A DNA stretch of 64,000 nt, from positions 437,807-501,806 of the forward strand of contig OZ218778.1 of assembly GCA_965112635.1 (NCBI GenBank), read 5' to 3'. The notes beneath the pieces were generated by a model. The model was not told where the DNA came from and did no database searches. It saw nothing but the letters and a program-made list of their open reading frames with translations. The position numbers and the translations under genes were made by a program. This stretch comes from an uncultured bacterium (lineage in GTDB: Bacteria > Oederibacteriota > Oederibacteriia > Oederibacteriales > Oederibacteriaceae). Of the stretch, positions 1-64,000 are shown in pieces. Each line of letters begins with the position of its first letter. Positions within the stretch are counted from its first letter, which is position 1.

Positions 1-685
1 GACCCGAGGAACAAAAAGTGTCGATGCGGATATCTTGGGGCTGGATATTGACTTCAATCTCCTCAGCTTCAGGCAGAACGGCCACTGTGACTGCCGAGGT
101 ATGGATGCGACCCTGGGTCTCCGTGATGGGAATGCGCTGAACCCGGTGCACACCGCTCTCGTACTTCAGGTATTTATAGGCCTGCCTCCCCTGCACCGCG
201 AAAATAACTTCTTTTAGCCCTCCGAGGTCAGTCGGATTGCTCTCTAAAAGTTCGGTTTTCCAATTCCGGCTTTCACCAAATCTGGAATACATCCTGTAAA
301 GGTCAGAAGCGAACAAGGCGGCTTCCTCGCCCCCTGTTCCAGCTCTGATCTCCATGATCAGGTTCTTATCGTCATCCAGGCCTTTGGGGACCAGCAAAAC
401 CTTTAATTCTTCCTCCAGGACGGCCAACTTGGCCTTAAGAGGCTCCAACTCGTTCTTGGCCAGCTGAGAAAGCTCCTTATCCTTGCTCTCCACTAAGAGC
501 TTGGCTTCTTCGAGGTCTTTCTGGACCTTTTGGTAATCCTGGAACTTTTCCACAACAGACTTAAGCTCTGCGTAGGCTTTGGCGACCCTCTGCAAATCAC
601 CGGGATTAGACAATACCTTTGGATCAGCCAATTGCTTCCCCAGGTCTTGGAATTTTGCTTCCATCGTTTTCAGTTTATCCAGCAT
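1..685 (-). CDS. prfA: Peptide chain release factor 1, partial; the C-terminal end runs off the window. The ORF track does not list it because of the edge.
   Basis: Manual minus-strand translation from the ATG at 685 gives [24 protein letters not shown]...[28 protein letters not shown]..., which matches the RF1 N-terminal and central domains. The GGQ region lies outside the window. An RBS-like AAGGTGAG sits upstream. Confidence 0.85.
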
Positions 686-706
686 AGCTCACCTTGTGTT
701 GTAAAT

Positions 707-741
707 AAAAAAGACAGGCGTATTGAGCCTGTCTTTTTTAT
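707..741. terminator. GC-rich hairpin with flanking A/T runs (aaaaagacaggc-gtattga-gcctgtctttttt); probable intrinsic terminator after rpmE
   Basis: A perfect 12-bp inverted repeat flanked by an A-run and a T-run, read directly from the sequence. It lies between rpmE and prfA. Confidence 0.5.
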
Positions 742-750
742 TGATTGAAT

Positions 751-957
751 TTAGGCTTGTTTTTTGGCGTACTTTTTCCTGTATCTCTCCACCCTGCCGT
801 CCGTATCAATCAGCTTGTGCTGTCCCGTGAAAAGCGGATGGCATTTGGAACAGATTTCAATGTGCATATTTTCCCTGGTCGAGCGCGTATGGATGATTTC
901 CCCGCACGCGCAGGTGATAGTGGTCTCCTTATAAACTGGCTGAATACTTTTGTTCAT
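751..957 (-). CDS. rpmE: 50S ribosomal protein L31
   Basis: The 68-aa product carries two Cys pairs (TCACGE...CSKCHP) and the length and composition typical of L31 type A. Confidence 0.9.
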   Translation of the reverse strand: MNKSIQPVYKETTITCACGEIIHTRSTRENMHIEICSKCHPLFTGQHKLIDTDGRVERYRKKYAKKQA

Positions 958-1030
958 TGTTTTCTCCTTTTCATATTAATCTACCAAAAAACTTTCATTT
1001 TGAGAACAAAATCCTGATTCTATCCGGCTC

Positions 1031-1984
1031 TTATTCACCTCCGACAGCGGCCCTCCTGCTCATAACGGTCACTGACTGAATACCTAGATAGACATAAGGG
1101 CTGACCGGCTTCCCGTTCCTTCTTACTTCAAAGTGCAGGTGAGGCCCTGTGGAAGAACCCGTGCTGCCCACTTGTGCTATCACCTGCCCCTTTTTCACCC
1201 TTTGGCCGGCGTCAACGAACGATTTGGAGGTATGACCGTAATAGGTGGACAAACTTCCTTTATGGTCTAAAATCACCAGCCGTCCATACCCTCCCATCCA
1301 ACCCACGAATTCCACGATTCCGTCCGCAGCGGCATGAATAGGGGTCCCCCAGGCGGCCCTGAGATCGACGCCCCGATGAACCTCCCTTAGGCCTGTGACT
1401 GGGTTTTTGCGCCGGTCCCCGTATCCGCTGCTGATGGACAGATTGCCGTCCAAGGGTCTGGCGAACTTAGCTCGTATACTTCGTTTTAATTTGATTAGCA
1501 GCCGCCCGCTGGCCCGGTCTAGGGGCTTGGCTCCGGGGATAAAAATTTCCTGGCCCATTCGCAGACGCTCGGGCTTGCTGATACCGTTGGCTTTTAAAAT
1601 ATCCTCTATTTTTACTTTAAAGGCATTGCTCAAATCGCTTAGAGTCTGGCCTTCCCGTACGCGGTAAAAGATCCCCTTTTGATCCACGACCTCGATGATC
1701 ATGCCGGGAACCAGCGTGCGGATACCTTTGAAGTTGTTGACCCCCCGGTACTGGTCCACGTTAAGGCCCCGCAAAGTGTCCACATCGATGTAAAAACGGT
1801 CGGCAACGGTGGCCAGAGTGTCTCCGGGACGGACTTGGTAGGTCACCATCTTGATTTCCTGTTGTTCCGTGGACTCGGCCCCAATACAATGGCAGAGCCC
1901 TAAAACAATTAAAAAAAACGCGAGGATTAGGACACGGAATTTAAGATTGGGGAGGCGGGCAAAATCGCTTTCAACAAAACTCAT
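1031..1984 (-). CDS. LysM-domain M23 family metallopeptidase (peptidoglycan hydrolase)
   Basis: An N-terminal signal/TM segment is followed by two LysM-like repeats (YQVRPGDTLATVADRF; YRVREGQTLSDLS) and a C-terminal M23 core with HRGVDL...HLHFEV motifs. Confidence 0.85.
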   Translation of the reverse strand: MSFVESDFARLPNLKFRVLILAFFLIVLGLCHCIGAESTEQQEIKMVTYQVRPGDTLATVADRFYIDVDTLRGLNVDQYRGVNNFKGIRTLVPGMIIEVVDQKGIFYRVREGQTLSDLSNAFKVKIEDILKANGISKPERLRMGQEIFIPGAKPLDRASGRLLIKLKRSIRAKFARPLDGNLSISSGYGDRRKNPVTGLREVHRGVDLRAAWGTPIHAAADGIVEFVGWMGGYGRLVILDHKGSLSTYYGHTSKSFVDAGQRVKKGQVIAQVGSTGSSTGPHLHFEVRRNGKPVSPYVYLGIQSVTVMSRRAAVGGE

Positions 1985-1995
1985 CGATCCTACCT

Positions 1996-3252
1996 TTATC
2001 CTACAGTCATGGATTTCAAAAATTCTTTGTTCGATTTGGTTTTACCCATTTTTTCAATGACCAATTCCATGGCATCCACGGGGTTGGAATTGATTAGGAC
2101 TTTTCGCAGCACCCACATCTTATTGAGCTCTTCCTCAGCTAAGAGGAGTTCTTCTTTACGAGTGCCGGATTTGCAGATATCAATGGCAGGGAAAACCCTC
2201 CGGTCAGCCAGCCGGCGATCCAACCAAAGCTCCATATTACCGGTGCCTTTGAATTCTTCAAAAATAACGTCGTCCATACGGCTGCCGGTCTCGATAAGCG
2301 CCGTGGCCATGATGGTCAGACTGCCTCCCTCTTCGATGTTCCTAGCCGCCCCAAAAAACCTTTTGGGCCTCTGCAAAGCGTTGGAATCAACGCCACCCGA
2401 TAATATTTTGCCGCTGGGAGGAACAATGGTGTTATAAGCGCGGGCCAGACGGGTAATACTGTCCAGAAGGATCACCACGTCCTTCTGGTGTTCGACCAGG
2501 CGTTTGGCTTTTTCTATGACCATCTCCGCCACTTGGACATGCCGTTCCGCGGGTTCGTCAAAAGTGGAACTCACCACCTCGCCTTTGACCGACCTTTGCA
2601 TATCCGTGACTTCCTCGGGTCTTTCATCGATGAGAAGAACGATGAGTACGATTTCAGGATGGTTGGTCGTGATACTGTTGGCGATCTTCTGCAGCAACAC
2701 CGTCTTTCCAGTCCTCGGGGACGCCACGATCAAACCTCTTTGCCCTTTTCCGAGTGGAGTAAAAAGGTTCATAATCCTCATGGATACTTCTTCGGTGCTG
2801 GTTTCCAGATTGACCCTTTCATCAGGATAAAGAGGGGTAAGGTTATCAAAAAGGATCTTATCCTTTGTGGCCTCAGGATTCTCGAAGTTGACCGCCTCGA
2901 CCTTGAGCAGAGCGAAATAGCGTTCTCCCTCTTTAGGCGGACGTACCTGCCCGGAAACAGTATCGCCTGTCCTTAGGTCAAATCGCCGAATCTGTGATGG
3001 CGACACATAGATATCATCAGGCCCGGGCAGGTAGTTATAATTGGTGGACCTTAAAAAACCAAAACCATCCTGCAAAACTTCTAGGACGCCTTCAGCGAAA
3101 ATAAGCCCGTTTTTCTGGGCTTGCCCTTCCAATATCTTGAAGATAAGCTCCTGTTTCTTAATCCCGCTTATTCCCTCCAGCTTGAGTTCTTTGGCGATAG
3201 CAGAAAGGTCGGATATCGTTTTTTTCTTCAATTCAGCTAAATTTAGATTCAT
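1996..3252 (-). CDS. rho: Transcription termination factor Rho
   Basis: The 418-aa product has the Rho N-terminal domain, an RNA-binding OB fold, and RecA-like ATPase motifs ([12 protein letters not shown]; [11 protein letters not shown]). Confidence 0.95.
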
Positions 3253-3501
3253 TAAAACTCCTTTGTCATGAATAATTTATTTCGCAAAATGGATTTTGAT
3301 AGCAGGAACATCAGCAGGATTTTATAAAGTGAATAATGACATGGTTAATAATTTGGGCTCCACGCAGACATGCAAATACTAAAAAAGATTTAACAGCTGA
3401 TTTTTTGCGCTTTCTGGTAAGTGCTATATTTCTATATCTTTTCTTCCCTTCTGTCAAGGGCAATCTCGGAACAACCAATTCTCCCAGCGAAATCCTTTAT
3501 T

Positions 3502-4128
3502 TCAATATCCTTTTTTGTTTCTGGCCCTCGTAAGGGATTGCCATATTCTCAGAGCTTTTGTCCTCAAATTCCCTAGTGTTGAACTGTTATGTATTACAAA
3601 ATCTGCATTCCTCAGCCTCTTTTTAGGGGCCATTTGGCTTCTGATCCTTATCCCTGCGTCCTGCCCAGCGAACCCTCTCTTGCGCAACCAATGGATTTGA
3701 TTGGTCCGCGAGGCCATGACAATGATCACTACATCCACATCAGCAACCAGTCCAGCCTCTAGTAAAAGAGGGGCATCCACGACAATAAACCTAGCTGAAG
3801 AATGACGCAGCCGCTTGATTGTTTTCCGCAGGTCCCTGACTACAGATGGATGAATAATGCGATTTAGTCTTTTTAAGGCCCTGGGGTCCCTAAAAACAAT
3901 GTCACCCAGTTTCTTACGGTCTATCTGCCCACTGTTTTTCAGGATCGTTTGCCCGAAAGTCCTGACCAGTCTGGCGTAACTCTGTTGATTAGGCTGCAGG
4001 TAAGTTCGGGCTAATTGGTCAGCATTGAGGATCCTGGCTCCCCAGCGATGGAATAATCCAGCTACGGTGCTTTTCCCGGAGGCAATCCCGCCAGCGATGC
4101 CAATGACCAGGGGCTTAGGGGCATTCAT
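3502..4128 (-). CDS. coaE: Dephospho-CoA kinase. The start is moved to the internal Met MNAPKP; the longer track ORF looks like a 5' over-extension.
   Basis: P-loop IGIAGGIASGKST and CoaE-family conservation (HPSVVRD, DAPLL). The RBS context favours the ATG at 4128. Confidence 0.8.
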   Translation of the reverse strand: MNAPKPLVIGIAGGIASGKSTVAGLFHRWGARILNADQLARTYLQPNQQSYARLVRTFGQTILKNSGQIDRKKLGDIVFRDPRALKRLNRIIHPSVVRDLRKTIKRLRHSSARFIVVDAPLLLEAGLVADVDVVIIVMASRTNQIHWLRKRGFAGQDAGIRIRSQMAPKKRLRNADFVIHNSSTLGNLRTKALRIWQSLTRARNKKGY

Positions 4129-4147
4129 TAGACAACCTCGATTTTTC

Positions 4148-5580
4148 TCAGGATAATACCAACCGTTTGATGAGCGCTTTGCCGACACCAAGGATTTGCT
4201 GTACCTTTTTCCAGTTCTGACTTTCACAATAAAGTCTTAGCAATGGTTCCGTACCCGATCCTCTGAAAAGCAACCAGCTACCCCCTCGTAGAACATACTT
4301 GACGCCGTCCAAGGTGTCTATTTTTTGAATAGGCAATCCCGCCAAGGAAGACACTGGGTTTTTTACTAAAGATGAAAATATCTTTTCTTTTTATCCATCG
4401 GCACAAAAAGATCGTTCCGATGGTAAAAAGAAGGTCCACATATTTTTTCGATATCTTTTAGGATCTCCTCCGGCCGGCGACGTTCCATGGCGACCAACTC
4501 CAACAATAACAACGCCCCCAAAATTCCGTCTCGCTCAGGAATATGATTTTTGAATCCAATGCCGCCGCTTTCTTCTCCGCCTATCAGCACATCACCGTCG
4601 ATCATATGCCGGGCGATATTTTTAAAACCAACTGGCGTAACATGGCTTTTTAAATTGAACTTTCTAGTTAGGTTTTCTACTATGCTCGTCGTAGAAACCG
4701 TATAGACCACATCACCCCTTATCCCCTTGTTCTTATAAAGGTGCCACAAAAGCAAAGCCAATATCTGTGAGGAATACAAGAATCGCCCTCGCCCATCTAC
4801 CCCGCCCATGCGGTCAGCATCTCCATCGCTGGCAATGCCAAAGTCACAACGATGCTTTTTGACCGTCTTCTCCAAGTCCCCTAGATTTTCCTCGATAGGT
4901 TCTGGAAATATTCCTCCAAACATAGGGTTGGGAGTCCCGTGTATTTGCAATAAGTTGATCCTGGAGCCTACCAGAATATTCTGGACGCAACCGATCCCGG
5001 CCCCATACATCGGGTCAATAGCCACCTTTAATTTGGAATTTCTGATCGTTTTCAAATCCACATATCCAGCGACCTTTTTAAAATAGAGGGGCAGCAGATC
5101 GACCTTAGTGATTAAACGCTCTTTTTGACTGACTGAAGCTACCTTGGCCTGATGCTTATGGACCAACTGCTCCACGGCCTGGGTTGTTTCCGGGAACGCC
5201 GAACCTCCAAAATAAGATTTAATTTTTATGCCGTTATATTCGTAAGGGTTATGACTGGAGGTAACCATCACCCCTCCGCCACAACCTCTTTTGACGATAT
5301 TGAGGGATACCGCAGGAGTAGGGGCAACAGAGCTGCTCAGGAGAACCGGGATGTTATTGGCTGCTAGGACTTGCGCAACAGTTTGCGCGAATTTGGAAGA
5401 CAGGAACCGGGTATCATAGCCGACCACCAGCCCCTTGCGGGTGACACTTTTATCATGAGCCTTGAAATATTCGGCTATGGCCTGGGACACGGACCTGACA
5501 TTATCAAAAGTGAATTCTTCGCCTATTTTGGCACGCCAACCGTCCGTGCCGAATTTTATCGCTTTTTTCTCTTGCGTCAT
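4148..5580 (-). pseudogene. Phosphomannomutase/phosphoglucomutase split by a frameshift near 4355-4366. The 404-aa N-terminal part (4366..5580) and the 68-aa C-terminal part (4148..4354) are in different frames.
   Basis: The N-terminal ORF has the PGM/PMM active-site loop (TSSHNPYEYNGIK) and metal loop (DGDADR). The downstream fragment has the PGM/PMM C-terminal motif (RGSGTEPLLRLYCE). The frame change falls at a T-run (AGATATTTTCATCTT on the coding strand), and a 1-nt indel would restore a single ~470-aa protein. Confidence 0.6.
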
Positions 5581-5593
5581 CCTGAGTTCCTGG

Positions 5594-6640
5594 TTAGATT
5601 TTGCTATGGGGGGCTATAGTGGTACCCTCGCCAAGTACGGTACCTTCTCGCAATTGGGCAAAAGCCCCGATGTGGCATCTGCTTCCGACGATACAGCCGC
5701 GCAAGATCGCTTCTTCGTCGATCCTGACGTTTTCCCACAGAACAGACTCATGCAGCAAAGCCCTCTTTTTGACATGGCTGCTTCTGCCGATCACGCATCG
5801 TTCTACATGGACCCCGCTGTCTATTTTGCATGTTTCCGCGATAGCCAGAGGGCCGACCAGCTTGGCGTCTTTAGCGACAGATGTTTTTTTTCCTATCTTA
5901 ATACCGTTTCTTCCCATCGTGAGCCCGGTGCTCACCCGCTTTTCCAGGATATCCATGTTGGCTTGCAGATAATTTTCCGGCTTGCCGATATCCAGCCAGT
6001 AACCCTTGTAAGGATAGGCATAAAAACGTTCTTTTTGTTTTAAAAGCAAAGGAAATAGTTCCCGCTCCACAGAATAGACAGTTTTTTCCGGCATCAGGGA
6101 AAAAACTTCCGGTTCAAAAAGATAAGTACCCGCGTTGATCCAATTGCTTCTTGCCTCCGCCCAGCTGGGCTTCTCCAAAAACCGCCGTATACGCCTAAAC
6201 GGACTAGTCTCCACCACACCATAACTTGTTGGATCCTCAATTTTATTTAGGACTATGGTAGCCATGGCTTTCTTTTTGTGATGAAATTTGGTCAAAACAG
6301 TCAGATCCAGGTCTGTAAAAACATCGCCGTTAAAAATGATTGTTGGCCCATGGATAAACTTTTCTGCGTTTTTAATAGCACCCCCGGTTCCCAGAGGTTT
6401 GGATTCAATCGCATAGAAAATCTGCATTCCCATTTTGGAGCCATCGCCGAATACTGCTTTGATCAGATCAGGTTTGTATCCTACCGCAAAAATAACCTCC
6501 CTGATTCCGTGTCTTTTTAATAATTCGAGCTGATATTCCAACAAAGGTTTGTTAACCAAGGGAACAATGGGTTTGGGAAGATTTAAAGTAAGTGGCCTCA
6601 ACCGAGTTCCTTCTCCACCAACTAAAATAATAGCTCTCAT
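5594..6640 (-). CDS. Mannose-1-phosphate guanylyltransferase-like NDP-sugar pyrophosphorylase (N-terminal nucleotidyltransferase plus C-terminal left-handed beta-helix)
   Basis: GGEGTRLRPLT...KP nucleotidyltransferase signature. The C-terminal hexapeptide-repeat region resembles GDP-mannose pyrophosphorylases. The gene is adjacent to the PMM gene. Confidence 0.75.
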   Translation of the reverse strand: MRAIILVGGEGTRLRPLTLNLPKPIVPLVNKPLLEYQLELLKRHGIREVIFAVGYKPDLIKAVFGDGSKMGMQIFYAIESKPLGTGGAIKNAEKFIHGPTIIFNGDVFTDLDLTVLTKFHHKKKAMATIVLNKIEDPTSYGVVETSPFRRIRRFLEKPSWAEARSNWINAGTYLFEPEVFSLMPEKTVYSVERELFPLLLKQKERFYAYPYKGYWLDIGKPENYLQANMDILEKRVSTGLTMGRNGIKIGKKTSVAKDAKLVGPLAIAETCKIDSGVHVERCVIGRSSHVKKRALLHESVLWENVRIDEEAILRGCIVGSRCHIGAFAQLREGTVLGEGTTIAPHSKI

Positions 6641-6671
6641 CTTTTCTCCTTAGTCGGTATTTTATCCGTAT

Positions 6672-7607
6672 TTAGCAGACATGCCTTCTGGCTAGACCGG
6701 TAAAATATTTGATAGTTTCTTGGACTCCAATTTCAAGTTTCACCTGAGGACTCCACCCTAACCCATACCTAGCCTTTTGATAACTGAGGGTATTTGCCCT
6801 TAAGTCTCCCTTGCGAGGCGGCCCGCAAAATGGTTCTTCCTGATATCCCATAGCTTTTTTTATCATATTAAACAACTGCTTTACTGTGGCACCCCGGCTG
6901 GTACCAATATTAAAAGCCTGACCCTGTCCCTTGCTCAAAGCTAGCAGGTTCGCCCTAGCGACGTCTTGAACAAAAACATAATCCCGGATACACCCTCCAT
7001 CCCCAAAAATGATAGGTCTTTTACCTTCTAAAATAGCTTTGATAAAAATAGCCACAACCCCTGCTTCACCGTGTGGCTCCTGTCTGGGTCCATATACATT
7101 GCTGTATCGCAAAATCGTATATTTCAGGCCAAACTGCCTTGCATAAAACCTCAGGTAGTATTCTCCGGTTACTTTACTGATGCCGTAAGGATTTAGCGGA
7201 TCCAAAGGATATTTTTCTGTGCAGGGTAGTTTTTTAGGTTCCCCATAAACCGTACCTCCGCTGGAGATAAAAATGAATTTTTTGACCTTAAAACGCTTGC
7301 AGTTTTCCAGCAGATTCAATGTCCCCAGGGTATTGATCCCCGCATCCTCTTCTGGGTGGTCAACGGAATAAGGCACACTGATCTGTGCCGCATGGTGACA
7401 GACCACGTCAAACTCTTCCTTTTGGAACATTTTTTCAATCTTTGACGAGCGAATGTCCATCCGGAAAAACTTGGCTTTGGCAGGAATATTGGTTCTTTTC
7501 CCGCTGGAAAGATTATCCACCACCGAGACCTTGTGCTCTTTGGAAAGGAAAAGTTCGGCCACATGTGAACCGATAAAACCAGCTCCTCCAGTTACCAATA
7601 TTTTCAT
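6672..7607 (-). CDS. NAD-dependent sugar epimerase/dehydratase (UDP-hexose 4-epimerase-like). The start is moved to MKILVTGGAGFIGS.
   Basis: Rossmann motif GGAGFIGS and YxxxK catalytic motif (YGISK). An RBS (GAAAGGA) lies before the ATG at 7607. Confidence 0.8.
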   Translation of the reverse strand: MKILVTGGAGFIGSHVAELFLSKEHKVSVVDNLSSGKRTNIPAKAKFFRMDIRSSKIEKMFQKEEFDVVCHHAAQISVPYSVDHPEEDAGINTLGTLNLLENCKRFKVKKFIFISSGGTVYGEPKKLPCTEKYPLDPLNPYGISKVTGEYYLRFYARQFGLKYTILRYSNVYGPRQEPHGEAGVVAIFIKAILEGKRPIIFGDGGCIRDYVFVQDVARANLLALSKGQGQAFNIGTSRGATVKQLFNMIKKAMGYQEEPFCGPPRKGDLRANTLSYQKARYGLGWSPQVKLEIGVQETIKYFTGLARRHVC

Positions 7608-7680
7608 GGCTATTCCTTTCTCATGAAAATTGAGGACAGTATAGCAGAACAAAAACCTTTAAAATAAAACAAAATACCAT

Positions 7681-9088
7681 CTAATACGCGTGCTTGTGCT
7701 CAAGGATATCCAGGACCGTGCGAAGGATGATGGTGACGTCCAAAAGCAGCGACCAATTCTCGATGTAGTAGATGTCATATTTGACACGTTCCTCAATAGA
7801 TGTATTACCCCTCAAACCGTTGACCTGGGCCCAACCCGTGAGCCCCGCCCTGACTTTATGCCTTTCTAAGTAGCGGGGTATCTTATTTTTGAACTGGTTG
7901 ACAAAATGCGGCCGTTCCGGACGCGGTCCTACCAGGCTCATGTCCCCTTTAAGGATATTCAAGAGCTGTGGCAGCTCATCCAGGCTGGTCTTGCGCAAGA
8001 CTCGGCCCAGCCTGGTGCATCGCTGGTCATCCCGGCTTGCCCATACTGGCCCGCTGTGGGTTTCCGCATCCATCCGCATGGACCGGAATTTATAGGTCCA
8101 GAAAATTTTATTATCCCTCCCCACCCTCTCCTGCTTAAAGAACACCGGCCCCTTGGAATCGAGTTTGATCAGCACCATGATGACCAGCCAAACAGGTGAC
8201 AACACAACGATACCGATAAAGGAAAGGATAATATCCATGGTCCTTTTGATAAAACGGTTATAGGTTTTTTCCAGGGGTTCTTCCAGCAAGCCAAAGATGG
8301 GCATGCCCTGGATGTCATCCACATGAACAGGGCCGGTGATTAAGTGGAATACATCTGGAATGATTTTGACTTCTACTCCCTGTCCAGAGCAAACCTCGAT
8401 AATCTTGATGAGATGCTGGTCATCCGAACCGGAAACCGCCACAAAGATCTCCTCGATTTCGTATCTCCGTATTAACTGTCCCAACTGGGAGACCTGGCCT
8501 ACGACCCTCTGTTTAAAATGCTTGGCCATAAGAGCCTTGCCTGAAGGCCGCACAAAACCCAGCACCCTATAACCATACCTGAGATTGGTCCGCAAGCGTT
8601 CGTAGGTGGACCACGCGGCGTCGCTGGTTCCTACGATGAGGCAGCGGGTCACGCCGAACCCTCTCCTTCTCAGAATGATCTGCAATCGGCGCAAAATACC
8701 TCGGGACACAGCCAAAAAAAGGATATTGAGAGCCCAGTTAAAACTGAGCATGATCCTGGAAAAAGAAACCGTGCGGATGAAAAAAGTCGCGGCAATGAGC
8801 AGAATAAAACTGATGGTCACGGACTTAAAGATGGAACCGAACTCGTCCGCCCCGGAGATGGAATGCCTCTGCCGGTAGAGCCCGGTATATTTAAAAACAA
8901 ATACCTGCACTAACAAGGAAACCAACAGAGCCCAAGCATACCACTTGGGATTGGACAGGAACGCGTGGGGCACCCATCCCGAAAAGAACCTAACCCAGAA
9001 AATGGCCCCAAAGGACATGCTCAGAACCATCAGGTCCGCTAAAAGCAGGAGCAAAAGGAAGAAACGATGGATGTTCCGTTTAGGCATT
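7681..9088 (-). CDS. Undecaprenyl-phosphate hexose-1-phosphate transferase (WbaP/EpsB-type polyprenyl glycosylphosphotransferase); initiating enzyme
   Basis: Multiple TM helices are followed by the bacterial sugar-transferase C-terminal domain (KFRSM...[21 protein letters not shown]). The start is placed at the internal ATG (MPKRNIHRF), which overlaps the upstream gene's stop by 9 nt. Confidence 0.85.
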
Positions 9089-10198
9089 ATGGATGCGGCC
9101 TTCCCTGAATGCTTTATATTTGGTATTGATAAACTCCAAGAAATTGTGCTTAAAATTTTCCCGGTTAAACCGCTGGGCGTTCCTCCTGATCTTCTCAGGG
9201 TCGAACTTGATGCTGGCAAGTGTTTTTAAAGCCTCAACAAGAGAGGTTTCGCTTAGTTCATTGAAAAACAATCCGCTTTCTCCTGGAATGACCGTTTCCA
9301 GACACCCTCCCTTGGCATAGGCCACCACGGGCTTGCCCATGGCCTGCGCCTCGACCGGCACAATACCAAAGTCCTCTTCTCCTGGGAAAACCAAGGCTTT
9401 GCACTTGCTGTAATAATCTCTAAGCTCCTCATTGGACCGCCATCCCAGGAAACGCACTGTGGAACCGGCAGTTTTCTCTAGTCTTTTCCTTTCCACACCT
9501 TCGCCAATGATGACCAAAGGCCAACCCAAAGTGTTAAAAACCTTGATCGCCAGATCTATCCTTTTATAAGGAACCAGGGCCGAAACAATGAGATAAAAAT
9601 CCTCCCCTCTGGATTTCTCGTTCTTAAAAAACTCAACATCGGCTGGAGGATAAATGACCTCGGCTTTCTGGTTGTAATACTTGTCTATCCGTGTGGCAAC
9701 GTGTTTAGAAATGGCCGAAAAATAGTTGACCCTGGCGCTGGAGGCGGCATCCCAAGTTCTAAGGTAGCTTAAAAAATATGAAAGCAACTGGTATTTAAAG
9801 AACGAACTTTTTTCTTTTGGAAAATATTCAAAGGTCTGGTCCCAAGCATAGCGCATGGGTGTGAAGCAGTAGCACAGGTGCAAGGTTTCTGGCCTAGTGA
9901 TCACCCCTTTGGCTACGCAATGACTGGTGCTGATGACCAGGTCATAGGCCCTGAGATCGAACTGTTCGATGGCCATGGGGAACAGAGGCAGGTAATGCTG
10001 GTACTTGGTCTGGGCAAACGGCAGATGCTGGATAAAAGAAGTCTGAATGCGGTGCTGGAGTAAGGCGGCTGAAACATTGGGCCTATTGAGCACAAGGGTA
10101 AAAATATCCGCCTCCGGAAAAAGTTCTCCCAAGCACTCCAGGACTTTTTCTCCCCCGCGCATGCCGGTCAGCCAGTCATGGACTAAAGCGACTTTCAC
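9080..10198 (-). CDS. Family 4 glycosyltransferase (GT-B)
   Basis: C-terminal GT4 signature with E...E motifs (FPGEEDFGIVPVEAQAMGKPVVA). Confidence 0.8.
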   Translation of the reverse strand: MKVALVHDWLTGMRGGEKVLECLGELFPEADIFTLVLNRPNVSAALLQHRIQTSFIQHLPFAQTKYQHYLPLFPMAIEQFDLRAYDLVISTSHCVAKGVITRPETLHLCYCFTPMRYAWDQTFEYFPKEKSSFFKYQLLSYFLSYLRTWDAASSARVNYFSAISKHVATRIDKYYNQKAEVIYPPADVEFFKNEKSRGEDFYLIVSALVPYKRIDLAIKVFNTLGWPLVIIGEGVERKRLEKTAGSTVRFLGWRSNEELRDYYSKCKALVFPGEEDFGIVPVEAQAMGKPVVAYAKGGCLETVIPGESGLFFNELSETSLVEALKTLASIKFDPEKIRRNAQRFNRENFKHNFLEFINTKYKAFREGRIHNA

Positions 10199-10420
10199 GT
10201 CTTAGATTCTCCTCATGAACTTGGATCATTCGTTCTTTTATTTTACCCTAATATTTTAGGACTACCCATAATATCTATGTGCCCTTTTTTCAACTGGTTC
10301 CTGGTGTTTCTCCTACCGTTTTTGTCCTCAAAAACCCCACAGTTTTTCTTGATAATCCTTGAGGTTTCACCTCTATCAAATAATAGGGGATATGACATTG
10401 AGGATAAACTGCGGGAAAAC

Positions 10421-11131
10421 CTAATCAAACAGATTGTATCTTAAGATAGTCCAGATAGCCGACACGCCATCTTTCCAGCTTATTTTTTTGCCTTCCGAAT
10501 AATCCCGGCCGTAGTAGGAGACTGGTACTTCGTACACGCGGCATTTAAGCTTGGCTACTTTAGCGGTTACTTCCGGTTCAATTCCAAACCGATTGGATTT
10601 TAAATTCATCTTTTTTAGGACCTCCATCCGGAAGGCTTTATAGCAGGTTTCCATATCTGTCAGATTGAGGTCCGTCAACATATTGGAAAGCAGGGTCAAA
10701 AAAGTATTGCCCACAAAATGCCAGAAAAATAAAACCCGACGCGGAGCCCCGTCAAAACGGGAACCGTAAACAACATCAGCTTTATTTTCAAGGATTGGGG
10801 CCAGCAATTTACCGTAATCCTTTGGATCGTACTCCAGGTCGGCGTCCTGAATGACGGCGTAGTCTCCGGTGGCTGCTTCCATGGCCCTGCGTATGGCCGA
10901 ACCTTTCCCTTGGTTCTTCTCTTGGTAGTAGACCTTCAAAAATTTCGATCCGCGATATTTTATTTCCATAGCCTGCAGTATTTTTTTGGTACGGTCCGTC
11001 GAATCGTCATCCACGATGATGAGCTCCTTGGTCAATGAGCCCGGAAGCTTGGCCTTCCTGACTTTTAGGACAATCTCTTCAAGGGTCCTTTCTTCGTTAT
11101 AAACCGGCATTAACACGGAAAGTTTTTTCAT
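10421..11131 (-). CDS. Family 2 glycosyltransferase (DPM1-like polyprenyl-phosphate glycosyltransferase)
   Basis: LSVLMPVYNEE...VDDDSTD...DADLEYDP motifs typical of GT2 / Dpm1-like enzymes. Confidence 0.8.
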   Translation of the reverse strand: MKKLSVLMPVYNEERTLEEIVLKVRKAKLPGSLTKELIIVDDDSTDRTKKILQAMEIKYRGSKFLKVYYQEKNQGKGSAIRRAMEAATGDYAVIQDADLEYDPKDYGKLLAPILENKADVVYGSRFDGAPRRVLFFWHFVGNTFLTLLSNMLTDLNLTDMETCYKAFRMEVLKKMNLKSNRFGIEPEVTAKVAKLKCRVYEVPVSYYGRDYSEGKKISWKDGVSAIWTILRYNLFD

Positions 11132-11177
11132 CTTTGTCCTTTTTGGCGGATCCTTCTCCCTAGAACCGCCTGCTTTT

Positions 11178-12188
11178 TTATCTTGAGGGATTCAAGATCC
11201 GCTTGAACCGATTGGCTAAAAGACGTCGGTCCAAGACAGGGGTCAAGATAGATCTCAAATATCTGATGGAAACAACTCTTTTCTGTTGGATACCCTTCCT
11301 TTTTGCCAGTATCAAAGGGAAGTTCCTCAGAAAATCAAGCTTCCCTTTCAAATAGGCGCGCCACTGCCCGCGGATAACGCAAAAATAAAATAACCCACCG
11401 ATCTCTTGGACGACCTTATGGTGCAGATAACGGACCATCAGAGGAAAAGGCATGTTCTTCAGTCCGACATACTCATCGTTCCTGGCTAAAAAATAAATGC
11501 CTCTGTCAAAGGTCTTGGAAAGGGTCGCGTTGACCCTGTGGCGCACCCAGGCCTGGGATACATAAAGGCATTTCCATCCCATAAGCTGGGCCCGAAAATT
11601 AAGGTCCGTATCTTCACAGTTCAAGTAAAAATCTTCATCAAAAAAACCTATCTCATCGATCATCTTTCTGCGGTATAGGGCCGCCCCGGCACAGGCGCCA
11701 AAAACAAACTTCTTTTCCATAAAACCCAGGGCGGGCTCACGGTTCCCCATTTTGATACCATGGCCGGAGGTAAGGCATCCGTCGCCCCCGCTGTCTATGA
11801 TGTCGGGCCGGTCGTAAAAGACCATCCTCGACGCGCATAGTCCTATCCGGTCGTCCTCTGCCATACCCTGGACCAGCGCCGCGAGCCATTTGCTGTCAGG
11901 GCAGGCATCGTTGTTGAGCAGAGCGACCAGTTCCCCTGTAGCGGACTTTAACCCCTCGACGTTCCCGCCGGCAAATCCTTTATTCTCGGACAAGGCCACA
12001 CTCTTGACGGCCGGATAATGGCTTTTGAGGAAGAAAACGGAATCATCTTTGGAACCGTTATCGACGACGACGATCTCGACCGCCGGATAAGTCTGGGCCA
12101 ACAGCGCGTCCATGCACTCCTGCAGCATGGACCGCCCGTTCCAGTTGACAACGATGACCGATACGAGCTTCAGGGACATTGGCTTCAC
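11178..12188 (-). CDS. Family 2 glycosyltransferase
   Basis: VSVIVVNWNG...VDNGSKDDS plus a DxD-type region (NNDACPD); GT-A fold. Confidence 0.8.
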   Translation of the reverse strand: MKPMSLKLVSVIVVNWNGRSMLQECMDALLAQTYPAVEIVVVDNGSKDDSVFFLKSHYPAVKSVALSENKGFAGGNVEGLKSATGELVALLNNDACPDSKWLAALVQGMAEDDRIGLCASRMVFYDRPDIIDSGGDGCLTSGHGIKMGNREPALGFMEKKFVFGACAGAALYRRKMIDEIGFFDEDFYLNCEDTDLNFRAQLMGWKCLYVSQAWVRHRVNATLSKTFDRGIYFLARNDEYVGLKNMPFPLMVRYLHHKVVQEIGGLFYFCVIRGQWRAYLKGKLDFLRNFPLILAKRKGIQQKRVVSIRYLRSILTPVLDRRLLANRFKRILNPSR

Positions 12189-12242
12189 CGACCTGCCCTT
12201 CCCAAGACTGGATAACCGCCAAGCGTCTGTTCCAAGGGCGGC

Positions 12243-13889
12243 CTAGTTTTCCGCTCCGCCCTCATATAATCCGCAGAACCTGAATCTAAGGATCGCCCAC
12301 AACCAGGTCAAAGGGTCCCAGAGCATCTTAACTTTTTTCCCCTCTCTAAAGGACCTCGATCTGTAGTTGACCGGAATCTCCAACGGCTGGTATCCTTTGC
12401 GCAAAAGCTTGATCATGAGCTCGAAATCAAAATCAAAGCGGTTAGCCTTGAAAGTCAAACCATATATGCAGTCTTTCCGAAATACCTTGAACATGGTGAA
12501 GGGGTCTTTTAACTTTGAACCGCAAAAAATGTTCAACAAAAACGTAAAAATAAGGTGACCCAGATTCAAAGAAAACGCCTTGGCTGGCTCATGCGTAAAT
12601 TCCCTTATTTTCCAGCTTTTGGAGTGGCGGGACCCCAGGACAAAAGACTGCTGATGCCGTAAAATAGGTTCTAACAATTGTTCGTAATCATTCAGGTCAT
12701 ATTCTAGGTCCCCGTCTTGGATAATCACGATGCCCCCCGAAGCCTGGGCAAGTCCTGTCCTGACCGCGTGGCCCTTCCCTTTGGGTGACTCCTCCAGAAC
12801 AACCTTAACGCCCTGCCTGTTCTTATATTTCAGCACCGCTTCCCGTGTTCCATCGGTCGAACCGCTTTCCACGACAATAATCTCTCTTTTAATCCCGGAG
12901 ATTTTCTTTTTGAGTAATAATTCCATCAAGTTTTCAAAAGTCTTTATTTCATTAAAAACCGGAATAATGACGGACAGCTTCTCCTCTTCTTTGGTTTCGA
13001 CGCTTCGGCATAATACGTTTATCCCGCTGGCGACTGTTTTAACTTTCAACGTTTTCAAAAACCTAGGGGAAATACGGGTCAATAAAGCCAGTAAACTCGA
13101 AAAAAACGGGACTTTAAAACGGGAAAAATGGTGGTTGATATAATCCAGGGTTAAATACTTATAGGTTGGTGTTATTTGGATATTCTCAAACCCGCTTTTG
13201 ATAAGAAGATTTCTGCTTGTTTGTTTATTAAAATAAAACAAGTGTTCTGCTTTAAATTCCAGCCAATTTTGTTTCAATAGTCTGGCCGACCAATTGTCCA
13301 GACTGGGAGTGGAAAAAAACAGAACACCATCAGGCTTTAAGGATTTTTTTACGTTCTTTAGCAGGGCAATGGGGTCGCGCGAGTGTTCGATAACATCGAA
13401 CATTACGCAAACATCAAAGTATTTATCCGGAAATTTAATCTTTTCAAAACTACCGCACTGGACGCGCCTGCCGCCAAGTTTTTGATTTGAAATTTGGCAG
13501 GCATGGGGTGATATATCGTTGCCCGTAACTGTAAACCCGTACTCTTTGGCTGCGGCAAGAAAATGCCCTTCCCCGCACCCGATCTCCAGTAATCTACCTT
13601 TACTGTGGCCTTTATAGTTGACCAATTGTTGAAGGTATAAATCAACGGTGGCTTTTTTCATTGCCTGAATATTTGCGTTATCTTCTTCCGATTTACTGCC
13701 CAGAAAATAATCACAAGAGTATATTTCCTTTAAGGCTTGATCGGAAGGTTGGGGGTTAAAAAACATTAGGCCGCAGTCGGAGCATTCGCATACAGGATAA
13801 CCTTTAGAAACAAATTCATAAATAAGTCTATCCCCATTGCAAATGGGACAAAAATGCCTAAAAAAGCGACTTAAATTTTTTCTGGCCAT
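12243..13889 (-). CDS. Bifunctional protein: N-terminal class I SAM methyltransferase with a Zn-ribbon, fused to a C-terminal DPM1-like GT2 glycosyltransferase
   Basis: The N-terminal part has Cys pairs (CPICNG...CECSDCG), MTase motif I LLEIGCGEGHF and post-I FDVIEHSRDP. The C-terminal part has LSVIIPVFNE...ESGSTDGT...DGDLEYD. Confidence 0.75.
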   Translation of the reverse strand: MARKNLSRFFRHFCPICNGDRLIYEFVSKGYPVCECSDCGLMFFNPQPSDQALKEIYSCDYFLGSKSEEDNANIQAMKKATVDLYLQQLVNYKGHSKGRLLEIGCGEGHFLAAAKEYGFTVTGNDISPHACQISNQKLGGRRVQCGSFEKIKFPDKYFDVCVMFDVIEHSRDPIALLKNVKKSLKPDGVLFFSTPSLDNWSARLLKQNWLEFKAEHLFYFNKQTSRNLLIKSGFENIQITPTYKYLTLDYINHHFSRFKVPFFSSLLALLTRISPRFLKTLKVKTVASGINVLCRSVETKEEEKLSVIIPVFNEIKTFENLMELLLKKKISGIKREIIVVESGSTDGTREAVLKYKNRQGVKVVLEESPKGKGHAVRTGLAQASGGIVIIQDGDLEYDLNDYEQLLEPILRHQQSFVLGSRHSKSWKIREFTHEPAKAFSLNLGHLIFTFLLNIFCGSKLKDPFTMFKVFRKDCIYGLTFKANRFDFDFELMIKLLRKGYQPLEIPVNYRSRSFREGKKVKMLWDPLTWLWAILRFRFCGLYEGGAEN

Positions 13890-14119
13890 AATGTCGAGGG
13901 TTACTCCTTTTATGAATTAAGAAAGCATCACTGACTCGGCATGAAATGCTTTTATCTCTTTAATTGACCAAGCTTAATCCCAGAACAGCATTATACATTA
14001 ATCAAATGTATCATAACTTACCCTTAAACTTGTTCGAAGTACGGCTTGGCTTTGACATTAACCATAAAATAAAATTTATCTATTTAATCTCCACTGATTC
14101 TTTTTTTAAATTGCTTAAT

Positions 14120-14974
14120 TTAAAAAGGTGATTGTTTCTGAGCTATAACTAAAAATTCACCGATTTTGAAAGCAATGGGACATTGAAAAATAACGGGTAG
14201 GCGTTTTCCTATATTTAAGCCTATCTTGACAGACTTTGGAAAGTAAATAATCAATTGTTTGAGCAGAAAATCTAGGCTCATCACTTTGACGGCGTCCTGG
14301 ACAGCTAAAGTTCTAAGGCCGGCCTGGACTAGCAAAGTATTGAAATAGCGGCGTGAAAAAAGATGGGTGTGTTGGTAAGGTTCTAACATGGGCCAGCGTC
14401 GTCCCATCAAGACCCTTAACCAAGAATCCGTATTCGGGGTGGCCACCATTAGGAACCCGCCCGGCTTGATCAGGCTGGCCCATTGCTTGAGGCTCTCCAG
14501 GGGTTGGCGTGTATGCTCTAGGATATCGAATGCGGTCACCACATCATACTGACCGATATTCATCTGATTGATATCCCCCACCCGAATCCTTTCTTTGATC
14601 CCTGGTGCCGCGGCCCCAACAGCCTCTTCTGAGAGTTCCACTCCCCAGGCATCAAAACCGTCTTTGAGAGCGACCTCTACCATGTACCCGCTTGAGCATC
14701 CTAGATCGAGTAACTTGCCCTTGGAAGCGAAACGATCGAGCAATTTCAAGCGCCTTTCAAAGGTCTTGATCTTGAGGTCACGTCCCTTGAGGTTCTCCTT
14801 GTACAATCCTTCCCGGTAGTGTTCTTCCACGTATTTTTTCATGGCCTCAGGTGTGGGTAAAGGGTCCAGGAACACGGTCCGGCAGTTTGGACAGCGCCAG
14901 TAGGTCCCCTCTGAGAATTTATGGTACAGGGAGGACGGAGTGGCGCAAAGATGACAGGTCACTTTCGTTTCCAT
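14120..14974 (-). CDS. Class I SAM-dependent methyltransferase with an N-terminal Zn-ribbon
   Basis: CHLC...CPNC, then LLDLGCSSGY (motif I) and FDILEHTRQP. The start is placed at METKV, which has the better RBS (GGGGAAAA). Confidence 0.75.
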   Translation of the reverse strand: METKVTCHLCATPSSLYHKFSEGTYWRCPNCRTVFLDPLPTPEAMKKYVEEHYREGLYKENLKGRDLKIKTFERRLKLLDRFASKGKLLDLGCSSGYMVEVALKDGFDAWGVELSEEAVGAAAPGIKERIRVGDINQMNIGQYDVVTAFDILEHTRQPLESLKQWASLIKPGGFLMVATPNTDSWLRVLMGRRWPMLEPYQHTHLFSRRYFNTLLVQAGLRTLAVQDAVKVMSLDFLLKQLIIYFPKSVKIGLNIGKRLPVIFQCPIAFKIGEFLVIAQKQSPF

Positions 14975-15162
14975 ATTTTCCCCTATCCTTTCCATTCAAG
15001 GGATGACCGGGAACGCAGCGCGTAAGGGTCGTCAAATATATTAGTTCGCGACTATAAAATAACTTCCCTGCATCCTATCTCAAACAATTTCCTGGAGTAT
15101 TTTCCCCTGTACCTGCCAGCTCCTGGAAATGCAAATCGCTTGCACCCTTCTTCATCTTGGGG

Positions 15163-18117
15163 TTAATTTTTCAATACTGTCATTATTACAATCCCCAAAA
15201 AAGCAATACAAGTTATTATCAAACCGAGCATGAACAAAAATGGCTTGTAGACAAATTCAACGATGTGCCTGCCTGGATCCAAAAAGACCCCGCGGAATAA
15301 ATAGTTGACACCCAAAAGGCTTGAGGCTTTGCCGTCCACATAGACCTTCCATCCAGGATAGTTCGAATCCGTTAGCATCAAGATCCCCGGTTTCTTGGTT
15401 TCCGCTTCAATTTTGACCCTTTGCGAGCTATAGGACAAAATACTGGCTGGGACAGCTTTACTAGCCAGACCTCTGCTCAAAGTCTTTAGTTGTTCCACTT
15501 TATCTGCTTGTTCCTTTGATAAGACCACGTATCTCCAGGGGTCAAAACGGCCGTCTTTTAACCGGGAAAGCACTTCCCTTTCACTGCCAACAACTTCTAT
15601 AGAATTAAAGATAGCGGCCCTTGGCAAGGGGTCTGAAATTTCGTAGATCTTAACCTCATTGTCGTAGATCTTCTTAAAAAAAGGATCTTGTTTCCGCCTT
15701 TGGTGCTGAACCCCTTGGTCATCGACAAAACTCAGCTTTCCCCATCCTGCCCGAGATGCCGAGATCAAATTACTGACACCAGGGCCCGTTGAAAACAGCA
15801 GATCGATTCTTTTTCCAGAGAACCTTCGCAGATCTAAATTTAGTTCCTGCCATCCTCTGTCCTGGGAGTTGTTCTTAGGATCAAGGATCCTTTCAAATAC
15901 TTTCTCGATGTTTTTCCCGTCCCTGACCTCCAAAATAAACCTGGCCCCGCTGGTCACCGAGTAAACATTGGGCTCAAGGATAATACCCAAATGGAGAAAA
16001 GGGGTTCGCCGATCAATAACGGTTGTATACGGAAGTCTTGAACTGGGCGGATATTGGCACAGGACCGTTTCAAAACCTCCGTTCACTTTGATGGTTTTTT
16101 TCGTAAACCCGCTCTCATCAGCGCGGTCCTGTCCAGCCAGGATCGCTTCAGAAACATCACCCCTGGAGCCATAAGACGAGATGCTCAACAAATATTTGAT
16201 AGAGGACAACTCAAGGAATCTCTTTTCTAGAGGGGTCTTAAACGAGTAATCGTACATTTTATCGTAGCCGGTGAACCTGTCGGCTAGGTCCTCATGGACC
16301 CTCGCCTCATCACCAGGAGCAAGAAGAAAATTCCTGATAAATTCCCTGTAAGGCCGGTACATCATCGCGGTCAAAGAGCGGACGTCATACAAACCGAATG
16401 TCCCTGCCCAATTGGGAAACAGGACCCCTTCCCGCCCGAACACCCTTGAACCATCGCTCGTTTTGGTCTCTAAAAAATCAACATAGGAGGCTCCCTGGTA
16501 GGGGCTGTATCGGGCAGGAGGGATTTTGTTGACGGAATACAGGCAAGGAAAAATATAATTCAGGAACAGTTCAGCGCAAAGAAAGACCAGCAGCAGCAGC
16601 GGCGCCCAGGAATGTTTTTCCTTTCTGAATAGAAACAAGAACAGGGTGACCGCCGCCAAACTAACCGCCGTGACAAGGACACTACCATAAAAGACCAATG
16701 ACCAGGCGGGTAAAACATGTATCTGGGGGAGCCAAGACAGGGCCAGTCCCATAAGCACCGCCAGGCAAATCACTCCAGTAGTCACGCCAAGCCATCGCTC
16801 CTCCCGGTGCTCCATCCAGGCGAACAAACCCGTTCCCGCCAGAAAAGCCATGGAAAAACCCATCAAAGGTTCTTGGTATTTCGTAAAAGTGACCATATTG
16901 GCGACCGGGACCCCTCCGATCCAATTCACCAGGGGAGAACCGAATCGTTTCATGAGCATCAAAATGATACTAAGACCGAAGAAGCAAACGATGATCCGCA
17001 GGGGGTTACGGGTTCTTTCCCAAAAACTCATGGAGGCCAAAACCGCCATAAGAGCGAATAAAAAAACCACGCCCCCCCAATAAGCCACGAGCCCGGTAAA
17101 ACCCGTTAAGCCCGTGAGGATGCAGTTATAGATTGGGCCGAATGCCAGAGGGACCAGATAGGTAAGGGTCATGCGGAGGTCTCCCTCATGGAGCAAGCCC
17201 ACGATATCTCTAACATTCCCCGGTTGGTGAGTATCTGAGGAGAGGCGCATGAACTCAACGAACGGCAGGAGCAGAAAAGCGGCCAGGCAAAAACCCATCG
17301 CGTAGGCCGCAACGATCTCCATGATGGGGACAGACCAATTAGCCCGCAGTTCGCTATCCGTCAGGATGCGAAACAGAGCATATAGACATCCATAAACCAG
17401 GATCAGGAATGTACTTTCCGGCATACCGGCCACGATAACCTGCCATATCATAAGGGATGCCAGCACGATGTTTTTCTTGCCTTTATTCCTAAGGAGCAGT
17501 TCAAAAGCCCAGAACACGGAAGGCAGTAAAACTTCCACGCTCAGATGATCCACCGGGAGGAAAACGATAAAATACCCGGAGAACATGAAAGCAATGGACG
17601 AGAATAGAGAGGGCAGGAACGGGAGGAACAACTTTGCGAAAAGGAACATGAAAACACCCGCGGTCAAAAACCGGAATATAAGGAAAAGATCCCTGGACGC
17701 TATATTAGGGAAAGGAAAGAACAACAGGTTGGACGGATTGAATGCGGCCGCCTGCATACCTGCTGCCAGGGGCATGCCGTAAGCTTCATAGGGGTCCCAC
17801 AAAGGGAGATTTTTCTCCTGGAAATATTGGTGGGAAATGATCTTGAACAAGGGGTCTGCGTGCCAGGCGGAGGCACCAGGATCGGCTGTCCACAGGAATC
17901 TTTTGGGGGGAATATTTTCTCCGTAGGCTCCGGTTGGCAGGATGCTGGGAACGTCCCGGACACTGGTCAACAGGGTCTTTCCACACCAAATAACGGGAAA
18001 AAAGAAAATATTAAGGACCACAATTAAAATAAATAATGCTTTCAGAGCATCGTTCCGTAACAGTTTCAACGCCCTCATCCTCCAGCTTTCGGTAGTCCGC
18101 CATGCTCTTTCCACCAC
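15163..18117 (-). CDS. Large polytopic membrane protein, YfhO-like (putative membrane glycosyltransferase / glycan-modifying enzyme)
   Basis: 984 aa. More than 12 predicted TM helices fill the N-terminal two thirds, followed by a soluble C-terminal domain. The architecture and size resemble the YfhO family; the assignment rests on architecture only. Confidence 0.5.
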   Translation of the reverse strand: MVERAWRTTESWRMRALKLLRNDALKALFILIVVLNIFFFPVIWCGKTLLTSVRDVPSILPTGAYGENIPPKRFLWTADPGASAWHADPLFKIISHQYFQEKNLPLWDPYEAYGMPLAAGMQAAAFNPSNLLFFPFPNIASRDLFLIFRFLTAGVFMFLFAKLFLPFLPSLFSSIAFMFSGYFIVFLPVDHLSVEVLLPSVFWAFELLLRNKGKKNIVLASLMIWQVIVAGMPESTFLILVYGCLYALFRILTDSELRANWSVPIMEIVAAYAMGFCLAAFLLLPFVEFMRLSSDTHQPGNVRDIVGLLHEGDLRMTLTYLVPLAFGPIYNCILTGLTGFTGLVAYWGGVVFLFALMAVLASMSFWERTRNPLRIIVCFFGLSIILMLMKRFGSPLVNWIGGVPVANMVTFTKYQEPLMGFSMAFLAGTGLFAWMEHREERWLGVTTGVICLAVLMGLALSWLPQIHVLPAWSLVFYGSVLVTAVSLAAVTLFLFLFRKEKHSWAPLLLLVFLCAELFLNYIFPCLYSVNKIPPARYSPYQGASYVDFLETKTSDGSRVFGREGVLFPNWAGTFGLYDVRSLTAMMYRPYREFIRNFLLAPGDEARVHEDLADRFTGYDKMYDYSFKTPLEKRFLELSSIKYLLSISSYGSRGDVSEAILAGQDRADESGFTKKTIKVNGGFETVLCQYPPSSRLPYTTVIDRRTPFLHLGIILEPNVYSVTSGARFILEVRDGKNIEKVFERILDPKNNSQDRGWQELNLDLRRFSGKRIDLLFSTGPGVSNLISASRAGWGKLSFVDDQGVQHQRRKQDPFFKKIYDNEVKIYEISDPLPRAAIFNSIEVVGSEREVLSRLKDGRFDPWRYVVLSKEQADKVEQLKTLSRGLASKAVPASILSYSSQRVKIEAETKKPGILMLTDSNYPGWKVYVDGKASSLLGVNYLFRGVFLDPGRHIVEFVYKPFLFMLGLIITCIAFLGIVIMTVLKN

Positions 18118-19004
18118 TCAATGGCTTGGTCCAACCCCTGCTCCAGATCGTACTTGGGGTGGAAACCGACCTCATCTTTTAACCGCCCAACATCTGCCGT
18201 GAGCTGAAAGGGTTCATTTTCAGGAAAAGGGACCGCACCAAAGTCGACCAAGCCCATTCTGCCTAACTTCAAGGCGATCGTTTCAACGACCTGTCGGACG
18301 GGTTGGGCTTGGCCCGAAGCAATATTGACCGGACCTTCCACCCCAGAATCCAAAAGGGCCACAAAAGAGTTCGCGACATCTTCCACGTGCATGAAATCCC
18401 TTTGCTGGCGGCCATGGGTGCATCGGGCGCGTTCTCCTTTTAATAACGCAAGGATTACTGAGGGGACTAACCGGGCAGGGTTTTCATAGGGACCGTAGAG
18501 AAGGAAGATCCTTCCCCAGGCCCCGCTTAGTCCGTTCTGCTGGCAGGTGGCTGTAAAGGTCTGCTGCAGCAAATGCTTGCTTTTTCCATACAAAGTACCG
18601 GGATTCAAGGGTGTTCGCCCCTCTAGGCACGTCCCATAGCTCCAATCGTATTCAGCACAGGTGCCGGCGAACACCAAACGTTTCCCGCCGTTCCTAGAAA
18701 AGTTCTTGAGAAGCTCTTGGCTGGCCTGCACCCAACGGTGGTTTTCCGGGGAGGCCCAGAACTTACCATGTACGGCATACCAGGCGAAATGAAGGAGAAA
18801 GGAAGGTTTGACCTCTGCAAAAAGCTCTGCCTGCGCCCTGGGGTCCAAAAGGTCGCATTCATGCCTTTGGACTTTTTGAGGAAGCCAAGCCATTTCACGG
18901 GTCCGGATATCGGCCAGATGTACCTCGTATCCGCGTCTCAGGAGTTCAGGAAGAGCCTGGCGACCGATGAATCCGCCGCCTCCGGTCAGGATGATCTTTT
19001 TCAT
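18075..19004 (-). CDS. NAD(P)-dependent NDP-sugar epimerase/reductase (SDR family); probable 4-ketoreductase of the CDP-sugar branch
   Basis: GGGGFIGRQ Rossmann motif and YGKSK catalytic motif. Co-operonic with rfbF, rfbG, the C-methyltransferase and the RmlC-like gene. Confidence 0.7.
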   Translation of the reverse strand: MKKIILTGGGGFIGRQALPELLRRGYEVHLADIRTREMAWLPQKVQRHECDLLDPRAQAELFAEVKPSFLLHFAWYAVHGKFWASPENHRWVQASQELLKNFSRNGGKRLVFAGTCAEYDWSYGTCLEGRTPLNPGTLYGKSKHLLQQTFTATCQQNGLSGAWGRIFLLYGPYENPARLVPSVILALLKGERARCTHGRQQRDFMHVEDVANSFVALLDSGVEGPVNIASGQAQPVRQVVETIALKLGRMGLVDFGAVPFPENEPFQLTADVGRLKDEVGFHPKYDLEQGLDQAIEWWKEHGGLPKAGG

Positions 19005-19531
19005 GGTTCAAAATCCGGATAGCTCAAGTCTTTCTCAGAAATGGCGGTGACGGGCAAAGGCCATTTGATCCCAAAGGCCGGATCATCCCAGCGCACCCCT
19101 TGAGCGGACTCCTTGTGGAAATAACTGGACATCTGGTAAAAGACCTCGGTGCGATCCTGTAGGGTCTGAAAACCGTGCGCCAAACCCTTGGGAATATAGA
19201 GCATCCTATGATTGTCGGCCGAAAGTTCCACGGCATAGGTTTTTTTGAAGGTTGGGGAATGAGGGCGGAGGTCAACGACCAGATCCAGGATAGCGCCCCG
19301 GGTGCAGCGGACGACCTTGCATTCTTCATGGGGGGCCGCTTGAAAATGCATCCCCCTGACCGTTCCCTTTTTGTGGTTAAAGGAAATGTTGCACTGGACC
19401 AGCTCCGGCTCCAGGCTGTGATCGACGAACTCTTGATGGCACCAGCTTCTGGCAAAAAACCCCCGTTCGTCGCTCAGGGGATCCAGATCGATGACCCAAA
19501 CGTCTTGGAGGGGAGTTTCCAAAAATTTCAC
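19001..19531 (-). CDS. RmlC-like cupin NDP-4-keto-6-deoxyhexose 3,5-epimerase
   Basis: The 176-aa product has the RmlC family core (RGMHFQ...K...YIPKGLAHGFQTL). Confidence 0.75.
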   Translation of the reverse strand: MKFLETPLQDVWVIDLDPLSDERGFFARSWCHQEFVDHSLEPELVQCNISFNHKKGTVRGMHFQAAPHEECKVVRCTRGAILDLVVDLRPHSPTFKKTYAVELSADNHRMLYIPKGLAHGFQTLQDRTEVFYQMSSYFHKESAQGVRWDDPAFGIKWPLPVTAISEKDLSYPDFEP

Positions 19532-20763
19532 GGGAGGACCTCGGTCTCAGGGATAGGAACGACGAATTGGCCTCCCCACTCTTTGATATAGGACATTTGT
19601 GCCATGACCTCGCTCTTCAAATTCCAGGGGAGGATCAGTAAATAGTCCGGCTTGGTTTTTTTTATCCTATCCGGGGAAAAGATGGGGATATGGGTTCCCG
19701 GCAGGAAATGGTTCTGTTTATAAGGGCTCCTATCTACCACATAGTCGATCAGGTCTGTCCGGACCCCGCAATAGTTCAAAAGGGTATTGCCTTTGGCCGC
19801 CGCCCCATATCCCACCACGACCTTTCCCTTTTCTTTGGTTTTTATCAGGAATTCCAAAAGCTTGCCTTTGGCCCGAACAGCCTTTTGGCCGAACGAGGTA
19901 TAAGTCTCCAGCTGGTCCAGACCGGCTCTGATCTCCTTGTCCTTGAGCGAGGCGACCCTGGGGCTCAGGGCCTGGATGCCGGTATCCTCATGCTGCCCAT
20001 AGATCCGCAAAGACCCGCCGTGAGTGGGCAGCTCTTCCACATCGAACAAAATCAGTCCGTGTTTCTTGAATATGGCTTCCACCACCATGAAAGAGAGGTA
20101 GGAAAAATGTTCGTGGTAAATGGTGTCGAACTGGTTCTTCTCCATCAGCTGTAGGAGATGGGGAAATTCCATGGTGATCACCCCGGCGTCTTGCAGGATC
20201 ACCTTCATGCCGGCCACAAAATCATTGATGTCCGGCACATGGGCCAGCACATTGTTGCCCAGGAGCAGGTCAGCTTGGACGCCTGAGTCTTTCAGCTCTT
20301 TTGCGGTTTGGACGCCGAAAAACTCGACCAAGGTTGGTATGCCTTTTTCTTCCGCTACCTTGGCAACATTTTTTGCCGGCTCGATGCCGAGAATGGGGAT
20401 GTTTTTCTTTTTGAAATACTGGAGCAGGTAACCGTCGTTACTGGCGATCTCGATCACCTGGCTGTCTTCGCCAAGCGCGAATCTTTCCGTCATCGCTTGG
20501 ACATACTGGGCGCAATGGCTTAGCCAGGCGTCGGCATAGGAGGAGAAATAGGCATAATCGCTGAAAATATTCTCAGGGCTTTCAAATTCTTCCAGCTGAA
20601 CCAGGAAACATTTATCGCACACATAGGCATGGAGCGGATAAAAAGGCTCCATTTTCTTGAGGTTTTCGGGTTTAACATAAGCATTGGAAAGCGGGGACAT
20701 GCCCAGGTCGACAAAGGTCTTTGTTAAAGAAGCCCCGCAAAACCTGCATTTTCCGGTGTTCAT
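19528..20763 (-). CDS. NDP-hexose C-methyltransferase (TylCIII/EvaC type), copy 1, in the CDP-sugar branch
   Basis: N-terminal Cys4 Zn-binding CRFCG...CDKC, a central class I MTase fold, and the C-terminal C-methyltransferase domain. Good RBS (GGGAGGG). Confidence 0.75.
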   Translation of the reverse strand: MNTGKCRFCGASLTKTFVDLGMSPLSNAYVKPENLKKMEPFYPLHAYVCDKCFLVQLEEFESPENIFSDYAYFSSYADAWLSHCAQYVQAMTERFALGEDSQVIEIASNDGYLLQYFKKKNIPILGIEPAKNVAKVAEEKGIPTLVEFFGVQTAKELKDSGVQADLLLGNNVLAHVPDINDFVAGMKVILQDAGVITMEFPHLLQLMEKNQFDTIYHEHFSYLSFMVVEAIFKKHGLILFDVEELPTHGGSLRIYGQHEDTGIQALSPRVASLKDKEIRAGLDQLETYTSFGQKAVRAKGKLLEFLIKTKEKGKVVVGYGAAAKGNTLLNYCGVRTDLIDYVVDRSPYKQNHFLPGTHIPIFSPDRIKKTKPDYLLILPWNLKSEVMAQMSYIKEWGGQFVVPIPETEVLP

Positions 20764-21826
20764 TTACCCTCCCTGGCCATATAGTCTTCGATCTGCATAT
20801 CGGTAAATCCGCGCATATCCCGTTTTTCTTGATAAGCCTTATACCAATCAGCGGTCCATTTCAAGGCCGTGGCCAGGTCCAATTTAGGATGCCATCCCAG
20901 TCTTGTATTAGCCTTGGTGGTGTCCAATTTTAAGAGGCGGGCTTCATGGGGATGCATCCGGGCATCTTTTTTCCAGGCAGCTTTACCTCTCCACTCTTGG
21001 GCCAATCTATCAACCACCCAGGAAACAGGTTTACACCCCTCTTTTTTGGGCCGAAATTCCACCCCTCGGCGAATTCGTCCCCTTTCTGCCATAATTTTTC
21101 CACGAGTTCCATATATCCGAAAACAGGTTCCAGGACATGCTGCCAGGGCCGCACCGCGCCGGGATGGCGCAGTACCACAGGCCTCCCAGCCATAAAGGAG
21201 CGCATGACATCGGGGACCAGCCTGTCTTTGGCCCAATCCCCCCCGCCAAAGACATTCCCAGCCCTGGCCGAAGCGACCGCAGCCGATCCTTTTCTCACCG
21301 AAAAAAAGGACCTCCGGTATGAGGCGACTGCAAGCTCCGCGCAACCTTTGCTGCTGGAATAGGGGTCGTGCCCGCCCATGGTATCCTCTTCGCGGTAACC
21401 CCTGGCCCACTCCCTGTTCTCATAGCATTTATCCGTGGTGATGATCAAAACCGCCCTGGTCCCTCTGGTTTGACGGACCGCCTCCAGGACATTGACCGTC
21501 CCCATGAGGTTAGTATCAAAGGTTTCGACGGGGAATCGGTAGGAATGCCGCAGGATAGCTTGAGCCGCCATATGAATAACGATCTCAGGTCTGTATTTTT
21601 TCATGACCCGGACCAGAGGGTTCAGATCTCGGATGTCTCCCTTCCGGGAGACCATCCCTTGATCCACCTGGAGGATCTCGAACAGGCTGGGACGGGTGGG
21701 AGGATCCAGTGAATAGCCAATGAGCCTAGCACCCATCTTTTTCAGGATTACGGAAAGCCATCCACCCTTAAAACCGGTATGACCGGTCAACAGGACCCTT
21801 TTCCCTTTCCAAAACTGCGGGGTCAT
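20760..21826 (-). pseudogene. rfbG: CDP-glucose 4,6-dehydratase (RfbG/DdhB) with a 1-nt frameshift in an A6 run at about 21049-21054
   Basis: The N-terminal 300 aa (frame of ORF 20930..21910 from MTPQFW) match RfbG through ...EGWNFGP. The true RfbG C-terminus (KPVSWVVDRLAQEW...HPHEARLLKLD...LGWHP) continues in the -1 frame, inside ORF 20760..21410. One extra A would give ...NFGPKKEGCKPVSW... as a single 355-aa protein. Confidence 0.7.
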
Positions 21827-22593
21827 CCCCACATCCTCCACGGAGCTTTTCCCGAAGACCACAGGTCGTTGAGATAGTGCTTGTCCCGGAGAGTATCCAT
21901 GGGTTGCCAAAATCCTTCATGCTTGTAGGCGTTAAGCTCTCCCTCTTGGGCCAGCCGCTCTAGTGGCTCCCTTTCCCATACCGTCGAGTCGCTCTGGATA
22001 TAATCGATGACCTTGTGAGAGAGTACGAAAAACCCCCCATTGATCCACCCTCCGTCCCCTTGAGGCTTTTCCTGAAAACCGGTCACGGCTTGACCTTTCA
22101 TTTGTAAAGCTCCAAAACGGCCTGGCTGACGGGTCGCGGTCAGGGTGGCCAACCGTTTTGACCGTTTATGAAAGGAGAGGAGTTCGGCCAGGTGCACATC
22201 GCCCACTCCATCCCCATAGGTCATACAAAAATCTTTGCCCTCCAGATAGTCCCGTATCCGCTTCAACCGCCCGCCGGTCATGGTGCTTTCACCGGTGTCT
22301 ACCAGGGTCACTTTCCAGGGTTCCGCGCTGTTCTGATGGACCTTCATGCGATTGTGCTTCATATCAAAGGTCACATCCGACATATGGAGGAAGTAGTTAG
22401 CAAAATATTCTTTGATCAAATACCCCTTATACCCCAGGCAAATAATGAACTCGTTGAGCCCAAAATGGGAATAGATCTTCATGATATGCCAAAGGATCGG
22501 CTTCCCCCCGATCTCGATCATGGGTTTGGGCTTGAGGTCTGTCTCTTCTGAAAGCCGCGTCCCCATTCCACCCGCTAAAATGACAACCTTCAT
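21823..22593 (-). CDS. rfbF: Glucose-1-phosphate cytidylyltransferase
   Basis: [14 protein letters not shown]...[19 protein letters not shown] and full-length similarity to RfbF/DdhA. The start is placed at MKVVIL. Confidence 0.85.
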
Positions 22594-22650
22594 ATCATTC
22601 CTCGTTTCAATCACTCAGGTTTAAAAGGAGGTCCTCACAGAGCTGATTTA

Positions 22651-25600
22651 CTATATCATTTTAGTCTTAAAATTTGGAGGAGCGTCCTCCAAGTTCGGGT
22701 TATAGTAAGGATCAACCTTGGTTTTCCATCGCCACAGTTTGACGAACAGGTCTATTTCCTTTTGGCTTACGCTCTTTTCGCGATTTTGAGATTCGTAATG
22801 GTAAAACAGGCCGAAGGGCGTATACACGATCCGGTAGCCGGCTTCGTGGACCCGGAGGCAATAATCGATATCATTGTAATTCACCGCGAATTCCTCATTG
22901 AACCCCTTCAATTTTTTGAACAGGTCCCTGCGCGTCATCATGCACGCACCCGTCACCGCCAGATAGTTGCGGTTTCCGCAGAGATTGAAAAAGTGCCCTG
23001 GAAAATCCCCGGGATATCCCCTAAAGACATGGTCCGGCAGGCCGTCAATGAATGACACACCGCCATGCTGGAGCGTGCCGTCCCCGTAAAGGAGTTTGGG
23101 ACCCACAACGCCCACATGGCAGTTTTGCATGATCCCAACCATACCTTCGAGCCAGTCCGGGCTGATCAGCTTCACGTCGTCGTTCATAAAAAAAAGGAAT
23201 TCGCCTTTGGCTACCCTTGCCCCTAGGTTCATTTTTTTAGCTACATTGAAGACCGGCTCCCTATAATGAACGAACTCCTTGGCAAGTCTTCTCACATGCT
23301 TTAGGGTTTTCTCGCGCAGGTCTCCGTTATCCACTACAATGATCTCAAAATTCCGATAGGAACTTTTCTTCACGATGGACTCTATACATTCAGCCAAAAG
23401 ATCGGTTTTATGTCCTTTGACCTCCGCGTCCCTGCCCGCGCTAGGTATTACGATCGACACCAAAGGTTCATCCTTGACCTCATACCGGACATAAAAGCAT
23501 CCGGCAAAAGGGCTGTTGCTGACCTTGGCTTTTCCGTTCTTCCTTTCAACACGGCCGCCCAATGCTTTAATAGCGGCATCGGTAACATAATGTTTTTGCT
23601 CCATGGTCAAAGCTGTGGAACCAGGAATGGCTCGCCAGTGATAGAAAACTTTGGGAATATGTTTGATCTTTCTGGCTTTTTCTGTGAATCTTAGAACAAA
23701 ATCAAAATCCTGCGCACCTTCATACCCAAGCCGCATGCCTCCTAGTTCCTTGACCAGAGAGGACCTATAACAAGCTAAGTGCGCGATATACATGCAGGAT
23801 TCAAGGTATTCCGGAGACCAGTCCGGCTTGAAGAAAGGTTCGTAGCGCTGTCCCCGGATGCTGATTTTATCCTCATCGCTGTATATCAGATCTATTTCCC
23901 GGTCCTGGTTGAGCATCCGGGCAAATTCAAAAAGCGCATCAGGAGAAATTTCGTCGTCATGATCCATAAGACAAATATAATCCCCCGTGGCAAGTTCGAG
24001 GGCGGAATTGGTGGAAGCTGAGATATGACCGTTTTTTTCGCGGAAGACAACTTTGATCCTGGGATCCTTGTCGCGGTATCTCTCCAGGACTCGTCTTACA
24101 TGGGACTGAGTGGAGGCGTCATCGGCCAGGCATATTTCAAAATCCGGATAGATCTGACCTAGGATAGAATCCAAGCAGGCATTCAGCCAATGCTCTTCTA
24201 CATTATAGACCGGGATGGCAAAAGAAAATCGAGGACGCCAGCTGAAAGATTTGATCTCATTAGACATTTGGACGCAATCCTGATCCGTAAAGGTATGTTT
24301 TTTTAGCCAGAACTGGTACCGTTCATAATCCAATCTATCCAAGGACTGGAACTGCCCTCTAAGCCGTTGCTTTAAAGAGGCGTATCCCTCGGTAAGCATT
24401 ATTCTAAGGACCTTCAGAGCAAATGTCTTCAAGGTCCCCTGACTAAAGTGATGTTGAAGCTTTTTAACAATGACCGTGAAGCCGATCTCCAAGCGGGTAA
24501 CTTGATAAAGTTCAAGACCAGCTAAGGCGAACTCTGTCGCGTCCGGGAAAGGAACCACTTTGATTTGCAAAATATCACTATTTAATGGGAGAAAGACCGG
24601 CCTCATTTTGATATCAGAGAATCGGATAATCAAAGGATTGGTCACGATAAATCCTTGACCATAATTGAAATACAAATAAATCATTTCTGGCATCGGAACC
24701 GACCCCTGATAGGATACCTTAACCCAGCCTCGCGGAAGTTCAGCCTCTAAAATGAATTCAGAGCTTGGCCTGGCCATCCTCCATCGATTCTCTTTGTCAA
24801 GGATAGGTTCCACATCAAGAAAAGGTTTAAATTTTATAGGGACCTTTTTTCTTAAAAAAAACATTTTCTGTTTTTTGGGACCAAGAAAGCTCCTAAGATA
24901 ATTCTCACGCTCTTCCGTTGTGGTCGGCTTATACGATCTCGTCGGGTCCAGGCTCAGGAGTCGGGCATAGTAACGGACATCCGGTATATGGTCAGCATAG
25001 GTTCTCGTAAATGTTCCCAGTTCTAGAGAAGGGACCAAATCATCCAGATTTTTGGCGCACAGGCCGGACATGAAAGGCGTAAAGACAATCCTTTTCTTTT
25101 GTCTCATGGCATGGGCCCCTGTCCAGGCACCCAAAAAAATCAGAGAGCCACCTGCCCACCTGCCATTTTCCAAAAGCTCCAACAAAAAGGACGCATCAAT
25201 AACTGAAAGGGCACTGGAAACTGCGCTAACCGAATGCGGCTTCCACATCTGGCCGAAATATCCCGGCTTGTCCTTAGAATACCCTCGATCCGGACAGCCC
25301 ACCGCTCCTCCAAACCCGAAGTAGTCCCCTGCGGCCAAGAGATCTCCCTTTTCATTGAAAATCCTTCCTCCGACCATGACCGTATCAGGAAAAAGCTCGA
25401 AATATTTCAGCGTTTCCCAAGGCCAGGAACTCCCCTCCGTTTTGACCCCCTGATAGAGCGTATGGACATATCCTCCGGCTTGCGCTGTATCTCTTACTAG
25501 ATCGGCTATCTCCTTGGGTGTCGCCACCAATGGGACCGCTCTTACCTGATGAACAGGATAGGCCGCGGAGTTCAAAAGAGCACCGCCATCAAAGGTCTCC

Positions 25601-27414
25601 GGATCGTCGCAAAAAACCAAGGTCAGGAAAGGTTTGGAATTTTTATGACCCGGAAAAATGTGCCAATCCGGTGTTTTCTTGTCAAAAAGCGGGCTCAGAC
25701 CGATAGTATATTGTTCGGATGGCCGACAAGATGTCAGGTACTTCCCTATAACGTGTTTTTGGGAATCATAGACATAAGCTTTGGATTCGATATTCAAGGC
25801 GCAAGAATCCGAATGCATGCGCCAGCTATAGAGGATCTCAGGGACGTGTACCGGAACTTGTCCGGCAAGTGTAAAACGCATGAAAGTGTCCCAGTCGTGA
25901 CATCCTTCGGCCTGGGGATCGGAATAGACACCCAACTTCAAAGCGGTTTCCCTATGAATAGCGCCTAAATGGGCTATATAACAGGAGTGGGTAAAAAGGA
26001 CCGGGTCCCAGTCGGGTTTAAGGTAGGGATCGCTCCGCGTTTCTTTCCATCTTTTTTCCTGTTCAATATAAATGAGCCGGATCTTATCTTCATCGGAATA
26101 AAAAAGGTGTGCATTCGGGTTTTTGCGGATATACCACTCCATGATGCGGAGGCTGTCTGGATAAAGGGTATCGTCCGAATCCATGGGGAGAATGAACCGT
26201 CCCTTGGCCTGTTCCAGGCAATATCGCATGCCACCCATTATCCCCAGGTTGTTCTCCACGCGAAAAAGTCTGACCTGTTTATTTTGACCTAACCTCTTGA
26301 GGAACTGGACCGTATCAGGAGCCGTGGAACCATTGTCCAACACGATCCATTCGAAAGAGGGTCGGCCTTTTTGGGACCGTACGCTTCGAGCTAAAGCTTC
26401 TAAATATCGGACCTGGGTATTCCAGGTGCACGTTAATAGCGACATGGTTTTTGCTTCGTTAGGCGCTTTGAAACCATGCGAAATACGTTCCAACCACCCA
26501 TCCTGGTAGCTGTTTCGGCGGTCCCGGACCCTCTTTCGTATCCATAGTTCGTATTCATTCTCATCTCGCATGCCCAGCAAGAACTTCAGGAGGCGCTTGA
26601 TTGCTCGGCCCGGCACTGTCCCGAGGAATTTACGGACCATGGGGTTCATTTTAAGCTTTTCTTTGAGGGTTGTTGGGGCCGCTTCCTCGCGTTTTTTCTG
26701 TTCTTCGTGGCGCTGGTTTTCCAGCTCTTTCTCATGAGATAAGACCCTGGCCGTGAGTTTCTCCGTAAAGAGGATCAGATCTTCTTCAGAGATGGACGGT
26801 CCTTTTTTGAAGACCATGGCCTGAAGTGTCAGGACATCGGGATTGAGTGTGGCATCAGGGTGAAAGCCGTTCTCTCGGAATATTCTGGCCCAATACAAAA
26901 TGGGACGCACATTGATATGGGTCGGTTCGGTAAAATCCGTGGGGGAAGAGGAAAAAAGCACGGCCCCGGCCTTTTCCGTGAGATGCTTGATGCATGCCCG
27001 GCCATCTTGATCCGTCAGATGCTCCACAACCTCAATGCAGGTGACAAGATCATATTCTCGGTTAAGCGGTTCGGTCGCCAAGCCTACCCGGCAGTAGGGA
27101 CGGATGTCTTCACGAACTTGGCTGATAGCGTACTTGGACACGTCCACGCCGTAAGCCAGGACACCGCGGTCCCGGAGCGCCTCCACCAGGAAACCTTTGG
27201 CGCAGCCCACGTCCATGACGGTTCTAGGCTTAAGGTTCTGAACGATCCAGTCCGCCACTTTCCCAAAAAAGTCTAGAAAATGCGGATGACTCCGGTCGTA
27301 TGGGATTGGGCCACAATTATTTTTATAATACTTTTTGCCGAAAAGGGATTGTGCCTTACCAATATTGATTCCGTCATGTTTTTTCAAGGATCTTCCCCGC
27401 CAAATCAAATCCAA
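22651..27414 (-). CDS. 1587-aa multidomain glycan-assembly enzyme (WbdA/WsaE-like): an N-terminal SAM methyltransferase followed by three GT2 glycosyltransferase domains
   Basis: MTase motif I VMDVGCAKGFL and post-I CIEVVEHL. The three GT2 modules begin about aa 330 (WIVLDNGS...PMDSDDTLYPD), about aa 750 (FAIPVYNVEE...ADDAST...DHDDEISPD) and about aa 1230 (VSIVIPSAG...VVDNGD...FMNDDV). The gene sits directly downstream of wzm-wzt-MTase. Confidence 0.8.
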   Translation of the reverse strand: MDLIWRGRSLKKHDGINIGKAQSLFGKKYYKNNCGPIPYDRSHPHFLDFFGKVADWIVQNLKPRTVMDVGCAKGFLVEALRDRGVLAYGVDVSKYAISQVREDIRPYCRVGLATEPLNREYDLVTCIEVVEHLTDQDGRACIKHLTEKAGAVLFSSSPTDFTEPTHINVRPILYWARIFRENGFHPDATLNPDVLTLQAMVFKKGPSISEEDLILFTEKLTARVLSHEKELENQRHEEQKKREEAAPTTLKEKLKMNPMVRKFLGTVPGRAIKRLLKFLLGMRDENEYELWIRKRVRDRRNSYQDGWLERISHGFKAPNEAKTMSLLTCTWNTQVRYLEALARSVRSQKGRPSFEWIVLDNGSTAPDTVQFLKRLGQNKQVRLFRVENNLGIMGGMRYCLEQAKGRFILPMDSDDTLYPDSLRIMEWYIRKNPNAHLFYSDEDKIRLIYIEQEKRWKETRSDPYLKPDWDPVLFTHSCYIAHLGAIHRETALKLGVYSDPQAEGCHDWDTFMRFTLAGQVPVHVPEILYSWRMHSDSCALNIESKAYVYDSQKHVIGKYLTSCRPSEQYTIGLSPLFDKKTPDWHIFPGHKNSKPFLTLVFCDDPETFDGGALLNSAAYPVHQVRAVPLVATPKEIADLVRDTAQAGGYVHTLYQGVKTEGSSWPWETLKYFELFPDTVMVGGRIFNEKGDLLAAGDYFGFGGAVGCPDRGYSKDKPGYFGQMWKPHSVSAVSSALSVIDASFLLELLENGRWAGGSLIFLGAWTGAHAMRQKKRIVFTPFMSGLCAKNLDDLVPSLELGTFTRTYADHIPDVRYYARLLSLDPTRSYKPTTTEERENYLRSFLGPKKQKMFFLRKKVPIKFKPFLDVEPILDKENRWRMARPSSEFILEAELPRGWVKVSYQGSVPMPEMIYLYFNYGQGFIVTNPLIIRFSDIKMRPVFLPLNSDILQIKVVPFPDATEFALAGLELYQVTRLEIGFTVIVKKLQHHFSQGTLKTFALKVLRIMLTEGYASLKQRLRGQFQSLDRLDYERYQFWLKKHTFTDQDCVQMSNEIKSFSWRPRFSFAIPVYNVEEHWLNACLDSILGQIYPDFEICLADDASTQSHVRRVLERYRDKDPRIKVVFREKNGHISASTNSALELATGDYICLMDHDDEISPDALFEFARMLNQDREIDLIYSDEDKISIRGQRYEPFFKPDWSPEYLESCMYIAHLACYRSSLVKELGGMRLGYEGAQDFDFVLRFTEKARKIKHIPKVFYHWRAIPGSTALTMEQKHYVTDAAIKALGGRVERKNGKAKVSNSPFAGCFYVRYEVKDEPLVSIVIPSAGRDAEVKGHKTDLLAECIESIVKKSSYRNFEIIVVDNGDLREKTLKHVRRLAKEFVHYREPVFNVAKKMNLGARVAKGEFLFFMNDDVKLISPDWLEGMVGIMQNCHVGVVGPKLLYGDGTLQHGGVSFIDGLPDHVFRGYPGDFPGHFFNLCGNRNYLAVTGACMMTRRDLFKKLKGFNEEFAVNYNDIDYCLRVHEAGYRIVYTPFGLFYHYESQNREKSVSQKEIDLFVKLWRWKTKVDPYYNPNLEDAPPNFKTKMI

Positions 27415-27433
27415 AAATATTATTCACAACCAG

Positions 27434-28594
27434 TCACATTCGACGAAAGCTAACAACAAATTCATCAGTATGTGCGTAAGGTTCAAATGTTTCTTCCAAA
27501 GAAAGGGGTAAAAGCTTAAGCCTCCTGATCACTTCCCAGCACTCAATGAATGAATCAAGCGTCCAAACATTGCAGTGGACATCATGATAATGATTATTTG
27601 ATAACAGATCGACAGCTGCCTGAAATGCTGATTTCAATTTTTCATCATTATAGGTGGAAGTTTTTACAGGCTTTGGTTCAATGTATGACATAAATGCTAT
27701 AAAATCAAACACCTGCTTGACCGAAGGGCGTTCCAGATTCCGTATGTAGGCATCCACTAGGTCTGATGGGGTGGACAGAGCGCGAAAATGGTCAAAAGTG
27801 CGTGTTTTCTCGGGAATCGCCAAATTGATCAGACCTCCTGGCTTAATGACCGAAGCGATCTGGGACAGCCATCCTATGGGGTTCGGGACATGCTCTATCA
27901 CATGTGCCGCAACGCAGTAATCAAAAGTTATATCCTGCGGGATCACATTTCGGATAGGCCCGCCGGACCAGATAAAATCAATATCGCAAATCTTGTCTAT
28001 ATCTACGTATATCGTTTGATTTGCCTTGTATTTTTTTATGAGACCGTCCCTGTCCGCATGGTCTACATATTTGACATTGGTTTTTTGTTTGGAGAGAAGC
28101 GGGCGGTCAAGCGGACCCAGCTCTATCCCAACCATGGTATCCAGGGATATTCCCCTCAATAGCCGCCTCAAACGCTCTTGATGCCAGGTGCATGGTGAAT
28201 TCACCAGATGCGCGCCATTGGGGAAACGGACTTCCAGGGTATCCGAGACGGTCAACGGTTCGGGGAAGTTGAAGTTAAAGCCAGCTTCCCGCGGCAATCC
28301 CGCCGCTGCAAGATCATCCCTGGAGTTATTTGGCGGCACCCGAGCCAGCAATTTACCGTTTAAAAAAAGGTCCACGGAGGATGGCTGTTTTTTTGAATCA
28401 ACCGCCCAGCCGGCTATATGGCTTTGGTGGCACATATCTACGTACCCCTGGTAACCGCCCTTATCCTCGGCTCCAAGCGGACGCTTGTTAAAGCTAAACG
28501 CGCTCAGTCCGGATTTGAAAGAAGATAACAATTTGCGTATTGTCCCTTTTTTGTGTTCAGTCATGATCAATCCTTTAACATGCGCCATTGACAT
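27434..28594 (-). CDS. Putative chain-terminating methyltransferase (WbdD-like position; divergent MTase fold with an N-terminal beta-rich domain)
   Basis: The C-terminal half has an MTase-like layout (GIELGPLD...; CVAAHVIEHVPNP...IKPGGLINLAIPE). The gene order wzm-wzt-this gene-polymerase mirrors E. coli O8/O9a wzm-wzt-wbdD-wbdA. The start is uncertain (28594 or 28564). Confidence 0.45.
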   Translation of the reverse strand: MSMAHVKGLIMTEHKKGTIRKLLSSFKSGLSAFSFNKRPLGAEDKGGYQGYVDMCHQSHIAGWAVDSKKQPSSVDLFLNGKLLARVPPNNSRDDLAAAGLPREAGFNFNFPEPLTVSDTLEVRFPNGAHLVNSPCTWHQERLRRLLRGISLDTMVGIELGPLDRPLLSKQKTNVKYVDHADRDGLIKKYKANQTIYVDIDKICDIDFIWSGGPIRNVIPQDITFDYCVAAHVIEHVPNPIGWLSQIASVIKPGGLINLAIPEKTRTFDHFRALSTPSDLVDAYIRNLERPSVKQVFDFIAFMSYIEPKPVKTSTYNDEKLKSAFQAAVDLLSNNHYHDVHCNVWTLDSFIECWEVIRRLKLLPLSLEETFEPYAHTDEFVVSFRRM

Positions 28595-29799
28595 GGAAGA
28601 TACGCAACCCCAAGGTTTCCCTTAACTTTTTCTGATTCTAAAACTATGAATGGAAAATGCTTATCCCAATGGTCATAACATATTGAACCGGTATAATTAT
28701 AAATAGCCGCCGTAAAATTATATCTCCCGGGTAAAAGGGGTAACGAATCGATCGAATATTCAACGGCTCCCTCCCCCTTAACAGTCGAAGTATTAAAATC
28801 ACTTATCTTGGTATTGGTACCATTGACATGGAACCCGTCTTCACGATGAATGGCCACACCGAACATAGGCTTTTCTATTTCTTTATGAGCAATATATTCA
28901 ATATGCACAGCAAAAGGTTCATTGGTTCTAAAAACATTACCCATGGTTCCATCACTTTTCACAAAATTGACGGCTGTAATTTCCATTTCTTTGTTCCCCC
29001 ATCGGTTCGGGACATTTTGATAATGCAGGGTGCGGCGGACAGCTTCGGCGTTGGTGTGCAAGAGTTGGTGATACGTGGCGATCACACTATTCGGCTCCCC
29101 GATCTTAAAGCATGCCCCCTGGTCCAGAAGACACACCTGGTCGCACATCTGCTCCACCGCATTGAGGTCGTGGGATACCAGCAGGATGGTCTTGCCGCTT
29201 TTCCTCAGGTCCCTTACCTTCTCAAGGCACTTGGCCTGGAAACTTTCGTCACCCACGGCAAGGATCTCGTCGATGATCAGGATATCGGGGACCACATGGA
29301 TGGCCACGGAAAAGGCCAGCTTCATGTACATGCCGCTGGAGTAGGTTCGGACCGGGTCGTCGATATACTCCCCCATCTCGGCGAACTCGACGATCTCGTC
29401 GAACTTGGCCTTGATCTGGTTTTTGGAGAGTCCCAGGATGATACCGTTGATGATCACGTTTTCCCGCCCTGATAATTCAGGATGGAATCCGGCTCCCAGC
29501 TCGATCAAAGCGGCGATATTGCCTTGGACCGTGATAGCGCCCTCGTCCGGCTTGAGAATGCCGCTGATCAGTTTGAGAAGGGTGCTTTTACCCGAACCGT
29601 TCCTGCCGATGATCCCAAGCGTGGTCCCTTTTTCGATTTGCAGAGTAACGTCCTTTAGGGCCCAAAGCAGATCCCTGCCAGTATCCTTTCGGGGATGCCA
29701 TAGGTCGTAAAGGATATAGGATTTAAGGGAGGTCATGATGGGCCGCCGTCCATGGCGGGAGAATTTTTTTGACACTCCTTTTATCTCGATACTGTGCAT
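28567..29799 (-). CDS. wzt: O-antigen/glycan ABC transporter ATP-binding protein with a C-terminal carbohydrate-binding domain
   Basis: Walker A GRNGSGKST, signature YSSGM, Walker B ILIIDE. An extra ~150-aa beta-rich C-terminal domain is typical of Wzt proteins that recognise a terminal glycan modification. Confidence 0.85.
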   Translation of the reverse strand: MHSIEIKGVSKKFSRHGRRPIMTSLKSYILYDLWHPRKDTGRDLLWALKDVTLQIEKGTTLGIIGRNGSGKSTLLKLISGILKPDEGAITVQGNIAALIELGAGFHPELSGRENVIINGIILGLSKNQIKAKFDEIVEFAEMGEYIDDPVRTYSSGMYMKLAFSVAIHVVPDILIIDEILAVGDESFQAKCLEKVRDLRKSGKTILLVSHDLNAVEQMCDQVCLLDQGACFKIGEPNSVIATYHQLLHTNAEAVRRTLHYQNVPNRWGNKEMEITAVNFVKSDGTMGNVFRTNEPFAVHIEYIAHKEIEKPMFGVAIHREDGFHVNGTNTKISDFNTSTVKGEGAVEYSIDSLPLLPGRYNFTAAIYNYTGSICYDHWDKHFPFIVLESEKVKGNLGVAYLPCQWRMLKD

Positions 29800-29802
29800 G
29801 GC

Positions 29803-30579
29803 CTACACTTCCTCCGCGAAAACGTCTTTTCGTGAATCAAAGAACATCAAGGCCAATACAAAGAAGACTAAAGTGAAAAGGGTCAGCAGGGCGAGACCCG
29901 TGAGGGAAGGCATCCGGTCATAAAAGAAAATATCATGGTAAGCCCCGATGAACCAAGCCATGGGGTTGTAGTTCAGCAGAAACTGATATTTGGCCGGGAT
30001 CATGCTCTCGGGATAGACCACCGGCGTGGCGAACATCCAGATCATAAGGAGATTGGGAACGATATGTATCAGGTCCCGGAACTGCACCACCAGGGAGGAA
30101 GTGATCAGGGTCAAACTAAAAGCAAAGACGAACTGGACCGCCATAATGAAGGGCAGGAGAAGCAGGATCCATGAAAATTTGATCCCAAAACAAGCCAAAA
30201 AGATCAAAAGAATAGGAAGGCTGAGCAGATAATGGATCATGGTCGAGGCCGTGGTGACCAGGGGAAATATCTCCGCGGGAAGGGACACTTTTTTGATCAG
30301 GCCTCCGTTGACCAGGATAGAGCTGGACCCCTCGGTCAGCGCCGACGAGAACCACGCCCAGGGCAGGATCCCGCACAGAAGATAGGCGGAAAAATGCTCC
30401 ATCTGTACCCGCATATATACGGAGAACACAAGCACATAGATCAGCATCAAAAGTAGAGGGTTGATGAAGGACCACAAAAATCCCAGGGAAGTGCCCCGGT
30501 ACCGCACCTTGAGCTCTTTCGCGATAAGCACCTGGGCCAGGCCGTAATACCTATAAAGCTGAAGGATGCGTTCTATCAC
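29803..30579 (-). CDS. wzm: ABC-2 type polysaccharide export permease
   Basis: 258 aa with six predicted TM helices and ABC-2 family features. Translationally coupled to wzt. Confidence 0.85.
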   Translation of the reverse strand: MIERILQLYRYYGLAQVLIAKELKVRYRGTSLGFLWSFINPLLLMLIYVLVFSVYMRVQMEHFSAYLLCGILPWAWFSSALTEGSSSILVNGGLIKKVSLPAEIFPLVTTASTMIHYLLSLPILLIFLACFGIKFSWILLLLPFIMAVQFVFAFSLTLITSSLVVQFRDLIHIVPNLLMIWMFATPVVYPESMIPAKYQFLLNYNPMAWFIGAYHDIFFYDRMPSLTGLALLTLFTLVFFVLALMFFDSRKDVFAEEV

Positions 30580-30657
30580 TGCACAACTCCTACCCTGTCA
30601 ATTTTTTATCGATTTTTCTAAATCCTGCAGCACTGTGCACGGGAGCAGATAAAAACC

Positions 30658-31659
30658 TTATGCGTTGTTCTTTAGATAGATGATCGTGCTTCCTTCTTCT
30701 TCAAATTTGAAATCAACTTCCAGAAGGCCTTTCAACGCTTTCCTCACCGCGGATTTTTTTGACGGGTCCACGATAAAGGTCAGAAATCCGCCGCCGCCGG
30801 CTCCGGCGATCTTGCCGCCATAGGCTCCGGCTTTGACGGCGCGGCTGTAAGCCTGATCGATGAACTGGTTGGACACTTGTTTTGAAAGCGACTTTTTCAA
30901 CTCCCAGCCTTGTCGCATGAGTTTTCCCAGCGCGGACAGCATATGCTTCTCAGGTTCATCGGAAATGATCTTCACGGCCCTATCCACCATGCGGTACATT
31001 TCCTTAAGATATTCATCGTTCCTTTTAGCCTGGGTCCGCTCTATCTGCTCATGGAGCACCTCATGAGCTAGGCGTGTTTGGCCGGTATAAAAAACCATCA
31101 GAGAGCTTTCCAGGAGCTTGCGTTTCTCCCGGGTAATGATGAGCGGCTGGACTTTATACTCTGAGCCGCTGAACCGGATGATATTGATCCCCCCATAGGC
31201 GGCGAGGATCTGGTCCTGGAAGCCAACGTTTTCCCTGAGCATTTCATGCTCAACATACAGGGCGTCTTTGGCCAGTTGGTCCTTGGAAACGACCTTGCCT
31301 TCTGAAGCATAAAGAGCATGGAGGAAACCAACCGTAAACGCCGAGGAGGACCCCAGGCCCGACCGGGCCGGGAGATCGGCGAAGATATGGATATCAAGAT
31401 TGCCGCCGATCTTCTTGAATTTCAGGCATTCCCTCACGCTGGGATGTTCGATCTCCTGGATCGAATTGACCAACTCAGCTTTGGAATACCCTACTCTTAT
31501 CTTATGGTCAAAAAAATCACTTAAATAATTGAGACTGATATAGATGTACTTATTAATCGTAGTCCCCAGAACGGCCCCTTCGTTCCGGGAGAAATACTGC
31601 TTGTAGTCTGTGCCGCCGCCAAAAAAACTGATGCGGACCGGTGTCCTGGAAATGATCAA
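30658..31659 (-). CDS. GHMP-family sugar kinase (HddA-like D-glycero-D-manno-heptose 7-phosphate kinase / fucokinase-like)
   Basis: GHMP motifs PVRISFFGGGTD and ARSGLGSSSA (ATP-binding). The size and N-terminus resemble HddA. Confidence 0.7.
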   Translation of the reverse strand: MIISRTPVRISFFGGGTDYKQYFSRNEGAVLGTTINKYIYISLNYLSDFFDHKIRVGYSKAELVNSIQEIEHPSVRECLKFKKIGGNLDIHIFADLPARSGLGSSSAFTVGFLHALYASEGKVVSKDQLAKDALYVEHEMLRENVGFQDQILAAYGGINIIRFSGSEYKVQPLIITREKRKLLESSLMVFYTGQTRLAHEVLHEQIERTQAKRNDEYLKEMYRMVDRAVKIISDEPEKHMLSALGKLMRQGWELKKSLSKQVSNQFIDQAYSRAVKAGAYGGKIAGAGGGGFLTFIVDPSKKSAVRKALKGLLEVDFKFEEEGSTIIYLKNNA

Positions 31660-31734
31660 TGTGCCTCCTTGGGCTCTTTGAGCCTCATCGTTCTATCTCG
31701 ACTCATCAATATAACACCAATTTTCATTGCCTGG

Positions 31735-32991
31735 CTACCCCTTAGGGCCTTTGCCCATCCGGTCCACCAATAACTCGGCAAAAACAAAAGAACAGGTAAA
31801 AGCAGGTGAAATGGAGTTCAAGACGTGGGTGGAATCCGGGGTCTGCTCGATGACGTAATCCATTTCCAGGGAGCGGGTGCGGATATTGACAAGCTGGGGC
31901 CTGATTCCGACCTTGGAGGACGGGATAAGGTCATCCACGGCCAGTTCCGGCACTAGCCGTTGGGCTGACCTGAAAAAATTCGATTTCAGGTATTTTTTGA
32001 TCTCCGTATGGACCATCATCCTGAAATGGTGCTCGTTCTTGATATACATTCCGGCCAGCTGCCAGAGTATGCCTACGGATTCCACGGGCCTTATGCCCTC
32101 CAAAATGCCGTAATTTTCGCGCCCAAAAGCCGGGATGGAGGTCGGACCCACGAAGACATCCTCCCCGATCAGCCTGGTCAAATGCACCCCGAGAAAAGGG
32201 AGGAACAGATTGGGCACCGGATAGATATTATTCCTAACCAGGGTGCTTTTCTCCGGACGCAGCTTGTAATAAAGGCCCTTGAACGGAAGCAGGGTATAGT
32301 CCCCGGCCAGGCCGAATCTTTTCGCTATCACATCCGCGTAAGCCCCGGCGCAGTTGAAAAGGTATCCGTATCCGACAGCCCGGGAAGGCGTATAAACCAT
32401 TTTCTCTTTGGGCTTAATTTTGATGACGGTCTGGTTAAAATGGATCTCCACTCCGTTGGCTTTGAGTATCTCTTGCAGTTTATTCAGGACCGCGTGGATA
32501 TCAATGACCGATGTGTCCGGGCAGAAAATACCTTTGCGAAAAGGCCCGGCATGCGGCTCCAGTTCCCTGACTCCCTTCTCATTCAGCTCCACGGCGTTTA
32601 TATGACTTTCTTTGGCGTTGACCAGCAGTTTTTGTATCACCGGCAGGTCCTGCTCGCTGGTCGCGATGATCACCTTACCCGAACGCTTGCAGGGGATCTG
32701 GTATTCCTGGGCGAAGTCGCGCATTCTGGACGCCCCCGCGGCGCATAATTTCGCTTTAAGAGTGCTGCTGGAGTAATAGATACCGGAATGAAGCACCCCG
32801 CTGTTGCGGCCGCTGGCATGGGCCCCCAAATAACTTTCTTTTTCCAGGACGGCGATTTTTGACCCAGGAAACCTTTTTCTTAACTCCAGAGCGGCGGCCA
32901 GGCCGATGATGCCCGCGCCGACGATAAGGTAATCGTAATTTAATGAGCCGGATACAGATATGGGCGCGGGAGCGGCTTGAGGTTTATCCAA
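31735..32991 (-). CDS. FAD-dependent oxidoreductase (LhgO / L-2-hydroxyglutarate oxidase-like family)
   Basis: Dinucleotide-binding GxGxxG (DYLIVGAGIIGLAAA) and overall similarity to the LhgO/DAO family. The substrate is unknown. Confidence 0.65.
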   Translation of the reverse strand: MDKPQAAPAPISVSGSLNYDYLIVGAGIIGLAAALELRKRFPGSKIAVLEKESYLGAHASGRNSGVLHSGIYYSSSTLKAKLCAAGASRMRDFAQEYQIPCKRSGKVIIATSEQDLPVIQKLLVNAKESHINAVELNEKGVRELEPHAGPFRKGIFCPDTSVIDIHAVLNKLQEILKANGVEIHFNQTVIKIKPKEKMVYTPSRAVGYGYLFNCAGAYADVIAKRFGLAGDYTLLPFKGLYYKLRPEKSTLVRNNIYPVPNLFLPFLGVHLTRLIGEDVFVGPTSIPAFGRENYGILEGIRPVESVGILWQLAGMYIKNEHHFRMMVHTEIKKYLKSNFFRSAQRLVPELAVDDLIPSSKVGIRPQLVNIRTRSLEMDYVIEQTPDSTHVLNSISPAFTCSFVFAELLVDRMGKGPKG

Positions 32992-33006
32992 GGAAGTCAG
33001 CCTGTT

Positions 33007-33945
33007 TCAAACGTTGCCGTACTTGGTATTTTTGATCATGGTATAACCTTTGATTAACTCGCCGATGCCGAAATCCAGGGAATGGGTAGTTTTAAAGCCT
33101 ACTTTCTCTATTTTTGCGTTAGAAACGATGTAATTCCGCTGGTCCGGGTCTTTGCCTACCGGAGCCTCCAAAAACACGAAGTCCGGAAGATGTTTTTTGA
33201 TCACCTCGCATAACTCTTTTTTGGAAACATTGGCCTCCGACAAACCCACATTATAGATTTGCCCTTTCATCTTTTCAAAATTAGCCAGGCCGAATTGGAA
33301 AACGCGGGATACATCCCGGATATGGACATAGTTGCGCTTAAAATGGGCTTCGAACAGGACCACGAACCGGTCATAGACCGCCCTGTAGGTGAAGTCATTG
33401 ACCAGCAGATCGATCCTCATTCTCGGAGACATACCGAATACCGTGGCCAGCCTGAAGCTGACGGCGTTGGGGTGTTGCATCAGCGCTTTTTCCACCTCCA
33501 CTTTTTCTATGGCGTACTGCGAGATCGGGTTCAGCGGCGAGGTCTCGTCGCAGTAATTATTCTTATCGCCCGTGCCGTAGGCGCTGTTCGTGGTCGGCAT
33601 CAAGACCCGCTGTTCCCTGCTCAAATTTTTCAGCATCATTAAAACAGCGTCGCGGTTTGTGGTCATAGCGCCGACCGGGTCCTGATTGCACAGGGGAGCC
33701 CCAACCAAAGCCGCGAGAGGAATGACGATATCGGCCTTCTTGATCAGGGGCAAAACCACCCTGTCCATTCTCACGTCGCCCCGGACCACGCTAAAGTTCG
33801 GGTCGACACATAACTGCGCCAGGCTGTTCTGGCCGTACAAAAAACTGTCCAGGACAGTGACTTTATGTCCCAGGGCCAGTAGTTCCGGCACCAGAATGGA
33901 CCCGATATAGCCTGCTCCACCCGTGACAAGGATGTTAGTACCCAC
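33007..33945 (-). CDS. NAD-dependent NDP-sugar epimerase/dehydratase (SDR family)
   Basis: VTGGAGYIGS Rossmann motif and YAIEK catalytic motif. Confidence 0.75.
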   Translation of the reverse strand: MGTNILVTGGAGYIGSILVPELLALGHKVTVLDSFLYGQNSLAQLCVDPNFSVVRGDVRMDRVVLPLIKKADIVIPLAALVGAPLCNQDPVGAMTTNRDAVLMMLKNLSREQRVLMPTTNSAYGTGDKNNYCDETSPLNPISQYAIEKVEVEKALMQHPNAVSFRLATVFGMSPRMRIDLLVNDFTYRAVYDRFVVLFEAHFKRNYVHIRDVSRVFQFGLANFEKMKGQIYNVGLSEANVSKKELCEVIKKHLPDFVFLEAPVGKDPDQRNYIVSNAKIEKVGFKTTHSLDFGIGELIKGYTMIKNTKYGNV

Positions 33946-33978
33946 GATTCTTCCTCCGATCTAAAAAAAGAATGATAA

Positions 33979-34926
33979 CTATTTTCTGGATATTTTAGCA
34001 ACATCCTCTGGCTTCAGGTAAGCCTTTTCTTCGTAAAACCATTTTATTGTGCTTTCCAAACCTTCCCGTAAAGACATGAGTTTATAGGAGGGCAATAAGG
34101 ATTTCGCCTTATCGATAATTAAGCACTTTGACACCACTCCCACATACCGGGTGGTATCATATTGGATTTTATCGGCCGGATAATCAACGATCTCGCAGAT
34201 ATGCCGGGCAAACTCACGGATGGAATATTCTTCACCTGCCCCTATATTAACAAGATCATTATCTCGGGTCGCATTAAGCTGGCAAAGCAGCCGGATAAAG
34301 TCCGACAAATGGACCAACTCCCGCTTTTGGTGCCCGTCTCCCCATAATACAACAGGCTCTTTAAACTCCTTGCCCCGGATGATCTTCCGGATCAGGTCAA
34401 AAATGAAATGCATCTGCCGGCCGTCGTTATGATAGCCAGAACCATACAGGGTGGATGGGATCGCGCAAAGGTAGCGGAGGCCGTATTGTTTGTTCAGGGA
34501 GAGTAAACCCTGATAAAGCATGCGCTTGGTCATGGCATAGGTGTAAAGGCTTGCGATGGGCTCCCCAAGAAGGTAGTTTTGTTCTTTTAATTCCATACCC
34601 GGCGCGTAAGAACAACTTGTCCCCATGCAGATCATTTTAGCTTGTGGCTGGTATTGCTGCCACCAGGCCAGGACATGGGTATTGATCAGTTGGTTGATGA
34701 CCCATTGTTCTCCGGGATGTTTCAGACAAAAATCCCCGGCCTGCGTCCACGCCGCGAGATGGAATATTTGATCAAAAGTTCCCTTGACGGTTTTTTCCAG
34801 GCTGCCCTGTATGGTCAGATCGCAGTTCTTGGAATTAAGCCGGGTGACACTATGCCCTTCTTGGTCTAAATATTTACAGAGGGATTTCCCTAAAAAACCA
34901 GAGGCGCCGGTTACAACGATCTTCAT
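33979..34926 (-). CDS. GDP-L-fucose synthase-like GDP-4-keto-6-deoxyhexose epimerase/reductase
   Basis: VTGASGFLG..., IFHLAAW, MGTSCSYAPG (compare Fcl GSSCIYP) and YAMTK catalytic motif. Adjacent to the second C-methyltransferase, with gmd in the same block. Confidence 0.7.
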   Translation of the reverse strand: MKIVVTGASGFLGKSLCKYLDQEGHSVTRLNSKNCDLTIQGSLEKTVKGTFDQIFHLAAWTQAGDFCLKHPGEQWVINQLINTHVLAWWQQYQPQAKMICMGTSCSYAPGMELKEQNYLLGEPIASLYTYAMTKRMLYQGLLSLNKQYGLRYLCAIPSTLYGSGYHNDGRQMHFIFDLIRKIIRGKEFKEPVVLWGDGHQKRELVHLSDFIRLLCQLNATRDNDLVNIGAGEEYSIREFARHICEIVDYPADKIQYDTTRYVGVVSKCLIIDKAKSLLPSYKLMSLREGLESTIKWFYEEKAYLKPEDVAKISRK

Positions 34927-34928
34927 GA

Positions 34929-36131
34929 TTAGTTCTCTTTCGGATTGACGGGAAAATAGAATTGTATCCCCCGCTCTACGAGGTTCTTATTGTTTTCCAA
35001 TATTTCTTTTTTAAAATTCCACGCCAGGACATAATAGACATCGGGTAGTTCTTTAAGCTCTTTCTCTATGACCACCGGAATATGCATACCTGGTGAATAT
35101 AGGTTGCGCCTCAATTCGTTTTTTTCCACCAGACAGTCGATCATATCTGTCCCCACTCCGAAGTAATTCAGCATGGTATTACCTTTGACGGGAGCGCCAA
35201 AGCCGAATATTTTTTTCCCAGAACGCTTGGCCTGGCTTAAAAACTCCAGATTTTCTTTTTTCATCCTCTGGATGCGGCGGTAAAACTCCTGATAGGTTTC
35301 GATGCGATTGAACTCCGCCTCTTCTTCCAATTGCCGCATTTTTTTAAGATTTTGGCTTATCTCTTTTTTGCCGCGGTGCGTGACATACCCCACGATGGAG
35401 CCGCCATGGATCGGGTGCAGTTGGGCGTCGAACATTTCTAGTCCATGTCGGCTCAACAGGATCTCAATGGTTTTCAGGGTATAGTAAAGCAAGTGTTCAT
35501 GATAGACCTGGTCAAAAGCCAGGTTCTCCACTATATTTTTCATATATAGGAATTGAACAACAAAAACACCGTTTTCTTTAAGACCCTCTCTGATTCCATC
35601 CGTCACGGAATGAAGCTCTTCCAGATGGAAGAAAACCCCGGCAGCATTGATAACATCGAATTTCCTTCCGATCTGTTTCATGGTCTCAAGATTGAAAAAC
35701 TGGTTCAGGGTGGGCACGCCTGCGTCCACTGCTATTTTGGCAGTGGTCTTGGAGGATTCCACCCCCAGAACCTCATAACCTAGCTTCTGGAAATGTTTGA
35801 GCTGGGTACCGTCATTGGAGCCTATATCCAGGACCGACTTGGCCGGGGTCGTCTTAAAAAACTTCTCATCCACTTCCACAGCCGTCCTGCGAAAATGTTC
35901 ACCTAGTGATTTGGTCACTCCGGAAAGATAGGTATGGTCCCCGAACATGATCTCTTTTTTGACCGTGTAATCAAGCTGCACCGTGGAGCACTTATGGCAA
36001 AACAGAAGATGGAGAGGATAAAAAGGCTCCTTGCCTACTTCCTCTTTTTTCAAGAAATGGTTGCACCAGGGTTGAGACCCCAGGTCTACAACAAGCTCTA
36101 GTTTGTCGGAATCACAGACACGGCAGTTCAT
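34929..36131 (-). CDS. NDP-hexose C-methyltransferase (TylCIII/EvaC type), copy 2, in the GDP-sugar branch
   Basis: The architecture matches 19528..20763: Zn-binding CRVCDS...CHKC, MTase motif I VLDIGSNDG, and the C-terminal C-methyltransferase domain. Confidence 0.75.
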   Translation of the reverse strand: MNCRVCDSDKLELVVDLGSQPWCNHFLKKEEVGKEPFYPLHLLFCHKCSTVQLDYTVKKEIMFGDHTYLSGVTKSLGEHFRRTAVEVDEKFFKTTPAKSVLDIGSNDGTQLKHFQKLGYEVLGVESSKTTAKIAVDAGVPTLNQFFNLETMKQIGRKFDVINAAGVFFHLEELHSVTDGIREGLKENGVFVVQFLYMKNIVENLAFDQVYHEHLLYYTLKTIEILLSRHGLEMFDAQLHPIHGGSIVGYVTHRGKKEISQNLKKMRQLEEEAEFNRIETYQEFYRRIQRMKKENLEFLSQAKRSGKKIFGFGAPVKGNTMLNYFGVGTDMIDCLVEKNELRRNLYSPGMHIPVVIEKELKELPDVYYVLAWNFKKEILENNKNLVERGIQFYFPVNPKEN

Positions 36132-36186
36132 GATTTTCTCCCATGAAACAGGATAGTGTGTTTTAGTTCGGATTTTAAAATTGCTT

Positions 36187-37125
36187 TTATCTTGATGACT
36201 TTTTCAGGATCAAATGCATCCCGTAACCATCATCAGGATGCCAGTCCTTTAAGCCTAACCCGTTGCCCCTGACCATATCCTGGGTTTCAAAAGGATGATT
36301 GGTTTCCAGCGTAAATCCCCGGTCCAGAAAGTATTTTTTCCACCATTCGCTGGATTTCAAAGTCCTGTGATAGATACCTCCGATGACAGGATTCTCATCG
36401 GGGAGCAGATCAATGGAACAAACAAAATACCCTCCGGGTTTTAAATGAGTCCTGATATTTCTTACCAATTGCTCCAGATCAGGCTCGGCGATATGTTCGA
36501 CCACTTCCCACGCTGTGATCATGTCAAAGAGCGCTTTTTTATTATGACCTGTATAAACCTGGAAGGGTTTTGATAGGTCACAGGTAAAAAGATGATTGGG
36601 TATGGTATCCCATTCACCGGACCGGAACCTTCGGGAAACATCCGAACCCTCAAGACCTATGGCTGTATAGCCATCCTCCAAAATGGATTTTACGAAACCG
36701 CCTCCCGAACAGCCCAGGTCAAGCAGATGAATATCTTCACGATATCCAAATAACTCATAAAGCTTTAAATTGAATCTATAGTTTTTGGAATTATCATGCA
36801 TCGTACCGCGCGGAAATTTATGGTCATCGCTTGTATAAGCCACGGGGTAATTGGTTTTTATTTTGAAAATTTCTTGTGGATTTAATTTATAGTACAAGAA
36901 ATAGTTGTTTTTCCATAATGTATTGGCCAACTGCTCAAATTTGGTCAAACGCCGCGCCGATATCAGGCGGTCAAGCAGTGATAGGACAAAAAAGAAAAGA
37001 CCCGTCACCACCGGCGGTTTGTGGATCAACAGCCACCCTTTGAGGATCCTGTAATATTTGTTCAATAAACGGATCAAAACCAGTTTCAAGGATGCATCCT
37101 TCCATTCAGAAATCCCTAGCTTCAT
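36187..37125 (-). CDS. Class I SAM-dependent methyltransferase with an N-terminal membrane anchor
   Basis: An N-terminal TM segment, then motif I LLDLGCSGGGF and post-I WEVVEHIAEPD. Confidence 0.7.
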   Translation of the reverse strand: MKLGISEWKDASLKLVLIRLLNKYYRILKGWLLIHKPPVVTGLFFFVLSLLDRLISARRLTKFEQLANTLWKNNYFLYYKLNPQEIFKIKTNYPVAYTSDDHKFPRGTMHDNSKNYRFNLKLYELFGYREDIHLLDLGCSGGGFVKSILEDGYTAIGLEGSDVSRRFRSGEWDTIPNHLFTCDLSKPFQVYTGHNKKALFDMITAWEVVEHIAEPDLEQLVRNIRTHLKPGGYFVCSIDLLPDENPVIGGIYHRTLKSSEWWKKYFLDRGFTLETNHPFETQDMVRGNGLGLKDWHPDDGYGMHLILKKSSR

Positions 37126-37143
37126 TCTAATACCTGACTTGTC

Positions 37144-39660
37144 CTATTCAACCTTTATATTAGCCAGCCAGGACTGGCCCCATGGCGCCCCGGGGTTTCT
37201 GCCCATCGTCGCAATGGATAGAGTACCCGCACCCTGACCTTTGGGTAAAGATATTTTAAATGCCTGGCGCCCCTGGTCTTTTTTGAATTGCACAGGCATG
37301 AGCATGCGCTCAAAAAGTACCTTTGACACCGGACCTTTCTTCATGAACGAGACCTTGAACTTCACACCGTCTGTCTGCCCGCCGTCGGAATAGGCGCTCG
37401 GCAAAAGACCAAAATCCCCGCTCAGGGTCTTTTCCGTACCGTTTAGATGAAATCGGATTTCTCCAGGGGCATGGACCAGGAGCACTTGGTCATCCCCGAT
37501 TTCATGTATATCAACGGGGAACGGGGAATCAATGAGATAAGGAGCGATATTGAAACCGGGATAGAAGTGCAGTAACAGATCACGACCGATTTTCATGTTT
37601 GCTTCACGAGGCCTATCCGCCTCATAAAAAGTCACCTGGAACTTGTCTGTTTTATAAAATCTGGCCATTCTCGGCTCAACTTTCAAATCCAATGACCGCA
37701 CTTCCCGCGGGCTGCGGCCATACAAGATCCTGACCAGATCGGCATTGTCCCTGAGCATCCAGCTCACCATGACCGGCATCCGCATCAGGGTGGGTATGAT
37801 CCGGTAGTTCCACTCAGCATGTTCGCCGTTACACTTCATGGTTAAAGAAAGCATGGGTGGCTTATAAAATACAGACCTCAGTTTGCCAAGCCAGTTCAGG
37901 TCCAGCTGAGCCGTGGCATAAAGGACCTTATCCGGAGCTGTTACGGGCAAAGAAACGGGGTTATCGGGAAGAAGGGCGGCGGAAGATATCATTTTTAGTT
38001 CCCTGCCCGGGTCGGGCCGGGCTTTTTGCCTGAATAATAAAAATCCCTTTTCAGCTAGGACGGGTTCGTAAATATCCAGGATAGCTCTCAGGGCCAGGGC
38101 GTCATCCTGCGCCAAAAGCCGGTAGTCAATGGTCGCCATCTTAAATAAAAAATATTTCGGCCGCTTACCGGGGTCAAGAACATGATCTCGGTTTATCCTT
38201 TCCAAGGTGTCGTTAAAAGTATTAAAAGTCACGGACATGGGGAGGGGACGATAATTAAGCCCGTTGAGCATGACAACACCCTCTTCACAGCCGAAAAAAT
38301 CTATGGTTTCGTTCCCCACTATTTTTCGTACTAGGGGAAGATTGAATTTTTGCCTGTTGATATCCAATCTTTTATCCAGGTCTTTTTTTAGTTCCCTGAT
38401 GCCGATGACATGGGCCACATTATCTTTCAAGGTAATGAAGGGCTGGCTCATGAGATGTCCCAGGTTCATCCTGCCTTCCGTGACCCCGATCAGCGCAAAA
38501 AAGATGCACGCAAGGCAGAGCACTGGCTCAACATAGCTCTTGAAACGCATGCGGCTGCTGCGCCAATCGCTTGGTGGCCCCGCCTGAAGGCCATTGTTTC
38601 CCCTGACAACCAGATCGATGAGGGCGGCAATGACAGCGAACCTGAAAAAAAATTGCACATGCGCATCGGCTCTGACGAATCCATGTTTCCAATCTAGAAA
38701 GGTGCAAAATAACAGCAACAGGCATATCATAACTTTTTGCTTGTTTTGATAGTTGGTTATCCCTGTCCAACATATCAATAGGATCAGAAAAAATAGGGTG
38801 GCTATCCCTGTATTGAAGATATTATTCCCTTCTTGCAAAGACATAGCATCGTTATATCCAGAGGTCATGTATTTGATCCCCATGAAATATTGTGGAATGT
38901 GTAAAAGATTTTGTCCGGCAAAAACCCAGGACACCACAAAAACAGACGCAAAAGCGGCCAAGAGACCTGGTATGAACCGTTTTCGGCCCTGCAAAACATA
39001 AAGTGTGCAGACGAGAGCCAGGGTGAATCCTGCCATGGTAAGGAGAGTCCCCTTACAAAGCGGAAGAAACCCTAAAAAACCGGCTACGAGATAGTTGGGC
39101 CATGGTCTTTCGTTTATTTTTGGGTGCTGAATGAGAAAAATACCGGCAAAAAGGATGCAGGAATCGTAGTAAAGATCAGGCGGCCATCTTAAGGCAATGA
39201 ACGGAAGCAACCATATCCATCTCAAAAATCGAAGCGGGGATTCAAGGATGAACATAATGACCAGAAATGCCAGGGCTCCCTGCACCAAAAGTTCCAAGAT
39301 CATGCGGGTCCAGAATAAATATCCGGCATAGACATATCCGAACATGACAAATCCGTATGGTCCTATGATATGCAAAACATCGGTGCCATATTGAAAATGA
39401 TTGAAAGTAAAGTAGGAGTACGCCGCAGCATTGGAAGAATCAAGAGAATTGTCCAGCACCAGATAGGGAGAGTTGTAAAAGAAGAGAGTCAAAACAAACC
39501 ATAACAATACTACGGCTGAACCGGTAATGACTTTATGACGAAAAAGGTTCACAGGAAACAATCCTGAATATTTTTGTTTCATCTTTCCCTCAAACTCCTC
39601 TTTCATATTGTTATTTGATCCGCATATGAACCCATTAGGACTAATCCAAGCTGGTTTCAC
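37144..39660 (-). CDS. 838-aa polytopic membrane protein with a large C-terminal extracytoplasmic domain (candidate GT-C-like glycosyltransferase / oligosaccharyltransferase)
   Basis: About 13 hydrophobic helices fill the N-terminal 400 aa, followed by a soluble ~430-aa domain. No recognisable family motif such as WWDYG is present. The call rests on architecture and locus context only. Confidence 0.4.
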   Translation of the reverse strand: MKPAWISPNGFICGSNNNMKEEFEGKMKQKYSGLFPVNLFRHKVITGSAVVLLWFVLTLFFYNSPYLVLDNSLDSSNAAAYSYFTFNHFQYGTDVLHIIGPYGFVMFGYVYAGYLFWTRMILELLVQGALAFLVIMFILESPLRFLRWIWLLPFIALRWPPDLYYDSCILFAGIFLIQHPKINERPWPNYLVAGFLGFLPLCKGTLLTMAGFTLALVCTLYVLQGRKRFIPGLLAAFASVFVVSWVFAGQNLLHIPQYFMGIKYMTSGYNDAMSLQEGNNIFNTGIATLFFLILLICWTGITNYQNKQKVMICLLLLFCTFLDWKHGFVRADAHVQFFFRFAVIAALIDLVVRGNNGLQAGPPSDWRSSRMRFKSYVEPVLCLACIFFALIGVTEGRMNLGHLMSQPFITLKDNVAHVIGIRELKKDLDKRLDINRQKFNLPLVRKIVGNETIDFFGCEEGVVMLNGLNYRPLPMSVTFNTFNDTLERINRDHVLDPGKRPKYFLFKMATIDYRLLAQDDALALRAILDIYEPVLAEKGFLLFRQKARPDPGRELKMISSAALLPDNPVSLPVTAPDKVLYATAQLDLNWLGKLRSVFYKPPMLSLTMKCNGEHAEWNYRIIPTLMRMPVMVSWMLRDNADLVRILYGRSPREVRSLDLKVEPRMARFYKTDKFQVTFYEADRPREANMKIGRDLLLHFYPGFNIAPYLIDSPFPVDIHEIGDDQVLLVHAPGEIRFHLNGTEKTLSGDFGLLPSAYSDGGQTDGVKFKVSFMKKGPVSKVLFERMLMPVQFKKDQGRQAFKISLPKGQGAGTLSIATMGRNPGAPWGQSWLANIKVE

Positions 39661-39736
39661 GGGGAATTAAGAACATACGGCACAGGCCCGCATCTACATA
39701 TTGTCATTCAGTTAGTGATCCTAGATGCCTGCTCGA

Positions 39737-40495
39737 TTACTTCCTGTAGCTTTCCAAAACCTTAAAAACACCCAAACAGGCGCGAAAACCTTCAAAAAAA
39801 TATCGGACCGGAGGGAGACCCCGGCTTTTACCGTATTTTCTTTCTCGATGCGTAATATAAATTTGTTTTATGGAATAATTCTCGAATTGGCATCTCAAAA
39901 ATAGTTCGGTGTTCAACAGGGTGGGCATACAATTCACCTGCGGCAGAATTTCTTTAATGACCTCTGCTTTTATCAATCGGAAAGCTGAATTGATATCAAA
40001 ATAATTGACATGAGCGATCATACATGTAATCTGATTAAAAAGTCCTGAAAAAAAACGCCTGAAGAAAGAATCTTTGCGCCCGAACTTGGCCCCATGAACA
40101 ACGTCATAGGCCGGTATATACTTAGCAAGCTTCCAAAAATCAGCCGCCACGTATTGGCCGTCCGAATCGGTAAAAAAAACAAGAGGACACCTGGCCTCGC
40201 TATAAAGTCTTCTAGCCGAAGGGCCGAATCCATCCTTGGTATCGTGATAATTCACTCGGATAAAAGGGTATTTTTTACACAAACGCGCCAGGATCTCCCT
40301 GGTGCCGTCCGTGCTGAGAGCCTCGTCAAAAACAAATTCCGAGCCCTTGGGAAGATATTGAAAAACGTCCCTCACCCATTCCTCAACCACGTCTTCTATG
40401 ATATCCGCCTCGTTGTGCACGGGCATCAGAACCGACACGGGAAGACTTATCCTTGTTTTACTGGTAGCATGGTATTTCTTCAAGTAAAACCTCAT
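39737..40495 (-). CDS. Family 2 glycosyltransferase
   Basis: SVLMPVHNEADII...DEALSTDGT...FFTDSDGQ motifs. Confidence 0.75.
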   Translation of the reverse strand: MRFYLKKYHATSKTRISLPVSVLMPVHNEADIIEDVVEEWVRDVFQYLPKGSEFVFDEALSTDGTREILARLCKKYPFIRVNYHDTKDGFGPSARRLYSEARCPLVFFTDSDGQYVAADFWKLAKYIPAYDVVHGAKFGRKDSFFRRFFSGLFNQITCMIAHVNYFDINSAFRLIKAEVIKEILPQVNCMPTLLNTELFLRCQFENYSIKQIYITHRERKYGKSRGLPPVRYFFEGFRACLGVFKVLESYRK

Positions 40496-40620
40496 CCATT
40501 AATTTTTTATGGATCAATTACATAATTTTAATTGCTTGGTTTAAATATTCAATATTATTCAACTAACAAAAGAACCTTATGGGCAATTACTTACGCCTCC
40601 CCCCGGAGAGAACTTGCTGC

Positions 40621-42066
40621 CTACCTGGTTCTCCCCGAAAAGAAAGATGGAACGATGTACTTGAGACTTTTCAATCCGAAAACGATGGTTTCCCACCAAC
40701 CGCGGTTCTCCACCCTGATATAGACGTAGCCATACATGATGGCGAACCAGAGCCGGAATAGCGGATTGGGCGGCAGATGGATCAATTTTTTTATGATCGG
40801 GAACGACCACGGGATAAGGACCGCGGTCTGAAAAAAATATTGGAGGTTCTCCACTTCCCTGGCATGAGGAAGTTTGAGCGGGGTGCCGGCATGGTAGGTT
40901 CCAATCACATCGTCCGGCCCGTAATTGGGATCAAGAAGTCCCTGTCTTTTGCTCTGCTCAGCCAGCTCAGTCCCCGGGTATGGGATGAAGACCGCGATCT
41001 GCGGGTAATCCGTGCCTATCTTGATATTGATCTCCACGGTCTCCAGGGCTTGTTCCAAAGTCTCATCCGGCAGTCCCACCATGTTGAAAGTCCGGAAGAT
41101 GATATGGTTCTCCTTGAGATAACCCGCTACCCGAATGATCTGTTCATCGGTCACGCCCTTACGCAAGAGACCGTTGCGGAGTTTCTCATTACCGGTCTCC
41201 AGACCGAACAATGCGCTCCTGCATCCAGCCCTGGCGATCATCTTGACAGTTTCCTCGTCCGTCAAATCCGCCCGGATCAGACAGGTGAAAGGGATTTTAA
41301 TTTCTTTTTCGTATATTTCGGTCAGCTCTCTGATCCATTGCTTGTTCATGATGAAAGTGTCGTCAATGAAAAAAACATTTTTAGTCCTTATCCTTGAGGT
41401 GACCTCATGGACCTCGTCCATGAGGTTCCGGGGAGATCGGAAACGGACAGGTTTGCCTTTGCCCCTGTAAAGATCGTTATAGACATGATTGAAACAGAAT
41501 GTGCAGTTGAAAGGACATCCCCTGCCTGCCCTGAAAACCTGTGTCTGCGTGTTCAGGACTTTCGGGTAACGACCGTAAAGTTCTCTCCAGGGAAATGGGA
41601 GCGAATCCATATCCGCTACGAGAGGCCTCACATCGTTCTTTACGATCTCTCCGTTCTTTTTTTTGACCCAAAAATTCGCGATAGCGTCCAGGGGTTTGCC
41701 TTTATCAATGGCTTCAGCCAGCTCCACGATGGCGTTATCGGCTTCGCCCCGGCAGATGATGTCCAAACCCTCCTTTTCGATCACCTCAGGAACGAAGGTT
41801 GGATGAGCTCCACCCATGACAGTCAAGGCATCGGGAAATTCTTTCTTCAATTCCTTGGCCATATTCACAGCCCAGTAATGCCCGCCTGTCATGGCTGAAA
41901 AAGCCAGAACTTGAGGCTTCTCTTTCCTCAATATAGGGATGAAATCTCCTGGTTTCTCGCCGATCAAGGCATCCACCTGGTGCCCGTGCTTTTTCAGCAT
42001 GGCCGCCAAGTACATGGGCCCGAAGAACGGATATCCAATGTCTTGAAGAAAAATGAATTTTGCCAT
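40621..42066 (-). CDS. Cobalamin-binding radical SAM enzyme (class B radical SAM; probable methyltransferase or other radical tailoring enzyme)
   Basis: An N-terminal B12-binding Rossmann-like domain, then the radical SAM CxxxCxxC cluster (GRGCPFNCTFC) and a downstream TIM-barrel region; 481 aa. Confidence 0.85.
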   Translation of the reverse strand: MAKFIFLQDIGYPFFGPMYLAAMLKKHGHQVDALIGEKPGDFIPILRKEKPQVLAFSAMTGGHYWAVNMAKELKKEFPDALTVMGGAHPTFVPEVIEKEGLDIICRGEADNAIVELAEAIDKGKPLDAIANFWVKKKNGEIVKNDVRPLVADMDSLPFPWRELYGRYPKVLNTQTQVFRAGRGCPFNCTFCFNHVYNDLYRGKGKPVRFRSPRNLMDEVHEVTSRIRTKNVFFIDDTFIMNKQWIRELTEIYEKEIKIPFTCLIRADLTDEETVKMIARAGCRSALFGLETGNEKLRNGLLRKGVTDEQIIRVAGYLKENHIIFRTFNMVGLPDETLEQALETVEINIKIGTDYPQIAVFIPYPGTELAEQSKRQGLLDPNYGPDDVIGTYHAGTPLKLPHAREVENLQYFFQTAVLIPWSFPIIKKLIHLPPNPLFRLWFAIMYGYVYIRVENRGWWETIVFGLKSLKYIVPSFFSGRTR

Positions 42067-42140
42067 CTAAACTCCGATCGTTTTTTCTTACCGGGACGCC
42101 CGTGGGGGACCCGCTTTGGGGCACTGACTTAACAGCTTTT

Positions 42141-43118
42141 CTAGCCTTTGCCCTGCACCAGGGCCAGGTCCGCGTCCACCATCATGGTCACCAATTCCTT
42201 CAATTTAACCTTTGGCTTCCAGCCCAGGATCTTCCTGGCCTTGGAATAATCGCCCTGCAACAGGTTGACCTCGGCGGGCCTGTAAAAATCCTTGTCCACC
42301 TTGACGTATTTTTTCCAGTCCAGGCCCGCATGGCCGAAAGCAAGCTGGACAAACTCCCTGACGCTGTGCGTTTCTCCGGTGGCGATCACATAATCATCCG
42401 GCTTGCTCTGGTGCAGCATCAGCCACATGGCCTCGATGTAATCCCTGGAAAAACCCCAGTCCCGTTTCGCTTCCAGGTTGCCCAGCCTCAGCTCACGGGC
42501 CAGCCCGCATTTGATCTGCGCGACCGCGTGGGTGATCTTGCGCGTCACGAACTCAAAACCTCTCCGGGGAGATTCGTGGTTGAACAGGATGCCGCTGCAG
42601 CAGAACATGCCGTAACCTTCCCGGTAATTGCGGGTCAGATCAAAACCAGCGACCTTGGATATGCCGTAGGGAGACCGGGGATGGAACGGGGTATCCTCGT
42701 TCTGGGGAATCTCCCTGGCTTTGCCGAACATTTCACTGGAGGCGGCAAAATAAAACTTGCACTTCGGAGCCGATTCCCTGATGGCGGTAAGAATATGATG
42801 GGTGCCGTTGATGTTCGTATTGAGGGTGGAGAACTCGTCCTCAAAGGAATAGCTCACGAAACTCTGGGCCGCCAGATGGTAGCATTCATCGGGCTTTATC
42901 TTGAGGATGACCTTGAACAGGCTGGGGAAGCTTTCCAGGGACCCGGCATGCAGGGTGATCTTGTTTAAAATATGCCTAATTCTCCACATCTGGTGTTCCG
43001 GGTCTTCCAAAGCGACCCGCCTGACGATCCCATGGACCTGGTAACCTTTTTTAAGCAAGAATTCTGATAAATAAGAGCCGTCCTGGCCGTCAATTCCCGT
43101 GATCAGAGCCTTTTTCAT
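42141..43118 (-). CDS. gmd: GDP-mannose 4,6-dehydratase
   Basis: ITGIDGQDGSYL..., YHLAAQS, SSEMFG and YGISK give near-canonical Gmd conservation over the full length. Confidence 0.9.
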   Translation of the reverse strand: MKKALITGIDGQDGSYLSEFLLKKGYQVHGIVRRVALEDPEHQMWRIRHILNKITLHAGSLESFPSLFKVILKIKPDECYHLAAQSFVSYSFEDEFSTLNTNINGTHHILTAIRESAPKCKFYFAASSEMFGKAREIPQNEDTPFHPRSPYGISKVAGFDLTRNYREGYGMFCCSGILFNHESPRRGFEFVTRKITHAVAQIKCGLARELRLGNLEAKRDWGFSRDYIEAMWLMLHQSKPDDYVIATGETHSVREFVQLAFGHAGLDWKKYVKVDKDFYRPAEVNLLQGDYSKARKILGWKPKVKLKELVTMMVDADLALVQGKG

Positions 43119-43164
43119 ATCTTCTCAGTTCCCCTCCCCGTAAGTTTTGCTGGTCTGTGCGCGA

Positions 43165-43225
43165 TCTTTAAAAACTAGAATTACATTTTAGCCTGTTTTG
43201 AGGGTATAAACTACCCCAAACCTGC
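43165..43225 (+). repeat. Copy 1 of a ~60-bp dispersed repeat with core ttttagcctgttttgRgggNRtaaactaccccaaac
   Basis: Compared directly with 46100-46165; the core contains a conserved hairpin (ttggggg...ccccaa). Confidence 0.5.
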
Positions 43226-43316
43226 ACTTTTGCCACGGTACCCACTAAGATTTTTAGATAGAGATGTGATAAAATTTGTTCAATTGTACTAAAACAAACT
43301 TGGATATTGCTAGGAG

Positions 43317-43628
43317 ATGGGAAAAATGCCTGTTCAAATTACCGTTGACGACAAAAAAATAGCCGATTTCTGCGTGCGGAACCATATCAGGAAACTATCC
43401 TTTTTCGGATCGGTGTTGGAGGAAAAATTCAGGCCGGACAGCGATATTGACGTTTTGTTGGAATTCGATACCCAATATCCTGTTGGTTTCAGGATCATTG
43501 ACATGGAAGAAGAGCTTTCCCGTCTGTTGGACGGCCACAGGGTGGATATTGTAAATGCTAAATACCTTAATCCCCGCATGAGGAACAATGTGTTGGCCGG
43601 GGCGGAAATGCACTATGCCCAGGGATGA
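43317..43628 (+). CDS. Minimal nucleotidyltransferase (MNT) antitoxin of a HepT/MNT module
   Basis: Pol-beta-type NTase motif GS...DSDIDVLLEF. Confidence 0.8.
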   Translation: MGKMPVQITVDDKKIADFCVRNHIRKLSFFGSVLEEKFRPDSDIDVLLEFDTQYPVGFRIIDMEEELSRLLDGHRVDIVNAKYLNPRMRNNVLAGAEMHYAQG

Positions 43629-43953
43629 AATGATTTATCTGGGGCATATGCTGGATATGACCCAAAAGGCGGTTGATTCGCTAAGAGGAAAATCCCGTGC
43701 CGATTATGATGGGGATGAAATTCTAAGACTGGCCTTGGCTCACCTGGTGCAGACCATCGGAGAAGCAGCTTCCCACGTGTCAAAAGATACTCACGCGAAA
43801 TACCCCAATATCCCATGGAAAAAAATTATCGGGATGCGGCACAAAGTCGTTCACGACTATATGTATGTGGATTATGACATCCTGTGGGACGTTGTTTCCA
43901 TTGAGCTTCCCGCCATTATTCCTCAACTCAAAAAAACATTGGGCATTAATTAA
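43615..43953 (+). CDS. HepT-like (DUF86) toxin, HEPN RNase
   Basis: Overlaps the MNT gene by 14 nt. DUF86/HepT conservation includes an Rx4HxY-type motif (RHKVVHDY). Confidence 0.8.
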   Translation: MPRDEMIYLGHMLDMTQKAVDSLRGKSRADYDGDEILRLALAHLVQTIGEAASHVSKDTHAKYPNIPWKKIIGMRHKVVHDYMYVDYDILWDVVSIELPAIIPQLKKTLGIN

Positions 43954-43984
43954 GCGCTGCGGCACTGTGCCGCCTCCGTGTCAT

Positions 43985-44013
43985 GCCGAGGCCAGCTGAA
44001 GGCTGGCCTCGGC
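43985..44013. terminator. Perfect 12-bp stem hairpin (gccgaggccagc-tgaa-gctggcctcggc) between the convergent HepT and GMC genes
   Basis: Inverted repeat read directly from the sequence, lying between two convergent genes. Confidence 0.5.
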
Positions 44014-44025
44014 AATCAACCCCTT

Positions 44026-45633
44026 TTAAATGCCAGATTGCTTCGTCCTCAGCCCTTTGACCGCCTGGTCCGCGATACGCATGGCTATGGCCATGATGGC
44101 GAAAGACAGGTTCTTGGCTGGAAGCACCGGAAATACTCCGGCATCAGCCACATAAACATTTTTGGTGCAAGCCAGTTTGCCATCGGCTTCGGTCCGGTAA
44201 ATGAGGTTCGGGTCATTGCTCATAGCTAAAGTCCCGGCGTAATGGATGCCGTTCCCCGGTGAGGGGTACTGGACCAGGGAACTGTGGGACAAAAACCCCG
44301 CCTTGCGGAAAAGTTTGATGAGATGCTCCTCTACCTTCCCCACTTGGGGCGGCCGGCTATAGAATACCGAGAGCGCCCCATTGGGTTCTAATTTTAAATA
44401 ATTGTCCGGGTTGGGCTCATCCTGGTAAAAAAGCTGCAGCACTGAAATAGCGGGAAGCACATATTTGCTGGCCATCAGGTTGCCCCGCCCAGCCAGGGGC
44501 AGGTCCCGGAATATATCCGAAGCCAGGGGCGAACTGATCCCGAAATAGCTGGCCTGCACATAGCTGTCCCACAGGGGGCCCTCATAAACCGCGTTGAGCT
44601 GGACCAACCCTGTGCTTTGTTCTTCTATCGGGTATCCCAGAAACCGCGGATGCAAAAACGGGATCAGGCTGATCTGGTTTTCCAGCAAAGGCAAATGTGT
44701 TTTAAAGTCGTTGTAGGACTGCAAAACGATCCTGGCGCTGTTGAGCGTGCCTGCGCCCAGGATCAATTTTTTCGCCTCAAATCGTTCCTCGGTCCCTTTC
44801 CTGAGATTTTTGACCGATACTGCGACCCCGTCGTCCGTGTCTTCGAATTTTTCCACCAGGCACTGGTCCGCATATTCTATCTTTTTATCGGCTATCAATT
44901 TTTTCATGGTCATGGCCGGAGAGTATATATATGGTAGGTCTGCCTGCCAAAAAGTAAGATTGTCGTAGTTGCAGGCAGGCCGGTCTGGGAGCGGTTCGCT
45001 GAGCAGACAAACTCTGGAATGGCCCAGAGTAAATCCGTTCCTGCGGAAACAGGATTTTTTAGCCTGGTATTTTTGCAGCAGATGAGCGGACAAGGTATCC
45101 AACCTTAAAGGTTTTTGCAGTCCTGTCCCCGGCCCCAAATGGCCGGCCATGTCATCCACGGCTCCGCTGACCCCTACTTCCCGGGTCAGAATATCGAAGT
45201 AAGGCTCCAGATCTTTGCCTTTAAAAGGGAACTGCTTGAGATCCTTGTCCAGGTAGCGGTAAACTCCCCCGCCCCAGGCATTGGCCAGGCCTCCCAGAGC
45301 AAAACTTTGTACCGGGTCAAACCCCTGTTTGTTGAGTGGAGCCAGCTCTGTGGTCCGGTCTATGACATATCGGAAACGCGGAGCTTTGAGTTTGGAGGTC
45401 ATATAGCTGTGATGCAGGTTATGCAGAGACTCGTACTGCGGCCCGAGCAGGTATTGCCTTTGGTTCTCGTCCTTTTCCCTGAGCTCAAAAATATTTTTGG
45501 ACAGCACCGGTTCTGGCCCGGGTTTTATGCCCACATCCAGGACCAAGGGCTTGAACCCTCTTTGGACCGCCTGGTAAGCTGCCCAGGCTCCGCTGCACCC
45601 TGAACCCACAATGATCAAATCATGAATGGGCAT
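44026..45633 (-). CDS. GMC-family FAD-dependent oxidoreductase
   Basis: N-terminal DLIIVGSGCSGAW (FAD-binding) and a C-terminal GMC active-site region (YVADAGVFP). Confidence 0.8.
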   Translation of the reverse strand: MPIHDLIIVGSGCSGAWAAYQAVQRGFKPLVLDVGIKPGPEPVLSKNIFELREKDENQRQYLLGPQYESLHNLHHSYMTSKLKAPRFRYVIDRTTELAPLNKQGFDPVQSFALGGLANAWGGGVYRYLDKDLKQFPFKGKDLEPYFDILTREVGVSGAVDDMAGHLGPGTGLQKPLRLDTLSAHLLQKYQAKKSCFRRNGFTLGHSRVCLLSEPLPDRPACNYDNLTFWQADLPYIYSPAMTMKKLIADKKIEYADQCLVEKFEDTDDGVAVSVKNLRKGTEERFEAKKLILGAGTLNSARIVLQSYNDFKTHLPLLENQISLIPFLHPRFLGYPIEEQSTGLVQLNAVYEGPLWDSYVQASYFGISSPLASDIFRDLPLAGRGNLMASKYVLPAISVLQLFYQDEPNPDNYLKLEPNGALSVFYSRPPQVGKVEEHLIKLFRKAGFLSHSSLVQYPSPGNGIHYAGTLAMSNDPNLIYRTEADGKLACTKNVYVADAGVFPVLPAKNLSFAIMAIAMRIADQAVKGLRTKQSGI

Positions 45634-46075
45634 GGATTAGCTCCCGGAAAAGCTTGGTCTTTAATAACATAGTTCCCTTGGTCACCTTGTAAGCCGACCG
45701 GACACCCTGATACGCCATCACCAGACAAGCCTTGAACCATGATTTCCTGCGGTTCACGAACAAATGAAAATACCTGCGGTCCGTCTCCACCAAATAGAAC
45801 AGTATTTGCATTTTTTTGGACAAAGGATTATTTTTATCGCGAACGCGCCAAGCGTACTCCACAGCTTCCAAGTCATAATATTTTTCCACTGCCCGGGCCA
45901 GCCGGGTTTGCCACAAGGAAATCTCTGCATCCGTAAAAACAATGCGGTGGGCTTCCTGATAAGCTCGGACTATGCTCGCGTCAGGCTTAAATCCAAAAAC
46001 CTCCTGGCACAGCCATCCACATTCTTTCTCTAAAATAATCCCCATCTCATTTTCCCCGTTTGTCTTATCCGGCAT
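45620..46075 (-). CDS. Hypothetical protein (about 150 aa); overlaps the GMC start codon region
   Basis: ORF only, with no recognisable motifs. The start is uncertain (ATG at 46075 has a good RBS; the track uses TTG at 46120). Confidence 0.4.
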   Translation of the reverse strand: MPDKTNGENEMGIILEKECGWLCQEVFGFKPDASIVRAYQEAHRIVFTDAEISLWQTRLARAVEKYYDLEAVEYAWRVRDKNNPLSKKMQILFYLVETDRRYFHLFVNRRKSWFKACLVMAYQGVRSAYKVTKGTMLLKTKLFRELIHAHS

Positions 46076-46099
46076 ATCTTTCCCTTTTTCCTTGCAGAC

Positions 46100-46165
46100 T
46101 CTTAAAAACATGAAAAACAAAACCTTATTTTAGCCTGTTTTGGGGGCGTAAACTACCCCAAACAC
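46100..46165 (+). repeat. Copy 2 of the ~60-bp dispersed repeat (see 43165-43225)
   Basis: cttaaaaac...ttttagcctgttttgggggcgtaaactaccccaaac, in the same orientation as copy 1. Confidence 0.5.
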
Positions 46166-46359
46166 ACCACTTCCAGGGGCTAATTTATCAAGGGTTCCAG
46201 GGGAGTTTCAATAGGGGATGGGGGGGAGGCGGGATGTCAAATGTCAGACCTGCCCTCCGTAGTGTTTTAAAGGGGGGACGCGACCCCGGGTGTTCTCTCA
46301 GCACCCCCTTGTGGGGTGGTTCTAGAACTACCGAACTAGCGTCTCCGATGCAATGGCCG

Positions 46360-47076
46360 CTACCTAGAGTTTTGTGGTATGCCCTGATTAGCGGGAGCTG
46401 GTGGTCTTAACTGGGGACCATTAAGAACAGCATCCACAAACCGATTCCTTGTTAAAGCGACAATAATTGCATTTCCATCCTTACGGTCAGGATGCAATTG
46501 CCAGAGAACATTTCGCTTTTGATCCTGGTCATACTTTAATACAAACCCCAGAAAATCGAAAAACACCGACACTCGGCTATTGAGCCAGGCGACAGGAAGG
46601 CATTTTTCAGGATTGGGAACTAAGTAATAATCAATCTTGTTTGTGCGTTTAAAACTACCAAAACCCTTTTGAAAACGAGGATAGTCTCTCTTTAGCCGCG
46701 TCCCATCAACAACCCATGCCATTTTTCCATAGAAAGCCTCACGGCTTTGCACCTCACTAGCCTTGATCGCAGAATGCTGAAATTCTATTACGAACCCATT
46801 CTTAGCCTTTATATCTGCAATATGTTTTTCTCCAGTTGTATCTGTATGGATTACCTCCTGCCAATTATCAGGAAAATGTTCTTTCCATTTTCTGTGCCAC
46901 TCTGTTTCATTTTCCCACCAATGATCACAGTCTGCGGTTCTTTTGTGAGCCCAATGCCAGACCTTTACCAGCCCGCACTTGGCGATCATTTCACTTTCGC
47001 AATATCTGCAAGTACCCCGCAGCCCTCGCTGAGCCTCTACCTTGTTTCCATTTACCTTAGCAAATTTCATATTCAT
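46360..47076 (-). CDS. CoiA-like family protein (competence protein CoiA-like; predicted Zn-finger plus nuclease-fold domain)
   Basis: CRYCESEM...C Zn-ribbon, then HWAHKR...H...E...DIKAKNGFVIEFQHSAI, which matches the CoiA-like domain pattern (HFAH...iEfQ.S). First gene of the AT-rich island. Confidence 0.6.
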   Translation of the reverse strand: MNMKFAKVNGNKVEAQRGLRGTCRYCESEMIAKCGLVKVWHWAHKRTADCDHWWENETEWHRKWKEHFPDNWQEVIHTDTTGEKHIADIKAKNGFVIEFQHSAIKASEVQSREAFYGKMAWVVDGTRLKRDYPRFQKGFGSFKRTNKIDYYLVPNPEKCLPVAWLNSRVSVFFDFLGFVLKYDQDQKRNVLWQLHPDRKDGNAIIVALTRNRFVDAVLNGPQLRPPAPANQGIPQNSR

Positions 47077-47105
47077 TTCCTTTTAACACCAAAAATAAGT
47101 CTTAA

Positions 47106-47276
47106 TTACTTTTGCGAACCGTTTTTTTCTAATAATGAACGGATATTTTTTAAATGCTCTTCTATTTTATCTAACTTGAAATACCAAAGGACAATGCTTC
47201 GAAAAATATAAAACAATGAAATCATAATAGCCAAAACTATAATAAAAGCTACTAAGTAGGCCACCGCATCAACCAT
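47106..47276 (-). CDS. Small (56 aa) single-TM peptide with a perfect Shine-Dalgarno sequence; not in the ORF track because it is shorter than 60 aa
   Basis: GGAGGATTTT-ATG, then MVDAVAYLVAFIIVLAIMISLFYIFRSIVLWYFKLDKIEEHLKNIRSLLEKNGSQK, which has one strongly hydrophobic helix. Translated manually. Confidence 0.35.
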   Translation of the reverse strand: MVDAVAYLVAFIIVLAIMISLFYIFRSIVLWYFKLDKIEEHLKNIRSLLEKNGSQK

Positions 47277-47506
47277 AAAATCCTCCTTTAAAATAAAATC
47301 GAAACACCATTAAAACTACATATTGATTTTACGCCCACTGCTATTCCTGTCAAACATTTCACCCAAATATCTATTTCGGCGTTACGGCGATTGCCGAAAC
47401 GCCGAAGGAGATTTGGTAGCGATAAAAGAAGAGGAATTACTGGTTGGGAGTAAAAGGGTGGAAAGAGGCGACTGCTAGACCTTATAACTGAAGACCTGAC
47501 CCCCAT

Positions 47507-48451
47507 TTACAATAATTTTCCTTGGTTTTTATTAGCATATGCTAAATGCCGTAAGTTGTAGAATTGATCCTTTTTAAAATAAATATCCTGACTAATTATT
47601 TGTTTCTTGGATAATTTATTTTTAGGAAAGAAGGATAATCCATATTTTTTATAATACACACTTTTAAAATTAGATGCATTAAACTCCATAATCTGTATTG
47701 GTAATGAGTTTTGCAACATTTTCTCCGCACAGTTACATTTTCCTTGATGTTCCGAGGTATTATCCAATATCTGCCCAAAGGTCCCTGTAATTAAATCTAC
47801 GTACTGAATAATATGACTCTGTTCTTTATATAATGCTTCCTTCTCATGATCCGAATCCACTTCCAATATTTCATGGTTCTCAAATTTGATATGTTCATCA
47901 TTAATAAAAGCTTTAGTGCCAATCTCAAAAATTGGTTTAGTGTGAAAATTGTCCTCAGATTCTCTGGTTTTTGAATCAGAATAAATATTTTTTATTGTTA
48001 CCTTATCAAATCCAGCGGACTTATTTAGAAAAAACCATTTTAAAGCACCATATAATCCTATTTGGAAAAATCTATTATAGATTTTAAAATCCCTGGTTTG
48101 ATTATCATTCCATAAAGATTTATCCACTTTTGTCAAATCTACCCCAAAAAAATAAAAATAACTTGATTTCATATTTTGATTACAAAATAAATTTAACCAT
48201 CTATTTGCCAAATCATTCTGCGTCAGCGTATTGTTCAGCTTATGAAAATGCAATTCTTTGTTCCACGTGCTTTTTTCACGTTGCTGCAAAAGAGAACCAA
48301 CGAATTTGTCTTCTTTATCAAACGGTATAAATAAATAACCGTGATATAACCACGATTTCGATAATATTCTTTCATCATGAAAAACATTGCATTTAATTTC
48401 TTTATTTTGTACAGGAATATTAAAAAGATCCACATTCATTTCAGTAAGCAA
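47507..48451 (-). CDS. Hypothetical 314-aa protein, very AT-rich and Lys/Asn/Phe-rich; no recognisable domain
   Basis: A long uninterrupted ORF in the AT-rich island, immediately downstream of the HerA-like gene in the same orientation. Confidence 0.5.
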   Translation of the reverse strand: MLTEMNVDLFNIPVQNKEIKCNVFHDERILSKSWLYHGYLFIPFDKEDKFVGSLLQQREKSTWNKELHFHKLNNTLTQNDLANRWLNLFCNQNMKSSYFYFFGVDLTKVDKSLWNDNQTRDFKIYNRFFQIGLYGALKWFFLNKSAGFDKVTIKNIYSDSKTRESEDNFHTKPIFEIGTKAFINDEHIKFENHEILEVDSDHEKEALYKEQSHIIQYVDLITGTFGQILDNTSEHQGKCNCAEKMLQNSLPIQIMEFNASNFKSVYYKKYGLSFFPKNKLSKKQIISQDIYFKKDQFYNLRHLAYANKNQGKLL

Positions 48452-48458
48452 CCATGTT

Positions 48459-50153
48459 CTAGTCCTGCTTATAAGCTGGCTTTGGAAAAATAACCTTCAC
48501 TGGCTGACGAAATATTGCATGCTGAACGAGTAGCTCCCCTTTGGTTAATCTTGTCACCGAAGACTTTAATTCCTGTTCTAAAAATCGGTAATCCGGTTGC
48601 ATGATTTCGCTTGATGTACTACGTCCAATTATTTTTGTTGCGGCATTTCCGGTCACGCGTGGATGCACGGCACTCAAAAACTGTTGGGCTGAAAGCAAAA
48701 TAACACCAAGAGACCGGCCACGTTCTGATATATCAAGTATCTGTTCAATAAGTGGAGATTCCTTACCACCGGAAGGTGCGTATTTATTGAGCTCGTCTAC
48801 AAAAATCAATACTTTCTTGGGAAGATTAAGTGTTTCATCAGACTCTGCAAACATTTCATAAATATTTCGTATCACATCTCCGAAAACGAAAGCCTGTTCA
48901 TGATCTAGTAATTTTGCTATATCAATAACATATGTATGTCCGCCTTCTATTTTATGTATTTCATCTGCCAGGTGGTGCTCTAGACGTGTGCGACGGTCCG
49001 TAAAAAGACCCGTAGTACGCGTCTTTACCATTCGGCGAAGGTGTCTCCGAAACTTACCGACAGAACTGGGTTTTATGTCACCTATTCCTTGGGATTTTCC
49101 AGAATCAGCAAGAGGATATCCGTCCAGAAGGCTACTCCAATCCTGAACTTTAGCAAACGGTGATTTCGCTGTCTTATTCATTAAACCGCTCGATATTTCT
49201 CCTATAAGGGAATCAATAGTTTCTGTTGGATCAGGAATGCTGGAAAATAGTAAATCCAGCTTATCCGCAGAGTCATTTAATTCATAAGCATAAACTTTGT
49301 GTTGATTTGGCCTGACAAAACTATTGGCCTCTCCATTTTTAGCTCGAGGCAAATAGTAATGGACATTCTGAAATGGTTTTGGCTCTAACCCAAGACGCAG
49401 CCAAAGACCCTTTTGCTCTTCACTTAAATCTTTTGGCGGCTCATCAATCTTAAGCAAATCTCCATGCTTAACATTTAAAATGATAACAGCGACTTCCGAT
49501 GATTCAATTTTTTGAATAATAGACTGTAGTAAAAACATTGCATAACTTGTTTTAGTAGCCAGCCCACTAATCCCTGAAATATTGACGTGAGCCGATTCGG
49601 GACCGATTACATAATCTTTATCAAGATAAACTACTGCCTCAACATCGTTACTCATTTTAATTAGTCCGGCAGGGATCCGATTCTCTTGTTTCATAGTGTC
49701 TATTCCTAAAGCCGCATGGATGCCTGACTCGTCAGCAAACCGAACATTTCTTTCATTTTCAATGGGCATGTAGATTCCATCTTTAGTTGTTCCATCAGAA
49801 TTTTTGCCACCGCCGTCATTCATCATAACGTTAGCTTTAGCAAGAGTTGCTCCCACCCGTGGCGTATTTGGCTCTTCCGCAACTGATCCAAAATTATTTG
49901 ACACAAAATTCGCGAGATGACTTGCAGCGTCCGTCCTGTGCTCCAGACCAGCGATTAGCCCATATGTTTTACTTCCGTTAAAATGTTCCGATTCAACAAT
50001 GTCAAAAGGATTTACAAGAACATTCGCAGTTATCCAGAAATTAAACTTGTCGGCTGTAGTTGGTTCCTTGTCTGTCGCTGATGTCCTCCCGATTATCGGA
50101 TTTTCTTTCTTATCACTCATATACGCTACCTCCTCAAAGCAGAATTTATACAA
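48459..50153 (-). CDS. HerA/FtsK-superfamily-like P-loop ATPase (tentative)
   Basis: Deviant Walker A region (NISGISGLATKTS), Walker B hhhhDE (VLIFVDELNKY) and a downstream Arg-containing segment (ERGRSLGVILLSAQQ); 564 aa. Overlaps the upstream NurA-like gene by 28 nt. Confidence 0.5.
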   Translation of the reverse strand: MYKFCFEEVAYMSDKKENPIIGRTSATDKEPTTADKFNFWITANVLVNPFDIVESEHFNGSKTYGLIAGLEHRTDAASHLANFVSNNFGSVAEEPNTPRVGATLAKANVMMNDGGGKNSDGTTKDGIYMPIENERNVRFADESGIHAALGIDTMKQENRIPAGLIKMSNDVEAVVYLDKDYVIGPESAHVNISGISGLATKTSYAMFLLQSIIQKIESSEVAVIILNVKHGDLLKIDEPPKDLSEEQKGLWLRLGLEPKPFQNVHYYLPRAKNGEANSFVRPNQHKVYAYELNDSADKLDLLFSSIPDPTETIDSLIGEISSGLMNKTAKSPFAKVQDWSSLLDGYPLADSGKSQGIGDIKPSSVGKFRRHLRRMVKTRTTGLFTDRRTRLEHHLADEIHKIEGGHTYVIDIAKLLDHEQAFVFGDVIRNIYEMFAESDETLNLPKKVLIFVDELNKYAPSGGKESPLIEQILDISERGRSLGVILLSAQQFLSAVHPRVTGNAATKIIGRSTSSEIMQPDYRFLEQELKSSVTRLTKGELLVQHAIFRQPVKVIFPKPAYKQD

Positions 50154-51253
50154 CCTTGGATAACTTCCGTAGAAAAGAACAACTGTTTTGAAGCATGTTC
50201 AGCTTGATAGATAGGGTAAAGATGAGAATGCCAACGATCATCTGATCCATAAGGGGTCACAAATCGCTCTGCGAGTAAGGCTCCTGATATTTGATCCAAA
50301 AGCTCTGTTGTTAAAGGTTGTTCTTCAAGAATAGGAATCTCTACCTTTATTACGCCAAATAAGGGGTATAAAACCTGCTGTGATTTCCTTAATCTTAAAT
50401 ACCAGAATGCAGTTTTGCCCCCATATCCTTCATACGCAGCAGTTCGATTATTTTGTGGCAGATTACCAAGTAAGGAAACTACGCTCTCACTCTGCCTAGC
50501 TTTACCTTGCTGAGAATAAAATTTTTGTACAGTTGTAAAATTTTTTGCTACTCCAATTACCTTGGGGCTTTGCATGCCACCGCCAAAATGACCGAAGGAG
50601 ACAAGACCATCCTTTAAAAGCCATCCATCGGGAACCTTATCACGAAATTCTTTAGCAATTTCAAACTCCATGGTGCTCATCAAATGTCTTGTTTTGCTCC
50701 TTCCCCTTTCTCTTAAATCCTGCGTTTCCAGGAATTCACCGCTAAGGGCATCAAGTTCAATTAAATCTTTAATAATAATATTTACCCCTGCATCTTTAGT
50801 TGAGTCTTGTATTTTTTGCCACGCCAACTCTGATACTCTTGATTTAGCTATCAAAAGAAACCACTGATGTCTCTTGAAAACAGAAGTTAACCTTCCCTCA
50901 CCACTACGTTTTAAAATAGTAACTGATATTTGAGAAAGGAATATCGGGGTTGCGCGGTCATGTTCAAGGCCGGTTGCCAGAAAATAATGCCGGTAGGAGC
51001 CGTCGAGAAAATACCTGAAAAAATGATTTTGTTCTCTAGTTATTGGCTGTAGTTCCTTGTATTTCCATGTTGGTTTGGGAACTTCAAGTAAAGAATCAAT
51101 TTGCAGGTGATCGCCAACGAGTTTAGTGTCATCCCTTTCTTCTTCTCCAACAAAGGTCATTTCCTCAGTAGCTCCCCCACTAGCGGGAAGTAGCTCTAGT
51201 TGATTAGAAACAACAGACATAATTGATTTAAGGGTACTTACAAATTCCCTCAC
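50126..51253 (-). CDS. NurA-like nuclease (tentative)
   Basis: 375 aa with a NurA-like first catalytic motif (FLDGSYRHYF). An overlapping operon arrangement with a HerA-like ATPase is typical of NurA-HerA pairs. Confidence 0.45.
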   Translation of the reverse strand: MREFVSTLKSIMSVVSNQLELLPASGGATEEMTFVGEEERDDTKLVGDHLQIDSLLEVPKPTWKYKELQPITREQNHFFRYFLDGSYRHYFLATGLEHDRATPIFLSQISVTILKRSGEGRLTSVFKRHQWFLLIAKSRVSELAWQKIQDSTKDAGVNIIIKDLIELDALSGEFLETQDLRERGRSKTRHLMSTMEFEIAKEFRDKVPDGWLLKDGLVSFGHFGGGMQSPKVIGVAKNFTTVQKFYSQQGKARQSESVVSLLGNLPQNNRTAAYEGYGGKTAFWYLRLRKSQQVLYPLFGVIKVEIPILEEQPLTTELLDQISGALLAERFVTPYGSDDRWHSHLYPIYQAEHASKQLFFSTEVIQGCINSALRR

Positions 51254-51758
51254 CTATCCTCCAAACTTAAATTTACTTCCTTTAATTCGTCCTTATTTAT
51301 ACCCCATATATCTGACGCAATCTCATTGATCTGGTCCTCATATTCACTTACATTTATTCCAGACATAACCTTGTCATGACATATTTTCGAGAGTCTTGCC
51401 AATTCTTGGTGAGCTTCTAAAATTTTAGTAAATTTAGGTATTTTTATTTTTTCCAAAATGTGAGTACTCTGTGATGTAGATATTGTGTAAGACCGAACAA
51501 TTAGTCTAGTAATAGACGAATTTAATAGCGCACACAAATAATGAGCTTCTATTTCATCTTGAATATCAACCATCATAAGTTTATGATCTGGAATAATTGT
51601 TTTACCATTTAATTCGGAAATAACAGCACATTCAAACTCTGAAGATTGTTCCTTCCAAACAACCTTAAACGGACTAAATGTATACGGTCCAATATTATAA
51701 ATAGCGTATGACCTGCCCCCATTCTTTGTACCACTTGTTAAGTTAGAGTTAAGCAGCA
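51250..51758 (-). pseudogene. C-terminal fragment of an N6-adenine DNA methyltransferase (TaqI_C/Eco57I-type target-recognition region), truncated at its 5' side by the IS3 insertion
   Basis: ...FKVVWKEQSSEFECAVISELNGKTIIPDHKLMMVDIQDEIEAHYLCALLNSSITRLIV... has the hallmark LLNS motif of the TaqI_C domain. The track ORF's first ~45 codons (51759-51897) lie inside the IS end and are spurious. Confidence 0.5.
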
Positions 51759-52465
51759 TGACATAGGGCAATGCAAGGTTGCAGCAACCTTGCTTCCGGA
51801 GCTGGTGGCCGATACCCCAGTGAGCTATGCGGTCTTTTTGTATTGTACTCCTTCCTCCAGTTTTCGATAACATACTTTGCCTCCCACAGATTATCAAATA
51901 TTTCTCCGGCTAAGACCTCGTCCCTGAGTTTCCCATTAAAAGACTCGCAGTATCCGTTCTCCCACGGACTTCCAGGTTCGATAAATAAAGTCTTAACGCC
52001 GATATTACCCAGCCAACCTCTGATCATTTCTGAAGTAAACTCGCTTCCGTTATCCGACCTGATGTACTCAGGAATACCTCTACTGATGAATAGATCCATC
52101 AAACATTCCTGAACATCATCCGCCTTGAGACTTCTTCCCACTACCAGAGCCAGGCACTCCCTGGTGTATTCGTCTATCACGGTCAAGATCCGGAACGCTC
52201 GTCCTTCGCTTGTTCTATCCTTTACAAAATCATAGCTCCAGACATGGTCCTTATGATCTGGCCTTAATCTGACACAGGAGCCGTCGTTGAACCACAGACG
52301 CCTTCTTTTACGCTGCTTCTTCGGTATTTTTAGCGCTTCCTGTCTCCATATTCGCTCAACTTTCTTGTGATTAACCAGCCATCCCTCATCTCTGAGCATT
52401 GCCGTAATCCTACGATATCCGTAACGGCCATACTGGTTGGCCAGATTGATGATAGTTTCTGCCAA
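51749..52465 (-). CDS. IS3-family transposase OrfB (rve integrase core), 5'-truncated/separated from orfA by the IS256 insertion
   Basis: YGYRRITAMLR...HKDHVWSYDFV...IDEYTRECLA...E DDE-type integrase core. Confidence 0.85.
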   Translation of the reverse strand: MAETIINLANQYGRYGYRRITAMLRDEGWLVNHKKVERIWRQEALKIPKKQRKRRRLWFNDGSCVRLRPDHKDHVWSYDFVKDRTSEGRAFRILTVIDEYTRECLALVVGRSLKADDVQECLMDLFISRGIPEYIRSDNGSEFTSEMIRGWLGNIGVKTLFIEPGSPWENGYCESFNGKLRDEVLAGEIFDNLWEAKYVIENWRKEYNTKRPHSSLGYRPPAPEARLLQPCIALCHAA

Positions 52466-52585
52466 CCCCCAATCCCTTCCTTCGCGCTTTTGCTGGTACC
52501 TGGTTGTGTACCATTCCTGGGTGTAACTTCAACGAGGGGAAAGGCAAGGTTAGATTGCAGCAATCTAACCTTGCGGCCCCAAAAA

Positions 52586-53906
52586 TAAGTCCACGGGCGT
52601 AGACTAGGTGATTGCTTAGGTCACCAAACCCAAAATAAAAGGAGGTCTACACCCGTGAAGTCATTATCCCAAAGAATTGAGATTTATACGAATCAGAAAA
52701 TCAGAGAAAAAGTCAGAAAGATCGCACAGCCCGGTGTCGCTCTGGAAGTAATTGGCCAGGAGGTCAATGCCATCATTGCCCAGGCTTTAGATATTCAACT
52801 GGAGGCTGAAAGGGACGAGTTTTTGGGCCGTCAGCCTTATGAACGCCTTGAAAACAGCCCTAAAAGAAACGGTTTTAAATCCACCTCTGTCCCCGGCTTT
52901 TTTGGCAGACTTTTTCTGCACAAACCAGCTCTACGCCAGGGGTCCCTTCACTCGCCCTTGCTTACCGCCCTCAAACAAGCTGGAAAAGGCCTGGCTTCCT
53001 TCCTCGCCATCCGCTTCTGGCTCAAAGGCGCTGCCACTCGCTCTACCGCCGCTGAGATAAATGCCGCTTTGGGCACAAAGCTCTCTCACTCCACCGTCTC
53101 CACTCTCACCAACGCCTTGGAGCCAGCCATCCGTCAGTGGATGAATCGTCCCATTCCTCCCAACATCACCTACCTGCTCCTGGACGCCGCCTACCTGCCT
53201 GTCAGAAGACCTGGTTTTACCTCCAAACAAGCTCTATTGCTCGCCCTAGGCATGGATTCCTTTGGCAATCGCCATGTCCTGGGTTTCCTTCTCGGCGATA
53301 GAGAGTCCTTGGACTCCTGGCAGGCTTTTATCAATGACCTCCTCAAAAGAGGCCTTAACCGCAACACCCTCAGGCTCGTCATCTCCGATGAACACAAGGC
53401 CATTGAGCAGGCCGTCAAAAACCTCCTGGCTGTCCCTCACCAGCTCTGCCTGGTCCACAAGATCCGAAACCTCAGAGCCATTATGCCTCGCCGTGACTGG
53501 GGTGCCTTCCTTAACGATTTCAAAGCTATCTATTGGGCCGATTCCCGCAAACTGGCTCTCCAGGCCTTTGGCCGCCTCCAAGCTCGCTGGATGAAACTCT
53601 ATCCTAGAGCTACGGCTATGGCTCTCGATAGGTTCGACAACCTCACCACCTTCATGAACGAACCCCAGCATGTCTGGCGCACTCTCCGCTCCAGCAATCT
53701 CATCGAACGCTTTATCGCCGAGATCAAACGGCGCACCCGTGCTGCCGGCACCATGCACTCCGAATTGGAGGTCGCTAAGATCGTCTGGTCTGTTTCTACC
53801 ACTCAGGAAGATAATTGGTCTAAAAGAAAACTCTGGAAATCTCAAGGAGGTGATCTGGTTCAGGAAGGCTTGCTAAATGTTGCTTAACCTACTACCCGTG
53901 GACTTA
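52586..53906 (+). mobile_element. IS256-family insertion sequence with imperfect terminal inverted repeats (taagtccacgggCgtagACtagg / cctaCtacccgtggactta)
   Basis: The inverted repeats were found by eye and flank the transposase gene. Confidence 0.65.
52655..53887 (+). CDS. IS256-family (Mutator-like) transposase
   Basis: 410-aa product with the DDE region YLLLDAAYL...VISDEHKAIE...E and IS256-type N-terminal conservation. It starts at GTG. Confidence 0.9.
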   Translation: MKSLSQRIEIYTNQKIREKVRKIAQPGVALEVIGQEVNAIIAQALDIQLEAERDEFLGRQPYERLENSPKRNGFKSTSVPGFFGRLFLHKPALRQGSLHSPLLTALKQAGKGLASFLAIRFWLKGAATRSTAAEINAALGTKLSHSTVSTLTNALEPAIRQWMNRPIPPNITYLLLDAAYLPVRRPGFTSKQALLLALGMDSFGNRHVLGFLLGDRESLDSWQAFINDLLKRGLNRNTLRLVISDEHKAIEQAVKNLLAVPHQLCLVHKIRNLRAIMPRRDWGAFLNDFKAIYWADSRKLALQAFGRLQARWMKLYPRATAMALDRFDNLTTFMNEPQHVWRTLRSSNLIERFIAEIKRRTRAAGTMHSELEVAKIVWSVSTTQEDNWSKRKLWKSQGGDLVQEGLLNVA

Positions 53907-54046
53907 ACAACTTACACCCGAAAACTTGACATAATCCTGGTACCTCTGCGTTGAGCGCCCTTGCTCTACTGCTTTGCATGCCCGGCGCTCAGAAACTCCC
54001 ATATTTACGCAGACTTCTTCTACCGCTGCGCGTCTTTTCACCGGGC

Positions 54047-54337
54047 TTAATATTTTCCCGAACTTATCACCTTGTTGTATTCCTTCAGTATCTGGATATC
54101 CAAAGCTTGATTTGCGATCACTTTCTTTAACTGGTTATTTTCTTGCTCCAGCGACCTTAATCGCTTGGCCTCGTCCACTTTCATCCCGCCGTATTTCTGC
54201 CGCCACTTGTAGTAGGTATTCGCCGATATTCCTTTTGCCCGACAAAGCTCCTCTACCGTCTTGCCTTTGGCTATCTCTACCTCAAACTCCCGTAGCATGG
54301 ATACGACCTGCTCGGGTTTGTTGTATTTCCTTGGCAT
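54047..54337 (-). CDS. IS3-family transposase OrfA (HTH)
   Basis: MPRKYNKPEQVVSMLREFEVEIAKGKTVEELCRAKGISANTYYKWRQKY...LEQENNQLKK gives an HTH plus a leucine zipper, as in IS3 OrfA. Confidence 0.8.
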   Translation of the reverse strand: MPRKYNKPEQVVSMLREFEVEIAKGKTVEELCRAKGISANTYYKWRQKYGGMKVDEAKRLRSLEQENNQLKKVIANQALDIQILKEYNKVISSGKY

Positions 54338-54406
54338 AAAAATCCCCCTTCCTTTGTCCTTCCTTTAGAGTTATTCTAACTCAAAAGGTGGACCAGTTTT
54401 AGGGGG

Positions 54407-55264
54407 TCAGGTCATGGCACCCTCTTTTTTTTGGTCTAAATAGGCCCTGACCCTTTCCTGGTTACTTGAAAAATTCTGTTCTTGCGCATCCTCAGAAGGC
54501 ATAGGCTGTCCGGTTTCCCCGTCAAGTGAGGCCGTTGTTTCAACCACAGAACCTGTCCCGGCCTCCGGCCTGGGAGGTCCTGGAACAGGCCTGTCCTGGG
54601 TCCGTGTTTTGGTCCCCGGCCCTGTCATGGCTGTGGTATCCCTGGTTTTTCCCGGTTTGCTTACGGCCAGGGCCAGCACTTCCAGCCAGGAGAAACGGAA
54701 CATGGAGAGCATGGCCTGCTTGATCTTTTCCACTTCCTTGGGATCGGTCCGGTCCCTCAGGAGCCTCAAGCGCCTGAGGTTCCATTCGCTTATTATTTGC
54801 AGGAGGGAAAGGACCAGGCTAAACCAGATGGACGAGACCAGGAACATGATCCGGTTATCCCCGGCTATGGACAAGTCTGCCCACCCCAATTTCTCCAGGA
54901 TATGCAGCAATATCCAGAGGCTAAACCACATAGCCAGGGTAATTAAGGAGGGTATCCTAAACCAGGGCCTGTCCGGCTCGGTCTGGCCTGCCCGGAAAAA
55001 CGCCCAGGCTTTGAACTCCTGCCAGTAAACATAGAGGCTGAACAGGACCGTATAGCACAGGAAAAACCACCTGGTGCCAGCCAGGGCAGTCAGCGCATTA
55101 GTGTTGCCCCAGAAAATGTTGTAAAAACCCCGATGATAGAATTTCAAGTTTATGTCCAGGGGATCGGCCCAAACCCGAAAAAGGATACAGCCCAGGTTCA
55201 GCCCGGCGCTGAGCCAGGCCAGCATGGAAAACAGGCTTTTGGGGAGGTTTTCAGACCTAGTCAT
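54407..55264 (-). CDS. Integral membrane protein with a Pro/Thr-rich C-terminal tail; function unknown
   Basis: Six or more TM helices, then a low-complexity tail (PGTKTRTQDRPVPGPPRPEAGTG). Confidence 0.5.
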   Translation of the reverse strand: MTRSENLPKSLFSMLAWLSAGLNLGCILFRVWADPLDINLKFYHRGFYNIFWGNTNALTALAGTRWFFLCYTVLFSLYVYWQEFKAWAFFRAGQTEPDRPWFRIPSLITLAMWFSLWILLHILEKLGWADLSIAGDNRIMFLVSSIWFSLVLSLLQIISEWNLRRLRLLRDRTDPKEVEKIKQAMLSMFRFSWLEVLALAVSKPGKTRDTTAMTGPGTKTRTQDRPVPGPPRPEAGTGSVVETTASLDGETGQPMPSEDAQEQNFSSNQERVRAYLDQKKEGAMT

Positions 55265-55311
55265 GGGAGGAATTATATCAGGGGTTTTTCTAGACTCAAT
55301 ATGCCCGGTTC

Positions 55312-55456
55312 AACTAGTGTCACCACTAGTGTCACCAAGGCATGGGTCATGACACTAGCTAGGCTGGCGGGGCAAGATGATTGTTTATAGCCTGTAATAT
55401 ATAAAGAAACACTAGTGTCATGACTAGTGTCACCAGGCTATGGGTCATGACACTAG
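55312..55456. promoter_or_regulatory. Two ~46-bp blocks of operator-like half-sites (actagtgtca x2, then an inverted tgacactag) about 97 bp apart, in the intergenic region upstream of the T9SS-CTD protein gene
   Basis: Block 1 at 55312-55357 is actagtgtcacc-actagtgtcacc-aaggcatggg-tcatgacactag. Block 2 at 55409-55456 is actagtgtcatg-actagtgtcacc-aggctatggg-tcatgacactag. Confidence 0.5.
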
Positions 55457-55519
55457 TTGGACTGGCCGAGGGTGGCATAAGCTGGCCAGGGGATGGCAAG
55501 GGACTGAGCAGGGATTGTT

Positions 55520-57070
55520 TTATCTGACTATCGCCAGCTTTTTGATGACGGTGGTCTCTTTGCCTGAAAGGTCTTTGACCCTGATCCTGTAAAGGTAAGC
55601 CCCGTTAGCCAGACCAGAGACGCCAAAAAAGAACTGATTTGTGCCTGCGTTGGTTGGTGCAGGTTTGGTCCAGATACTTCTACCGTTGGAAGTAAATATT
55701 TCAATAGAGGCGCTCTGCGCCTGCCCGGCCAGGTAGTACTGGATAACCCCTGTATTTCCCTTAATGGGATCAGGAACTGTATGCACATTACTTTCTTGAA
55801 TTAAAGTGGAGGGTATAGGAGTAGGCATATTTGTTGGAGTAGAGGTTGGAGGGTTATAGCATATTTGAAGCTGAGGACAATTGTTAGAAAAACCTCCGAA
55901 ATATAAAGCTGTTAAATTATAGCCAGGTAATAAACACATACCTTCATTACTGGATAACATATTTAAAACCTCTGAATTGCTTAACGGAACCGTAAATTGT
56001 GTATATGAAAAGGAAAGGGGATTGATGATTCCCATATAGGGATAAAAACAATCCCACCCTAAATCCATACATCCACCTCCGCCCCCTACCCATTGCGTTG
56101 TTCCTGTTTGATAGTTCCAACATGCTCCATATTGAGTATATAAATTATTTGCCGGTGCAATTCTAGAAACATAACATGTCGTCATACCGCCCGCATTTGC
56201 AACATACATTGATAAAAAAGCCCAATTTATAGTTGAACCAGGTTGAATAGCGGATAAATTCCATTTTAAAACTGCAGTGGAATTTGTTGAGTTATAATTA
56301 TTACCTACAAAATAATATGATGGACATCCATAATTTTGACTAGGTTGTGATTGAACTAATTCAGCCATAATTATAGGTGTTGCTATAAAATTAGGAGTTG
56401 GAGTGAAAGAAGGTGAGCAAACGCCACTGGTAACTCCGATCATAAAATTACTCCATCTCGCCGCAATATTCATTGAACCAATCTGGGAATCACCGCTTAA
56501 CATACCACATTGAGTGCCTGTATTGGTAAACGTATTATCAGTTATGGTGGTGAGCAAGGCATCATCGACATAAATATTGCAGGTGCACCATTTGCAAACG
56601 ACCTTAATAATATCCCCGTTTGCCGGAGCGGGCCCACCGCTGCCGAGAACTCCCAGGGTGTTGTTCGCGAAATAGCCCCATTTATAATTATGTCCCCCGG
56701 AAGTATCGTCCCAAACAACATAAAAATTATTTTGGTCTTGCGCCCTGAAGATCACTCCCTGGTTGGTTTCATGATTGGATAATACGCATTGAACGGTGTA
56801 GTCAGGGCCGCCTGAATTAATTAATGCTCTTCCGTACTGCGTGGGAGCGTAGGCCTGGCCTGATGATATGCCGAAATTTTGATTATAGGCCAGCCAGGAT
56901 TGCCCTGTGTCAGCCGTTCCCAGGGATGATGAATTATCAGGACGATTGAAACTGTCAGTAACAATAGGACACGCGGTTGGGGTTGGTGTTTGACAAAAAA
57001 CAGACTTTGCCATTGATAATGAAATGATAAAAAAAATCAAATACTCAAACCACAAAAACGACTTTTTCAT
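55520..57070 (-). CDS. Secreted protein with a T9SS-type C-terminal sorting domain
   Basis: Signal peptide (MKKSFLWFEYLIFFIISLSMA) and a C-terminal ~80-aa beta-sandwich tail (...GAYLYRIRVKDLSGKETTVIKKLAIVR) that resembles the Por/T9SS CTD. Confidence 0.55.
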   Translation of the reverse strand: MKKSFLWFEYLIFFIISLSMAKSVFCQTPTPTACPIVTDSFNRPDNSSSLGTADTGQSWLAYNQNFGISSGQAYAPTQYGRALINSGGPDYTVQCVLSNHETNQGVIFRAQDQNNFYVVWDDTSGGHNYKWGYFANNTLGVLGSGGPAPANGDIIKVVCKWCTCNIYVDDALLTTITDNTFTNTGTQCGMLSGDSQIGSMNIAARWSNFMIGVTSGVCSPSFTPTPNFIATPIIMAELVQSQPSQNYGCPSYYFVGNNYNSTNSTAVLKWNLSAIQPGSTINWAFLSMYVANAGGMTTCYVSRIAPANNLYTQYGACWNYQTGTTQWVGGGGGCMDLGWDCFYPYMGIINPLSFSYTQFTVPLSNSEVLNMLSSNEGMCLLPGYNLTALYFGGFSNNCPQLQICYNPPTSTPTNMPTPIPSTLIQESNVHTVPDPIKGNTGVIQYYLAGQAQSASIEIFTSNGRSIWTKPAPTNAGTNQFFFGVSGLANGAYLYRIRVKDLSGKETTVIKKLAIVR

Positions 57071-57090
57071 CTACCCTTCCCTGCCTCTTT

Positions 57091-57939
57091 TTATTTATTG
57101 TATTCTTTGACAAACTCCGCCAGGGACTGTTTCCACGGTCGCATGCTAAACCCGGTTTTTTTGAGCTTGGCTTTGCTGAGCACCGTATAGGCCGGCCTCG
57201 CAGCCGGCTGTTCCAGCTCCTCAAATTTAATAGGCCTGACCTTTTTTGTAAGCCTTGCCAGCTTTAAAACAGCCTTGCCGTATTCCAGCCAGTTGCAGGA
57301 CCCTTGTCCGGACACATGATAGACGCCTTTTGCCTTGATATGGATGAGATGTTTGATGGCCAAAGCCAAATCCTTGGTGTAGGTCGGCGAACCTTTTTTA
57401 TTGTCCACCAGCTTGAGTTCCGGCTTGGTCCTGGCCCACTCCAGCACATTGGTCACGAAATTGGTCCGGCCAAATCCGTACACCCAGGAAGTCCGCACAA
57501 TGGTCCACGCGCCCCCCGCGGCCTGCACAGCCTGCTCTCCCATCAGCTTGGTCTCACCGTAAATATTGATAGGGTGTACCGGGTCGGTTTCTTTATAGGG
57601 CGTTTTTTTCTTGCCGTCAAAAACATAGTCCGTGGAAACATAGATGAGCCGTGCCCCGGCTTTTTTCGCACCCTGTGCCACCAGGGCCGTACCGATCTTA
57701 TTTACCTTTTCTGCTTCTTCCCTGTCCACCTCGCACCCGTCCACATCCGTCAAGGCCGCCCCATGGATGACCACCTCAGGCTTGAAATGACAGATGGTCT
57801 CTATAATTTTGGGAGAGGTGATGTCGTCCGTGACCAGGCGCGCCAAAAAAAGCTTGTGGTCCTTAAAAACCTTTTCCAGGGCCCGGCCCAGCTGGCCCTC
57901 GCTGCCGGTAATGAATATCCTGAGTGATTTAGAGGTCAT
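57091..57939 (-). CDS. rmlD: dTDP-4-dehydrorhamnose reductase
   Basis: ITGSEGQLG..., STDYVFDG and YGETK motifs show RmlD-family conservation. Confidence 0.85.
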   Translation of the reverse strand: MTSKSLRIFITGSEGQLGRALEKVFKDHKLFLARLVTDDITSPKIIETICHFKPEVVIHGAALTDVDGCEVDREEAEKVNKIGTALVAQGAKKAGARLIYVSTDYVFDGKKKTPYKETDPVHPINIYGETKLMGEQAVQAAGGAWTIVRTSWVYGFGRTNFVTNVLEWARTKPELKLVDNKKGSPTYTKDLALAIKHLIHIKAKGVYHVSGQGSCNWLEYGKAVLKLARLTKKVRPIKFEELEQPAARPAYTVLSKAKLKKTGFSMRPWKQSLAEFVKEYNK

Positions 57940-58934
57940 CTTTTGCCGTACATCTTTTCATAATATTTCTTGAATTCGCCTGACTTTATCTTTTTCCACC
58001 AGGCCGTTTCTTGTTTGTACCACTCCACGGTCAGGGCTATGCTCTCGCTGAAACTATACCTGGGTTTAAAACCTATTTTTTTGACCTTGCTGCAGTCCAG
58101 CGAATACCTGCGGTCATGGCCCGGCCTGTCCTTGATGTACTGGATGGTCTTTTCCGGCCTAGCCAGCTGCCTGAGGATCTCCCGGCTGATGTCCAGGTTG
58201 CTCATCTCCTGCCCGCCTCCTAAATTGTAAATCTCACCGGGTTTGCCTTTTTGCAGGATAAAATCCACCCCTGCGCAGTGGTCCTCCACATAGATCCAGT
58301 CGCGGACATTCATCCCGTCTCCGTAAAGGAAAATAGGCTTGCCTTCCAGCACATTGGTGATGGAGAGGCTGATCAGCTTTTCCGGATACTGATAGGACCC
58401 GTAATTGTTGGTGCACCGGGTGATGAGCACAGGCAAGCCAAAAGTCCGGAAGTAGGACAGGACCATGAGGTCAGCGCTCGCCTTGGCCGCGGAATAGGGG
58501 CTGTTGGGATGGAGCTGGGATTTTTCATTGAAGGAGCCTTTATCAATGCTCCCGTAAACCTCATCCGTGCTGATCTGCAGATATTTCTTGTGTTTGAATT
58601 TCCTGGCCGCCTCCAGGAGCACATAAGTGCCGTAAACATTGGTCTGGACAAACCCTCCGGGCTCCTGGATGGAGCGGTCCACGTGGGTCTCCGCCGCGAA
58701 ATTGATGATAACGTCTGTTTTTTGGGCCAGGGATCCCACTATTCTGCGGTCGCAGATATCCCCTTTGACGAATTTATACCTGGGGTTCTTTTCCACATCC
58801 CGCAGGTTGTCCAAGTTGCCCGCGTAGGTGAGCTTATCAAGATTAACAATGGACCAGGCTGGATGTTTGTGGAGCATAAAGCGGATAAAGTTACTGCCGA
58901 TAAATCCCGCCCCGCCGGTTACTAAAAGTCTCAT
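57936..58934 (-). CDS. rmlB: dTDP-glucose 4,6-dehydratase
   Basis: VTGGAGFIGSNF, STDEVYGS and YSAAKA motifs give canonical RmlB. Confidence 0.9.
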   Translation of the reverse strand: MRLLVTGGAGFIGSNFIRFMLHKHPAWSIVNLDKLTYAGNLDNLRDVEKNPRYKFVKGDICDRRIVGSLAQKTDVIINFAAETHVDRSIQEPGGFVQTNVYGTYVLLEAARKFKHKKYLQISTDEVYGSIDKGSFNEKSQLHPNSPYSAAKASADLMVLSYFRTFGLPVLITRCTNNYGSYQYPEKLISLSITNVLEGKPIFLYGDGMNVRDWIYVEDHCAGVDFILQKGKPGEIYNLGGGQEMSNLDISREILRQLARPEKTIQYIKDRPGHDRRYSLDCSKVKKIGFKPRYSFSESIALTVEWYKQETAWWKKIKSGEFKKYYEKMYGKR

Positions 58935-59050
58935 AAACCACCTCTTATTTTCCTGTCACTCCCGCGAAAGCGGGAGTCCAGTTAATTTCCTATCACAAAA
59001 CAATGGATTCCCGCTTAAACACTGCGGGAATGACAGCCGAATTTCGGTTG

Positions 59051-59611
59051 TCACTTTTTATAAACGAACACATCCTTCAGGTCTTTTAATCTGAGAAGAA
59101 CCGCGTCTTTTTTGGAAATAATGGGGTCTTTGACCGGCCACTTTACGCCGATGTCCGGGTCGTTCCAGATGATGCCTGCGTCATCCTGGGGCGAATATTC
59201 CGCCGTGGTCTTGTACAGCACTTCGGCCGTGTCGCTCAACATGCACATCCCATGGGCGAACCCGACCGGGATATAGATCATCTTTTTGTTTTCCGCCGAC
59301 AGATCGGCTCCTACCCACCTGCCAAAGGTCGGCGAACCCTGGCGGAGGTCCACAGCCACGTCAAAAATTTCACCCGCGACCACCCGGAGCAGTTTGCCCT
59401 GCGCATGGGGATTTTTTTGGAAATGCAGGCCCCGCAAGACATTCCTGGAGGACACAGAATGGTTGTCCTGCACAAAGTCCTCGGCAATGCCAAAAGCCCT
59501 GAACTCGGAGGATTTATAGGTTTCCATGAAAAAACCGCGCTCATCCTTGAATACTTTGGGTTCGATAAGGATAACTTCGGGGATCTCCAGGCGTTTAAAA
59601 CTGAAAGGCAT
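59051..59611 (-). CDS. rmlC: dTDP-4-dehydrorhamnose 3,5-epimerase
   Basis: RGLHFQ...K...YIPVGFAHGMCMLS RmlC core. Confidence 0.9.
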   Translation of the reverse strand: MPFSFKRLEIPEVILIEPKVFKDERGFFMETYKSSEFRAFGIAEDFVQDNHSVSSRNVLRGLHFQKNPHAQGKLLRVVAGEIFDVAVDLRQGSPTFGRWVGADLSAENKKMIYIPVGFAHGMCMLSDTAEVLYKTTAEYSPQDDAGIIWNDPDIGVKWPVKDPIISKKDAVLLRLKDLKDVFVYKK

Positions 59612-59768
59612 AATCTCCTCTTATGTTCCCAAACTAAAGTTAAAACAATATCCCCTCCCTTTTTCGACGCCCTCATGGGCTCATGCCCACGCACCTTGAG
59701 GGCGAGGTGCGCACGCATGAGCGTGTGGGAGGGGACTGAGGGGGAGGGTGGTACATTCACTACCCTTC

Positions 59769-60494
59769 TCACCTCTTATTTGCCCCAGTTTTGGCCACCA
59801 GGTTATTGACCGAAACAAGGGACTCAAAAGTCCCCGCGTCCGACCACCAGCCATTGAGAACGCTCCAGGTCAGGGTTCCCTGCCGGATATAGCTGTTGTT
59901 CACATCCGTGATCTCCAGCTCTCCCCGGAGTGAGGGTTTTAAGGTCCTGGTGACCTCAAATACCGAGTGGTCGTACATATAAATCCCGGTCACGGCATAA
60001 TCAGACTTTGGGTTTTTAGGTTTTTCTTCGATCCCTATTATTTTTTTCCCTTTAAAAACCGGCACTCCGAACCTCTGCGGGTCTTTTACTTTTTTGAGGA
60101 GGATCTTGGCTCCCTGAGCCTGCTGTTCGAACTCTTTGACCGCGCTGATAATGTTTTTCTCTATGATATTGTCTCCCAGAACCACGCAGACCTTGTCATC
60201 ATCCACAAAAAACTCGGCCAGCTTCAGAGCCGCGGCAATACCACCCTCTCCCTCCTGATAGGTATAGTTCAAATGCCTCAGGCCGAACTCTTTGCCGTTG
60301 CCCAATAGCTTGAGGAATCCCTCGTTGTTGCCGCCGGTCACGACCATGATGTCGCGGATGCCCGCCTGGACCAAAGTTTGGATGGGATAATAGATCATAG
60401 GTTTGTTGTAAACCGGCAGGAGATGCTTGTTGATGATGCGGGTCAGCGGAAAAAGCCTTGTCCCCAGCCCTCCAGCCAATATGACGCCCTTCAA
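59769..60494 (-). CDS. rmlA: Glucose-1-phosphate thymidylyltransferase-like sugar nucleotidyltransferase (short form)
   Basis: MKGVILAGGLGTRLFPLT...K nucleotidyltransferase signature; 241 aa. The rmlBCD context supports the call. Confidence 0.7.
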   Translation of the reverse strand: MKGVILAGGLGTRLFPLTRIINKHLLPVYNKPMIYYPIQTLVQAGIRDIMVVTGGNNEGFLKLLGNGKEFGLRHLNYTYQEGEGGIAAALKLAEFFVDDDKVCVVLGDNIIEKNIISAVKEFEQQAQGAKILLKKVKDPQRFGVPVFKGKKIIGIEEKPKNPKSDYAVTGIYMYDHSVFEVTRTLKPSLRGELEITDVNNSYIRQGTLTWSVLNGWWSDAGTFESLVSVNNLVAKTGANKR

Positions 60495-60597
60495 TGGTTC
60501 CTCCTGAACTGCAAAAATGACGAGATTTGAATATGTTAGGTTATTTATCCTTAAGTTTCAACCAAAACGGTAGGGGTAAAAAATAGAGCTTTTTGCA

Positions 60598-61704
60598 TCA
60601 TTGTTGTTCAGATTTATTTTTGTAATATTCCTTGGTCAACTTCCCTAACTGCCTTTGTTTCTTATTATTATTCTGCTGCCTGCCTATGGAATCTTTTTTT
60701 GCGTTAAATTCCATTTCCCGGTGCAGTTTCATATAGCTGTCGTAGCGCGCCTGTTTGAGACTACCCTTGGCCAAGGCGGCCAGGACAGCGCACCCAGGTT
60801 CCACCAGGTGCGAGCAATTGGAAAATTTGCATTTCCTCCCCAGGTCCTCAATATCAGTAAAGGTGGCGCTGGGTTCGCTTTCTTCCATCAGGCCCATTTC
60901 GCGCAGGCCGGGTGAATCAATGATCATGCCGCCTTCAGGAAGGAACAACAGAGTGCGGCTGGTCGTGGCATGCCGGCCCTGGTCGTCGTTCTCCCGGATG
61001 GCCAGAGTTTTACGCTCTGTCCCGCACAAAGCGTTGATCAGCGTGGTTTTGCCTGAGCCGGATGAACCGATCAAACAACCGGTGACTCCGGGCTGGAAAT
61101 AACTCCGAACCACCGCTAGACCCTGCTCTTTCACGTTGCTGATCGTATGAACCTGGGCCCCGCTGGCAATGGCTCGTATTTTTTTGGTGATGGCCTCAAT
61201 ATCCGAGCTCAGGTCCGCTTTGCTCAATAGCACCACCGGCGTTGCCCCGCTGCCCCCTATGACAGCAAGGGCCCTTTCCAGGCGGGCGGGATTGAGGTCC
61301 TTATTCAGGCTCATGACGATAAATACATAATCCAGGTTGCTGGCCAAAACCTGTCGCCCGCTGGAAGTATTACGCGAATTGCGGGCCAAAGGCTGGCGGC
61401 GGGACAGTTCGGTGCGGCGCTCCAGGCGGCGGACAATGACTGTAGTGCCGTCTGCCGGCGGCCGGGCCAGAACCCAGTCTCCCACCACAGGCAAGTCCAG
61501 ACCGCTTTTGATCTTATGCAGGATATTTCCGGTCACTGTTGCCGCAAACGGCCCTGAATCATCAATGAGCGTAAAAGAATATTTGTGCACCCCAGTGATG
61601 CGCGCAGCGATGCAGCTATTCCATTCTTCTTCGGTGACCTGTTTTTCAAAAAACGGTCCCCAGCCCAGGGCCGACAAACTAGCTTTTGTTTGCATGACTC
61701 CCAT
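60598..61704 (-). CDS. rsgA: Ribosome small-subunit-dependent GTPase A
   Basis: Circularly permuted GTPase motifs (LLSKADL; GSSGSGKTTLIN; DSPG) and a C-terminal Zn-finger (C..C.H...C). Confidence 0.85.
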   Translation of the reverse strand: MGVMQTKASLSALGWGPFFEKQVTEEEWNSCIAARITGVHKYSFTLIDDSGPFAATVTGNILHKIKSGLDLPVVGDWVLARPPADGTTVIVRRLERRTELSRRQPLARNSRNTSSGRQVLASNLDYVFIVMSLNKDLNPARLERALAVIGGSGATPVVLLSKADLSSDIEAITKKIRAIASGAQVHTISNVKEQGLAVVRSYFQPGVTGCLIGSSGSGKTTLINALCGTERKTLAIRENDDQGRHATTSRTLLFLPEGGMIIDSPGLREMGLMEESEPSATFTDIEDLGRKCKFSNCSHLVEPGCAVLAALAKGSLKQARYDSYMKLHREMEFNAKKDSIGRQQNNNKKQRQLGKLTKEYYKNKSEQQ

Positions 61705-61749
61705 CCTGCTTTCTACACAAAAACCCCGCGGCTCTGCTGCGGGGGATGT

Positions 61750-62223
61750 TTATCGGATTATCTTTGGATTTAAATTACCCCGTTTCAGCCGTTCATTCAA
61801 TTCCCAAAGCGCTGTCTTGTCACTGTCCCACTTCAATAACGCCACGGCTTCCTTGTAGCGCACCCACCTATACTCGGTATGTTCTCCCGAAAGCTTTATC
61901 TCAAGCTCCTCCATTTTAGCAGCGTAATAGTAACAAGGTATTATACACAGCTCTTTAGGCCAATCTTTTTTGGCCTCAAGAGAGATATGCGAGGTTGCGA
62001 TGGAAGCAGTGGTATCCAATTTAATATAGGATGCGGTTAAAAGTATGCCGCCCTCTTCTAAAGCCTCTCTGCGAGCAGCTTGTTCGGGAGTTTCCTTATC
62101 TTCTCCCCCGCCCGCAATAAATTGCCAATAACCCTCGTCGCTCCGCTGGAATACAGCAAATAGAGTGTTTGACTCGGTGTCTTTAAAAGGTATGACACAA
62201 ACTTGATACATTGCTCTTGGCAA
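61750..62223 (-). CDS. NUDIX hydrolase
   Basis: Nudix box GGGEDKETPEQAARREALEEGGI. Confidence 0.75.
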   Translation of the reverse strand: MPRAMYQVCVIPFKDTESNTLFAVFQRSDEGYWQFIAGGGEDKETPEQAARREALEEGGILLTASYIKLDTTASIATSHISLEAKKDWPKELCIIPCYYYAAKMEELEIKLSGEHTEYRWVRYKEAVALLKWDSDKTALWELNERLKRGNLNPKIIR

Positions 62224-62233
62224 CCCTAGCTCC

Positions 62234-63874
62234 TTAGTGAGATCCTTTCAATTTCCTATATCTCCTGATCAGGGCATTGGTGGAAGAGTCATGCTTGAGA
62301 GGCGGCTCGGTTTTGCTTTCCAGCTCCGGCACAATGCGTTCAGCTAAAACCTTGCCCAGTTGGACTCCCCACTGGTCAAACGAGTTTACCTGCCAGATGA
62401 TGCCCTGAGTAAACACGCAGTGTTCATAGAGCGCCACGAGTTTTCCCAGCGCTTCCGGGGTCAGCTTTTCCAAAAGGAGCGTGCTGGAGGGCCGGTTACC
62501 GGGAAAGGTTTTGTGGCTGACCAGCTCGGGAGGTGTTTCTTCCGCTTTCACTTCCTCCGCGGTCTTGCCAAAGGCTAAAGCCTCGGCCTGGGCAAAAACA
62601 TTGGCCATCAAAAGGTCATGGTGCCGTCCCAAAGGCTGGAGCGGCTGGGCAAAGGCGATAAAGTCGCAGGGAATGAGCTTGGTGCCCTGGTGGATCATCT
62701 GGTAAAAAGAATGCTGTCCGTTGGTGCCTGGCTCGCCCCAGTAAACCTGCCCGGTCTGGTAATCGATCTTGGTCCCGTCCAAAGTCACACCCTTGCCGTT
62801 GCTCTCCATAGTCAACTGTTGGAGATACGCCGGAAAGCGCTTCAAATACTGCTCATAAGGCAGGACAGCCATAGTTTCTACTTTAAAAAAGTTGTTATAC
62901 CAGATACCCAGCAGGGCCATCAGCACCGGCAGATTGTGCTCCAAAGGGGCTGTGCGGAAATGTTCATCCATCTGGTGAAAACCATCCAGCATAGCGCGGA
63001 AATGCTCCGGGCCCAGGGCGATCATGGAGGACAGCCCAATGGCCGAATCCATAGAGTAACGGCCGCCCACCCAGTCCCAAAACCCGAACATATTAGCCGT
63101 ATCAATCCCAAATTTAGCCACTTCCCCGGCATTGGTGGACACAGCCACAAAATGTTTAGCCACTGCTTTGGGGTCTTTCAAAATCTGGAGCACCCACTCG
63201 CGAGCCGTATGCGCGTTGGTCATGGTTTCTAATGTTGTGAAAGTCTTGGAGGAAATGATGAACAGGGTTTCTTCGGCATTTAAATCCTGAGTAGCTTCGG
63301 CAAAGTCCGTACCGTCAATATTGGAAACAAAGCGGAAGCACAGGTTGCGCTGGCTATAGCTTTTCAAGGCCTCATAGGCCATGACCGGTCCCAAATCAGA
63401 CCCGCCGATACCTACATTGACGATATTGCGGATGGGCTTGCCTGTAAAACCTTTCCACTGTCCCTGGCGGACCTGGTTGGAAAATCCTTCCATCTTTTTA
63501 AGGACCACATGGACTTGAGGCACCACATCTTCCCCATCCACAATGATGCTCTTGCCTTGGGGAGCACGCAGGGCCGTATGCAGGACCGCCCGTTTTTCCG
63601 TGACATTGATCTTGTCTCCCCGGAACATGGCCTCCCTGCGCTCCTTGAGGCCGGACTCCTCTGCCAGCCGGACAAGCAGCTTGATGGTCTCCTCGGTCAC
63701 GCGGTGCTTGGAGTAGTCGAAATAAATCCCCAGGTCCTCCACCGCCATCTTTTCTCCGCGTTTCGGGTCATCCCTAAACATCTGCCGCAAATGCAGGTCT
63801 TTAATCTTGTGGTAATGTTCCCCCAGCGCCTTCCACGCCGGGAGTTGGGTAAGAGGTGTCGTTGCAGGTGTCAA
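62234..63874 (-). CDS. pgi: Glucose-6-phosphate isomerase
   Basis: 546 aa with PGI family conservation throughout (DYSKHRV...; SNIDG; GGRYS...; [11 protein letters not shown]). Confidence 0.9.
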
Positions 63875-64000
63875 ATGATTCTCCTTATAAAATTATTACT
63901 TCTACAATTCCAAATGTGTCTTTAAAGACTCTAAAATACTCTCCCTTGTTTCAGAAGAAACAATATCCCCGATCTTTTTTATTAACCGTTGTTTGGAAAT

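Follow-up and report, generated by a model that had tools for sequence, protein, structure and literature searches.

The gene at 40621-42066 on the minus strand of a 64,000-nucleotide stretch of DNA from an uncultured bacterium (hereafter the window) encodes a class B (cobalamin-dependent) radical SAM enzyme, as judged by its domains, cobalamin (Cbl) motifs and predicted fold, with cobalamin binding predicted. The gene is embedded in a cell-surface polysaccharide locus, and the enzyme probably tailors the glycan made there; C-methylation is our leading guess for its reaction and is offered tentatively. The explanation that best covers the data overall, to which we assign a probability of about one half, is a class B enzyme of a glycoconjugate subfamily that modifies the sugar of the array running from gmd to Wzm/Wzt, methyl transfer included. 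Class B radical SAM enzymes catalyse C-C bond formation and rearrangements beyond the reach of ordinary enzymes, methylation being one of several reactions, and those with known functions act on antibiotics, cofactors, lipids and proteins.

Results

Domains and cofactor motifs of a class B radical SAM enzyme

The open reading frame is intact, starts with ATG and is preceded by GGAG about 6 nt upstream of the start codon; the same 481-aa gene call is present in the public record. Residue numbers given here count Met1, which is missing from the reference used for the alignment and the structure model (an offset of 1). An N-terminal Rossmann-type cobalamin-binding domain (residues 16-116; 41719-42021, minus strand) matched Pfam B12-binding (PF02310) with 67.9 bits (E 9e-19, cutoff 32.1), and the radical SAM core (residues 181-345; 41032-41526, minus strand) matched Radical_SAM (PF04055) with 85.1 bits (E 8e-24, cutoff 29.5). 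In the translation, the CxxxCxxC motif that binds the [4Fe-4S] cluster reads CPFNCTFC (C184/C188/C191) and lies at 41494-41517 on the minus strand, a range derived by moving 41497-41520 (GCPFNCTF) one codon downstream. An earlier sequence-only reading had described a B12-binding domain and this motif in the frame; both were seen, with both Pfam matches above their cutoffs and with the three cysteines and the following Phe invariant in 31/31 aligned homologues.

The class B Cbl domain is defined by a downstream Cbl motif (G-x-S/T-x-L-like), a Gly-Gly on beta4 and a Gly-Glu at alpha5, drawn from the OxsB, TsrM and TokK structures (PMC9204698). Their counterparts here are S57-x-M59, G85-G86 and G107-E108, respectively; F56-S57-x-M59, G85-G86 and R106-G107-E108 were kept in 29-31 of the 31 homologues, as was D235-D236, at the GGE-equivalent position of the radical SAM core, in 30-31. 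An AlphaFold (AF2) model of the protein (pLDDT 90.4) recovered the barrel fold, and its best solved-structure Foldseek matches were MgmA, AprD4, TsrM, OxsB, CysS and TokK (E 1e-19 to 3e-15), with query-normalised TM scores of 0.63-0.70 and 15-18% sequence identity to solved class B enzymes. The Cbl domain aligned with those of MgmA, OxsB, TokK and CysS. The predicted fold is shared with MgmA (9ccb), TsrM (6wte), OxsB (5ul4), CysS (9n1b) and TokK (7kdx), whose S-x-[L/M], GG, GE and Cys-loop motifs align with those of our enzyme. Those enzymes act on a protein glutamine, on tryptophan, on a nucleoside, and on carbapenam or pantetheinyl intermediates, and their C-terminal domains differ from the one found here. 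The best solved-structure match by sequence was AprD4 (6fd2; profile E 5e-26), the 1,2-diol dehydratase of apramycin biosynthesis, with paromamine as substrate. At profile positions 149-395, this match is limited to the radical SAM domain. AprD4 is described as not binding cobalamin (PMC12931638), an example of a related N-terminal domain without the cofactor, whereas the Cbl motifs are conserved in our enzyme.

A family-specific, aromatic-rich helical cap at the C terminus (residues 400-475; 40642-40869, minus strand) carries an NLQxFFQTA signature and conserved N, F, P and Y positions. F, W and Y make up 21% of the cap compared with 10% of the remaining sequence, and hydropathy averages +0.27 in the cap compared with -0.24 outside it. 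Four helices are predicted for it, at a pLDDT of 94-98 that drops to about 65. Transmembrane anchoring was rejected for the whole enzyme, cap included, since no hydropathy window reached the threshold.

A widely distributed subfamily outside the curated families

Hundreds of homologues, 896 of them at E<=1e-10, aligned with the protein across 96-100% of its length. As judged from these alignments, the number of homologues, the aligned length and the invariance of the cysteines are far beyond chance. The homologues are spread over many phyla of bacteria as well as DPANN archaea and include proteins of cultured aerobic Flavobacteriia (Tenacibaculum and Aurantibacter); annotation pipelines label them 'BchE-like' or 'YgiQ-like'. 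No curated family was reached, all 23 NCBIfam matches falling far under their cutoffs. HpnJ (TIGR03471) was the best curated profile (161.4 bits, E 3e-47, cutoff 577.6, residues 58-381), followed by BchE (TIGR02026; 131.2 bits against a cutoff of 481), and both matches leave the C-terminal cap uncovered. Scores of about 27-28% of the cutoffs place the protein in neither family. HpnJ and BchE have themselves been proposed not to be methylases (PMC9204698).

Among the remaining profiles, the AprD4 family (NF033070) scored 64.8 bits against a cutoff of 500, PhpK 103 of 600, HpnR 86 of 650, KedN5 55 of 700 and the MCR glutamine C-methyltransferase 61 of 360; the ladderane-associated, BzaD and TsrM-type families were likewise rejected, each scoring below its cutoff. 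The scanned open reading frames of the window contained no hopanoid genes (squalene-hopene cyclase or hpn), and the window holds no bacteriochlorophyll genes. A grouping with cofactor- or lipid-modifying B12 radical SAM enzymes, an outcome that would have counted against the sequence-only reading, was therefore not found, HpnJ and BchE lying far below cutoff. The protein belongs instead to a subfamily of proteins of about 475 aa that is uncharacterised, occurs widely and has its own aromatic-rich C-terminal cap.

Position in a gmd-to-Wzm/Wzt array

The radical SAM gene is the second of a same-strand array that starts at gmd and runs into the Wzm/Wzt polysaccharide region. All genes from gmd to past Wzt share the strand, with gaps of 2-137 bp: 74 bp between gmd and the radical SAM gene, and about 125-137 bp between the latter and the GT2 gene downstream. 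No terminator-like site was detected in these two spacers, and terminator-like matches numbered 24 compared with 17.8 +/- 4.1 in shuffled sequence, which is no excess. A promoter-like hexamer pair in the spacer between the radical SAM and GT2 genes suggests that the genes downstream may have their own transcription too. The placement proposed earlier, between gmd and a GT2 gene within a polysaccharide locus, was thus confirmed: both neighbours were found, and the shared strand, the short gaps and the lack of a convincing terminator point to a common unit. Upstream of gmd, a non-coding spacer (43119-43316, no strand assigned) is the likely promoter region of the array. It is bounded by a plus-strand gene pair that likely marks the start of the unit; a plus-strand frame here (43317-43628) resembles a minimal nucleotidyltransferase.

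The first gene of the array (42141-43118, minus strand) encodes GDP-mannose 4,6-dehydratase (Gmd), with 406 bits to TIGR01472 (cutoff 415). A GDP-heptose 4,6-dehydratase was considered because family members elsewhere are accompanied by heptose genes of the GT9, SIS and HldE types and because the locus contains a weakly HddA-like GHMP kinase; this identity was excluded by 373 bits to solved Gmd (PDB 1n7g) compared with 126 bits to a GDP-heptose dehydratase (7us5). Similarly, the nucleotidyltransferase at 21823-22614 proved to be RfbF and not HddC. The window contains neither a GT9 gene nor a second B12 radical SAM gene, and Rfam detected no RNA elements in it.

Downstream of the radical SAM gene lies a small GT2 gene (Pfam GT2; 39737-40495, minus strand; 252 aa, or 248 aa in the public call) whose product resembles polyprenyl-phosphate sugar synthases. 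Its top NCBIfam matches, all under cutoff, were PgfS, dolichyl-P hexose transferase, AglJ, ArnC and PpgS, and its best solved relative is ArnC (E 4e-4, residues 19-225). The next gene (37144-39660, minus strand) encodes a large polytopic membrane protein of 838 aa (820 aa, with a start at 39606, in the public call) that matched no Pfam or NCBIfam family. Hydropathy predicts seven transmembrane segments within its first 400 aa, and an invariant Asp follows the first helix. In Foldseek searches with its model (pLDDT 89.5), the membrane part matched the GT-C enzymes AftA, ArnT and EmbA/B at low TM scores (0.28-0.38) and the C-terminal beta-sandwiches matched CBM51/CBM6, on which basis we tentatively regard the protein as GT-C-like. 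Neither the YfhO-like protein at 15163-18117 nor the membrane proteins that adjoin family members elsewhere are significantly similar to it. Nor do homologues of the 838-aa protein provide a link to B12 radical SAM enzymes, as they lie in Verrucomicrobia and adjoin a sequence-unrelated SPASM-type radical SAM enzyme.

The array continues, on the minus strand throughout, with a 312-aa class I SAM methyltransferase (36187-37125; Pfam Methyltransf_23/12/11), a TylCIII-type NDP-hexose C-methyltransferase (34929-36131; Methyltransf_13 and Methyltransf_14), a GDP-fucose-synthase-like (GMER/Fcl-like) epimerase/reductase (33979-34926; NCBIfam Fcl 126 bits, cutoff 500) and an additional SDR epimerase/reductase (33007-33945; Pfam Epimerase). 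At 28567-30579 follow Wzm and Wzt, the ABC-2 permease and the ATPase with a glycan-binding Wzt_C domain of a polysaccharide export system (Pfam ABC2_membrane, and ABC_tran with Wzt_C), with NCBIfam matches to galactan/teichoic-acid exporter ATPases. A second TylCIII-type C-methyltransferase, again with Methyltransf_13 and Methyltransf_14, lies at 19528-20763. The sequence-only reading had taken the two C-methyltransferases as a sign of one heavily C-modified sugar. Both enzymes are present, but they belong to separate branches, a GDP branch comprising gmd, the first C-methyltransferase and the Fcl-like gene, and a CDP branch about 15 kb away comprising RfbF, RfbG, the second C-methyltransferase and an RmlC-like gene; a single sugar carrying both modifications gains no direct support. 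The locus as a whole encodes at least six SAM methyltransferase domains, and ManB and ManC are encoded within the same window.

Recurrent association with glycan genes in other genomes

We extended the analysis to 78 loci, one per species, from genomes of other species. With paralogues set aside, the genes at +/-1 and +/-2 numbered 218; 17 were GT2, 10 GT9, 6 GT87 and 7 PMT_2 (about 18%). Within six genes of the homologue, a GT9 cluster was present in 19 loci and GT2 in 13, PMT_2 and YfhO-like proteins in 4 each, and GT87 in 6, each time immediately upstream. A large polytopic membrane protein lay within two genes of the homologue in 27/78 loci, a modest enrichment of such neighbours (12.6% compared with 7.3%, Fisher p = 0.026). 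Up to eight paralogous copies occurred per 20 kb in arrays of family members. Many loci had no glycosyltransferase at +/-2, and gmd does not travel with the family, weak SDR-type matches being present in at most 3-5 of the 78. The closest homologue (64% identity) lies between GT9 and GH94 genes, with gmd not adjoining, and another close one (55%), from a 4-kb contig, has pdxA on one side and an amino-acid kinase gene on the other.

Searches with tblastn and phmmer demonstrated that most of the window's neighbours do not travel with the family; their specific set recurred in one locus only, in a Lambdaproteobacteria MAG (L031). This tightly packed locus repeats the local module, with a C-methyltransferase (46% identity), a methyltransferase, an Fcl-like protein (55%), a GT2 (58%), a YfhO-like 768-aa membrane protein and a B12 radical SAM enzyme (38%). 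The full module is thus found in only two long loci, that of the window and L031, whose large membrane proteins belong to unrelated families. Other loci have related contents: L096 contains SDR, GT2 (259), methyltransferase, PMT_2 (twice), GT9, methyltransferase and radical SAM genes; L088 has the order B12 radical SAM, PMT_2, B12 radical SAM, putative Wzm, and Wzt with Wzt_C; and L097 is a Wza/Wzc/Wzy locus.

Orthologues of the GT2 (58-69% identity) adjoin C-methyltransferase and Fcl-like genes in L031 and in L091-L094, and orthologues of the class I methyltransferase (49-50%) adjoin the GT2 orthologue in L092 and L093. The C-methyltransferase at 34929-36131 is 71% identical to the L092 copy and 46% to that of L031; the Fcl-like protein is 55-66% identical to the copies in L031, L091 and L092. 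The contigs from the metagenome scan with the GT2 measure only 1.6-4 kb, too short to show a nearby radical SAM gene. The short contig L092 has the order methyltransferase, GT2, C-methyltransferase, Fcl-like gene with no radical SAM gene between them, indicating that the radical SAM enzyme is not obligatory in a C-methyl-sugar cassette.

Collectively, other genomes show a conserved, though not universal, association of the family with glycan genes. Transcriptional separation of the gene from the locus, which would likewise have spoken against the sequence-only reading, was not indicated, the family-wide neighbourhood being glycan-related. The repeated occurrence of the subfamily among cell-surface sugar-polymer genes suggests that it probably performs a chemically difficult modification of a surface sugar.

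Discussion

From the observed domains, motif conservation, fold class, gene order and recurrent context, we infer the following order of steps, together with a substrate and a methyl-transfer chemistry for the radical SAM enzyme. ManB and ManC would supply GDP-mannose, which Gmd would convert to GDP-4-keto-6-deoxymannose. The SAM-dependent C-methyltransferase would then methylate the position beside the keto group, and the Fcl-like enzyme and the SDR would complete a GDP-6-deoxy-C-methylhexose. The small GT2 may load this sugar onto polyprenyl phosphate, and in the periplasm, assuming a diderm envelope, the GT-C-like protein may add it to the exported polysaccharide. The radical SAM enzyme would make a modification beyond the reach of keto-directed chemistry, its substrate most likely being the GDP-sugar or the lipid-linked sugar. 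By the usual class B mechanism, SAM would be reductively cleaved at the [4Fe-4S] cluster to give a 5'-deoxyadenosyl radical; this would remove hydrogen from a sugar carbon that is not activated, and the methyl group would come from methylcobalamin.

The nucleotide-sugar part of this route has a parallel in Coxiella burnetii, for whose LPS sugar virenose a route through gmd, a TylCIII-type C-methyltransferase and GMER, with no radical enzyme, has been proposed in silico (PMC3539893). The same three enzyme types flank the radical SAM gene here, and a paper on Coxiella LPS phase variation mentions neither radical SAM nor B12 nor cobalamin. Since the virenose route dispenses with a radical enzyme, an extra step is left for the one in our locus.

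Precedents for methyl transfer to such a substrate are GenK, GenD1/GntE, Fms7 and MoeK5, which methylate unactivated sp3 carbons of carbohydrate substrates. They likewise combine a Cbl Rossmann domain with a radical SAM barrel. These enzymes are encoded in secondary-metabolite clusters, whereas our gene lies in a surface-polysaccharide locus, and the C-terminal cap described here is family-specific.

The rival explanation with the most in its favour, which we consider unlikely but well worth weighing, is that the enzyme acts on the glycan sugar by a radical reaction other than methylation, such as ring contraction or carbocycle formation on a lipid-linked sugar, 1,2-diol dehydration or deoxygenation, epimerisation, or oxidation. 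OxsB performs a radical ring contraction on a nucleoside and AprD4 a 1,2-diol dehydration. For HpnJ, the top curated profile (161 bits, E 3e-47) ahead of BchE, the proposed reaction is not a methylation but a contraction of the sugar ring in lipid-linked glucosamine (PMC9204698). This lipid-linked amino sugar is of the same type as the substrate suggested here by the ArnC-like GT2 and GT-C-like neighbours, which are, as is the aromatic-rich cap, compatible with a lipid-linked substrate. The best solved-structure sequence match, AprD4, is a sugar diol-dehydratase, and the abundance of SAM methyltransferase domains in the locus implies that methylation capacity is not lacking. However, neither profile comes near its cutoff (HpnJ reaches 161 of 578, that is 28%, with the C-terminal 100 residues unmatched, and AprD4 65 of 500), and the AprD4 match leaves out the Cbl domain, whose motifs are conserved here. 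According to a 2026 review, no other group of the class is as well studied or as well represented as its C-methyltransferases (PMC12931638).

A modification of something other than sugar within the same pathway, such as an anchoring lipid, the polyprenyl carrier, an acyl chain or a partner protein, appears improbable. Several of the relatives by profile, namely HpnJ, HpnR and the ladderane-associated protein, have lipid substrates, the cap is hydrophobic as well as rich in aromatic residues, the partners that recur most widely are membrane-embedded proteins and not the enzymes of any one nucleotide-sugar pathway, and the arrays of up to eight paralogues per 20 kb resemble iterative hydrocarbon tailoring. 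Against this, we saw no hopanoid, fatty-acid or isoprenoid genes beside the gene, either in the window or in those related loci that were annotated, and glycosyltransferases and nucleotide-sugar enzymes dominate the neighbours. Least probable is a bystander gene, unrelated or inactive, in a variable and horizontally assembled region: the region is mosaic, with a 39% GC island holding two transposases 4 kb away, a small plus-strand gene pair that breaks the array upstream of gmd, a GC3 of 0.62 in the radical SAM gene compared with 0.48-0.55 in the next five genes, and some homologues in non-glycan surroundings, but the frame is intact with every cofactor motif conserved, the gene shares its strand with its neighbours across short spacers without a terminator, and the glycan context recurs in many phyla, the specific module in L031.

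A class B enzyme acting on a surface glycan would be new to the literature that we searched. The sequence-only reading had called such a role poorly documented, in agreement with the searchable literature, in which no class member has been characterised in this setting: no B12 radical SAM enzyme was found in O-antigen, LPS or polysaccharide synthesis, and a search on heptosyltransferases was likewise negative. The words polysaccharide, glycan and sugar do not occur in the 2026 review of B12 radical SAM enzymes, and those of its named enzymes that act on carbohydrates, among them the antibiotic-sugar enzymes GenK, GenD1, Fms7 and MoeK5, belong to antibiotic pathways (PMC12931638).

The neighbours of the family also permit a bolder and rather speculative proposal, in which the subfamily provides a widespread, unrecognised step in surface-glycan synthesis, namely B12 radical tailoring (alkylation or rearrangement) of a polyprenyl-phosphate-linked sugar between loading by an ArnC/Ppm-like GT2 and periplasmic transfer by a GT-C protein. 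The two genes downstream of the radical SAM gene resemble the ArnC/ArnT, GtrB/GtrC and Ppm/GT-C pairs, and family members elsewhere adjoin GT87, PMT_2 and YfhO-like GT-C proteins. In contrast to ArnC-type systems proper, all GT2 scores here are below cutoff, and the membrane protein has no Pfam family and weak structural matches. To our knowledge, no described polyprenyl-phosphate-sugar glycosylation system includes a B12 radical SAM enzyme. Should the proposal be right, glycosylation systems of the Arn/Gtr type would have the radical SAM enzyme as a further component, and arrays of up to eight paralogues would build sugars or glycolipids with several undescribed radical-installed carbon substituents.

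The presence of the family in cultured Tenacibaculum and Aurantibacter makes a genetic test feasible without cultivating the organism of the window, and gmd, the C-methyltransferase, the Fcl-like enzyme, the ArnC-like GT2, the GT-C-like protein and the radical SAM enzyme form a gene set for in vitro reconstitution. If the subfamily does tailor surface polysaccharides, the labels 'BchE-like' and 'YgiQ-like' would be misleading, and the envelopes of bacteria and archaea would hold sugar structures that have yet to be catalogued.

The radical SAM enzyme and its cofactor sites

The radical SAM gene (positions 40621-42066, minus strand) is an intact open reading frame of 481 amino acids with an ATG start, preceded by a GGAG about 6 nt 5' of the start codon. 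By Pfam, residues 16-116 form a B12-binding domain (67.9 bits against a cutoff of 32.1) and residues 181-345 a Radical_SAM domain (85.1 bits against 29.5), with E-values that exclude chance, and the cluster motif CPFNCTFC lies at residues 184-191 (41494-41517, minus strand; one codon downstream of 41497-41520, which translates as GCPFNCTF). The sequence-only reading, which had described such an enzyme between a GT2 gene and gmd, was thus confirmed by the open reading frame, the Pfam matches and the translation. Residue numbers count Met1, which is absent from the alignment and model reference.

A structure-based review (PMC9204698) defines three motifs in the cobalamin domain of this class, namely a downstream G-x-S/T-x-L-like motif, a Gly-Gly on beta4 and a Gly-Glu at alpha5, and likewise defines the cysteine loop and the GGE-equivalent of class B enzymes. 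In an alignment of 31 family members, 43-63% identical to the query, the equivalents of these motifs are nearly invariant: F56-S57-x-M59 followed by G61, H63 and W65; G85-G86 followed by H88 and T90; R106-G107-E108; the cluster cysteines C184/C188/C191-F192; and D235-D236 in place of the GGE. A profile of the family aligned these motif regions onto MgmA, OxsB, TokK and CysS, sharing a GEGE stretch with MgmA, TokK and CysS and the shorter EGE with OxsB. The AlphaFold model (pLDDT 90.4, pTM 0.87) best matched the solved structures of MgmA, AprD4, TsrM, OxsB, CysS and TokK, with TM scores of 0.63-0.70 at 15-18% identity. Conserved motifs and modelled fold identify the protein as a cobalamin-type (class B) enzyme with predicted cobalamin binding. 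Its last ~80 residues form a family-specific helical cap that is more hydrophobic than the remainder and rich in F/W/Y (21%, against 10% elsewhere), with no predicted membrane span.

None of the curated B12 radical SAM families was reached as an identity for the enzyme. All 23 NCBIfam matches fell far below their cutoffs, including HpnJ (161 of 578), BchE (131 of 481), ApyD (122 of 750), PhpK (103 of 600), a ladderane-associated protein (96 of 360), HpnR (86 of 650) and AprD4 (65 of 500). A large protein collection yielded 896 homologues at E<=1e-10, the closest being 64% identical, with a broad shell of ~475-aa proteins at 41-48% identity from Flavobacteriia, Nitrospirota, Elusimicrobiota, Omnitrophota, Planctomycetota and Deltaproteobacteria; the names in the source records are either generic or mislead, for example 'anaerobic Mg-protoporphyrin cyclase' and 'YgiQ family'. 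Through a scan of one genome per species, we found 523 encoded relatives, and the 78 loci retained include DPANN archaea and cultured aerobic Flavobacteriia, among them Tenacibaculum xiamenense (L001) and Aurantibacter aestuarii (L002). Close members are also encoded, at 39-46% identity, by DPANN archaea (Woesearchaeota, Aenigmatarchaeota) and by a Methanobacteriota metagenome-assembled genome (MAG) (loci L008, L026, L040, L042, L043, L044, L049 and L054), which implies transfer of a glycan-tailoring gene between domains.

A polysaccharide locus with two predicted C-methyl sugars

Between 4.4 and 60.5 kb, the window consists almost throughout of minus-strand genes for polysaccharide biosynthesis. 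Its low-coordinate end carries manB, manC, an SDR gene and a WcaJ-type initiating phosphotransferase gene, followed by GT1 and GT2 genes, among them a second ArnC/AglJ-like small GT2 (10421-11131, 236 aa; best matches AglJ at 125 bits, ArnC and PpgS), and a 984-aa YfhO-like membrane protein (15163-18117); the last two, both on the minus strand, are possibly a second pair of polyprenyl-phosphate sugar synthase and GT-C transferase. A CDP-sugar branch at 18075-22614 (minus strand) comprises RfbF (467 bits, cutoff 300), RfbG (409 bits, cutoff 278), a C-methyltransferase, an RmlC-type epimerase and an SDR, the first two above their curated cutoffs. The branch is complete and predicts a CDP-6-deoxy-C-methylhexose beside the GDP-derived one, and two different C-methyl-branched sugars in one locus would be unusual. 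Both C-methyltransferases noticed in the sequence-only reading proved to be of the TylCIII type, one in the CDP-sugar branch (19528-20763) and one in the block beside the radical SAM gene (34929-36131).

A 1587-aa protein with an N-terminal methyltransferase domain and three GT2 domains (22651-27414, minus strand) adjoins a separate 386-aa methyltransferase and Wzt with its Wzt_C domain, and the set resembles the polymerase and chain-terminator layout of ABC-transporter O-antigen systems, in which Wzt reads a terminal methyl cap. The wzt and wzm genes lie, on the minus strand, between the gene for the 1587-aa protein and those for an FAD oxidase and a GHMP kinase (30658-32991, minus strand), which separate wzm from the sugar-modification genes. 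The oxidase scored above the L-2-hydroxyglutarate oxidase cutoff (336 bits against 299), and the best match of the kinase was the heptose-7-phosphate kinase HddA, at 151 bits far below the cutoff of 600.

The block around the radical SAM gene runs, in rising coordinates and on the minus strand, SDR, GDP-fucose-synthase-like (Fcl-like) gene, C-methyltransferase, methyltransferase, 838-aa membrane protein (37144-39660), small GT2 (39737-40495, a Pfam assignment, downstream of the radical SAM gene), radical SAM gene and gmd (42141-43118). The gmd product scored 406 bits against TIGR01472 and 373 bits against solved Gmd, establishing it as a genuine GDP-mannose 4,6-dehydratase, as previously read; a GDP-heptose dehydratase was rejected at only 126 bits. 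Beyond gmd lie a 535-aa GMC-like oxidoreductase (44026-45633, minus strand), an island of 39% GC with two transposases, and rmlABCD.

On the plus strand, two small overlapping open reading frames (43317-43953) lie between gmd and the GMC-like gene, and therefore the same-strand unit that includes the radical SAM gene most likely begins at gmd. The first of the two matches a minimal nucleotidyltransferase (PDB 1wot, E 1e-6), no solved relative was found for the second, and by layout they look like a putative MNT/HEPN-type toxin-antitoxin pair. By the public gene calls for the same sequence, the spacers are 74 bp between gmd and the radical SAM gene, 137 bp between the latter and the small GT2, and then 130, 18, 55 and 2 bp. 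A consensus scan, in which terminator-like sites were no more frequent than in shuffled sequence, detected none in the two spacers on either side of the radical SAM gene; the spacer before the small GT2 contains a weak promoter-like pair. Transcriptional separation of the radical SAM gene from the locus, which had been raised as an argument against a glycan role, was unsupported by strand, spacers or terminator scan, and the gene may be co-transcribed with its neighbours.

The low-GC island (46000-54000; 38-39% against about 50%) holds several open reading frames without a Pfam family, a CoiA_N-like and a TaqI_C-like one; two transposases, one an rve-type integrase/transposase and the other of the Mutator family, lie at its edge and slightly beyond. 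It looks like a mobile insertion that split the polysaccharide region from rmlABCD. In a comparison by Rho, the best named matches were 81-83% identical and came mostly from NC10/Methylomirabilota.

A candidate synthase and transferase pair downstream

The curated families nearest to the small GT2 (PgfS, a dolichyl-P hexose transferase, AglJ, ArnC and PpgS) all consist of polyprenyl-phosphate sugar synthases, each scoring below cutoff, and among solved structures ArnC is the best relative (E 4e-4, residues 19-225). The 838-aa membrane protein has no Pfam or NCBIfam family and only 85 homologues, and hydropathy predicts seven membrane segments within its first 400 residues. In its model (pLDDT 89.5), the membrane part matches the GT-C enzymes AftA, ArnT and EmbA/B with probabilities of 0.90-1.0 at TM scores of only 0.17-0.38, and the C-terminal beta-sandwiches match CBM51 and CBM6. 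An invariant Asp stands just past the first helix (D56 in the 820-aa public gene call), the place at which GT-C enzymes have a catalytic acidic residue. From the GT2 profile matches, the GT-C fold matches and this Asp, we read the two genes as a probable pair, the first forming a polyprenyl-phosphate sugar and the second transferring it on the periplasmic side, tentatively so for the membrane protein.

Relatives of the membrane protein form tandem arrays of 5-9 paralogues of 700-950 aa in Verrucomicrobia (locus L090, found through this protein, 211-15669), followed by genes for a SPASM-type radical SAM protein (408 aa), a methyltransferase (406 aa), a GT2 and an SDR. Functionally the set equals that of the window, with a radical SAM enzyme unrelated to the window's.

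Gene neighbourhoods across the family

Open reading frames of the 78 loci, one per species, were called by the longest-ORF rule and clustered, the paralogue cluster by single linkage; since the loci were chosen with patterns that include the family's C-terminal signature, the set is biased toward this subfamily. Within six genes of the homologue we found a GT9 cluster in 19 loci, GT2 in 13, SPASM-type radical SAM in 10, SDR in 7, GT87 in 6 (always immediately upstream), YfhO-like in 4 and PMT_2 in 4. A Pfam scan of all non-paralogous neighbours (114 proteins at +/-1 and 104 at +/-2) returned 17 GT2, 10 GT9, 6 GT87 and 7 PMT_2 proteins, together with 12 class I methyltransferases and 8 other radical SAM proteins. 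Glycosyltransferases thus make up about 18% of these neighbours and ~1-2% of bacterial genes generally, an enrichment of about tenfold. A large polytopic membrane protein lies at most two genes from the family member in 27 loci, and such proteins account for 12.6% of near genes against 7.3% of those at a distance of four positions or more within these loci (Fisher p = 0.026), a modest enrichment over a conservative baseline. Two neighbourhoods count as counter-examples: the closest homologue (64%) is flanked by GT9 and GH94 genes, and a 55% homologue on a 4-kb contig by pdxA and an amino-acid kinase gene.

In 46 of the 78 loci the homologue is accompanied within 20 kb by one or more further B12 radical SAM paralogues, up to seven of them. 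Arrays of 4-8 paralogues within 20 kb, often with one GT9, occur in candidate division LCP-89, Anaerolineales, Chloroflexia, Woesearchaeota and others (L016, L021, L074, L075, L015, L044 and L067), which suggests iterative radical tailoring of one product.

Longer annotated loci likewise place the family among glycan genes. L088 reads SIS, methyltransferase, GT9, methyltransferase, B12 radical SAM, PMT_2, B12 radical SAM (46%), putative Wzm, Wzt with Wzt_C, SDR, aminotransferase and NeuB, and is another ABC-transporter glycan locus. L096 reads SDR, GT2 (259 aa), methyltransferase, two PMT_2, GT9, methyltransferase, radical SAM, B12 radical SAM (48%) and B12 radical SAM. The capsule-type locus L097 runs HldE-like, SIS, SPASM radical SAM, a split transketolase, GT2, two small open reading frames, B12 radical SAM (47%), B12 radical SAM and SDR, with Wza, Wzc and Wzy farther along; the split pair (3995-5285, N-terminal and pyrimidine-binding parts), between the SPASM gene and the GT2, may combine thiamine-dependent two-carbon sugar branching with radical tailoring. 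In L087, from a Nitrospiraceae MAG, the homologue (47%) is followed by an acyltransferase, a GMC-like oxidoreductase, an SDR and a GT9. This oxidoreductase (12512-14131), two genes downstream of the radical SAM gene, is 22% identical to that of the window (E 3e-27) and is possibly a further recurring partner.

Most of the genes around the radical SAM gene in the window do not accompany the family elsewhere. One locus, L031 from a Lambdaproteobacteria MAG, repeats the gene set, tightly packed: C-methyltransferase (46% identical to the window's), Fcl-like (55%), small GT2 (58%), B12 radical SAM (38%), a methyltransferase and, as the large membrane protein, a 768-aa YfhO-like one, alongside an asparagine-synthase-like gene, a GT2 and an LPG_synthase_TM protein. 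A metagenome scan added four close relatives of the small GT2 on contigs of 1.6-4 kb; one of these, L092, carries methyltransferase (49%), GT2 (60%), C-methyltransferase (71%) and Fcl-like (66%) in that order, and parts of this set recur on L091 and L093. These gene sets therefore firmly tie the small GT2 to C-methyl-6-deoxyhexose genes. The radical SAM gene and the large membrane protein join the C-methyl cassette in both loci that are long enough, the window and L031; in L092 the cassette is contiguous without a radical SAM gene.

Proposed pathway and competing readings

In the proposed pathway, ManB and ManC would supply GDP-mannose, which Gmd would convert to GDP-4-keto-6-deoxymannose; the TylCIII-type enzyme would methylate the carbon adjoining the keto group, and the Fcl-like protein and SDR would epimerise and reduce the product. 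A similar route, which needs no radical enzyme, has been proposed in silico for virenose in Coxiella LPS (PMC3539893). The class I methyltransferase may O-methylate the sugar, which the small GT2 would place on polyprenyl phosphate and the GT-C-like protein would join to the polymer that leaves through Wzm and Wzt. The radical SAM enzyme would provide a step beyond the reach of keto-directed chemistry, in which a 5'-deoxyadenosyl radical and methylcobalamin would deliver a methyl group to an unactivated sugar carbon. Such methylation is our leading guess because C-methyltransferases have been studied more than any other group of the class and are its best represented, enzymes of antibiotic sugars included (2026 review, PMC12931638). 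We infer this pathway; what has been demonstrated for the radical SAM gene is cofactor-site conservation, fold class, gene order and recurrent context.

The main rival is that the enzyme performs non-methylating chemistry on a lipid-linked sugar. Its best profile match, HpnJ, has ring contraction of a lipid-linked glucosamine as its proposed reaction (PMC9204698); its best sequence relative among solved structures, AprD4, is a sugar dehydratase, said not to bind cobalamin (PMC12931638) and aligned over the radical SAM domain only; and methyltransferases are already plentiful in the locus. Two lesser rivals hold that the enzyme acts on a non-sugar substrate or that the gene is a bystander.

In summary, the class B enzymes, and the action of some members on sugars in antibiotic pathways, are already known. 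Three features appear to be undescribed: a subfamily without a curated model and with its own C-terminal cap, its consistent placing in surface-glycan loci of many bacterial phyla and DPANN archaea, and its recurrent adjacency to pairs of small GT2 and GT-C proteins. The 2026 class review (PMC12931638) does not mention polysaccharides or glycans, and a targeted full-text literature search, with most subscription journals outside its coverage, returned nothing relevant on B12 radical SAM enzymes in surface-glycan synthesis; the earlier remark that such a role is poorly documented is in keeping with this result. Though no surprise in kind, the subfamily, with its proposed chemistry, represents a good and testable lead for enzyme discovery.

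Follow-up and report, generated by a model that had tools for sequence, protein, structure and literature searches.

Why a short hairpin-bearing sequence should stand twice, in one orientation, around a toxin-antitoxin pair, a GMC oxidoreductase gene and a small ORF is the question raised by this locus, which belongs to a 64,000-nt stretch of DNA from an uncultured bacterium (the window below means this whole stretch, and all positions refer to it). An earlier note on the same DNA described a repeat of about 60 bp at 43165-43225 and 46100-46165, and both copies are indeed found there. They share a gapless core of 37 nt, identical at 34 of its 37 positions (92%) and placed in the same orientation at 43185-43221 and 46127-46163, whose consensus on the minus strand is GTTTGGGGTAGTTTAyrCCCyCAAAACAGGCTAAAAT. 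Chance would not be expected to bring this core twice into the window: a degenerate 36-nt pattern has exactly two matches there, with 0.00 expected from 100 shuffles, and no third site in the 64 kb matches at more than 24 of the 37 positions.

43185..43221, minus strand: core copy 1, GTTTGGGGTAGTTTATACCCTCAAAACAGGCTAAAAT, covariance-model score 68.7 bits
46127..46163, minus strand: core copy 2, GTTTGGGGTAGTTTACGCCCCCAAAACAGGCTAAAAT, covariance-model score 68.1 bits

Each copy lies upstream of a minus-strand start codon, the distance from the end of the core to the ATG being 66 nt for gmd (copy 1) and 51 nt for the small ORF (copy 2). This common position and orientation does not figure in the earlier note, whose account of the gene content between the copies, namely a HepT/MNT pair, a GMC oxidoreductase and a small ORF, agrees with ours:

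42141..43118, minus strand: gmd (GDP-mannose 4,6-dehydratase), first gene downstream of copy 1; Pfam PF16363, E = 5e-123
43317..43953, plus strand: MNT/HepT toxin-antitoxin pair; Pfam PF18765 / PF01909 and PF01934; PADLOC PDC-S09; GC 0.43-0.48
43959..44014, no strand assigned: two GC-rich hairpins (stems of 7 bp and 13 bp) in the gap where HepT and GMC converge
44026..45633, minus strand: GMC-family oxidoreductase, overlapping the stop of the small ORF
45620..46075, minus strand: small ORF of 151 aa, the first gene to follow copy 2 and a conserved companion of the GMC oxidoreductase

Homologues with lengths of 140-154 aa support ATG 46075 as the start of the small ORF, and, since the GMC gene overlaps the stop of this ORF, the two are predicted to form one transcription unit. 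MNT (43317-43628) and HepT (43588-43953) run on the plus strand, convergent with the GMC gene, and the GC-rich hairpins in between probably insulate the copy-2 unit from gmd. The latter heads a co-directional glycan array of about 37 kb, with some 30 genes downstream, that reaches about 5.6 kb in the window, and the region from gmd downward is a glycan locus of the ABC-transporter type. The closest named matches of gmd are from Omnitrophota, this gene being a poor taxonomic marker. In distant relatives the small-ORF/GMC pair is kept in the order GT2, small ORF, GMC, epimerase, methyltransferase, and the GC content of this part (0.50-0.55) is the same as that of gmd; the pair is glycan machinery, and both downstream units belong to glycan synthesis. 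Between the copies only the 0.64-kb plus-strand MNT/HepT module looks foreign or inserted.

The likeness of the two copies goes beyond the core, and it does so on one side only. It sets in sharply at the 5' edge of the core and continues weakly to the ATG, through what appears as a diverged homologous 5' UTR:

43116..43184, minus strand: downstream part of copy 1, with block B GTTTTTAAAGA at 43165-43175 and AAGATATG at the start codon
46073..46126, minus strand: downstream part of copy 2, with block B GTTTTTAAGAG at 46099-46109 and AAGATATG at the start codon

Both copies have block B in common, with the minus-strand sequence GTTTTTAA(A)GA, and a spacer of 9 or 17 nt separates it from the core. 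Aligned with each other, the downstream parts score 29.0, against 13.9 +/- 3.9 for shuffled sequences, a value reached by only 2 of 2000 shuffles, whereas the upstream flanks give no alignment (score 5.0, shuffle mean 8.7). Because the upstream flanks cannot be aligned and the weak homology persists down to the ATG, we infer that the duplicated unit extended from about -43 to the start codon; and the contrast between a core that is 92% identical and an adjoining UTR that is about half identical, with indels, points to selection on the core. Homology that extends past the core only on the side of the start codons fits a duplicated 5' regulatory region and not the core of a crossover site.

From these observations the best reading is that the repeat is a control module, either a promoter, with TAAAAT as its -10 element and a palindromic operator overlapping it, or a leader hairpin that is transcribed. 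We propose, tentatively and as a preference that stops a little short of calling it probable, that a single 5' control module has been duplicated and stands at the heads of two units of one glycan locus, with the core acting as the promoter. The suggestion of paired regulatory sites, a fallback of the earlier note, fits the data. The hexamer TAAAAT, the last six bases of the 37-nt core and its end in both copies, matches TATAAT at 5 of 6 positions, including A at position 2 and T at position 6; at about 47.3 kb in the window the same hexamer is the -10 of a TTGACA-16-TAAAAT promoter of textbook form. All three core substitutions (3/3) fall within the would-be spacer between -35 and -10.

The conserved stem described earlier is present in both copies. 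In copy 2 its arms, 46139-46145 and 46156-46162, pair perfectly (7+7 bp), and in copy 1 a single pair deviates: on the plus strand it is an A.C mismatch, and on the minus strand it reads as G.U. As DNA it is a palindrome of the form TTTGGGG-N9/10-CCCCAAA that spans 24 nt, its ends reading GTTT...AAAC, with GTTT repeated inside it at a 10-bp phase.

Under the preferred promoter reading, two tandem co-directional minus-strand units would stand under one module, the small ORF with the GMC oxidoreductase on the one hand and gmd with its roughly 30 downstream genes on the other. With TAAAAT as the -10 hexamer, transcription would start about 7 nt past it, near 43178 and 46120, with predicted 5' UTRs of some 59 and 44 nt. 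In place of a TTGACA-like hexamer the palindrome would cover the -35 position, and it would be the binding site of a putative regulator, so that both units would answer the same signal. It would be logical to suggest that gmd needs a promoter of its own, since the convergent toxin-antitoxin genes and the two GC hairpins separate the units: the MNT/HepT module with its flanking hairpins may have cut gmd off from the upstream unit, and a second copy of the promoter before gmd would have restored its expression.

Such an arrangement resembles a regulated sigma-70-type promoter duplicated before linked operons in its near-consensus -10 at the end of a block of about 37 bp, in a palindrome lying over the -35 and spacer, in a typical distance to the start codon and in the relatedness of the two operons. 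It differs from such promoters in the absence of a recognisable -35 (the hexamer at 17-bp spacing, TAGTTT, matches at 2 of 6 positions, and no acceptable alternative was found) and of a TG-extended -10, GC being the dinucleotide before TAAAAT; a consensus promoter scan called no promoter at the core. The half-sites of the palindrome are 16-17 bp apart, centre to centre, an uncommon spacing for a dimeric regulator, and no gene for a regulator is present in the window. Only two copies, and no orthologous elements, were found, which gives covariation and phylogenetic footprinting nothing to work on.

The folding of the hairpin brings in the other form of the control module, in which the core is itself transcribed, as a conserved 5'-leader RNA (or non-template DNA) element made of a hairpin and a conserved 10-nt tail; we regard it as possible and yet doubtful. 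It could act as a site at which a hairpin-stabilised pause lets a processive antiterminator load, for instance a specialised NusG paralogue as in ops/RfaH, opsX/UpxY and LoaP, or a 5' structure for stabilisation or translational control, and the promoters would then lie further upstream and would not be conserved. The consensus fold is stronger on the minus strand (11 pairs, -11 kcal/mol) than on the plus strand (7 pairs, -4.9), and the three variable paired positions (CG/UG, GU/GC, UA/UG) are wobble-compatible on the minus strand only, although with two sequences such a pattern has about a 1-in-8 chance of arising by accident, and there are no compensatory double changes in the stem between the two copies. 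This better conservation of the hairpin as minus-strand RNA favours a transcribed element and tells against the core as promoter. The 40-nt hairpins fold better than shuffled sequences (z = -2.4 and -1.7), while the whole leaders do not (z = 0.1 and -1.1). Upstream of copy 2 and, in weaker form, of copy 1 there are sigma-70-like candidates, which are relevant only if the core is transcribed:

46182..46211, minus strand: TTGAAA-18-TAAATT upstream of copy 2, a candidate promoter of sigma-70 type with TG before TAAATT
43255..43283, minus strand: TTGAAC-17-TATCTA upstream of copy 1, a weaker candidate, noticed by eye and below the scan threshold

However, such candidates are no commoner there than in shuffled sequence, and the flanks in which they lie show no homology to each other. 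The JUMPstart consensus, about 39 bp long, contains the ops core GGCGGTAG, and there is a certain likeness to JUMPstart/ops (RfaH) in that a short conserved element, containing GGTAG and capable of a small hairpin in the non-template (coding) strand, stands just before the first gene of a long polysaccharide cluster; unlike in the enterobacterial system, which belongs to another lineage, the ops 8-mer GGCGGTAG is matched by the element's TGGGGTAG at only 6 of 8 positions. Rfam 15 gave no match in the window at the gathering score and only noise at E <= 10 in 42900-46500, and JUMPstart did not match the element even at E <= 10. That the core should be a lineage-specific counterpart of ops/opsX, with a pause hairpin and a non-template signal that load an antiterminator of the NusG or another type on long glycan operons, we consider unlikely, and we know of no such antitermination system described in the lineage of this uncultivated organism. 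Very long polysaccharide operons do commonly need antitermination (PMC6391919, PMC12691694), and the opsX elements of Bacteroides capsule operons are multipartite, about 40 bp long and located 25-111 nt before the first start codon (PMC11685472). A nascent-RNA hairpin with a conserved stretch some tens of nucleotides before the start codon is what the present element, if transcribed, would have in common with opsX, the UpxY recruitment site, and with LoaP hairpins (PMC11685472); in opsX-like elements the hairpin ends about 9-12 nt before the pause position (PMC11685472), and here 10 nt lead from the end of the main stem to the last conserved U, a geometry of hairpin-dependent pausing. Against this likeness stand the lack of any sequence similarity to these systems, the absence of a NusG paralogue at either unit head and within about 78 kb of this genome, and the fact that copy 2 heads a unit of two genes only.

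Further copies of the element were also looked for. In about 78 kb of contiguous sequence of this genome, made up of the window and its flanks, no third copy was found, despite at least 15 other intergenic regions, and a covariance model built from the two copies had no further match in 202 kb of sequence. Among GTDB representative genomes the degenerate pattern had three matches, all due to chance and without flank similarity; a looser pattern had 16 in JGI metagenomes, none of them the element, for loop and tail differ (15 are one unrelated locus from different metagenome samples and one is another unrelated site). A pattern search of IMG/VR returned nothing, blastn of the whole 3.3-kb region against PLSDB gave no match (the source genome is in none of these collections), and a literature search for the motif string led to irrelevant primer matches only. 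The element is absent upstream of gmd in the nearest relative and upstream of the small-ORF/GMC homologues in relatives; between rml and gmd the nearest available genome, whose gmd is 86% identical, lacks collinearity with this one, and the other assemblies recovered are of the same organism, at 99.99% identity. The other fallback of the earlier note, a small repeat family specific to this genome, fits these data, and an element so short, hairpin-bearing, intergenic and lineage-specific, with no match in GTDB representatives, JGI metagenomes or IMG/VR, may recall the sparse genome-wide palindromic repeats of REP or MITE type, two copies per 64 kb being what a family of about 100 would give in a genome of 2.88 Mb. 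We find it quite improbable, however, that the copies are such repeats without a specific role at glycan genes, given that no third copy turned up in the 78 kb, that both share orientation and position at gene 5' ends with homology to the ATG, and that terminal inverted repeats and target-site duplications are lacking; REPs are usually located at 3' ends of genes. A neutral remnant of local duplication or gene conversion, with no present function, would agree with there being two copies only and no conservation elsewhere, but a 92% identical core beside a half-identical UTR is difficult to account for unless the core is under selection, and we hold this to be scarcely probable at all. The chief idea of the earlier note, that the repeats could be attachment or recombination sites of an inserted module, is disfavoured. 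In its attL/attR-like form, with the enclosed 2.9 kb inserted or excisable by site-specific recombination, it draws on direct repeats, identical at 34 of 37 positions, that flank a discrete segment with a toxin-antitoxin module of mobile type, and on the adjoining low-GC island, whose IS elements could have erased a third site. It appears very improbable to us all the same: neither the four enclosed genes nor their neighbours include an integrase or recombinase (Pfam), the nearest transposases being more than 5 kb off at 51.7-53.9 kb; no tRNA or tmRNA is found in the window (Rfam, ARAGORN); the GMC/small-ORF part, which makes most of the enclosed DNA native-looking, has the GC content of gmd and the glycan genes and is conserved glycan machinery; one-sided homology reaching start codons is not expected of att arms; and nothing similar occurs in plasmids (PLSDB) or viral contigs (IMG/VR). 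The same direct repeats around a discrete gene set may bring integron attC to mind, and this too was rejected, for attC is an imperfect palindrome of 57-141 bp, 5' RYYYAAC ... GTTRRRY 3', and the palindrome here is too short at 24 nt, with its GTTT...AAAC ends in the opposite order.

Several other identities were considered for the core. A sigma-54 promoter (GG-N10-GC) was rejected, as it would require GC where copy 1 has AC, and SigB/SigF-like (GTTTAy-N12-GGCTAA), sigma-28 and sigma-32 motifs gave partial matches by eye only. The 38-bp terminal repeat of Tn3 type (GGGG...TAAG) is not a candidate, the copies being direct and not inverted and the internal motif spacing being different. By eye the 37 nt also bear what we take to be a superficial resemblance to a CRISPR type II repeat (ATTTTAG...CTGTTTTG...CCCAAAC), which we regard as a coincidence, as neither an array nor cas genes occur in the window. 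An operator of MNT/HepT does not suit copy 2, which has no adjacent plus-strand gene.

What we describe is of an ordinary kind, although its sequence has no relative in Rfam, GTDB representatives, JGI metagenomes, IMG/VR or PLSDB; it offers no evidence for a new mobile element and would be a routine cis-regulatory feature unless the antitermination reading is true. If the control-module reading holds, the element marks the heads of transcription units in a glycan locus, more than 40 kb long, of an uncultivated bacterium about which little is known, the two units would share a common control, which would help in the annotation of operons here, and the 37-nt motif would offer a handle by which the regulator, or the remainder of the regulon, could be traced in the whole genome. 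The locus would also illustrate how a co-directional array may be kept expressed after insertion of a toxin-antitoxin module, by duplication of its promoter or leader.

Both copies of the direct repeat quoted in the earlier note are present where it had placed them, and they share a gapless core with 34 of 37 positions identical (92%), whose minus-strand consensus is GTTTGGGGTAGTTTAyrCCCyCAAAACAGGCTAAAAT. The stem described there is likewise real, a perfect 7+7 bp in copy 2 and with one plus-strand mismatch in copy 1, and the genes listed there for the interval between the copies are confirmed. A second block common to both copies follows the core at a distance of 9 or 17 nt.

The repeat copies and the genes between them
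43165-43175 and 46099-46109, minus strand: second shared block, GTTTTTAA(A)GA
43185-43221, minus-strand reading: core copy 1, 37 nt, gapless
between the copies, plus strand: MNT (PF18765/PF01909) and HepT (PF01934)
44026-46075, minus strand, between the copies: GMC-type oxidoreductase and small ORF
46127-46163, same orientation as copy 1: core copy 2, 37 nt, gapless

A 36-nt degenerate pattern matches the window only at the two cores (0.00 matches expected from shuffles), the best other position reaching at most 24/37. The covariance model built from both copies scores each of them at 68-69 bits and gave no further credible match in 202 kb of sequence.

Nearly all genes from 1 kb to 43.1 kb lie on the minus strand, and on this strand the core stands upstream of a start codon in both cases, ending 66 nt before the ATG of gmd (copy 1) and 51 nt before ATG 46075 of the small ORF (copy 2). 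Both copies thus have the same place and orientation before a minus-strand transcription unit, whereas their plus-strand contexts disagree, copy 1 preceding the toxin-antitoxin pair and copy 2 only the 3' end of a convergent gene; it is this placement that changes the interpretation of the repeats. The start at 46075, which gives a 151-aa product with a stop overlapping the GMC gene start, is backed by a purine-rich ribosome-binding site and by homologues of 140-154 aa that likewise begin just before the conserved region. Downstream of the core, the minus-strand alignment up to the ATG scored 29.0 against 13.9 +/- 3.9 for shuffles (reached by 2 of 2000), and the 5' regions have in common GTTTTTAA and, at the ATG, an identical AAGATATG; upstream flanks have no detectable similarity (5.0 against a shuffle mean of 8.7). 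What was duplicated thus extends from the core's 5' edge as far as the start codon, a length of about 106 and 91 nt. Outside the core it is only about half identical, with indels, and this contrast in conservation argues for selection on the core.

Copy 1 heads a single large glycan locus on the minus strand (5.6-43.1 kb; first gene gmd, 42141-43118), with nucleotide-sugar enzymes, many GT2 and GT1 transferases, C- and O-methyltransferases, B12/radical-SAM enzymes, a Wzm/Wzt-type ABC exporter, an initiating sugar transferase and a YfhO-like protein. The pair headed by copy 2 is not obviously foreign, its GC of 0.50-0.55 being the same as that of gmd. Among distant relatives, one locus has the small ORF (30% identical) followed by the GMC gene (39% identical) within a methyltransferase cluster, and in loci L026-L028 the module consists of a large membrane protein, GT2, small ORF (154 aa), GMC (56-57% identical), epimerase and methyltransferase. 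The small protein of 140-154 aa has no Pfam domain; it carries the motif DLEA[IV]E...QILFYL.E...[YF]F..FVN, and its pairing with a GMC-type flavoprotein, to which it is translationally coupled, is conserved. By these gene neighbourhoods the pair looks like glycan-modification machinery, which would place both repeat-headed units in one pathway; it may resemble the two-step oxidation/reduction of a lipid-linked sugar (a DprE1/DprE2-like logic). The only typically mobile part between the copies is the MNT/HepT pair, which has a lower GC (0.43-0.48) and matches PDC-S09 in PADLOC. It is convergent with the GMC gene, and the GC-rich hairpins in between (7-bp and 13-bp stems) should shield gmd from transcription started at copy 2.

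Directly past copy 2 an island of low GC starts (46.4-51.9 kb, GC down to 0.28), with two transposase genes at its far end. The label of a defence island in the earlier note has loose support at most.

Genes of the low-GC island, with its transposase genes
46360-47076: CoiA-like nuclease
47507-48451 and 50126-51253: 314-aa and 375-aa proteins, no Pfam or PADLOC match
within the island: 564-aa protein, weak HerA/mad8-like ATPase similarity
51250-51897: type IIG restriction-modification enzyme, C-terminal ~150 aa, apparently truncated
51749-52465, minus strand: rve (IS3-type) integrase-domain gene
52655-53887, plus strand, adjoining the rve gene: Mutator-family (IS256-type) transposase gene

Past the island the minus-strand glycan genes return with rmlDBCA (57.1-60.5 kb) and continue beyond the window in L032, an assembly of the same organism; each copy is exactly where the co-directional glycan array restarts after foreign DNA.

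Some further features of these surroundings were recorded. An IS3-type orfA-like frame, read by eye at ~54050-54334 on the minus strand, would together with the rve gene make an IS3 element split by the second insertion sequence, and by arithmetic the end of an independent 387-kb assembly contig of this organism would fall near these genes. Between the CoiA-like gene stop and copy 2, a G/C-rich non-coding stretch of 195 nt (46165-46360) has nested hairpins, e.g. AAGGGGG/CCCCCTT at 46270-46310, folds no better than shuffles on either strand and possibly serves as the island's terminator region. In the gap of 430 nt that precedes the CoiA-like gene there is a 56-aa hydrophobic ORF (47106-47276, minus) with a strong AAAGGAGG ribosome-binding site and a TTGACA-16-TAAAAT promoter. 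Two 56-nt direct repeats (55313-55466; 86% identical, 98 nt apart), each made of ACTAGTGTCA...TGACACTAGT palindromes, lie directly upstream of a 285-aa ORF without Pfam match (54407-55264, minus) and look like a tandem operator or other regulatory repeat. The rmlC-rmlB intergenic region (58935-59060) has by eye two GC-rich hairpins of the TCCCGC...GCGGGA type. Just past the right window end (L032 4807-5444), a 95-aa protein and a PemK-family toxin form a second toxin-antitoxin pair, which is inserted upstream of pgi in a row of co-directional glycan genes, so that with MNT/HepT the glycan super-locus contains two such modules.

The element had no match in Rfam or IMG/VR, nor the whole region in PLSDB; the degenerate pattern gave three matches, all by chance, in 185,579 species-representative genomes, and a looser one gave 16 in JGI metagenomes, 15 of them at one unrelated locus and one at another unrelated site. 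All proteins tested are singletons at 90% identity, and the organism is without close relatives in the protein collection. The best match of gmd is 86% identical, named matches coming from Omnitrophota and Elusimicrobia MAGs; in the locus of this nearest relative the glycan genes are partly similar, not collinear upstream of gmd, and the element is absent. Further assemblies of this organism (99.99% identical) added ~9 kb on the left and ~5.4 kb on the right with no further core copy, which leaves two copies in about 78 kb of the 2.88-Mb genome.

The earlier note had thought of recombination sites around an inserted cassette, and we regard such att sites as very improbable: Pfam found no recombinase among the enclosed genes and their neighbours, the window has no tRNA, the enclosed DNA is for the most part glycan machinery of native appearance, and the homology is one-sided and reaches the start codons. 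Integron attC sites are longer than this palindrome, and the end motifs here stand in the wrong order for them. A sparse genome-wide family of REP- or MITE-like repeats is improbable as well, given two copies placed identically at 5' ends, homology extending beyond the core and no third copy in 78 kb; a duplication remnant without function is the least credible, as it fits poorly with 92% core identity beside a decayed UTR. The other suggestion of that note, paired regulatory sites, is supported in a form specific to this genome, and a cis-regulatory 5' element, either promoter or transcribed leader, is what we consider likely.

That the core is the promoter itself has, in our estimate, somewhat less than an even chance. 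The TAAAAT closing the conserved block would be the -10 hexamer; it matches TATAAT at 5/6 and is also the -10 of the textbook TTGACA-16-TAAAAT promoter at ~47.3 kb, and in such numbering the homology starts at ~-43 with all three core substitutions inside the would-be spacer. The weak point is the -35, TAGTTT, which matches at 2/6 without a TG extension, and a consensus promoter scan did not call the site. Since the palindrome TTTGGGG-N9/10-CCCCAAA covers the -35 region, an activator-dependent or repressor-controlled promoter, or an alternative sigma factor, would be implied; no regulator gene is encoded near either copy.

It is possible, if doubtful, that the core is instead transcribed as part of a 5' leader. 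The consensus hairpin has 11 pairs on the minus strand (-11 kcal/mol) against 7 on the plus strand (-4.9), and at the three variable paired positions wobble pairing would preserve the stem on the minus strand only, which with two sequences is no more than suggestive (about a 1-in-8 chance). Upstream of copy 2 there is a sigma-70-like site with an extended -10, and upstream of copy 1 a weaker candidate. The last conserved base lies 10 nt past the end of the stem. Hairpin-dependent pauses have this geometry, and so do the opsX leader elements of ~40 bp by which UpxY is loaded in Bacteroides capsule operons (PMC11685472); antitermination of this type is needed by long polysaccharide operons in several phyla (PMC6391919, PMC12691694). 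Against a leader, whole-leader folds are unremarkable, Rfam gave no JUMPstart match, ops is matched at only 6/8 and no NusG paralogue was seen.

It would thus be reasonable to see here, with good though not full confidence, a control element, promoter or leader, that is present in duplicate at the heads of two linked glycan transcription units; selection probably favoured the duplication because the inserted toxin-antitoxin module split the array. The sequence is lineage-specific and previously undescribed, while the kind of feature is ordinary; its significance would rise if the element were an ops-like antitermination signal in this uncultivated lineage.

Follow-up and report, generated by a model that had tools for sequence, protein, structure and literature searches.

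An AT-rich island bounded on one side by a nested insertion sequence raises the question of whether its six genes form one defence system, as an earlier note on this DNA had proposed, or are of separate origins. The island lies in a window of 64,000 nt from an uncultured bacterium, and all six minus-strand ORFs reported earlier were recovered at the same positions. The compositional contrast that had been judged by eye was borne out. GC content computed over the whole segment 46360-51748 was 0.377 (37.7%), approximately 3 sd under the background of the remaining stretch (mean 0.485, sd 0.035, minimum 0.394 in the 108 one-kilobase windows outside 46.0-54.5 kb). GC content was also uneven among the genes: 0.29 for the 314-aa gene and the 56-aa ORF, 0.33 for the restriction enzyme remnant, 0.40-0.41 for nurA and herA, and 0.43 for the CoiA-like gene. 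The G-rich spacer at 46121-46359 (GC 0.55) matched no Rfam family. The features, from the right-hand boundary leftwards, are as follows.

51709..54414, no strand assigned: IS3-family element of about 1.39 kb, split by an IS256-family element; right-hand boundary of the island
54047-54337: IS3 orfA (HTH_Tnp_1)
~52586-53906: IS256-family element inside IS3, with its transposase (Transposase_mut) at 52655-53887
51749-52465: IS3 orfB (rve)
51256..51708, minus strand: type IIG restriction-methylation remnant, last ~151 codons, C-terminal specificity-domain region (PADLOC, tblastn)
50126..51253, minus strand: NurA-family nuclease, 375 aa, full length (profile match and AF2/Foldseek)
48459..50120, minus strand: HerA/FtsK-type ATPase of the TdtA clade, 553 aa, start ATG at 50120
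47507..48451, minus strand: 314-aa protein of a small uncharacterised family, RNase H-like fold, distantly DUF3800-like
47326..47353, minus strand: promoter-like site (TTGACA, 16 nt, TAAAAT) upstream of the 56-aa ORF
47106..47276, minus strand: 56-aa ORF with one hydrophobic helix and a strong ribosome-binding site
46360..47076, minus strand: CoiA-like nuclease, 238 aa, N-terminal Zn-ribbon and PD-(D/E)xK-type domain

The NurA-like and HerA-like calls both held. The start codon of nurA and the stop codon of the remnant ahead of it share nucleotides (GTGA). The NurA family profile matched Deinococcus radiodurans NurA (7f6d_H, E = 5e-4), and a Foldseek search with the AF2 model (pLDDT 84, pTM 0.86) retrieved 7f6d_G (E = 1e-11) and TM1739 (1zup, E = 2e-8). 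All of the family-invariant residues (D84-G85, D215-G216 and H342/H344) are kept in this copy, and none of the PADLOC models matched it. HerA aligned to its D. radiodurans counterpart (7f6d_B) at 2.3e-40, improving to 8.4e-50 in a profile search, and its P-loop NISGISGLATKTSYA and Walker B motif FVDELNKYAP are nearly identical to those of the D. radiodurans protein. PADLOC gave only weak partial matches to HerA (mad8, 2.4e-9; HerA, 2.3e-5), and neither a membrane segment nor a secretion partner was predicted for it. The 28-nt overlap described between nurA and herA was an artefact of choosing the longest ORF, which starts at TTG 50153 and is 11 codons longer. Because the homologues are all ~550 aa and start at the position of ATG 50120, this codon was taken as the herA start, leaving a 5-nt gap.

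Upstream of nurA, the supposed C-terminal fragment of a DNA methyltransferase proved to be of type IIG origin across 51256-51708 (151 aa), whereas the rest of its reading frame does not belong to that enzyme. The 215-aa ORF at 51250-51897 is chimeric, and its first ~64 codons are read-through from the IS3 end, in frame with the remnant. The remnant matched the PADLOC model REase_MTase_IIG at 1.7e-47 (model positions 934-1096 of 1100) and Pfam TaqI_C slightly under the cut-off. Intact type IIG relatives aligned by tblastn to the window only through their residues ~923-1086, and the same searches found no other piece of such an enzyme, nuclease or methylase domain, anywhere in the 64 kb. Thus, of the features combined in one type IIG polypeptide (nuclease, gamma-class N6-adenine methylase and specificity domain), only a specificity-region fragment is present, and the full-length Tth111II-like gene of the operon is absent, with residues ~937-1087 left. 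The target-recognising adenine methyltransferase on which the earlier proposal relied is gone.

The nested IS3/IS256 structure at the island edge was confirmed by the HTH_Tnp_1, rve and Transposase_mut matches and by terminal repeats. The IS3 repeats are imperfect and ~40 nt long, beginning with TGACCTGCCCCC at 51709 and ending with GGGGGTCAGGTCA at 54414. The triplets flanking IS3 (gta vs tgg) differ, so that there is no target duplication, and a search of the IS surroundings for flanking direct repeats found none. Our interpretation of the IS3 termini, together with the missing target duplication, points to an IS3 insertion followed by an adjacent deletion, which would have taken away some 935 N-terminal residues of the type IIG enzyme and with them recognition, cutting and methylation. 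A pre-insertion allele was not found, and the same junction is the break point in two other assemblies of the same organism. No integrase was found in or adjoining the island and no tRNA gene in the 64-kb stretch; the upstream part of the locus may have been lost with the deletion. Since NurA and HerA are full length and keep all family-invariant residues, the loss in this lineage was probably recent, judging from the sequence. The two proteins are most likely idle here, or limited to non-specific end processing.

The genes that belong together were identified from 61 non-redundant loci encoding a HerA at least 44% identical to that of the island. In all 58 loci where the contig allows this to be seen, nurA immediately precedes herA. 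Of the 42 loci with 3.5 kb or more of flanking sequence, 38 have a full-length type IIG gene on the same strand: in 19 it immediately precedes nurA, in eight it immediately follows herA, and in 11 it is 0.5-3 kb away. The cassette therefore comprises a type IIG enzyme (~1090 aa), NurA (~376 aa) and HerA (~553 aa), tightly packed on one strand with operon-like start-stop overlaps. The intact type IIG relatives have all three parts: a PD-ExK nuclease motif at the N-terminal end, motifs I (DPxCGSGTF) and IV (NPPW) of an N6-adenine methylase, and a specificity region. Across 32 type IIG relatives, conservation reaches 90% or more at D64, at E73 and in both methylase motifs; the lysine of ExK is K75 in the reference sequence. 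The C-terminal specificity region diverges fast: it is 46-49% identical between close relatives, compared with 72-82% for the N-terminal 700 aa of the same proteins. In one sub-clade, a ~410-aa N6_N4 methylase gene follows herA, as in Thermus thermophilus HB27.

This cassette had been described before. The tdtA operon of ICETh1 in T. thermophilus HB27 consists of Tth111II/TthHB27I (TTC1877), a NurA-like protein (TTC1878), TdtA (TTC1879) and an N4/N6 methylase (TTC1880) (PMC5365140, PMC7767461), and T. scotoductus DSM 8553 has been named as a carrier of a tdtA-like cluster (PMC5365140). The latter was recovered among our relatives (L022; genes of 1103, 376 and 562 aa), with its ATPase 56% identical to the HerA of the island over residues 1-553, its NurA 38% and its type IIG enzyme 42-43%. 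The island core is therefore an ICETh1-type cassette, and the gene set can no longer be called undescribed.

The cassette is spread patchily over at least a dozen phyla, including Ignavibacteria, Chloroflexota, KSB1, Bacteroidota, Armatimonadota, Deinococcota, Nitrospirota, Thermotogota, Acidobacteriota, Actinomycetota and Bacillota, with identities of 80-85% between members from Ignavibacteria, Chloroflexota and Zhuqueibacterota. Its neighbourhoods, sampled two genes deep, held 141 genes in 133 Pfam families without conserved synteny. The commonest neighbours were AAA_21/AAA_15 (AriA/HEC-01A-like in PADLOC), Panacea, HTH-M78, integrases, NACHT and DUF3800, and toxin-antitoxin, AAA_21/AriA-like, STAND and integrase genes often stood beside the cassette. 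One IMG/VR contig and one recombinase-flanked island also carried it. This distribution fits a mobile, conflict-type module.

The three remaining genes behave differently. The 314-aa gene begins 7 nt past the herA stop and is probably co-transcribed with it. Its family has ~45 detected members and an N-terminal acidic motif. The protein itself had no Pfam match, whereas a homologue from locus L044 matched DUF3800 over the whole profile (E = 0.002) and a relative at 98.5% hhalign probability reached 19.3 bits against PF12686 (cut-off 21). A homologue stands behind a TdtA-like HerA in one other locus only, L044; otherwise the family occurs alone in unrelated contexts, among them a methylase-ResIII operon (L090). 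Given the 7-nt spacing and L044, some functional tie to HerA may exist, and the protein is perhaps a back-up effector. The small transmembrane peptide with a perfect Shine-Dalgarno sequence was also verified, AAGGAGG standing 5 nt ahead of its ATG. This 56-aa ORF matched DUF4083 weakly, under the cut-off, and two further assemblies of the same organism also have it annotated as a gene. The promoter-like site ahead of it, with 11 of 12 consensus matches, is the best in the region, although the total number of such sites does not exceed that in shuffled sequence; it suggests that the 56-aa ORF and the CoiA-like gene form a separate transcription unit. The CoiA-like Zn-finger nuclease was likewise confirmed, with both Pfam domains above their curated cut-offs (CoiA_N, 4.7e-8, 32.9 bits vs 26.3; CoiA_nuc, 21.0 bits vs 20.3). 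It has 136 metagenomic relatives, and none of the 80 loci sampled from these had NurA, HerA or the 314-aa protein as a neighbour. A small hydrophobic ORF was found upstream in six of 61 CoiA-like relatives, none homologous to the 56-aa ORF, which has no conserved counterpart.

Because these three genes show no consistent co-occurrence with the cassette and the GC contents differ (0.29, 0.40 and 0.43), we regard them as independent: they are separate hitchhikers and not conserved cassette partners. Co-occurrence thus upheld one part of the original proposal, since the trio recurs in dozens of unrelated genomes, but not the 314-aa, 56-aa and CoiA-like genes. Rather than one system, the island is probably a mosaic of three or more units, each mobile in its own right, with an IS-truncated TdtA-type cassette at its core.

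What the intact cassette does is less certain. A more far-reaching reading, with somewhat less than even odds, is that type IIG-NurA-HerA is a widespread restriction class absent from PADLOC v2, which has no model for the cassette; that HerA-NurA amplifies a weak type IIG cut; that transjugation is a side effect on self DNA; and that the present lineage has lost the sensor, possibly retaining an RNase H-fold back-up effector. The most likely mechanism, as we infer it, is restriction plus degradation. The type IIG enzyme would methylate the host's own sites and nick or cut unmethylated sites on incoming DNA, and a NurA-HerA complex would load at the break, pump the duplex through the HerA ring and degrade it processively, so that a weak, site-limited cut would end with the entire molecule destroyed. 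In Thermus, these three proteins would act on the cell's own DNA, being required there for donation to neighbouring cells, and restriction and DNA donation may be two faces of one activity. In the literature searched no phage-defence assay of the cassette was found, donation in Thermus being its sole experimental phenotype. The earlier idea of a restriction-like module thus survives in the linkage of remnant, nurA and herA, but without an intact methyltransferase and without the other three genes as partners.

It is possible, though doubtful, that DNA export ('transjugation'), and not immunity, is the main role of the intact cassette, the type IIG enzyme making transfer origins on the donor's DNA and TdtA-NurA pushing the DNA out. 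Thermus genetics bears directly on this: in T. thermophilus, deletion of tdtA abolishes DNA donation and deletion of NurA or Tth111II cuts it by 3-5 orders of magnitude, showing that all three genes are needed for one process; moreover, TdtA associates with the membrane, its hexamers are wide enough to admit duplex DNA, and the operon has been termed the 'DNA secretion system' of transjugation (PMC5365140, PMC7767461). Carriage on mobile elements is in keeping with export. However, the cassette is found in at least a dozen phyla and tyrosine integrases make up only 2 of its 141 sampled neighbours; a fast-diverging specificity region joined to conserved methylase motifs is a signature of self/non-self restriction; and HerA lacks a predicted membrane segment or secretion partner. 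In a host that is polyploid and naturally competent, donation could also arise as a by-product of self-restriction.

A rather improbable reading is that NurA-HerA continues to work in defence or DNA processing with no need of the type IIG enzyme, perhaps together with the 314-aa RNase H-fold protein; HerA would capture free ends or replicating invader DNA and pass it to NurA and to the RNase H-like protein acting as a nuclease. Neither nurA nor herA is damaged and no invariant residue is missing, and four relatives (L013, L041, L047 and L054) have NurA-HerA without a type IIG gene, so the pair can persist in the absence of that enzyme and that of the window need not be idle. The position of the 314-aa gene behind herA here and in L044, and its homologue in the methylase-ResIII operon, point the same way; defence systems that pair HerA with Sir2 or a nuclease are well established (PMC11291478, PMC11472057), and 'HerA/FtsK capture' systems have been proposed (PMC10853773). 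Nevertheless, 38 of the 42 relatives still have the type IIG gene, and of the four that do not, three have the ~410-aa methylase, an argument that NurA-HerA normally relies on a modification-aware partner. Unguided end degradation without self-marking would also be hazardous to the host.

A single, hitherto undescribed system of restriction-like or abortive-infection type made up of all six genes is very unlikely. The genes do lie on one strand with tight spacing from the remnant to the 314-aa gene, in a region that is AT-rich as a block and has several predicted nucleases side by side, yet only the remnant, nurA and herA co-occur elsewhere. The 80 sampled CoiA-like relatives lack such neighbours, the 314-aa gene is mostly alone, the GC classes differ, the 56-aa ORF has a promoter-like site of its own, and the trio was already known in Thermus (PMC5365140). 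Least probable of all is a housekeeping operon for double-strand-break resection of the archaeal and Deinococcus type: among solved structures the D. radiodurans HerA-NurA repair complex is indeed the closest, but the pair is joined in an operon with a restriction enzyme, stands in IS-flanked DNA 3 sd under background GC, and recurs patchily in unrelated genomes, with 80-85% cross-phylum identities and at no shared syntenic position.

Compared with known systems, the D. radiodurans (7f6d) and archaeal HerA-NurA pairs have matching folds and the same adjacent genes, whereas NurA is only 16% identical to the D. radiodurans protein by structural alignment, the distant group of HerA proteins is 31-34% identical, and the mobile AT-rich context and restriction-enzyme linkage are particular to the present pair. 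Sir2-HerA and DUF4297-HerA (PMC11291478, PMC11472057) share the design of a HerA-type hexameric motor with an effector nuclease; here the partner is NurA, the PADLOC HerA model matched at only 2.3e-5, and neither a Sir2 nor a DUF4297 effector lies beside HerA, PADLOC giving no match for the neighbouring genes. MADS (mad1-mad8) was also considered and rejected: the mad8 match (2.4e-9) was partial and confined to the C-terminal P-loop region, and no other mad model matched among the six proteins. DUF3800 proteins are known as retron-associated, defence-island genes (PMC7736814); the 314-aa protein distantly resembles them, with an RNase H-like fold and an N-terminal acidic motif, but there is no retron here. 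In DndH, a type IIG-like TRD-methylase-REase module is combined with HerA, for which 'HerA/FtsK capture' has been proposed (PMC10853773); its methylase is described as inactive, whereas the intact cassette relatives keep the catalytic motifs.

The remnant aligns to the C-terminal end of TspDTI/Tth111II-type type IIG enzymes (PADLOC REase_MTase_IIG; Pfam Eco57I and TaqI_C), and its intact relatives share their PD-ExK, motif I and IV (NPPW) and variable C-terminal specificity region. Classical type IIG enzymes work alone, whereas this gene is tied into one operon together with nurA and herA and has been destroyed in the window. The closest likeness is to the Thermus operon, in gene order, in the fourth methylase gene of a relative sub-clade, and in sizes (1106, 377 and ~560 aa in Thermus; 1087-1103, 375-380 and 553-562 aa in the window and its relatives). 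The window differs in having its type IIG gene cut to 151 C-terminal residues, no fourth methylase gene and no integrase, tRNA or direct repeats marking an ICE. Its host is from a mesophile-type MAG lineage and not from Thermus. The donation phenotype is known from Thermus alone. The island is thus a decayed member of a known but under-characterised kind of cassette.

The AT-rich island at 46360-51748 carries a truncated copy of a cassette formed by a type IIG restriction-methylation enzyme, a NurA nuclease and a TdtA-type HerA motor. Inspection of the ORFs in the window recovered all six minus-strand ORFs described in the earlier note, and the contrast it had drawn between island and flanks was borne out: the GC content was 0.377 over 46360-51748 versus a background of 0.485 (sd 0.035, minimum 0.394; n = 108 one-kilobase windows outside 46.0-54.5 kb), which places the island approximately 3 standard deviations below the background. 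Within the island, GC was heterogeneous gene by gene. The nested IS3/IS256 insertion was confirmed as well: an IS3-family element split by an IS256-family element forms the right boundary, and the G-rich stretch on the other side corresponds to a spacer. The features are as follows:

46121-46359: left spacer, G-rich, GC 0.55
Minus strand: CoiA-like gene, GC 0.43
Minus strand: 56-aa ORF and 314-aa gene, GC 0.29
Minus strand: HerA and NurA genes, GC 0.40-0.41
51256-51708, minus strand: type IIG remnant, 151 aa, GC 0.33
Right boundary: IS3-family element, with orfA (HTH_Tnp_1) and orfB (rve)
Inside the IS3-family element: IS256-family element (Transposase_mut)

No Rfam match was found in 40-58 kb at E <= 0.1, and the left spacer is not a known RNA; no tRNA marking an integration site was found in the window. 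A HepT-like (HEPN) toxin and MNT-type nucleotidyltransferase antitoxin pair lies 2.4 kb left of the island (approximately 43326-43953, plus strand), according to pre-existing Pfam annotation of an identical contig, L001 (8840-9467). Beyond the right boundary, a 516-aa secreted protein (55520-57070, minus strand) has a tail that resembles, by eye only, a type IX secretion C-terminal sorting sequence; such a tail would put the host in the FCB group, in line with the closest HerA relatives.

The 215-aa ORF at the IS junction matched the C-terminal end of the PADLOC type IIG REase-MTase model (positions 934-1096 of 1100, 1.7e-47) and fell slightly below the cut-off of Pfam TaqI_C. The earlier reading of this ORF as the C-terminal fragment of a DNA methyltransferase therefore holds for its type IIG part, whereas its first ~64 codons come from the IS3 element, translated in a different frame. 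The IS3 termini were located at 51709 (TGACCTGCCCCC...) and 54414 (...GGGGGTCAGGTCA), with imperfect inverted repeats of ~40 nt, so the genuine remnant is confined to 51256-51708. In tBLASTn searches with intact type IIG proteins, residues ~923-1086 aligned at 51720-51256 and nothing else was found within 64 kb; approximately 935 codons, including the nuclease and methylase domains, are absent from the window. Because the element is not flanked by a target duplication (triplets gta vs tgg), we infer that these codons were lost by an IS-mediated adjacent deletion or by recombination between IS copies. Two further assemblies of this organism also break at the junction between remnant and IS3. 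At the far end of the element, a 285-aa membrane-protein ORF (54407-55264, minus strand) has its last 8 nt before the stop within the IS3 terminal repeat, and its C-terminus may also have been altered by the insertion or deletion. A dN/dS test of decay was rejected, since the organism's other assemblies do not differ in sequence and the nearest relatives are too diverged (~85% amino-acid identity).

Pfam and NCBIfam gave nothing usable for the NurA-like, HerA-like and 314-aa proteins. With a family profile, however, the 375-aa protein detected Deinococcus radiodurans NurA (E = 5e-4), and its AlphaFold model (pLDDT 84) had D. radiodurans NurA (7f6d, E = 1e-11) and Thermotoga maritima TM1739 (E = 2e-8) as top structural matches. 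The HerA-like protein matched D. radiodurans HerA at 2e-40 (8e-50 using a profile), and the two proteins share an unusual P-loop (NISGISGxATKTSYA) and a Walker B motif (DELNKYAP). The 28-nt overlap previously proposed between the NurA and HerA genes is a start-codon artefact: all HerA homologues are ~550 aa long, which points to the ATG at 50120, 5 nt past the NurA stop, as the true start. Neither protein is shortened, and all residues invariant in their families are preserved. The window copy is most likely a recently disabled cassette, whose NurA-HerA pair is either inactive or left with non-specific end processing only.

In the neighbourhoods of HerA homologues, a 1087-1088-aa Eco57I/N6_Mtase protein, a 376-380-aa protein and a 553-aa ATPase are encoded with overlapping ends. 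When one genome was scanned per species, 80 loci were obtained, among which 61 non-redundant loci have a HerA at least 44% identical. Wherever the contig permits, NurA lies directly upstream of HerA (58/58 of these loci). Of the 42 loci whose flanks extend for 3.5 kb or more, 38 have a type IIG gene on the same strand: 19 carry it immediately before NurA, 8 immediately after HerA and 11 at a distance of 0.5-3 kb. A ~410-aa N6_N4 methylase gene followed HerA immediately in three of the four loci lacking type IIG and in one whole sub-clade. Judging from sequence, intact cassettes encode type IIG enzymes that retain nuclease and methylase motifs: the PD-ExK-type residues D64 and E73 (L004 reference: D64...E73-x-K75) and methylase motifs I (DPxCGSGTF) and IV (NPPW) were at least 90% conserved across 32 relatives. 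Meanwhile, the enzymes of five loci (L003, L004, L007, L008 and L010) were 72-82% identical over residues 1-700 and 46-49% over residues 701-1087. The active-site motifs are preserved while the specificity region diverges fast, and this C-terminal divergence suggests exchange or fast diversification of target specificity. Additionally, the conserved peptide motifs are also present in a distant second HerA group (L067-L086; Gemmatimonadota and Gastranaerophilales; 31-34% identity). Type IIG genes are absent from the neighbourhoods of this group and NurA hits are weak or lacking; it may be a housekeeping clade.

There is no synteny around the cassette, because the 141 genes flanking or interrupting it in the sampled relatives spread over 133 Pfam families. 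The commonest neighbours were AAA_21/AAA_15 ATPases (PADLOC AriA/HEC-01A/mad3-like), SocA/Panacea, HTH plus M78 peptidase, integrases, NACHT and DUF3800, with ordinary housekeeping genes also mixed in. Six relatives were found on viral contigs (IMG/VR), one with the full cassette. The plasmid collection held no close relatives, its HerA-like genes being just 24-46% identical. In four loci, an AAA_21/AAA_15 ATPase (PADLOC HEC-01A/AriA-like) recurs with a ~197-247-aa uncharacterised partner, located either between type IIG and NurA or immediately ahead of the cassette. The positions are:

L003, 2770-4547: ATPase-partner pair
L047, 6273-8854: ATPase-partner pair
L048, 5795-7765: ATPase-partner pair
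L054, 6898-8845: ATPase-partner pair
L173, 3409-10991: full cassette on predicted viral contig UViG_3300045912_000930 (type IIG, NurA, HerA and N6_N4 methylase)

The 314-aa, CoiA-like and 56-aa genes are separate acquisitions, in agreement with their differing GC. The 314-aa protein belongs to a small RNase H-fold family (45 detected members) that is repeatedly found next to or within restriction-type operons. Apart from the window, the single TdtA-type locus in which a homologue follows HerA is L044 (tBLASTn identity of 30% along part of the protein; hhalign 98.5%); this homologue matched DUF3800, a retron-associated gene (PMC7736814), slightly below threshold. Stand-alone members were seen in L087, beside MutS and a HEPN/MNT pair, and in L088, beside RadC and a DUF1016 nuclease. 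In L090 (607-6052), the gene for a homologue is flanked by those for a 665-aa N6_N4 methylase and an 836-aa ResIII helicase, the gene ends overlapping, in an operon resembling a type III restriction system; HepT/MNT and PIN genes are also in this locus. The CoiA-like assignment in the earlier note was correct, the 238-aa protein having both CoiA domains over Pfam cut-offs; 136 relatives were detected in metagenomes, and of the 80 loci that were fetched, none had a NurA, HerA or 314-aa gene nearby. The 56-aa ORF is preceded by the strong Shine-Dalgarno sequence noted before and by a near-consensus promoter-like site, and no conserved counterpart was found.

The broken window copy by itself teaches little on function. 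Homology and Thermus genetics show that the three cassette proteins act together. The type IIG enzyme would mark self DNA and nick or cut unmarked DNA, and HerA-NurA would then be loaded at the break and degrade the duplex processively. The Thermus enzyme Tth111II is of low specific activity and acts mostly by nicking DNA (PMC5365140), so a processive HerA-NurA amplifier would be useful. The alternative general role, DNA export, is the sole reading with direct experimental support: in transjugation, donation is abolished by tdtA deletion and falls by 3-5 orders of magnitude on deletion of NurA or Tth111II (PMC5365140), and in the proposed model the restriction enzyme cuts donor DNA, the cuts serving as transfer origins for TdtA-NurA (PMC7767461). 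However, this support comes from a single genus. We consider restriction plus degradation somewhat more likely than export, and the Thermus phenotype is possibly the same restriction-degradation activity turned on self DNA. Whether the cassette serves immunity, gene transfer or both is a testable question.

Among known systems, the cassette is missing from the defence catalogue tested (PADLOC v2), which has no model for its NurA; membership of mad8 or HerA systems was rejected, as the HerA matches were weak, partial and limited to the P-loop. In the openly readable literature, no description of it as an anti-phage system was found; the searches turned up just the Thermus studies and HerA systems that are related in concept. 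The ICETh1 operon of T. thermophilus HB27 encodes, in order, Tth111II (type IIG, 1106 aa), a NurA-like protein (377 aa), the hexameric HerA/FtsK ATPase TdtA and an N4/N6 methylase (410 aa) (PMC5365140). T. scotoductus DSM 8553, named as a carrier of a tdtA-like cluster (Blesa et al. 2017, PMC5365140), has matching genes of 1103, 376 and 562 aa (L022), with identities to the window or reference proteins of 56% for HerA, 38% for NurA and 42-43% for type IIG. The proposal of one new six-gene defence system is thus partly supported. The island is of a mobile, conflict type and its methylase-NurA-HerA link is genuine, but the gene set is neither a six-gene system nor undescribed: it is a truncated member of the cassette known from the Thermus transjugation operon, which is spread over many phyla and is no Thermus curiosity.
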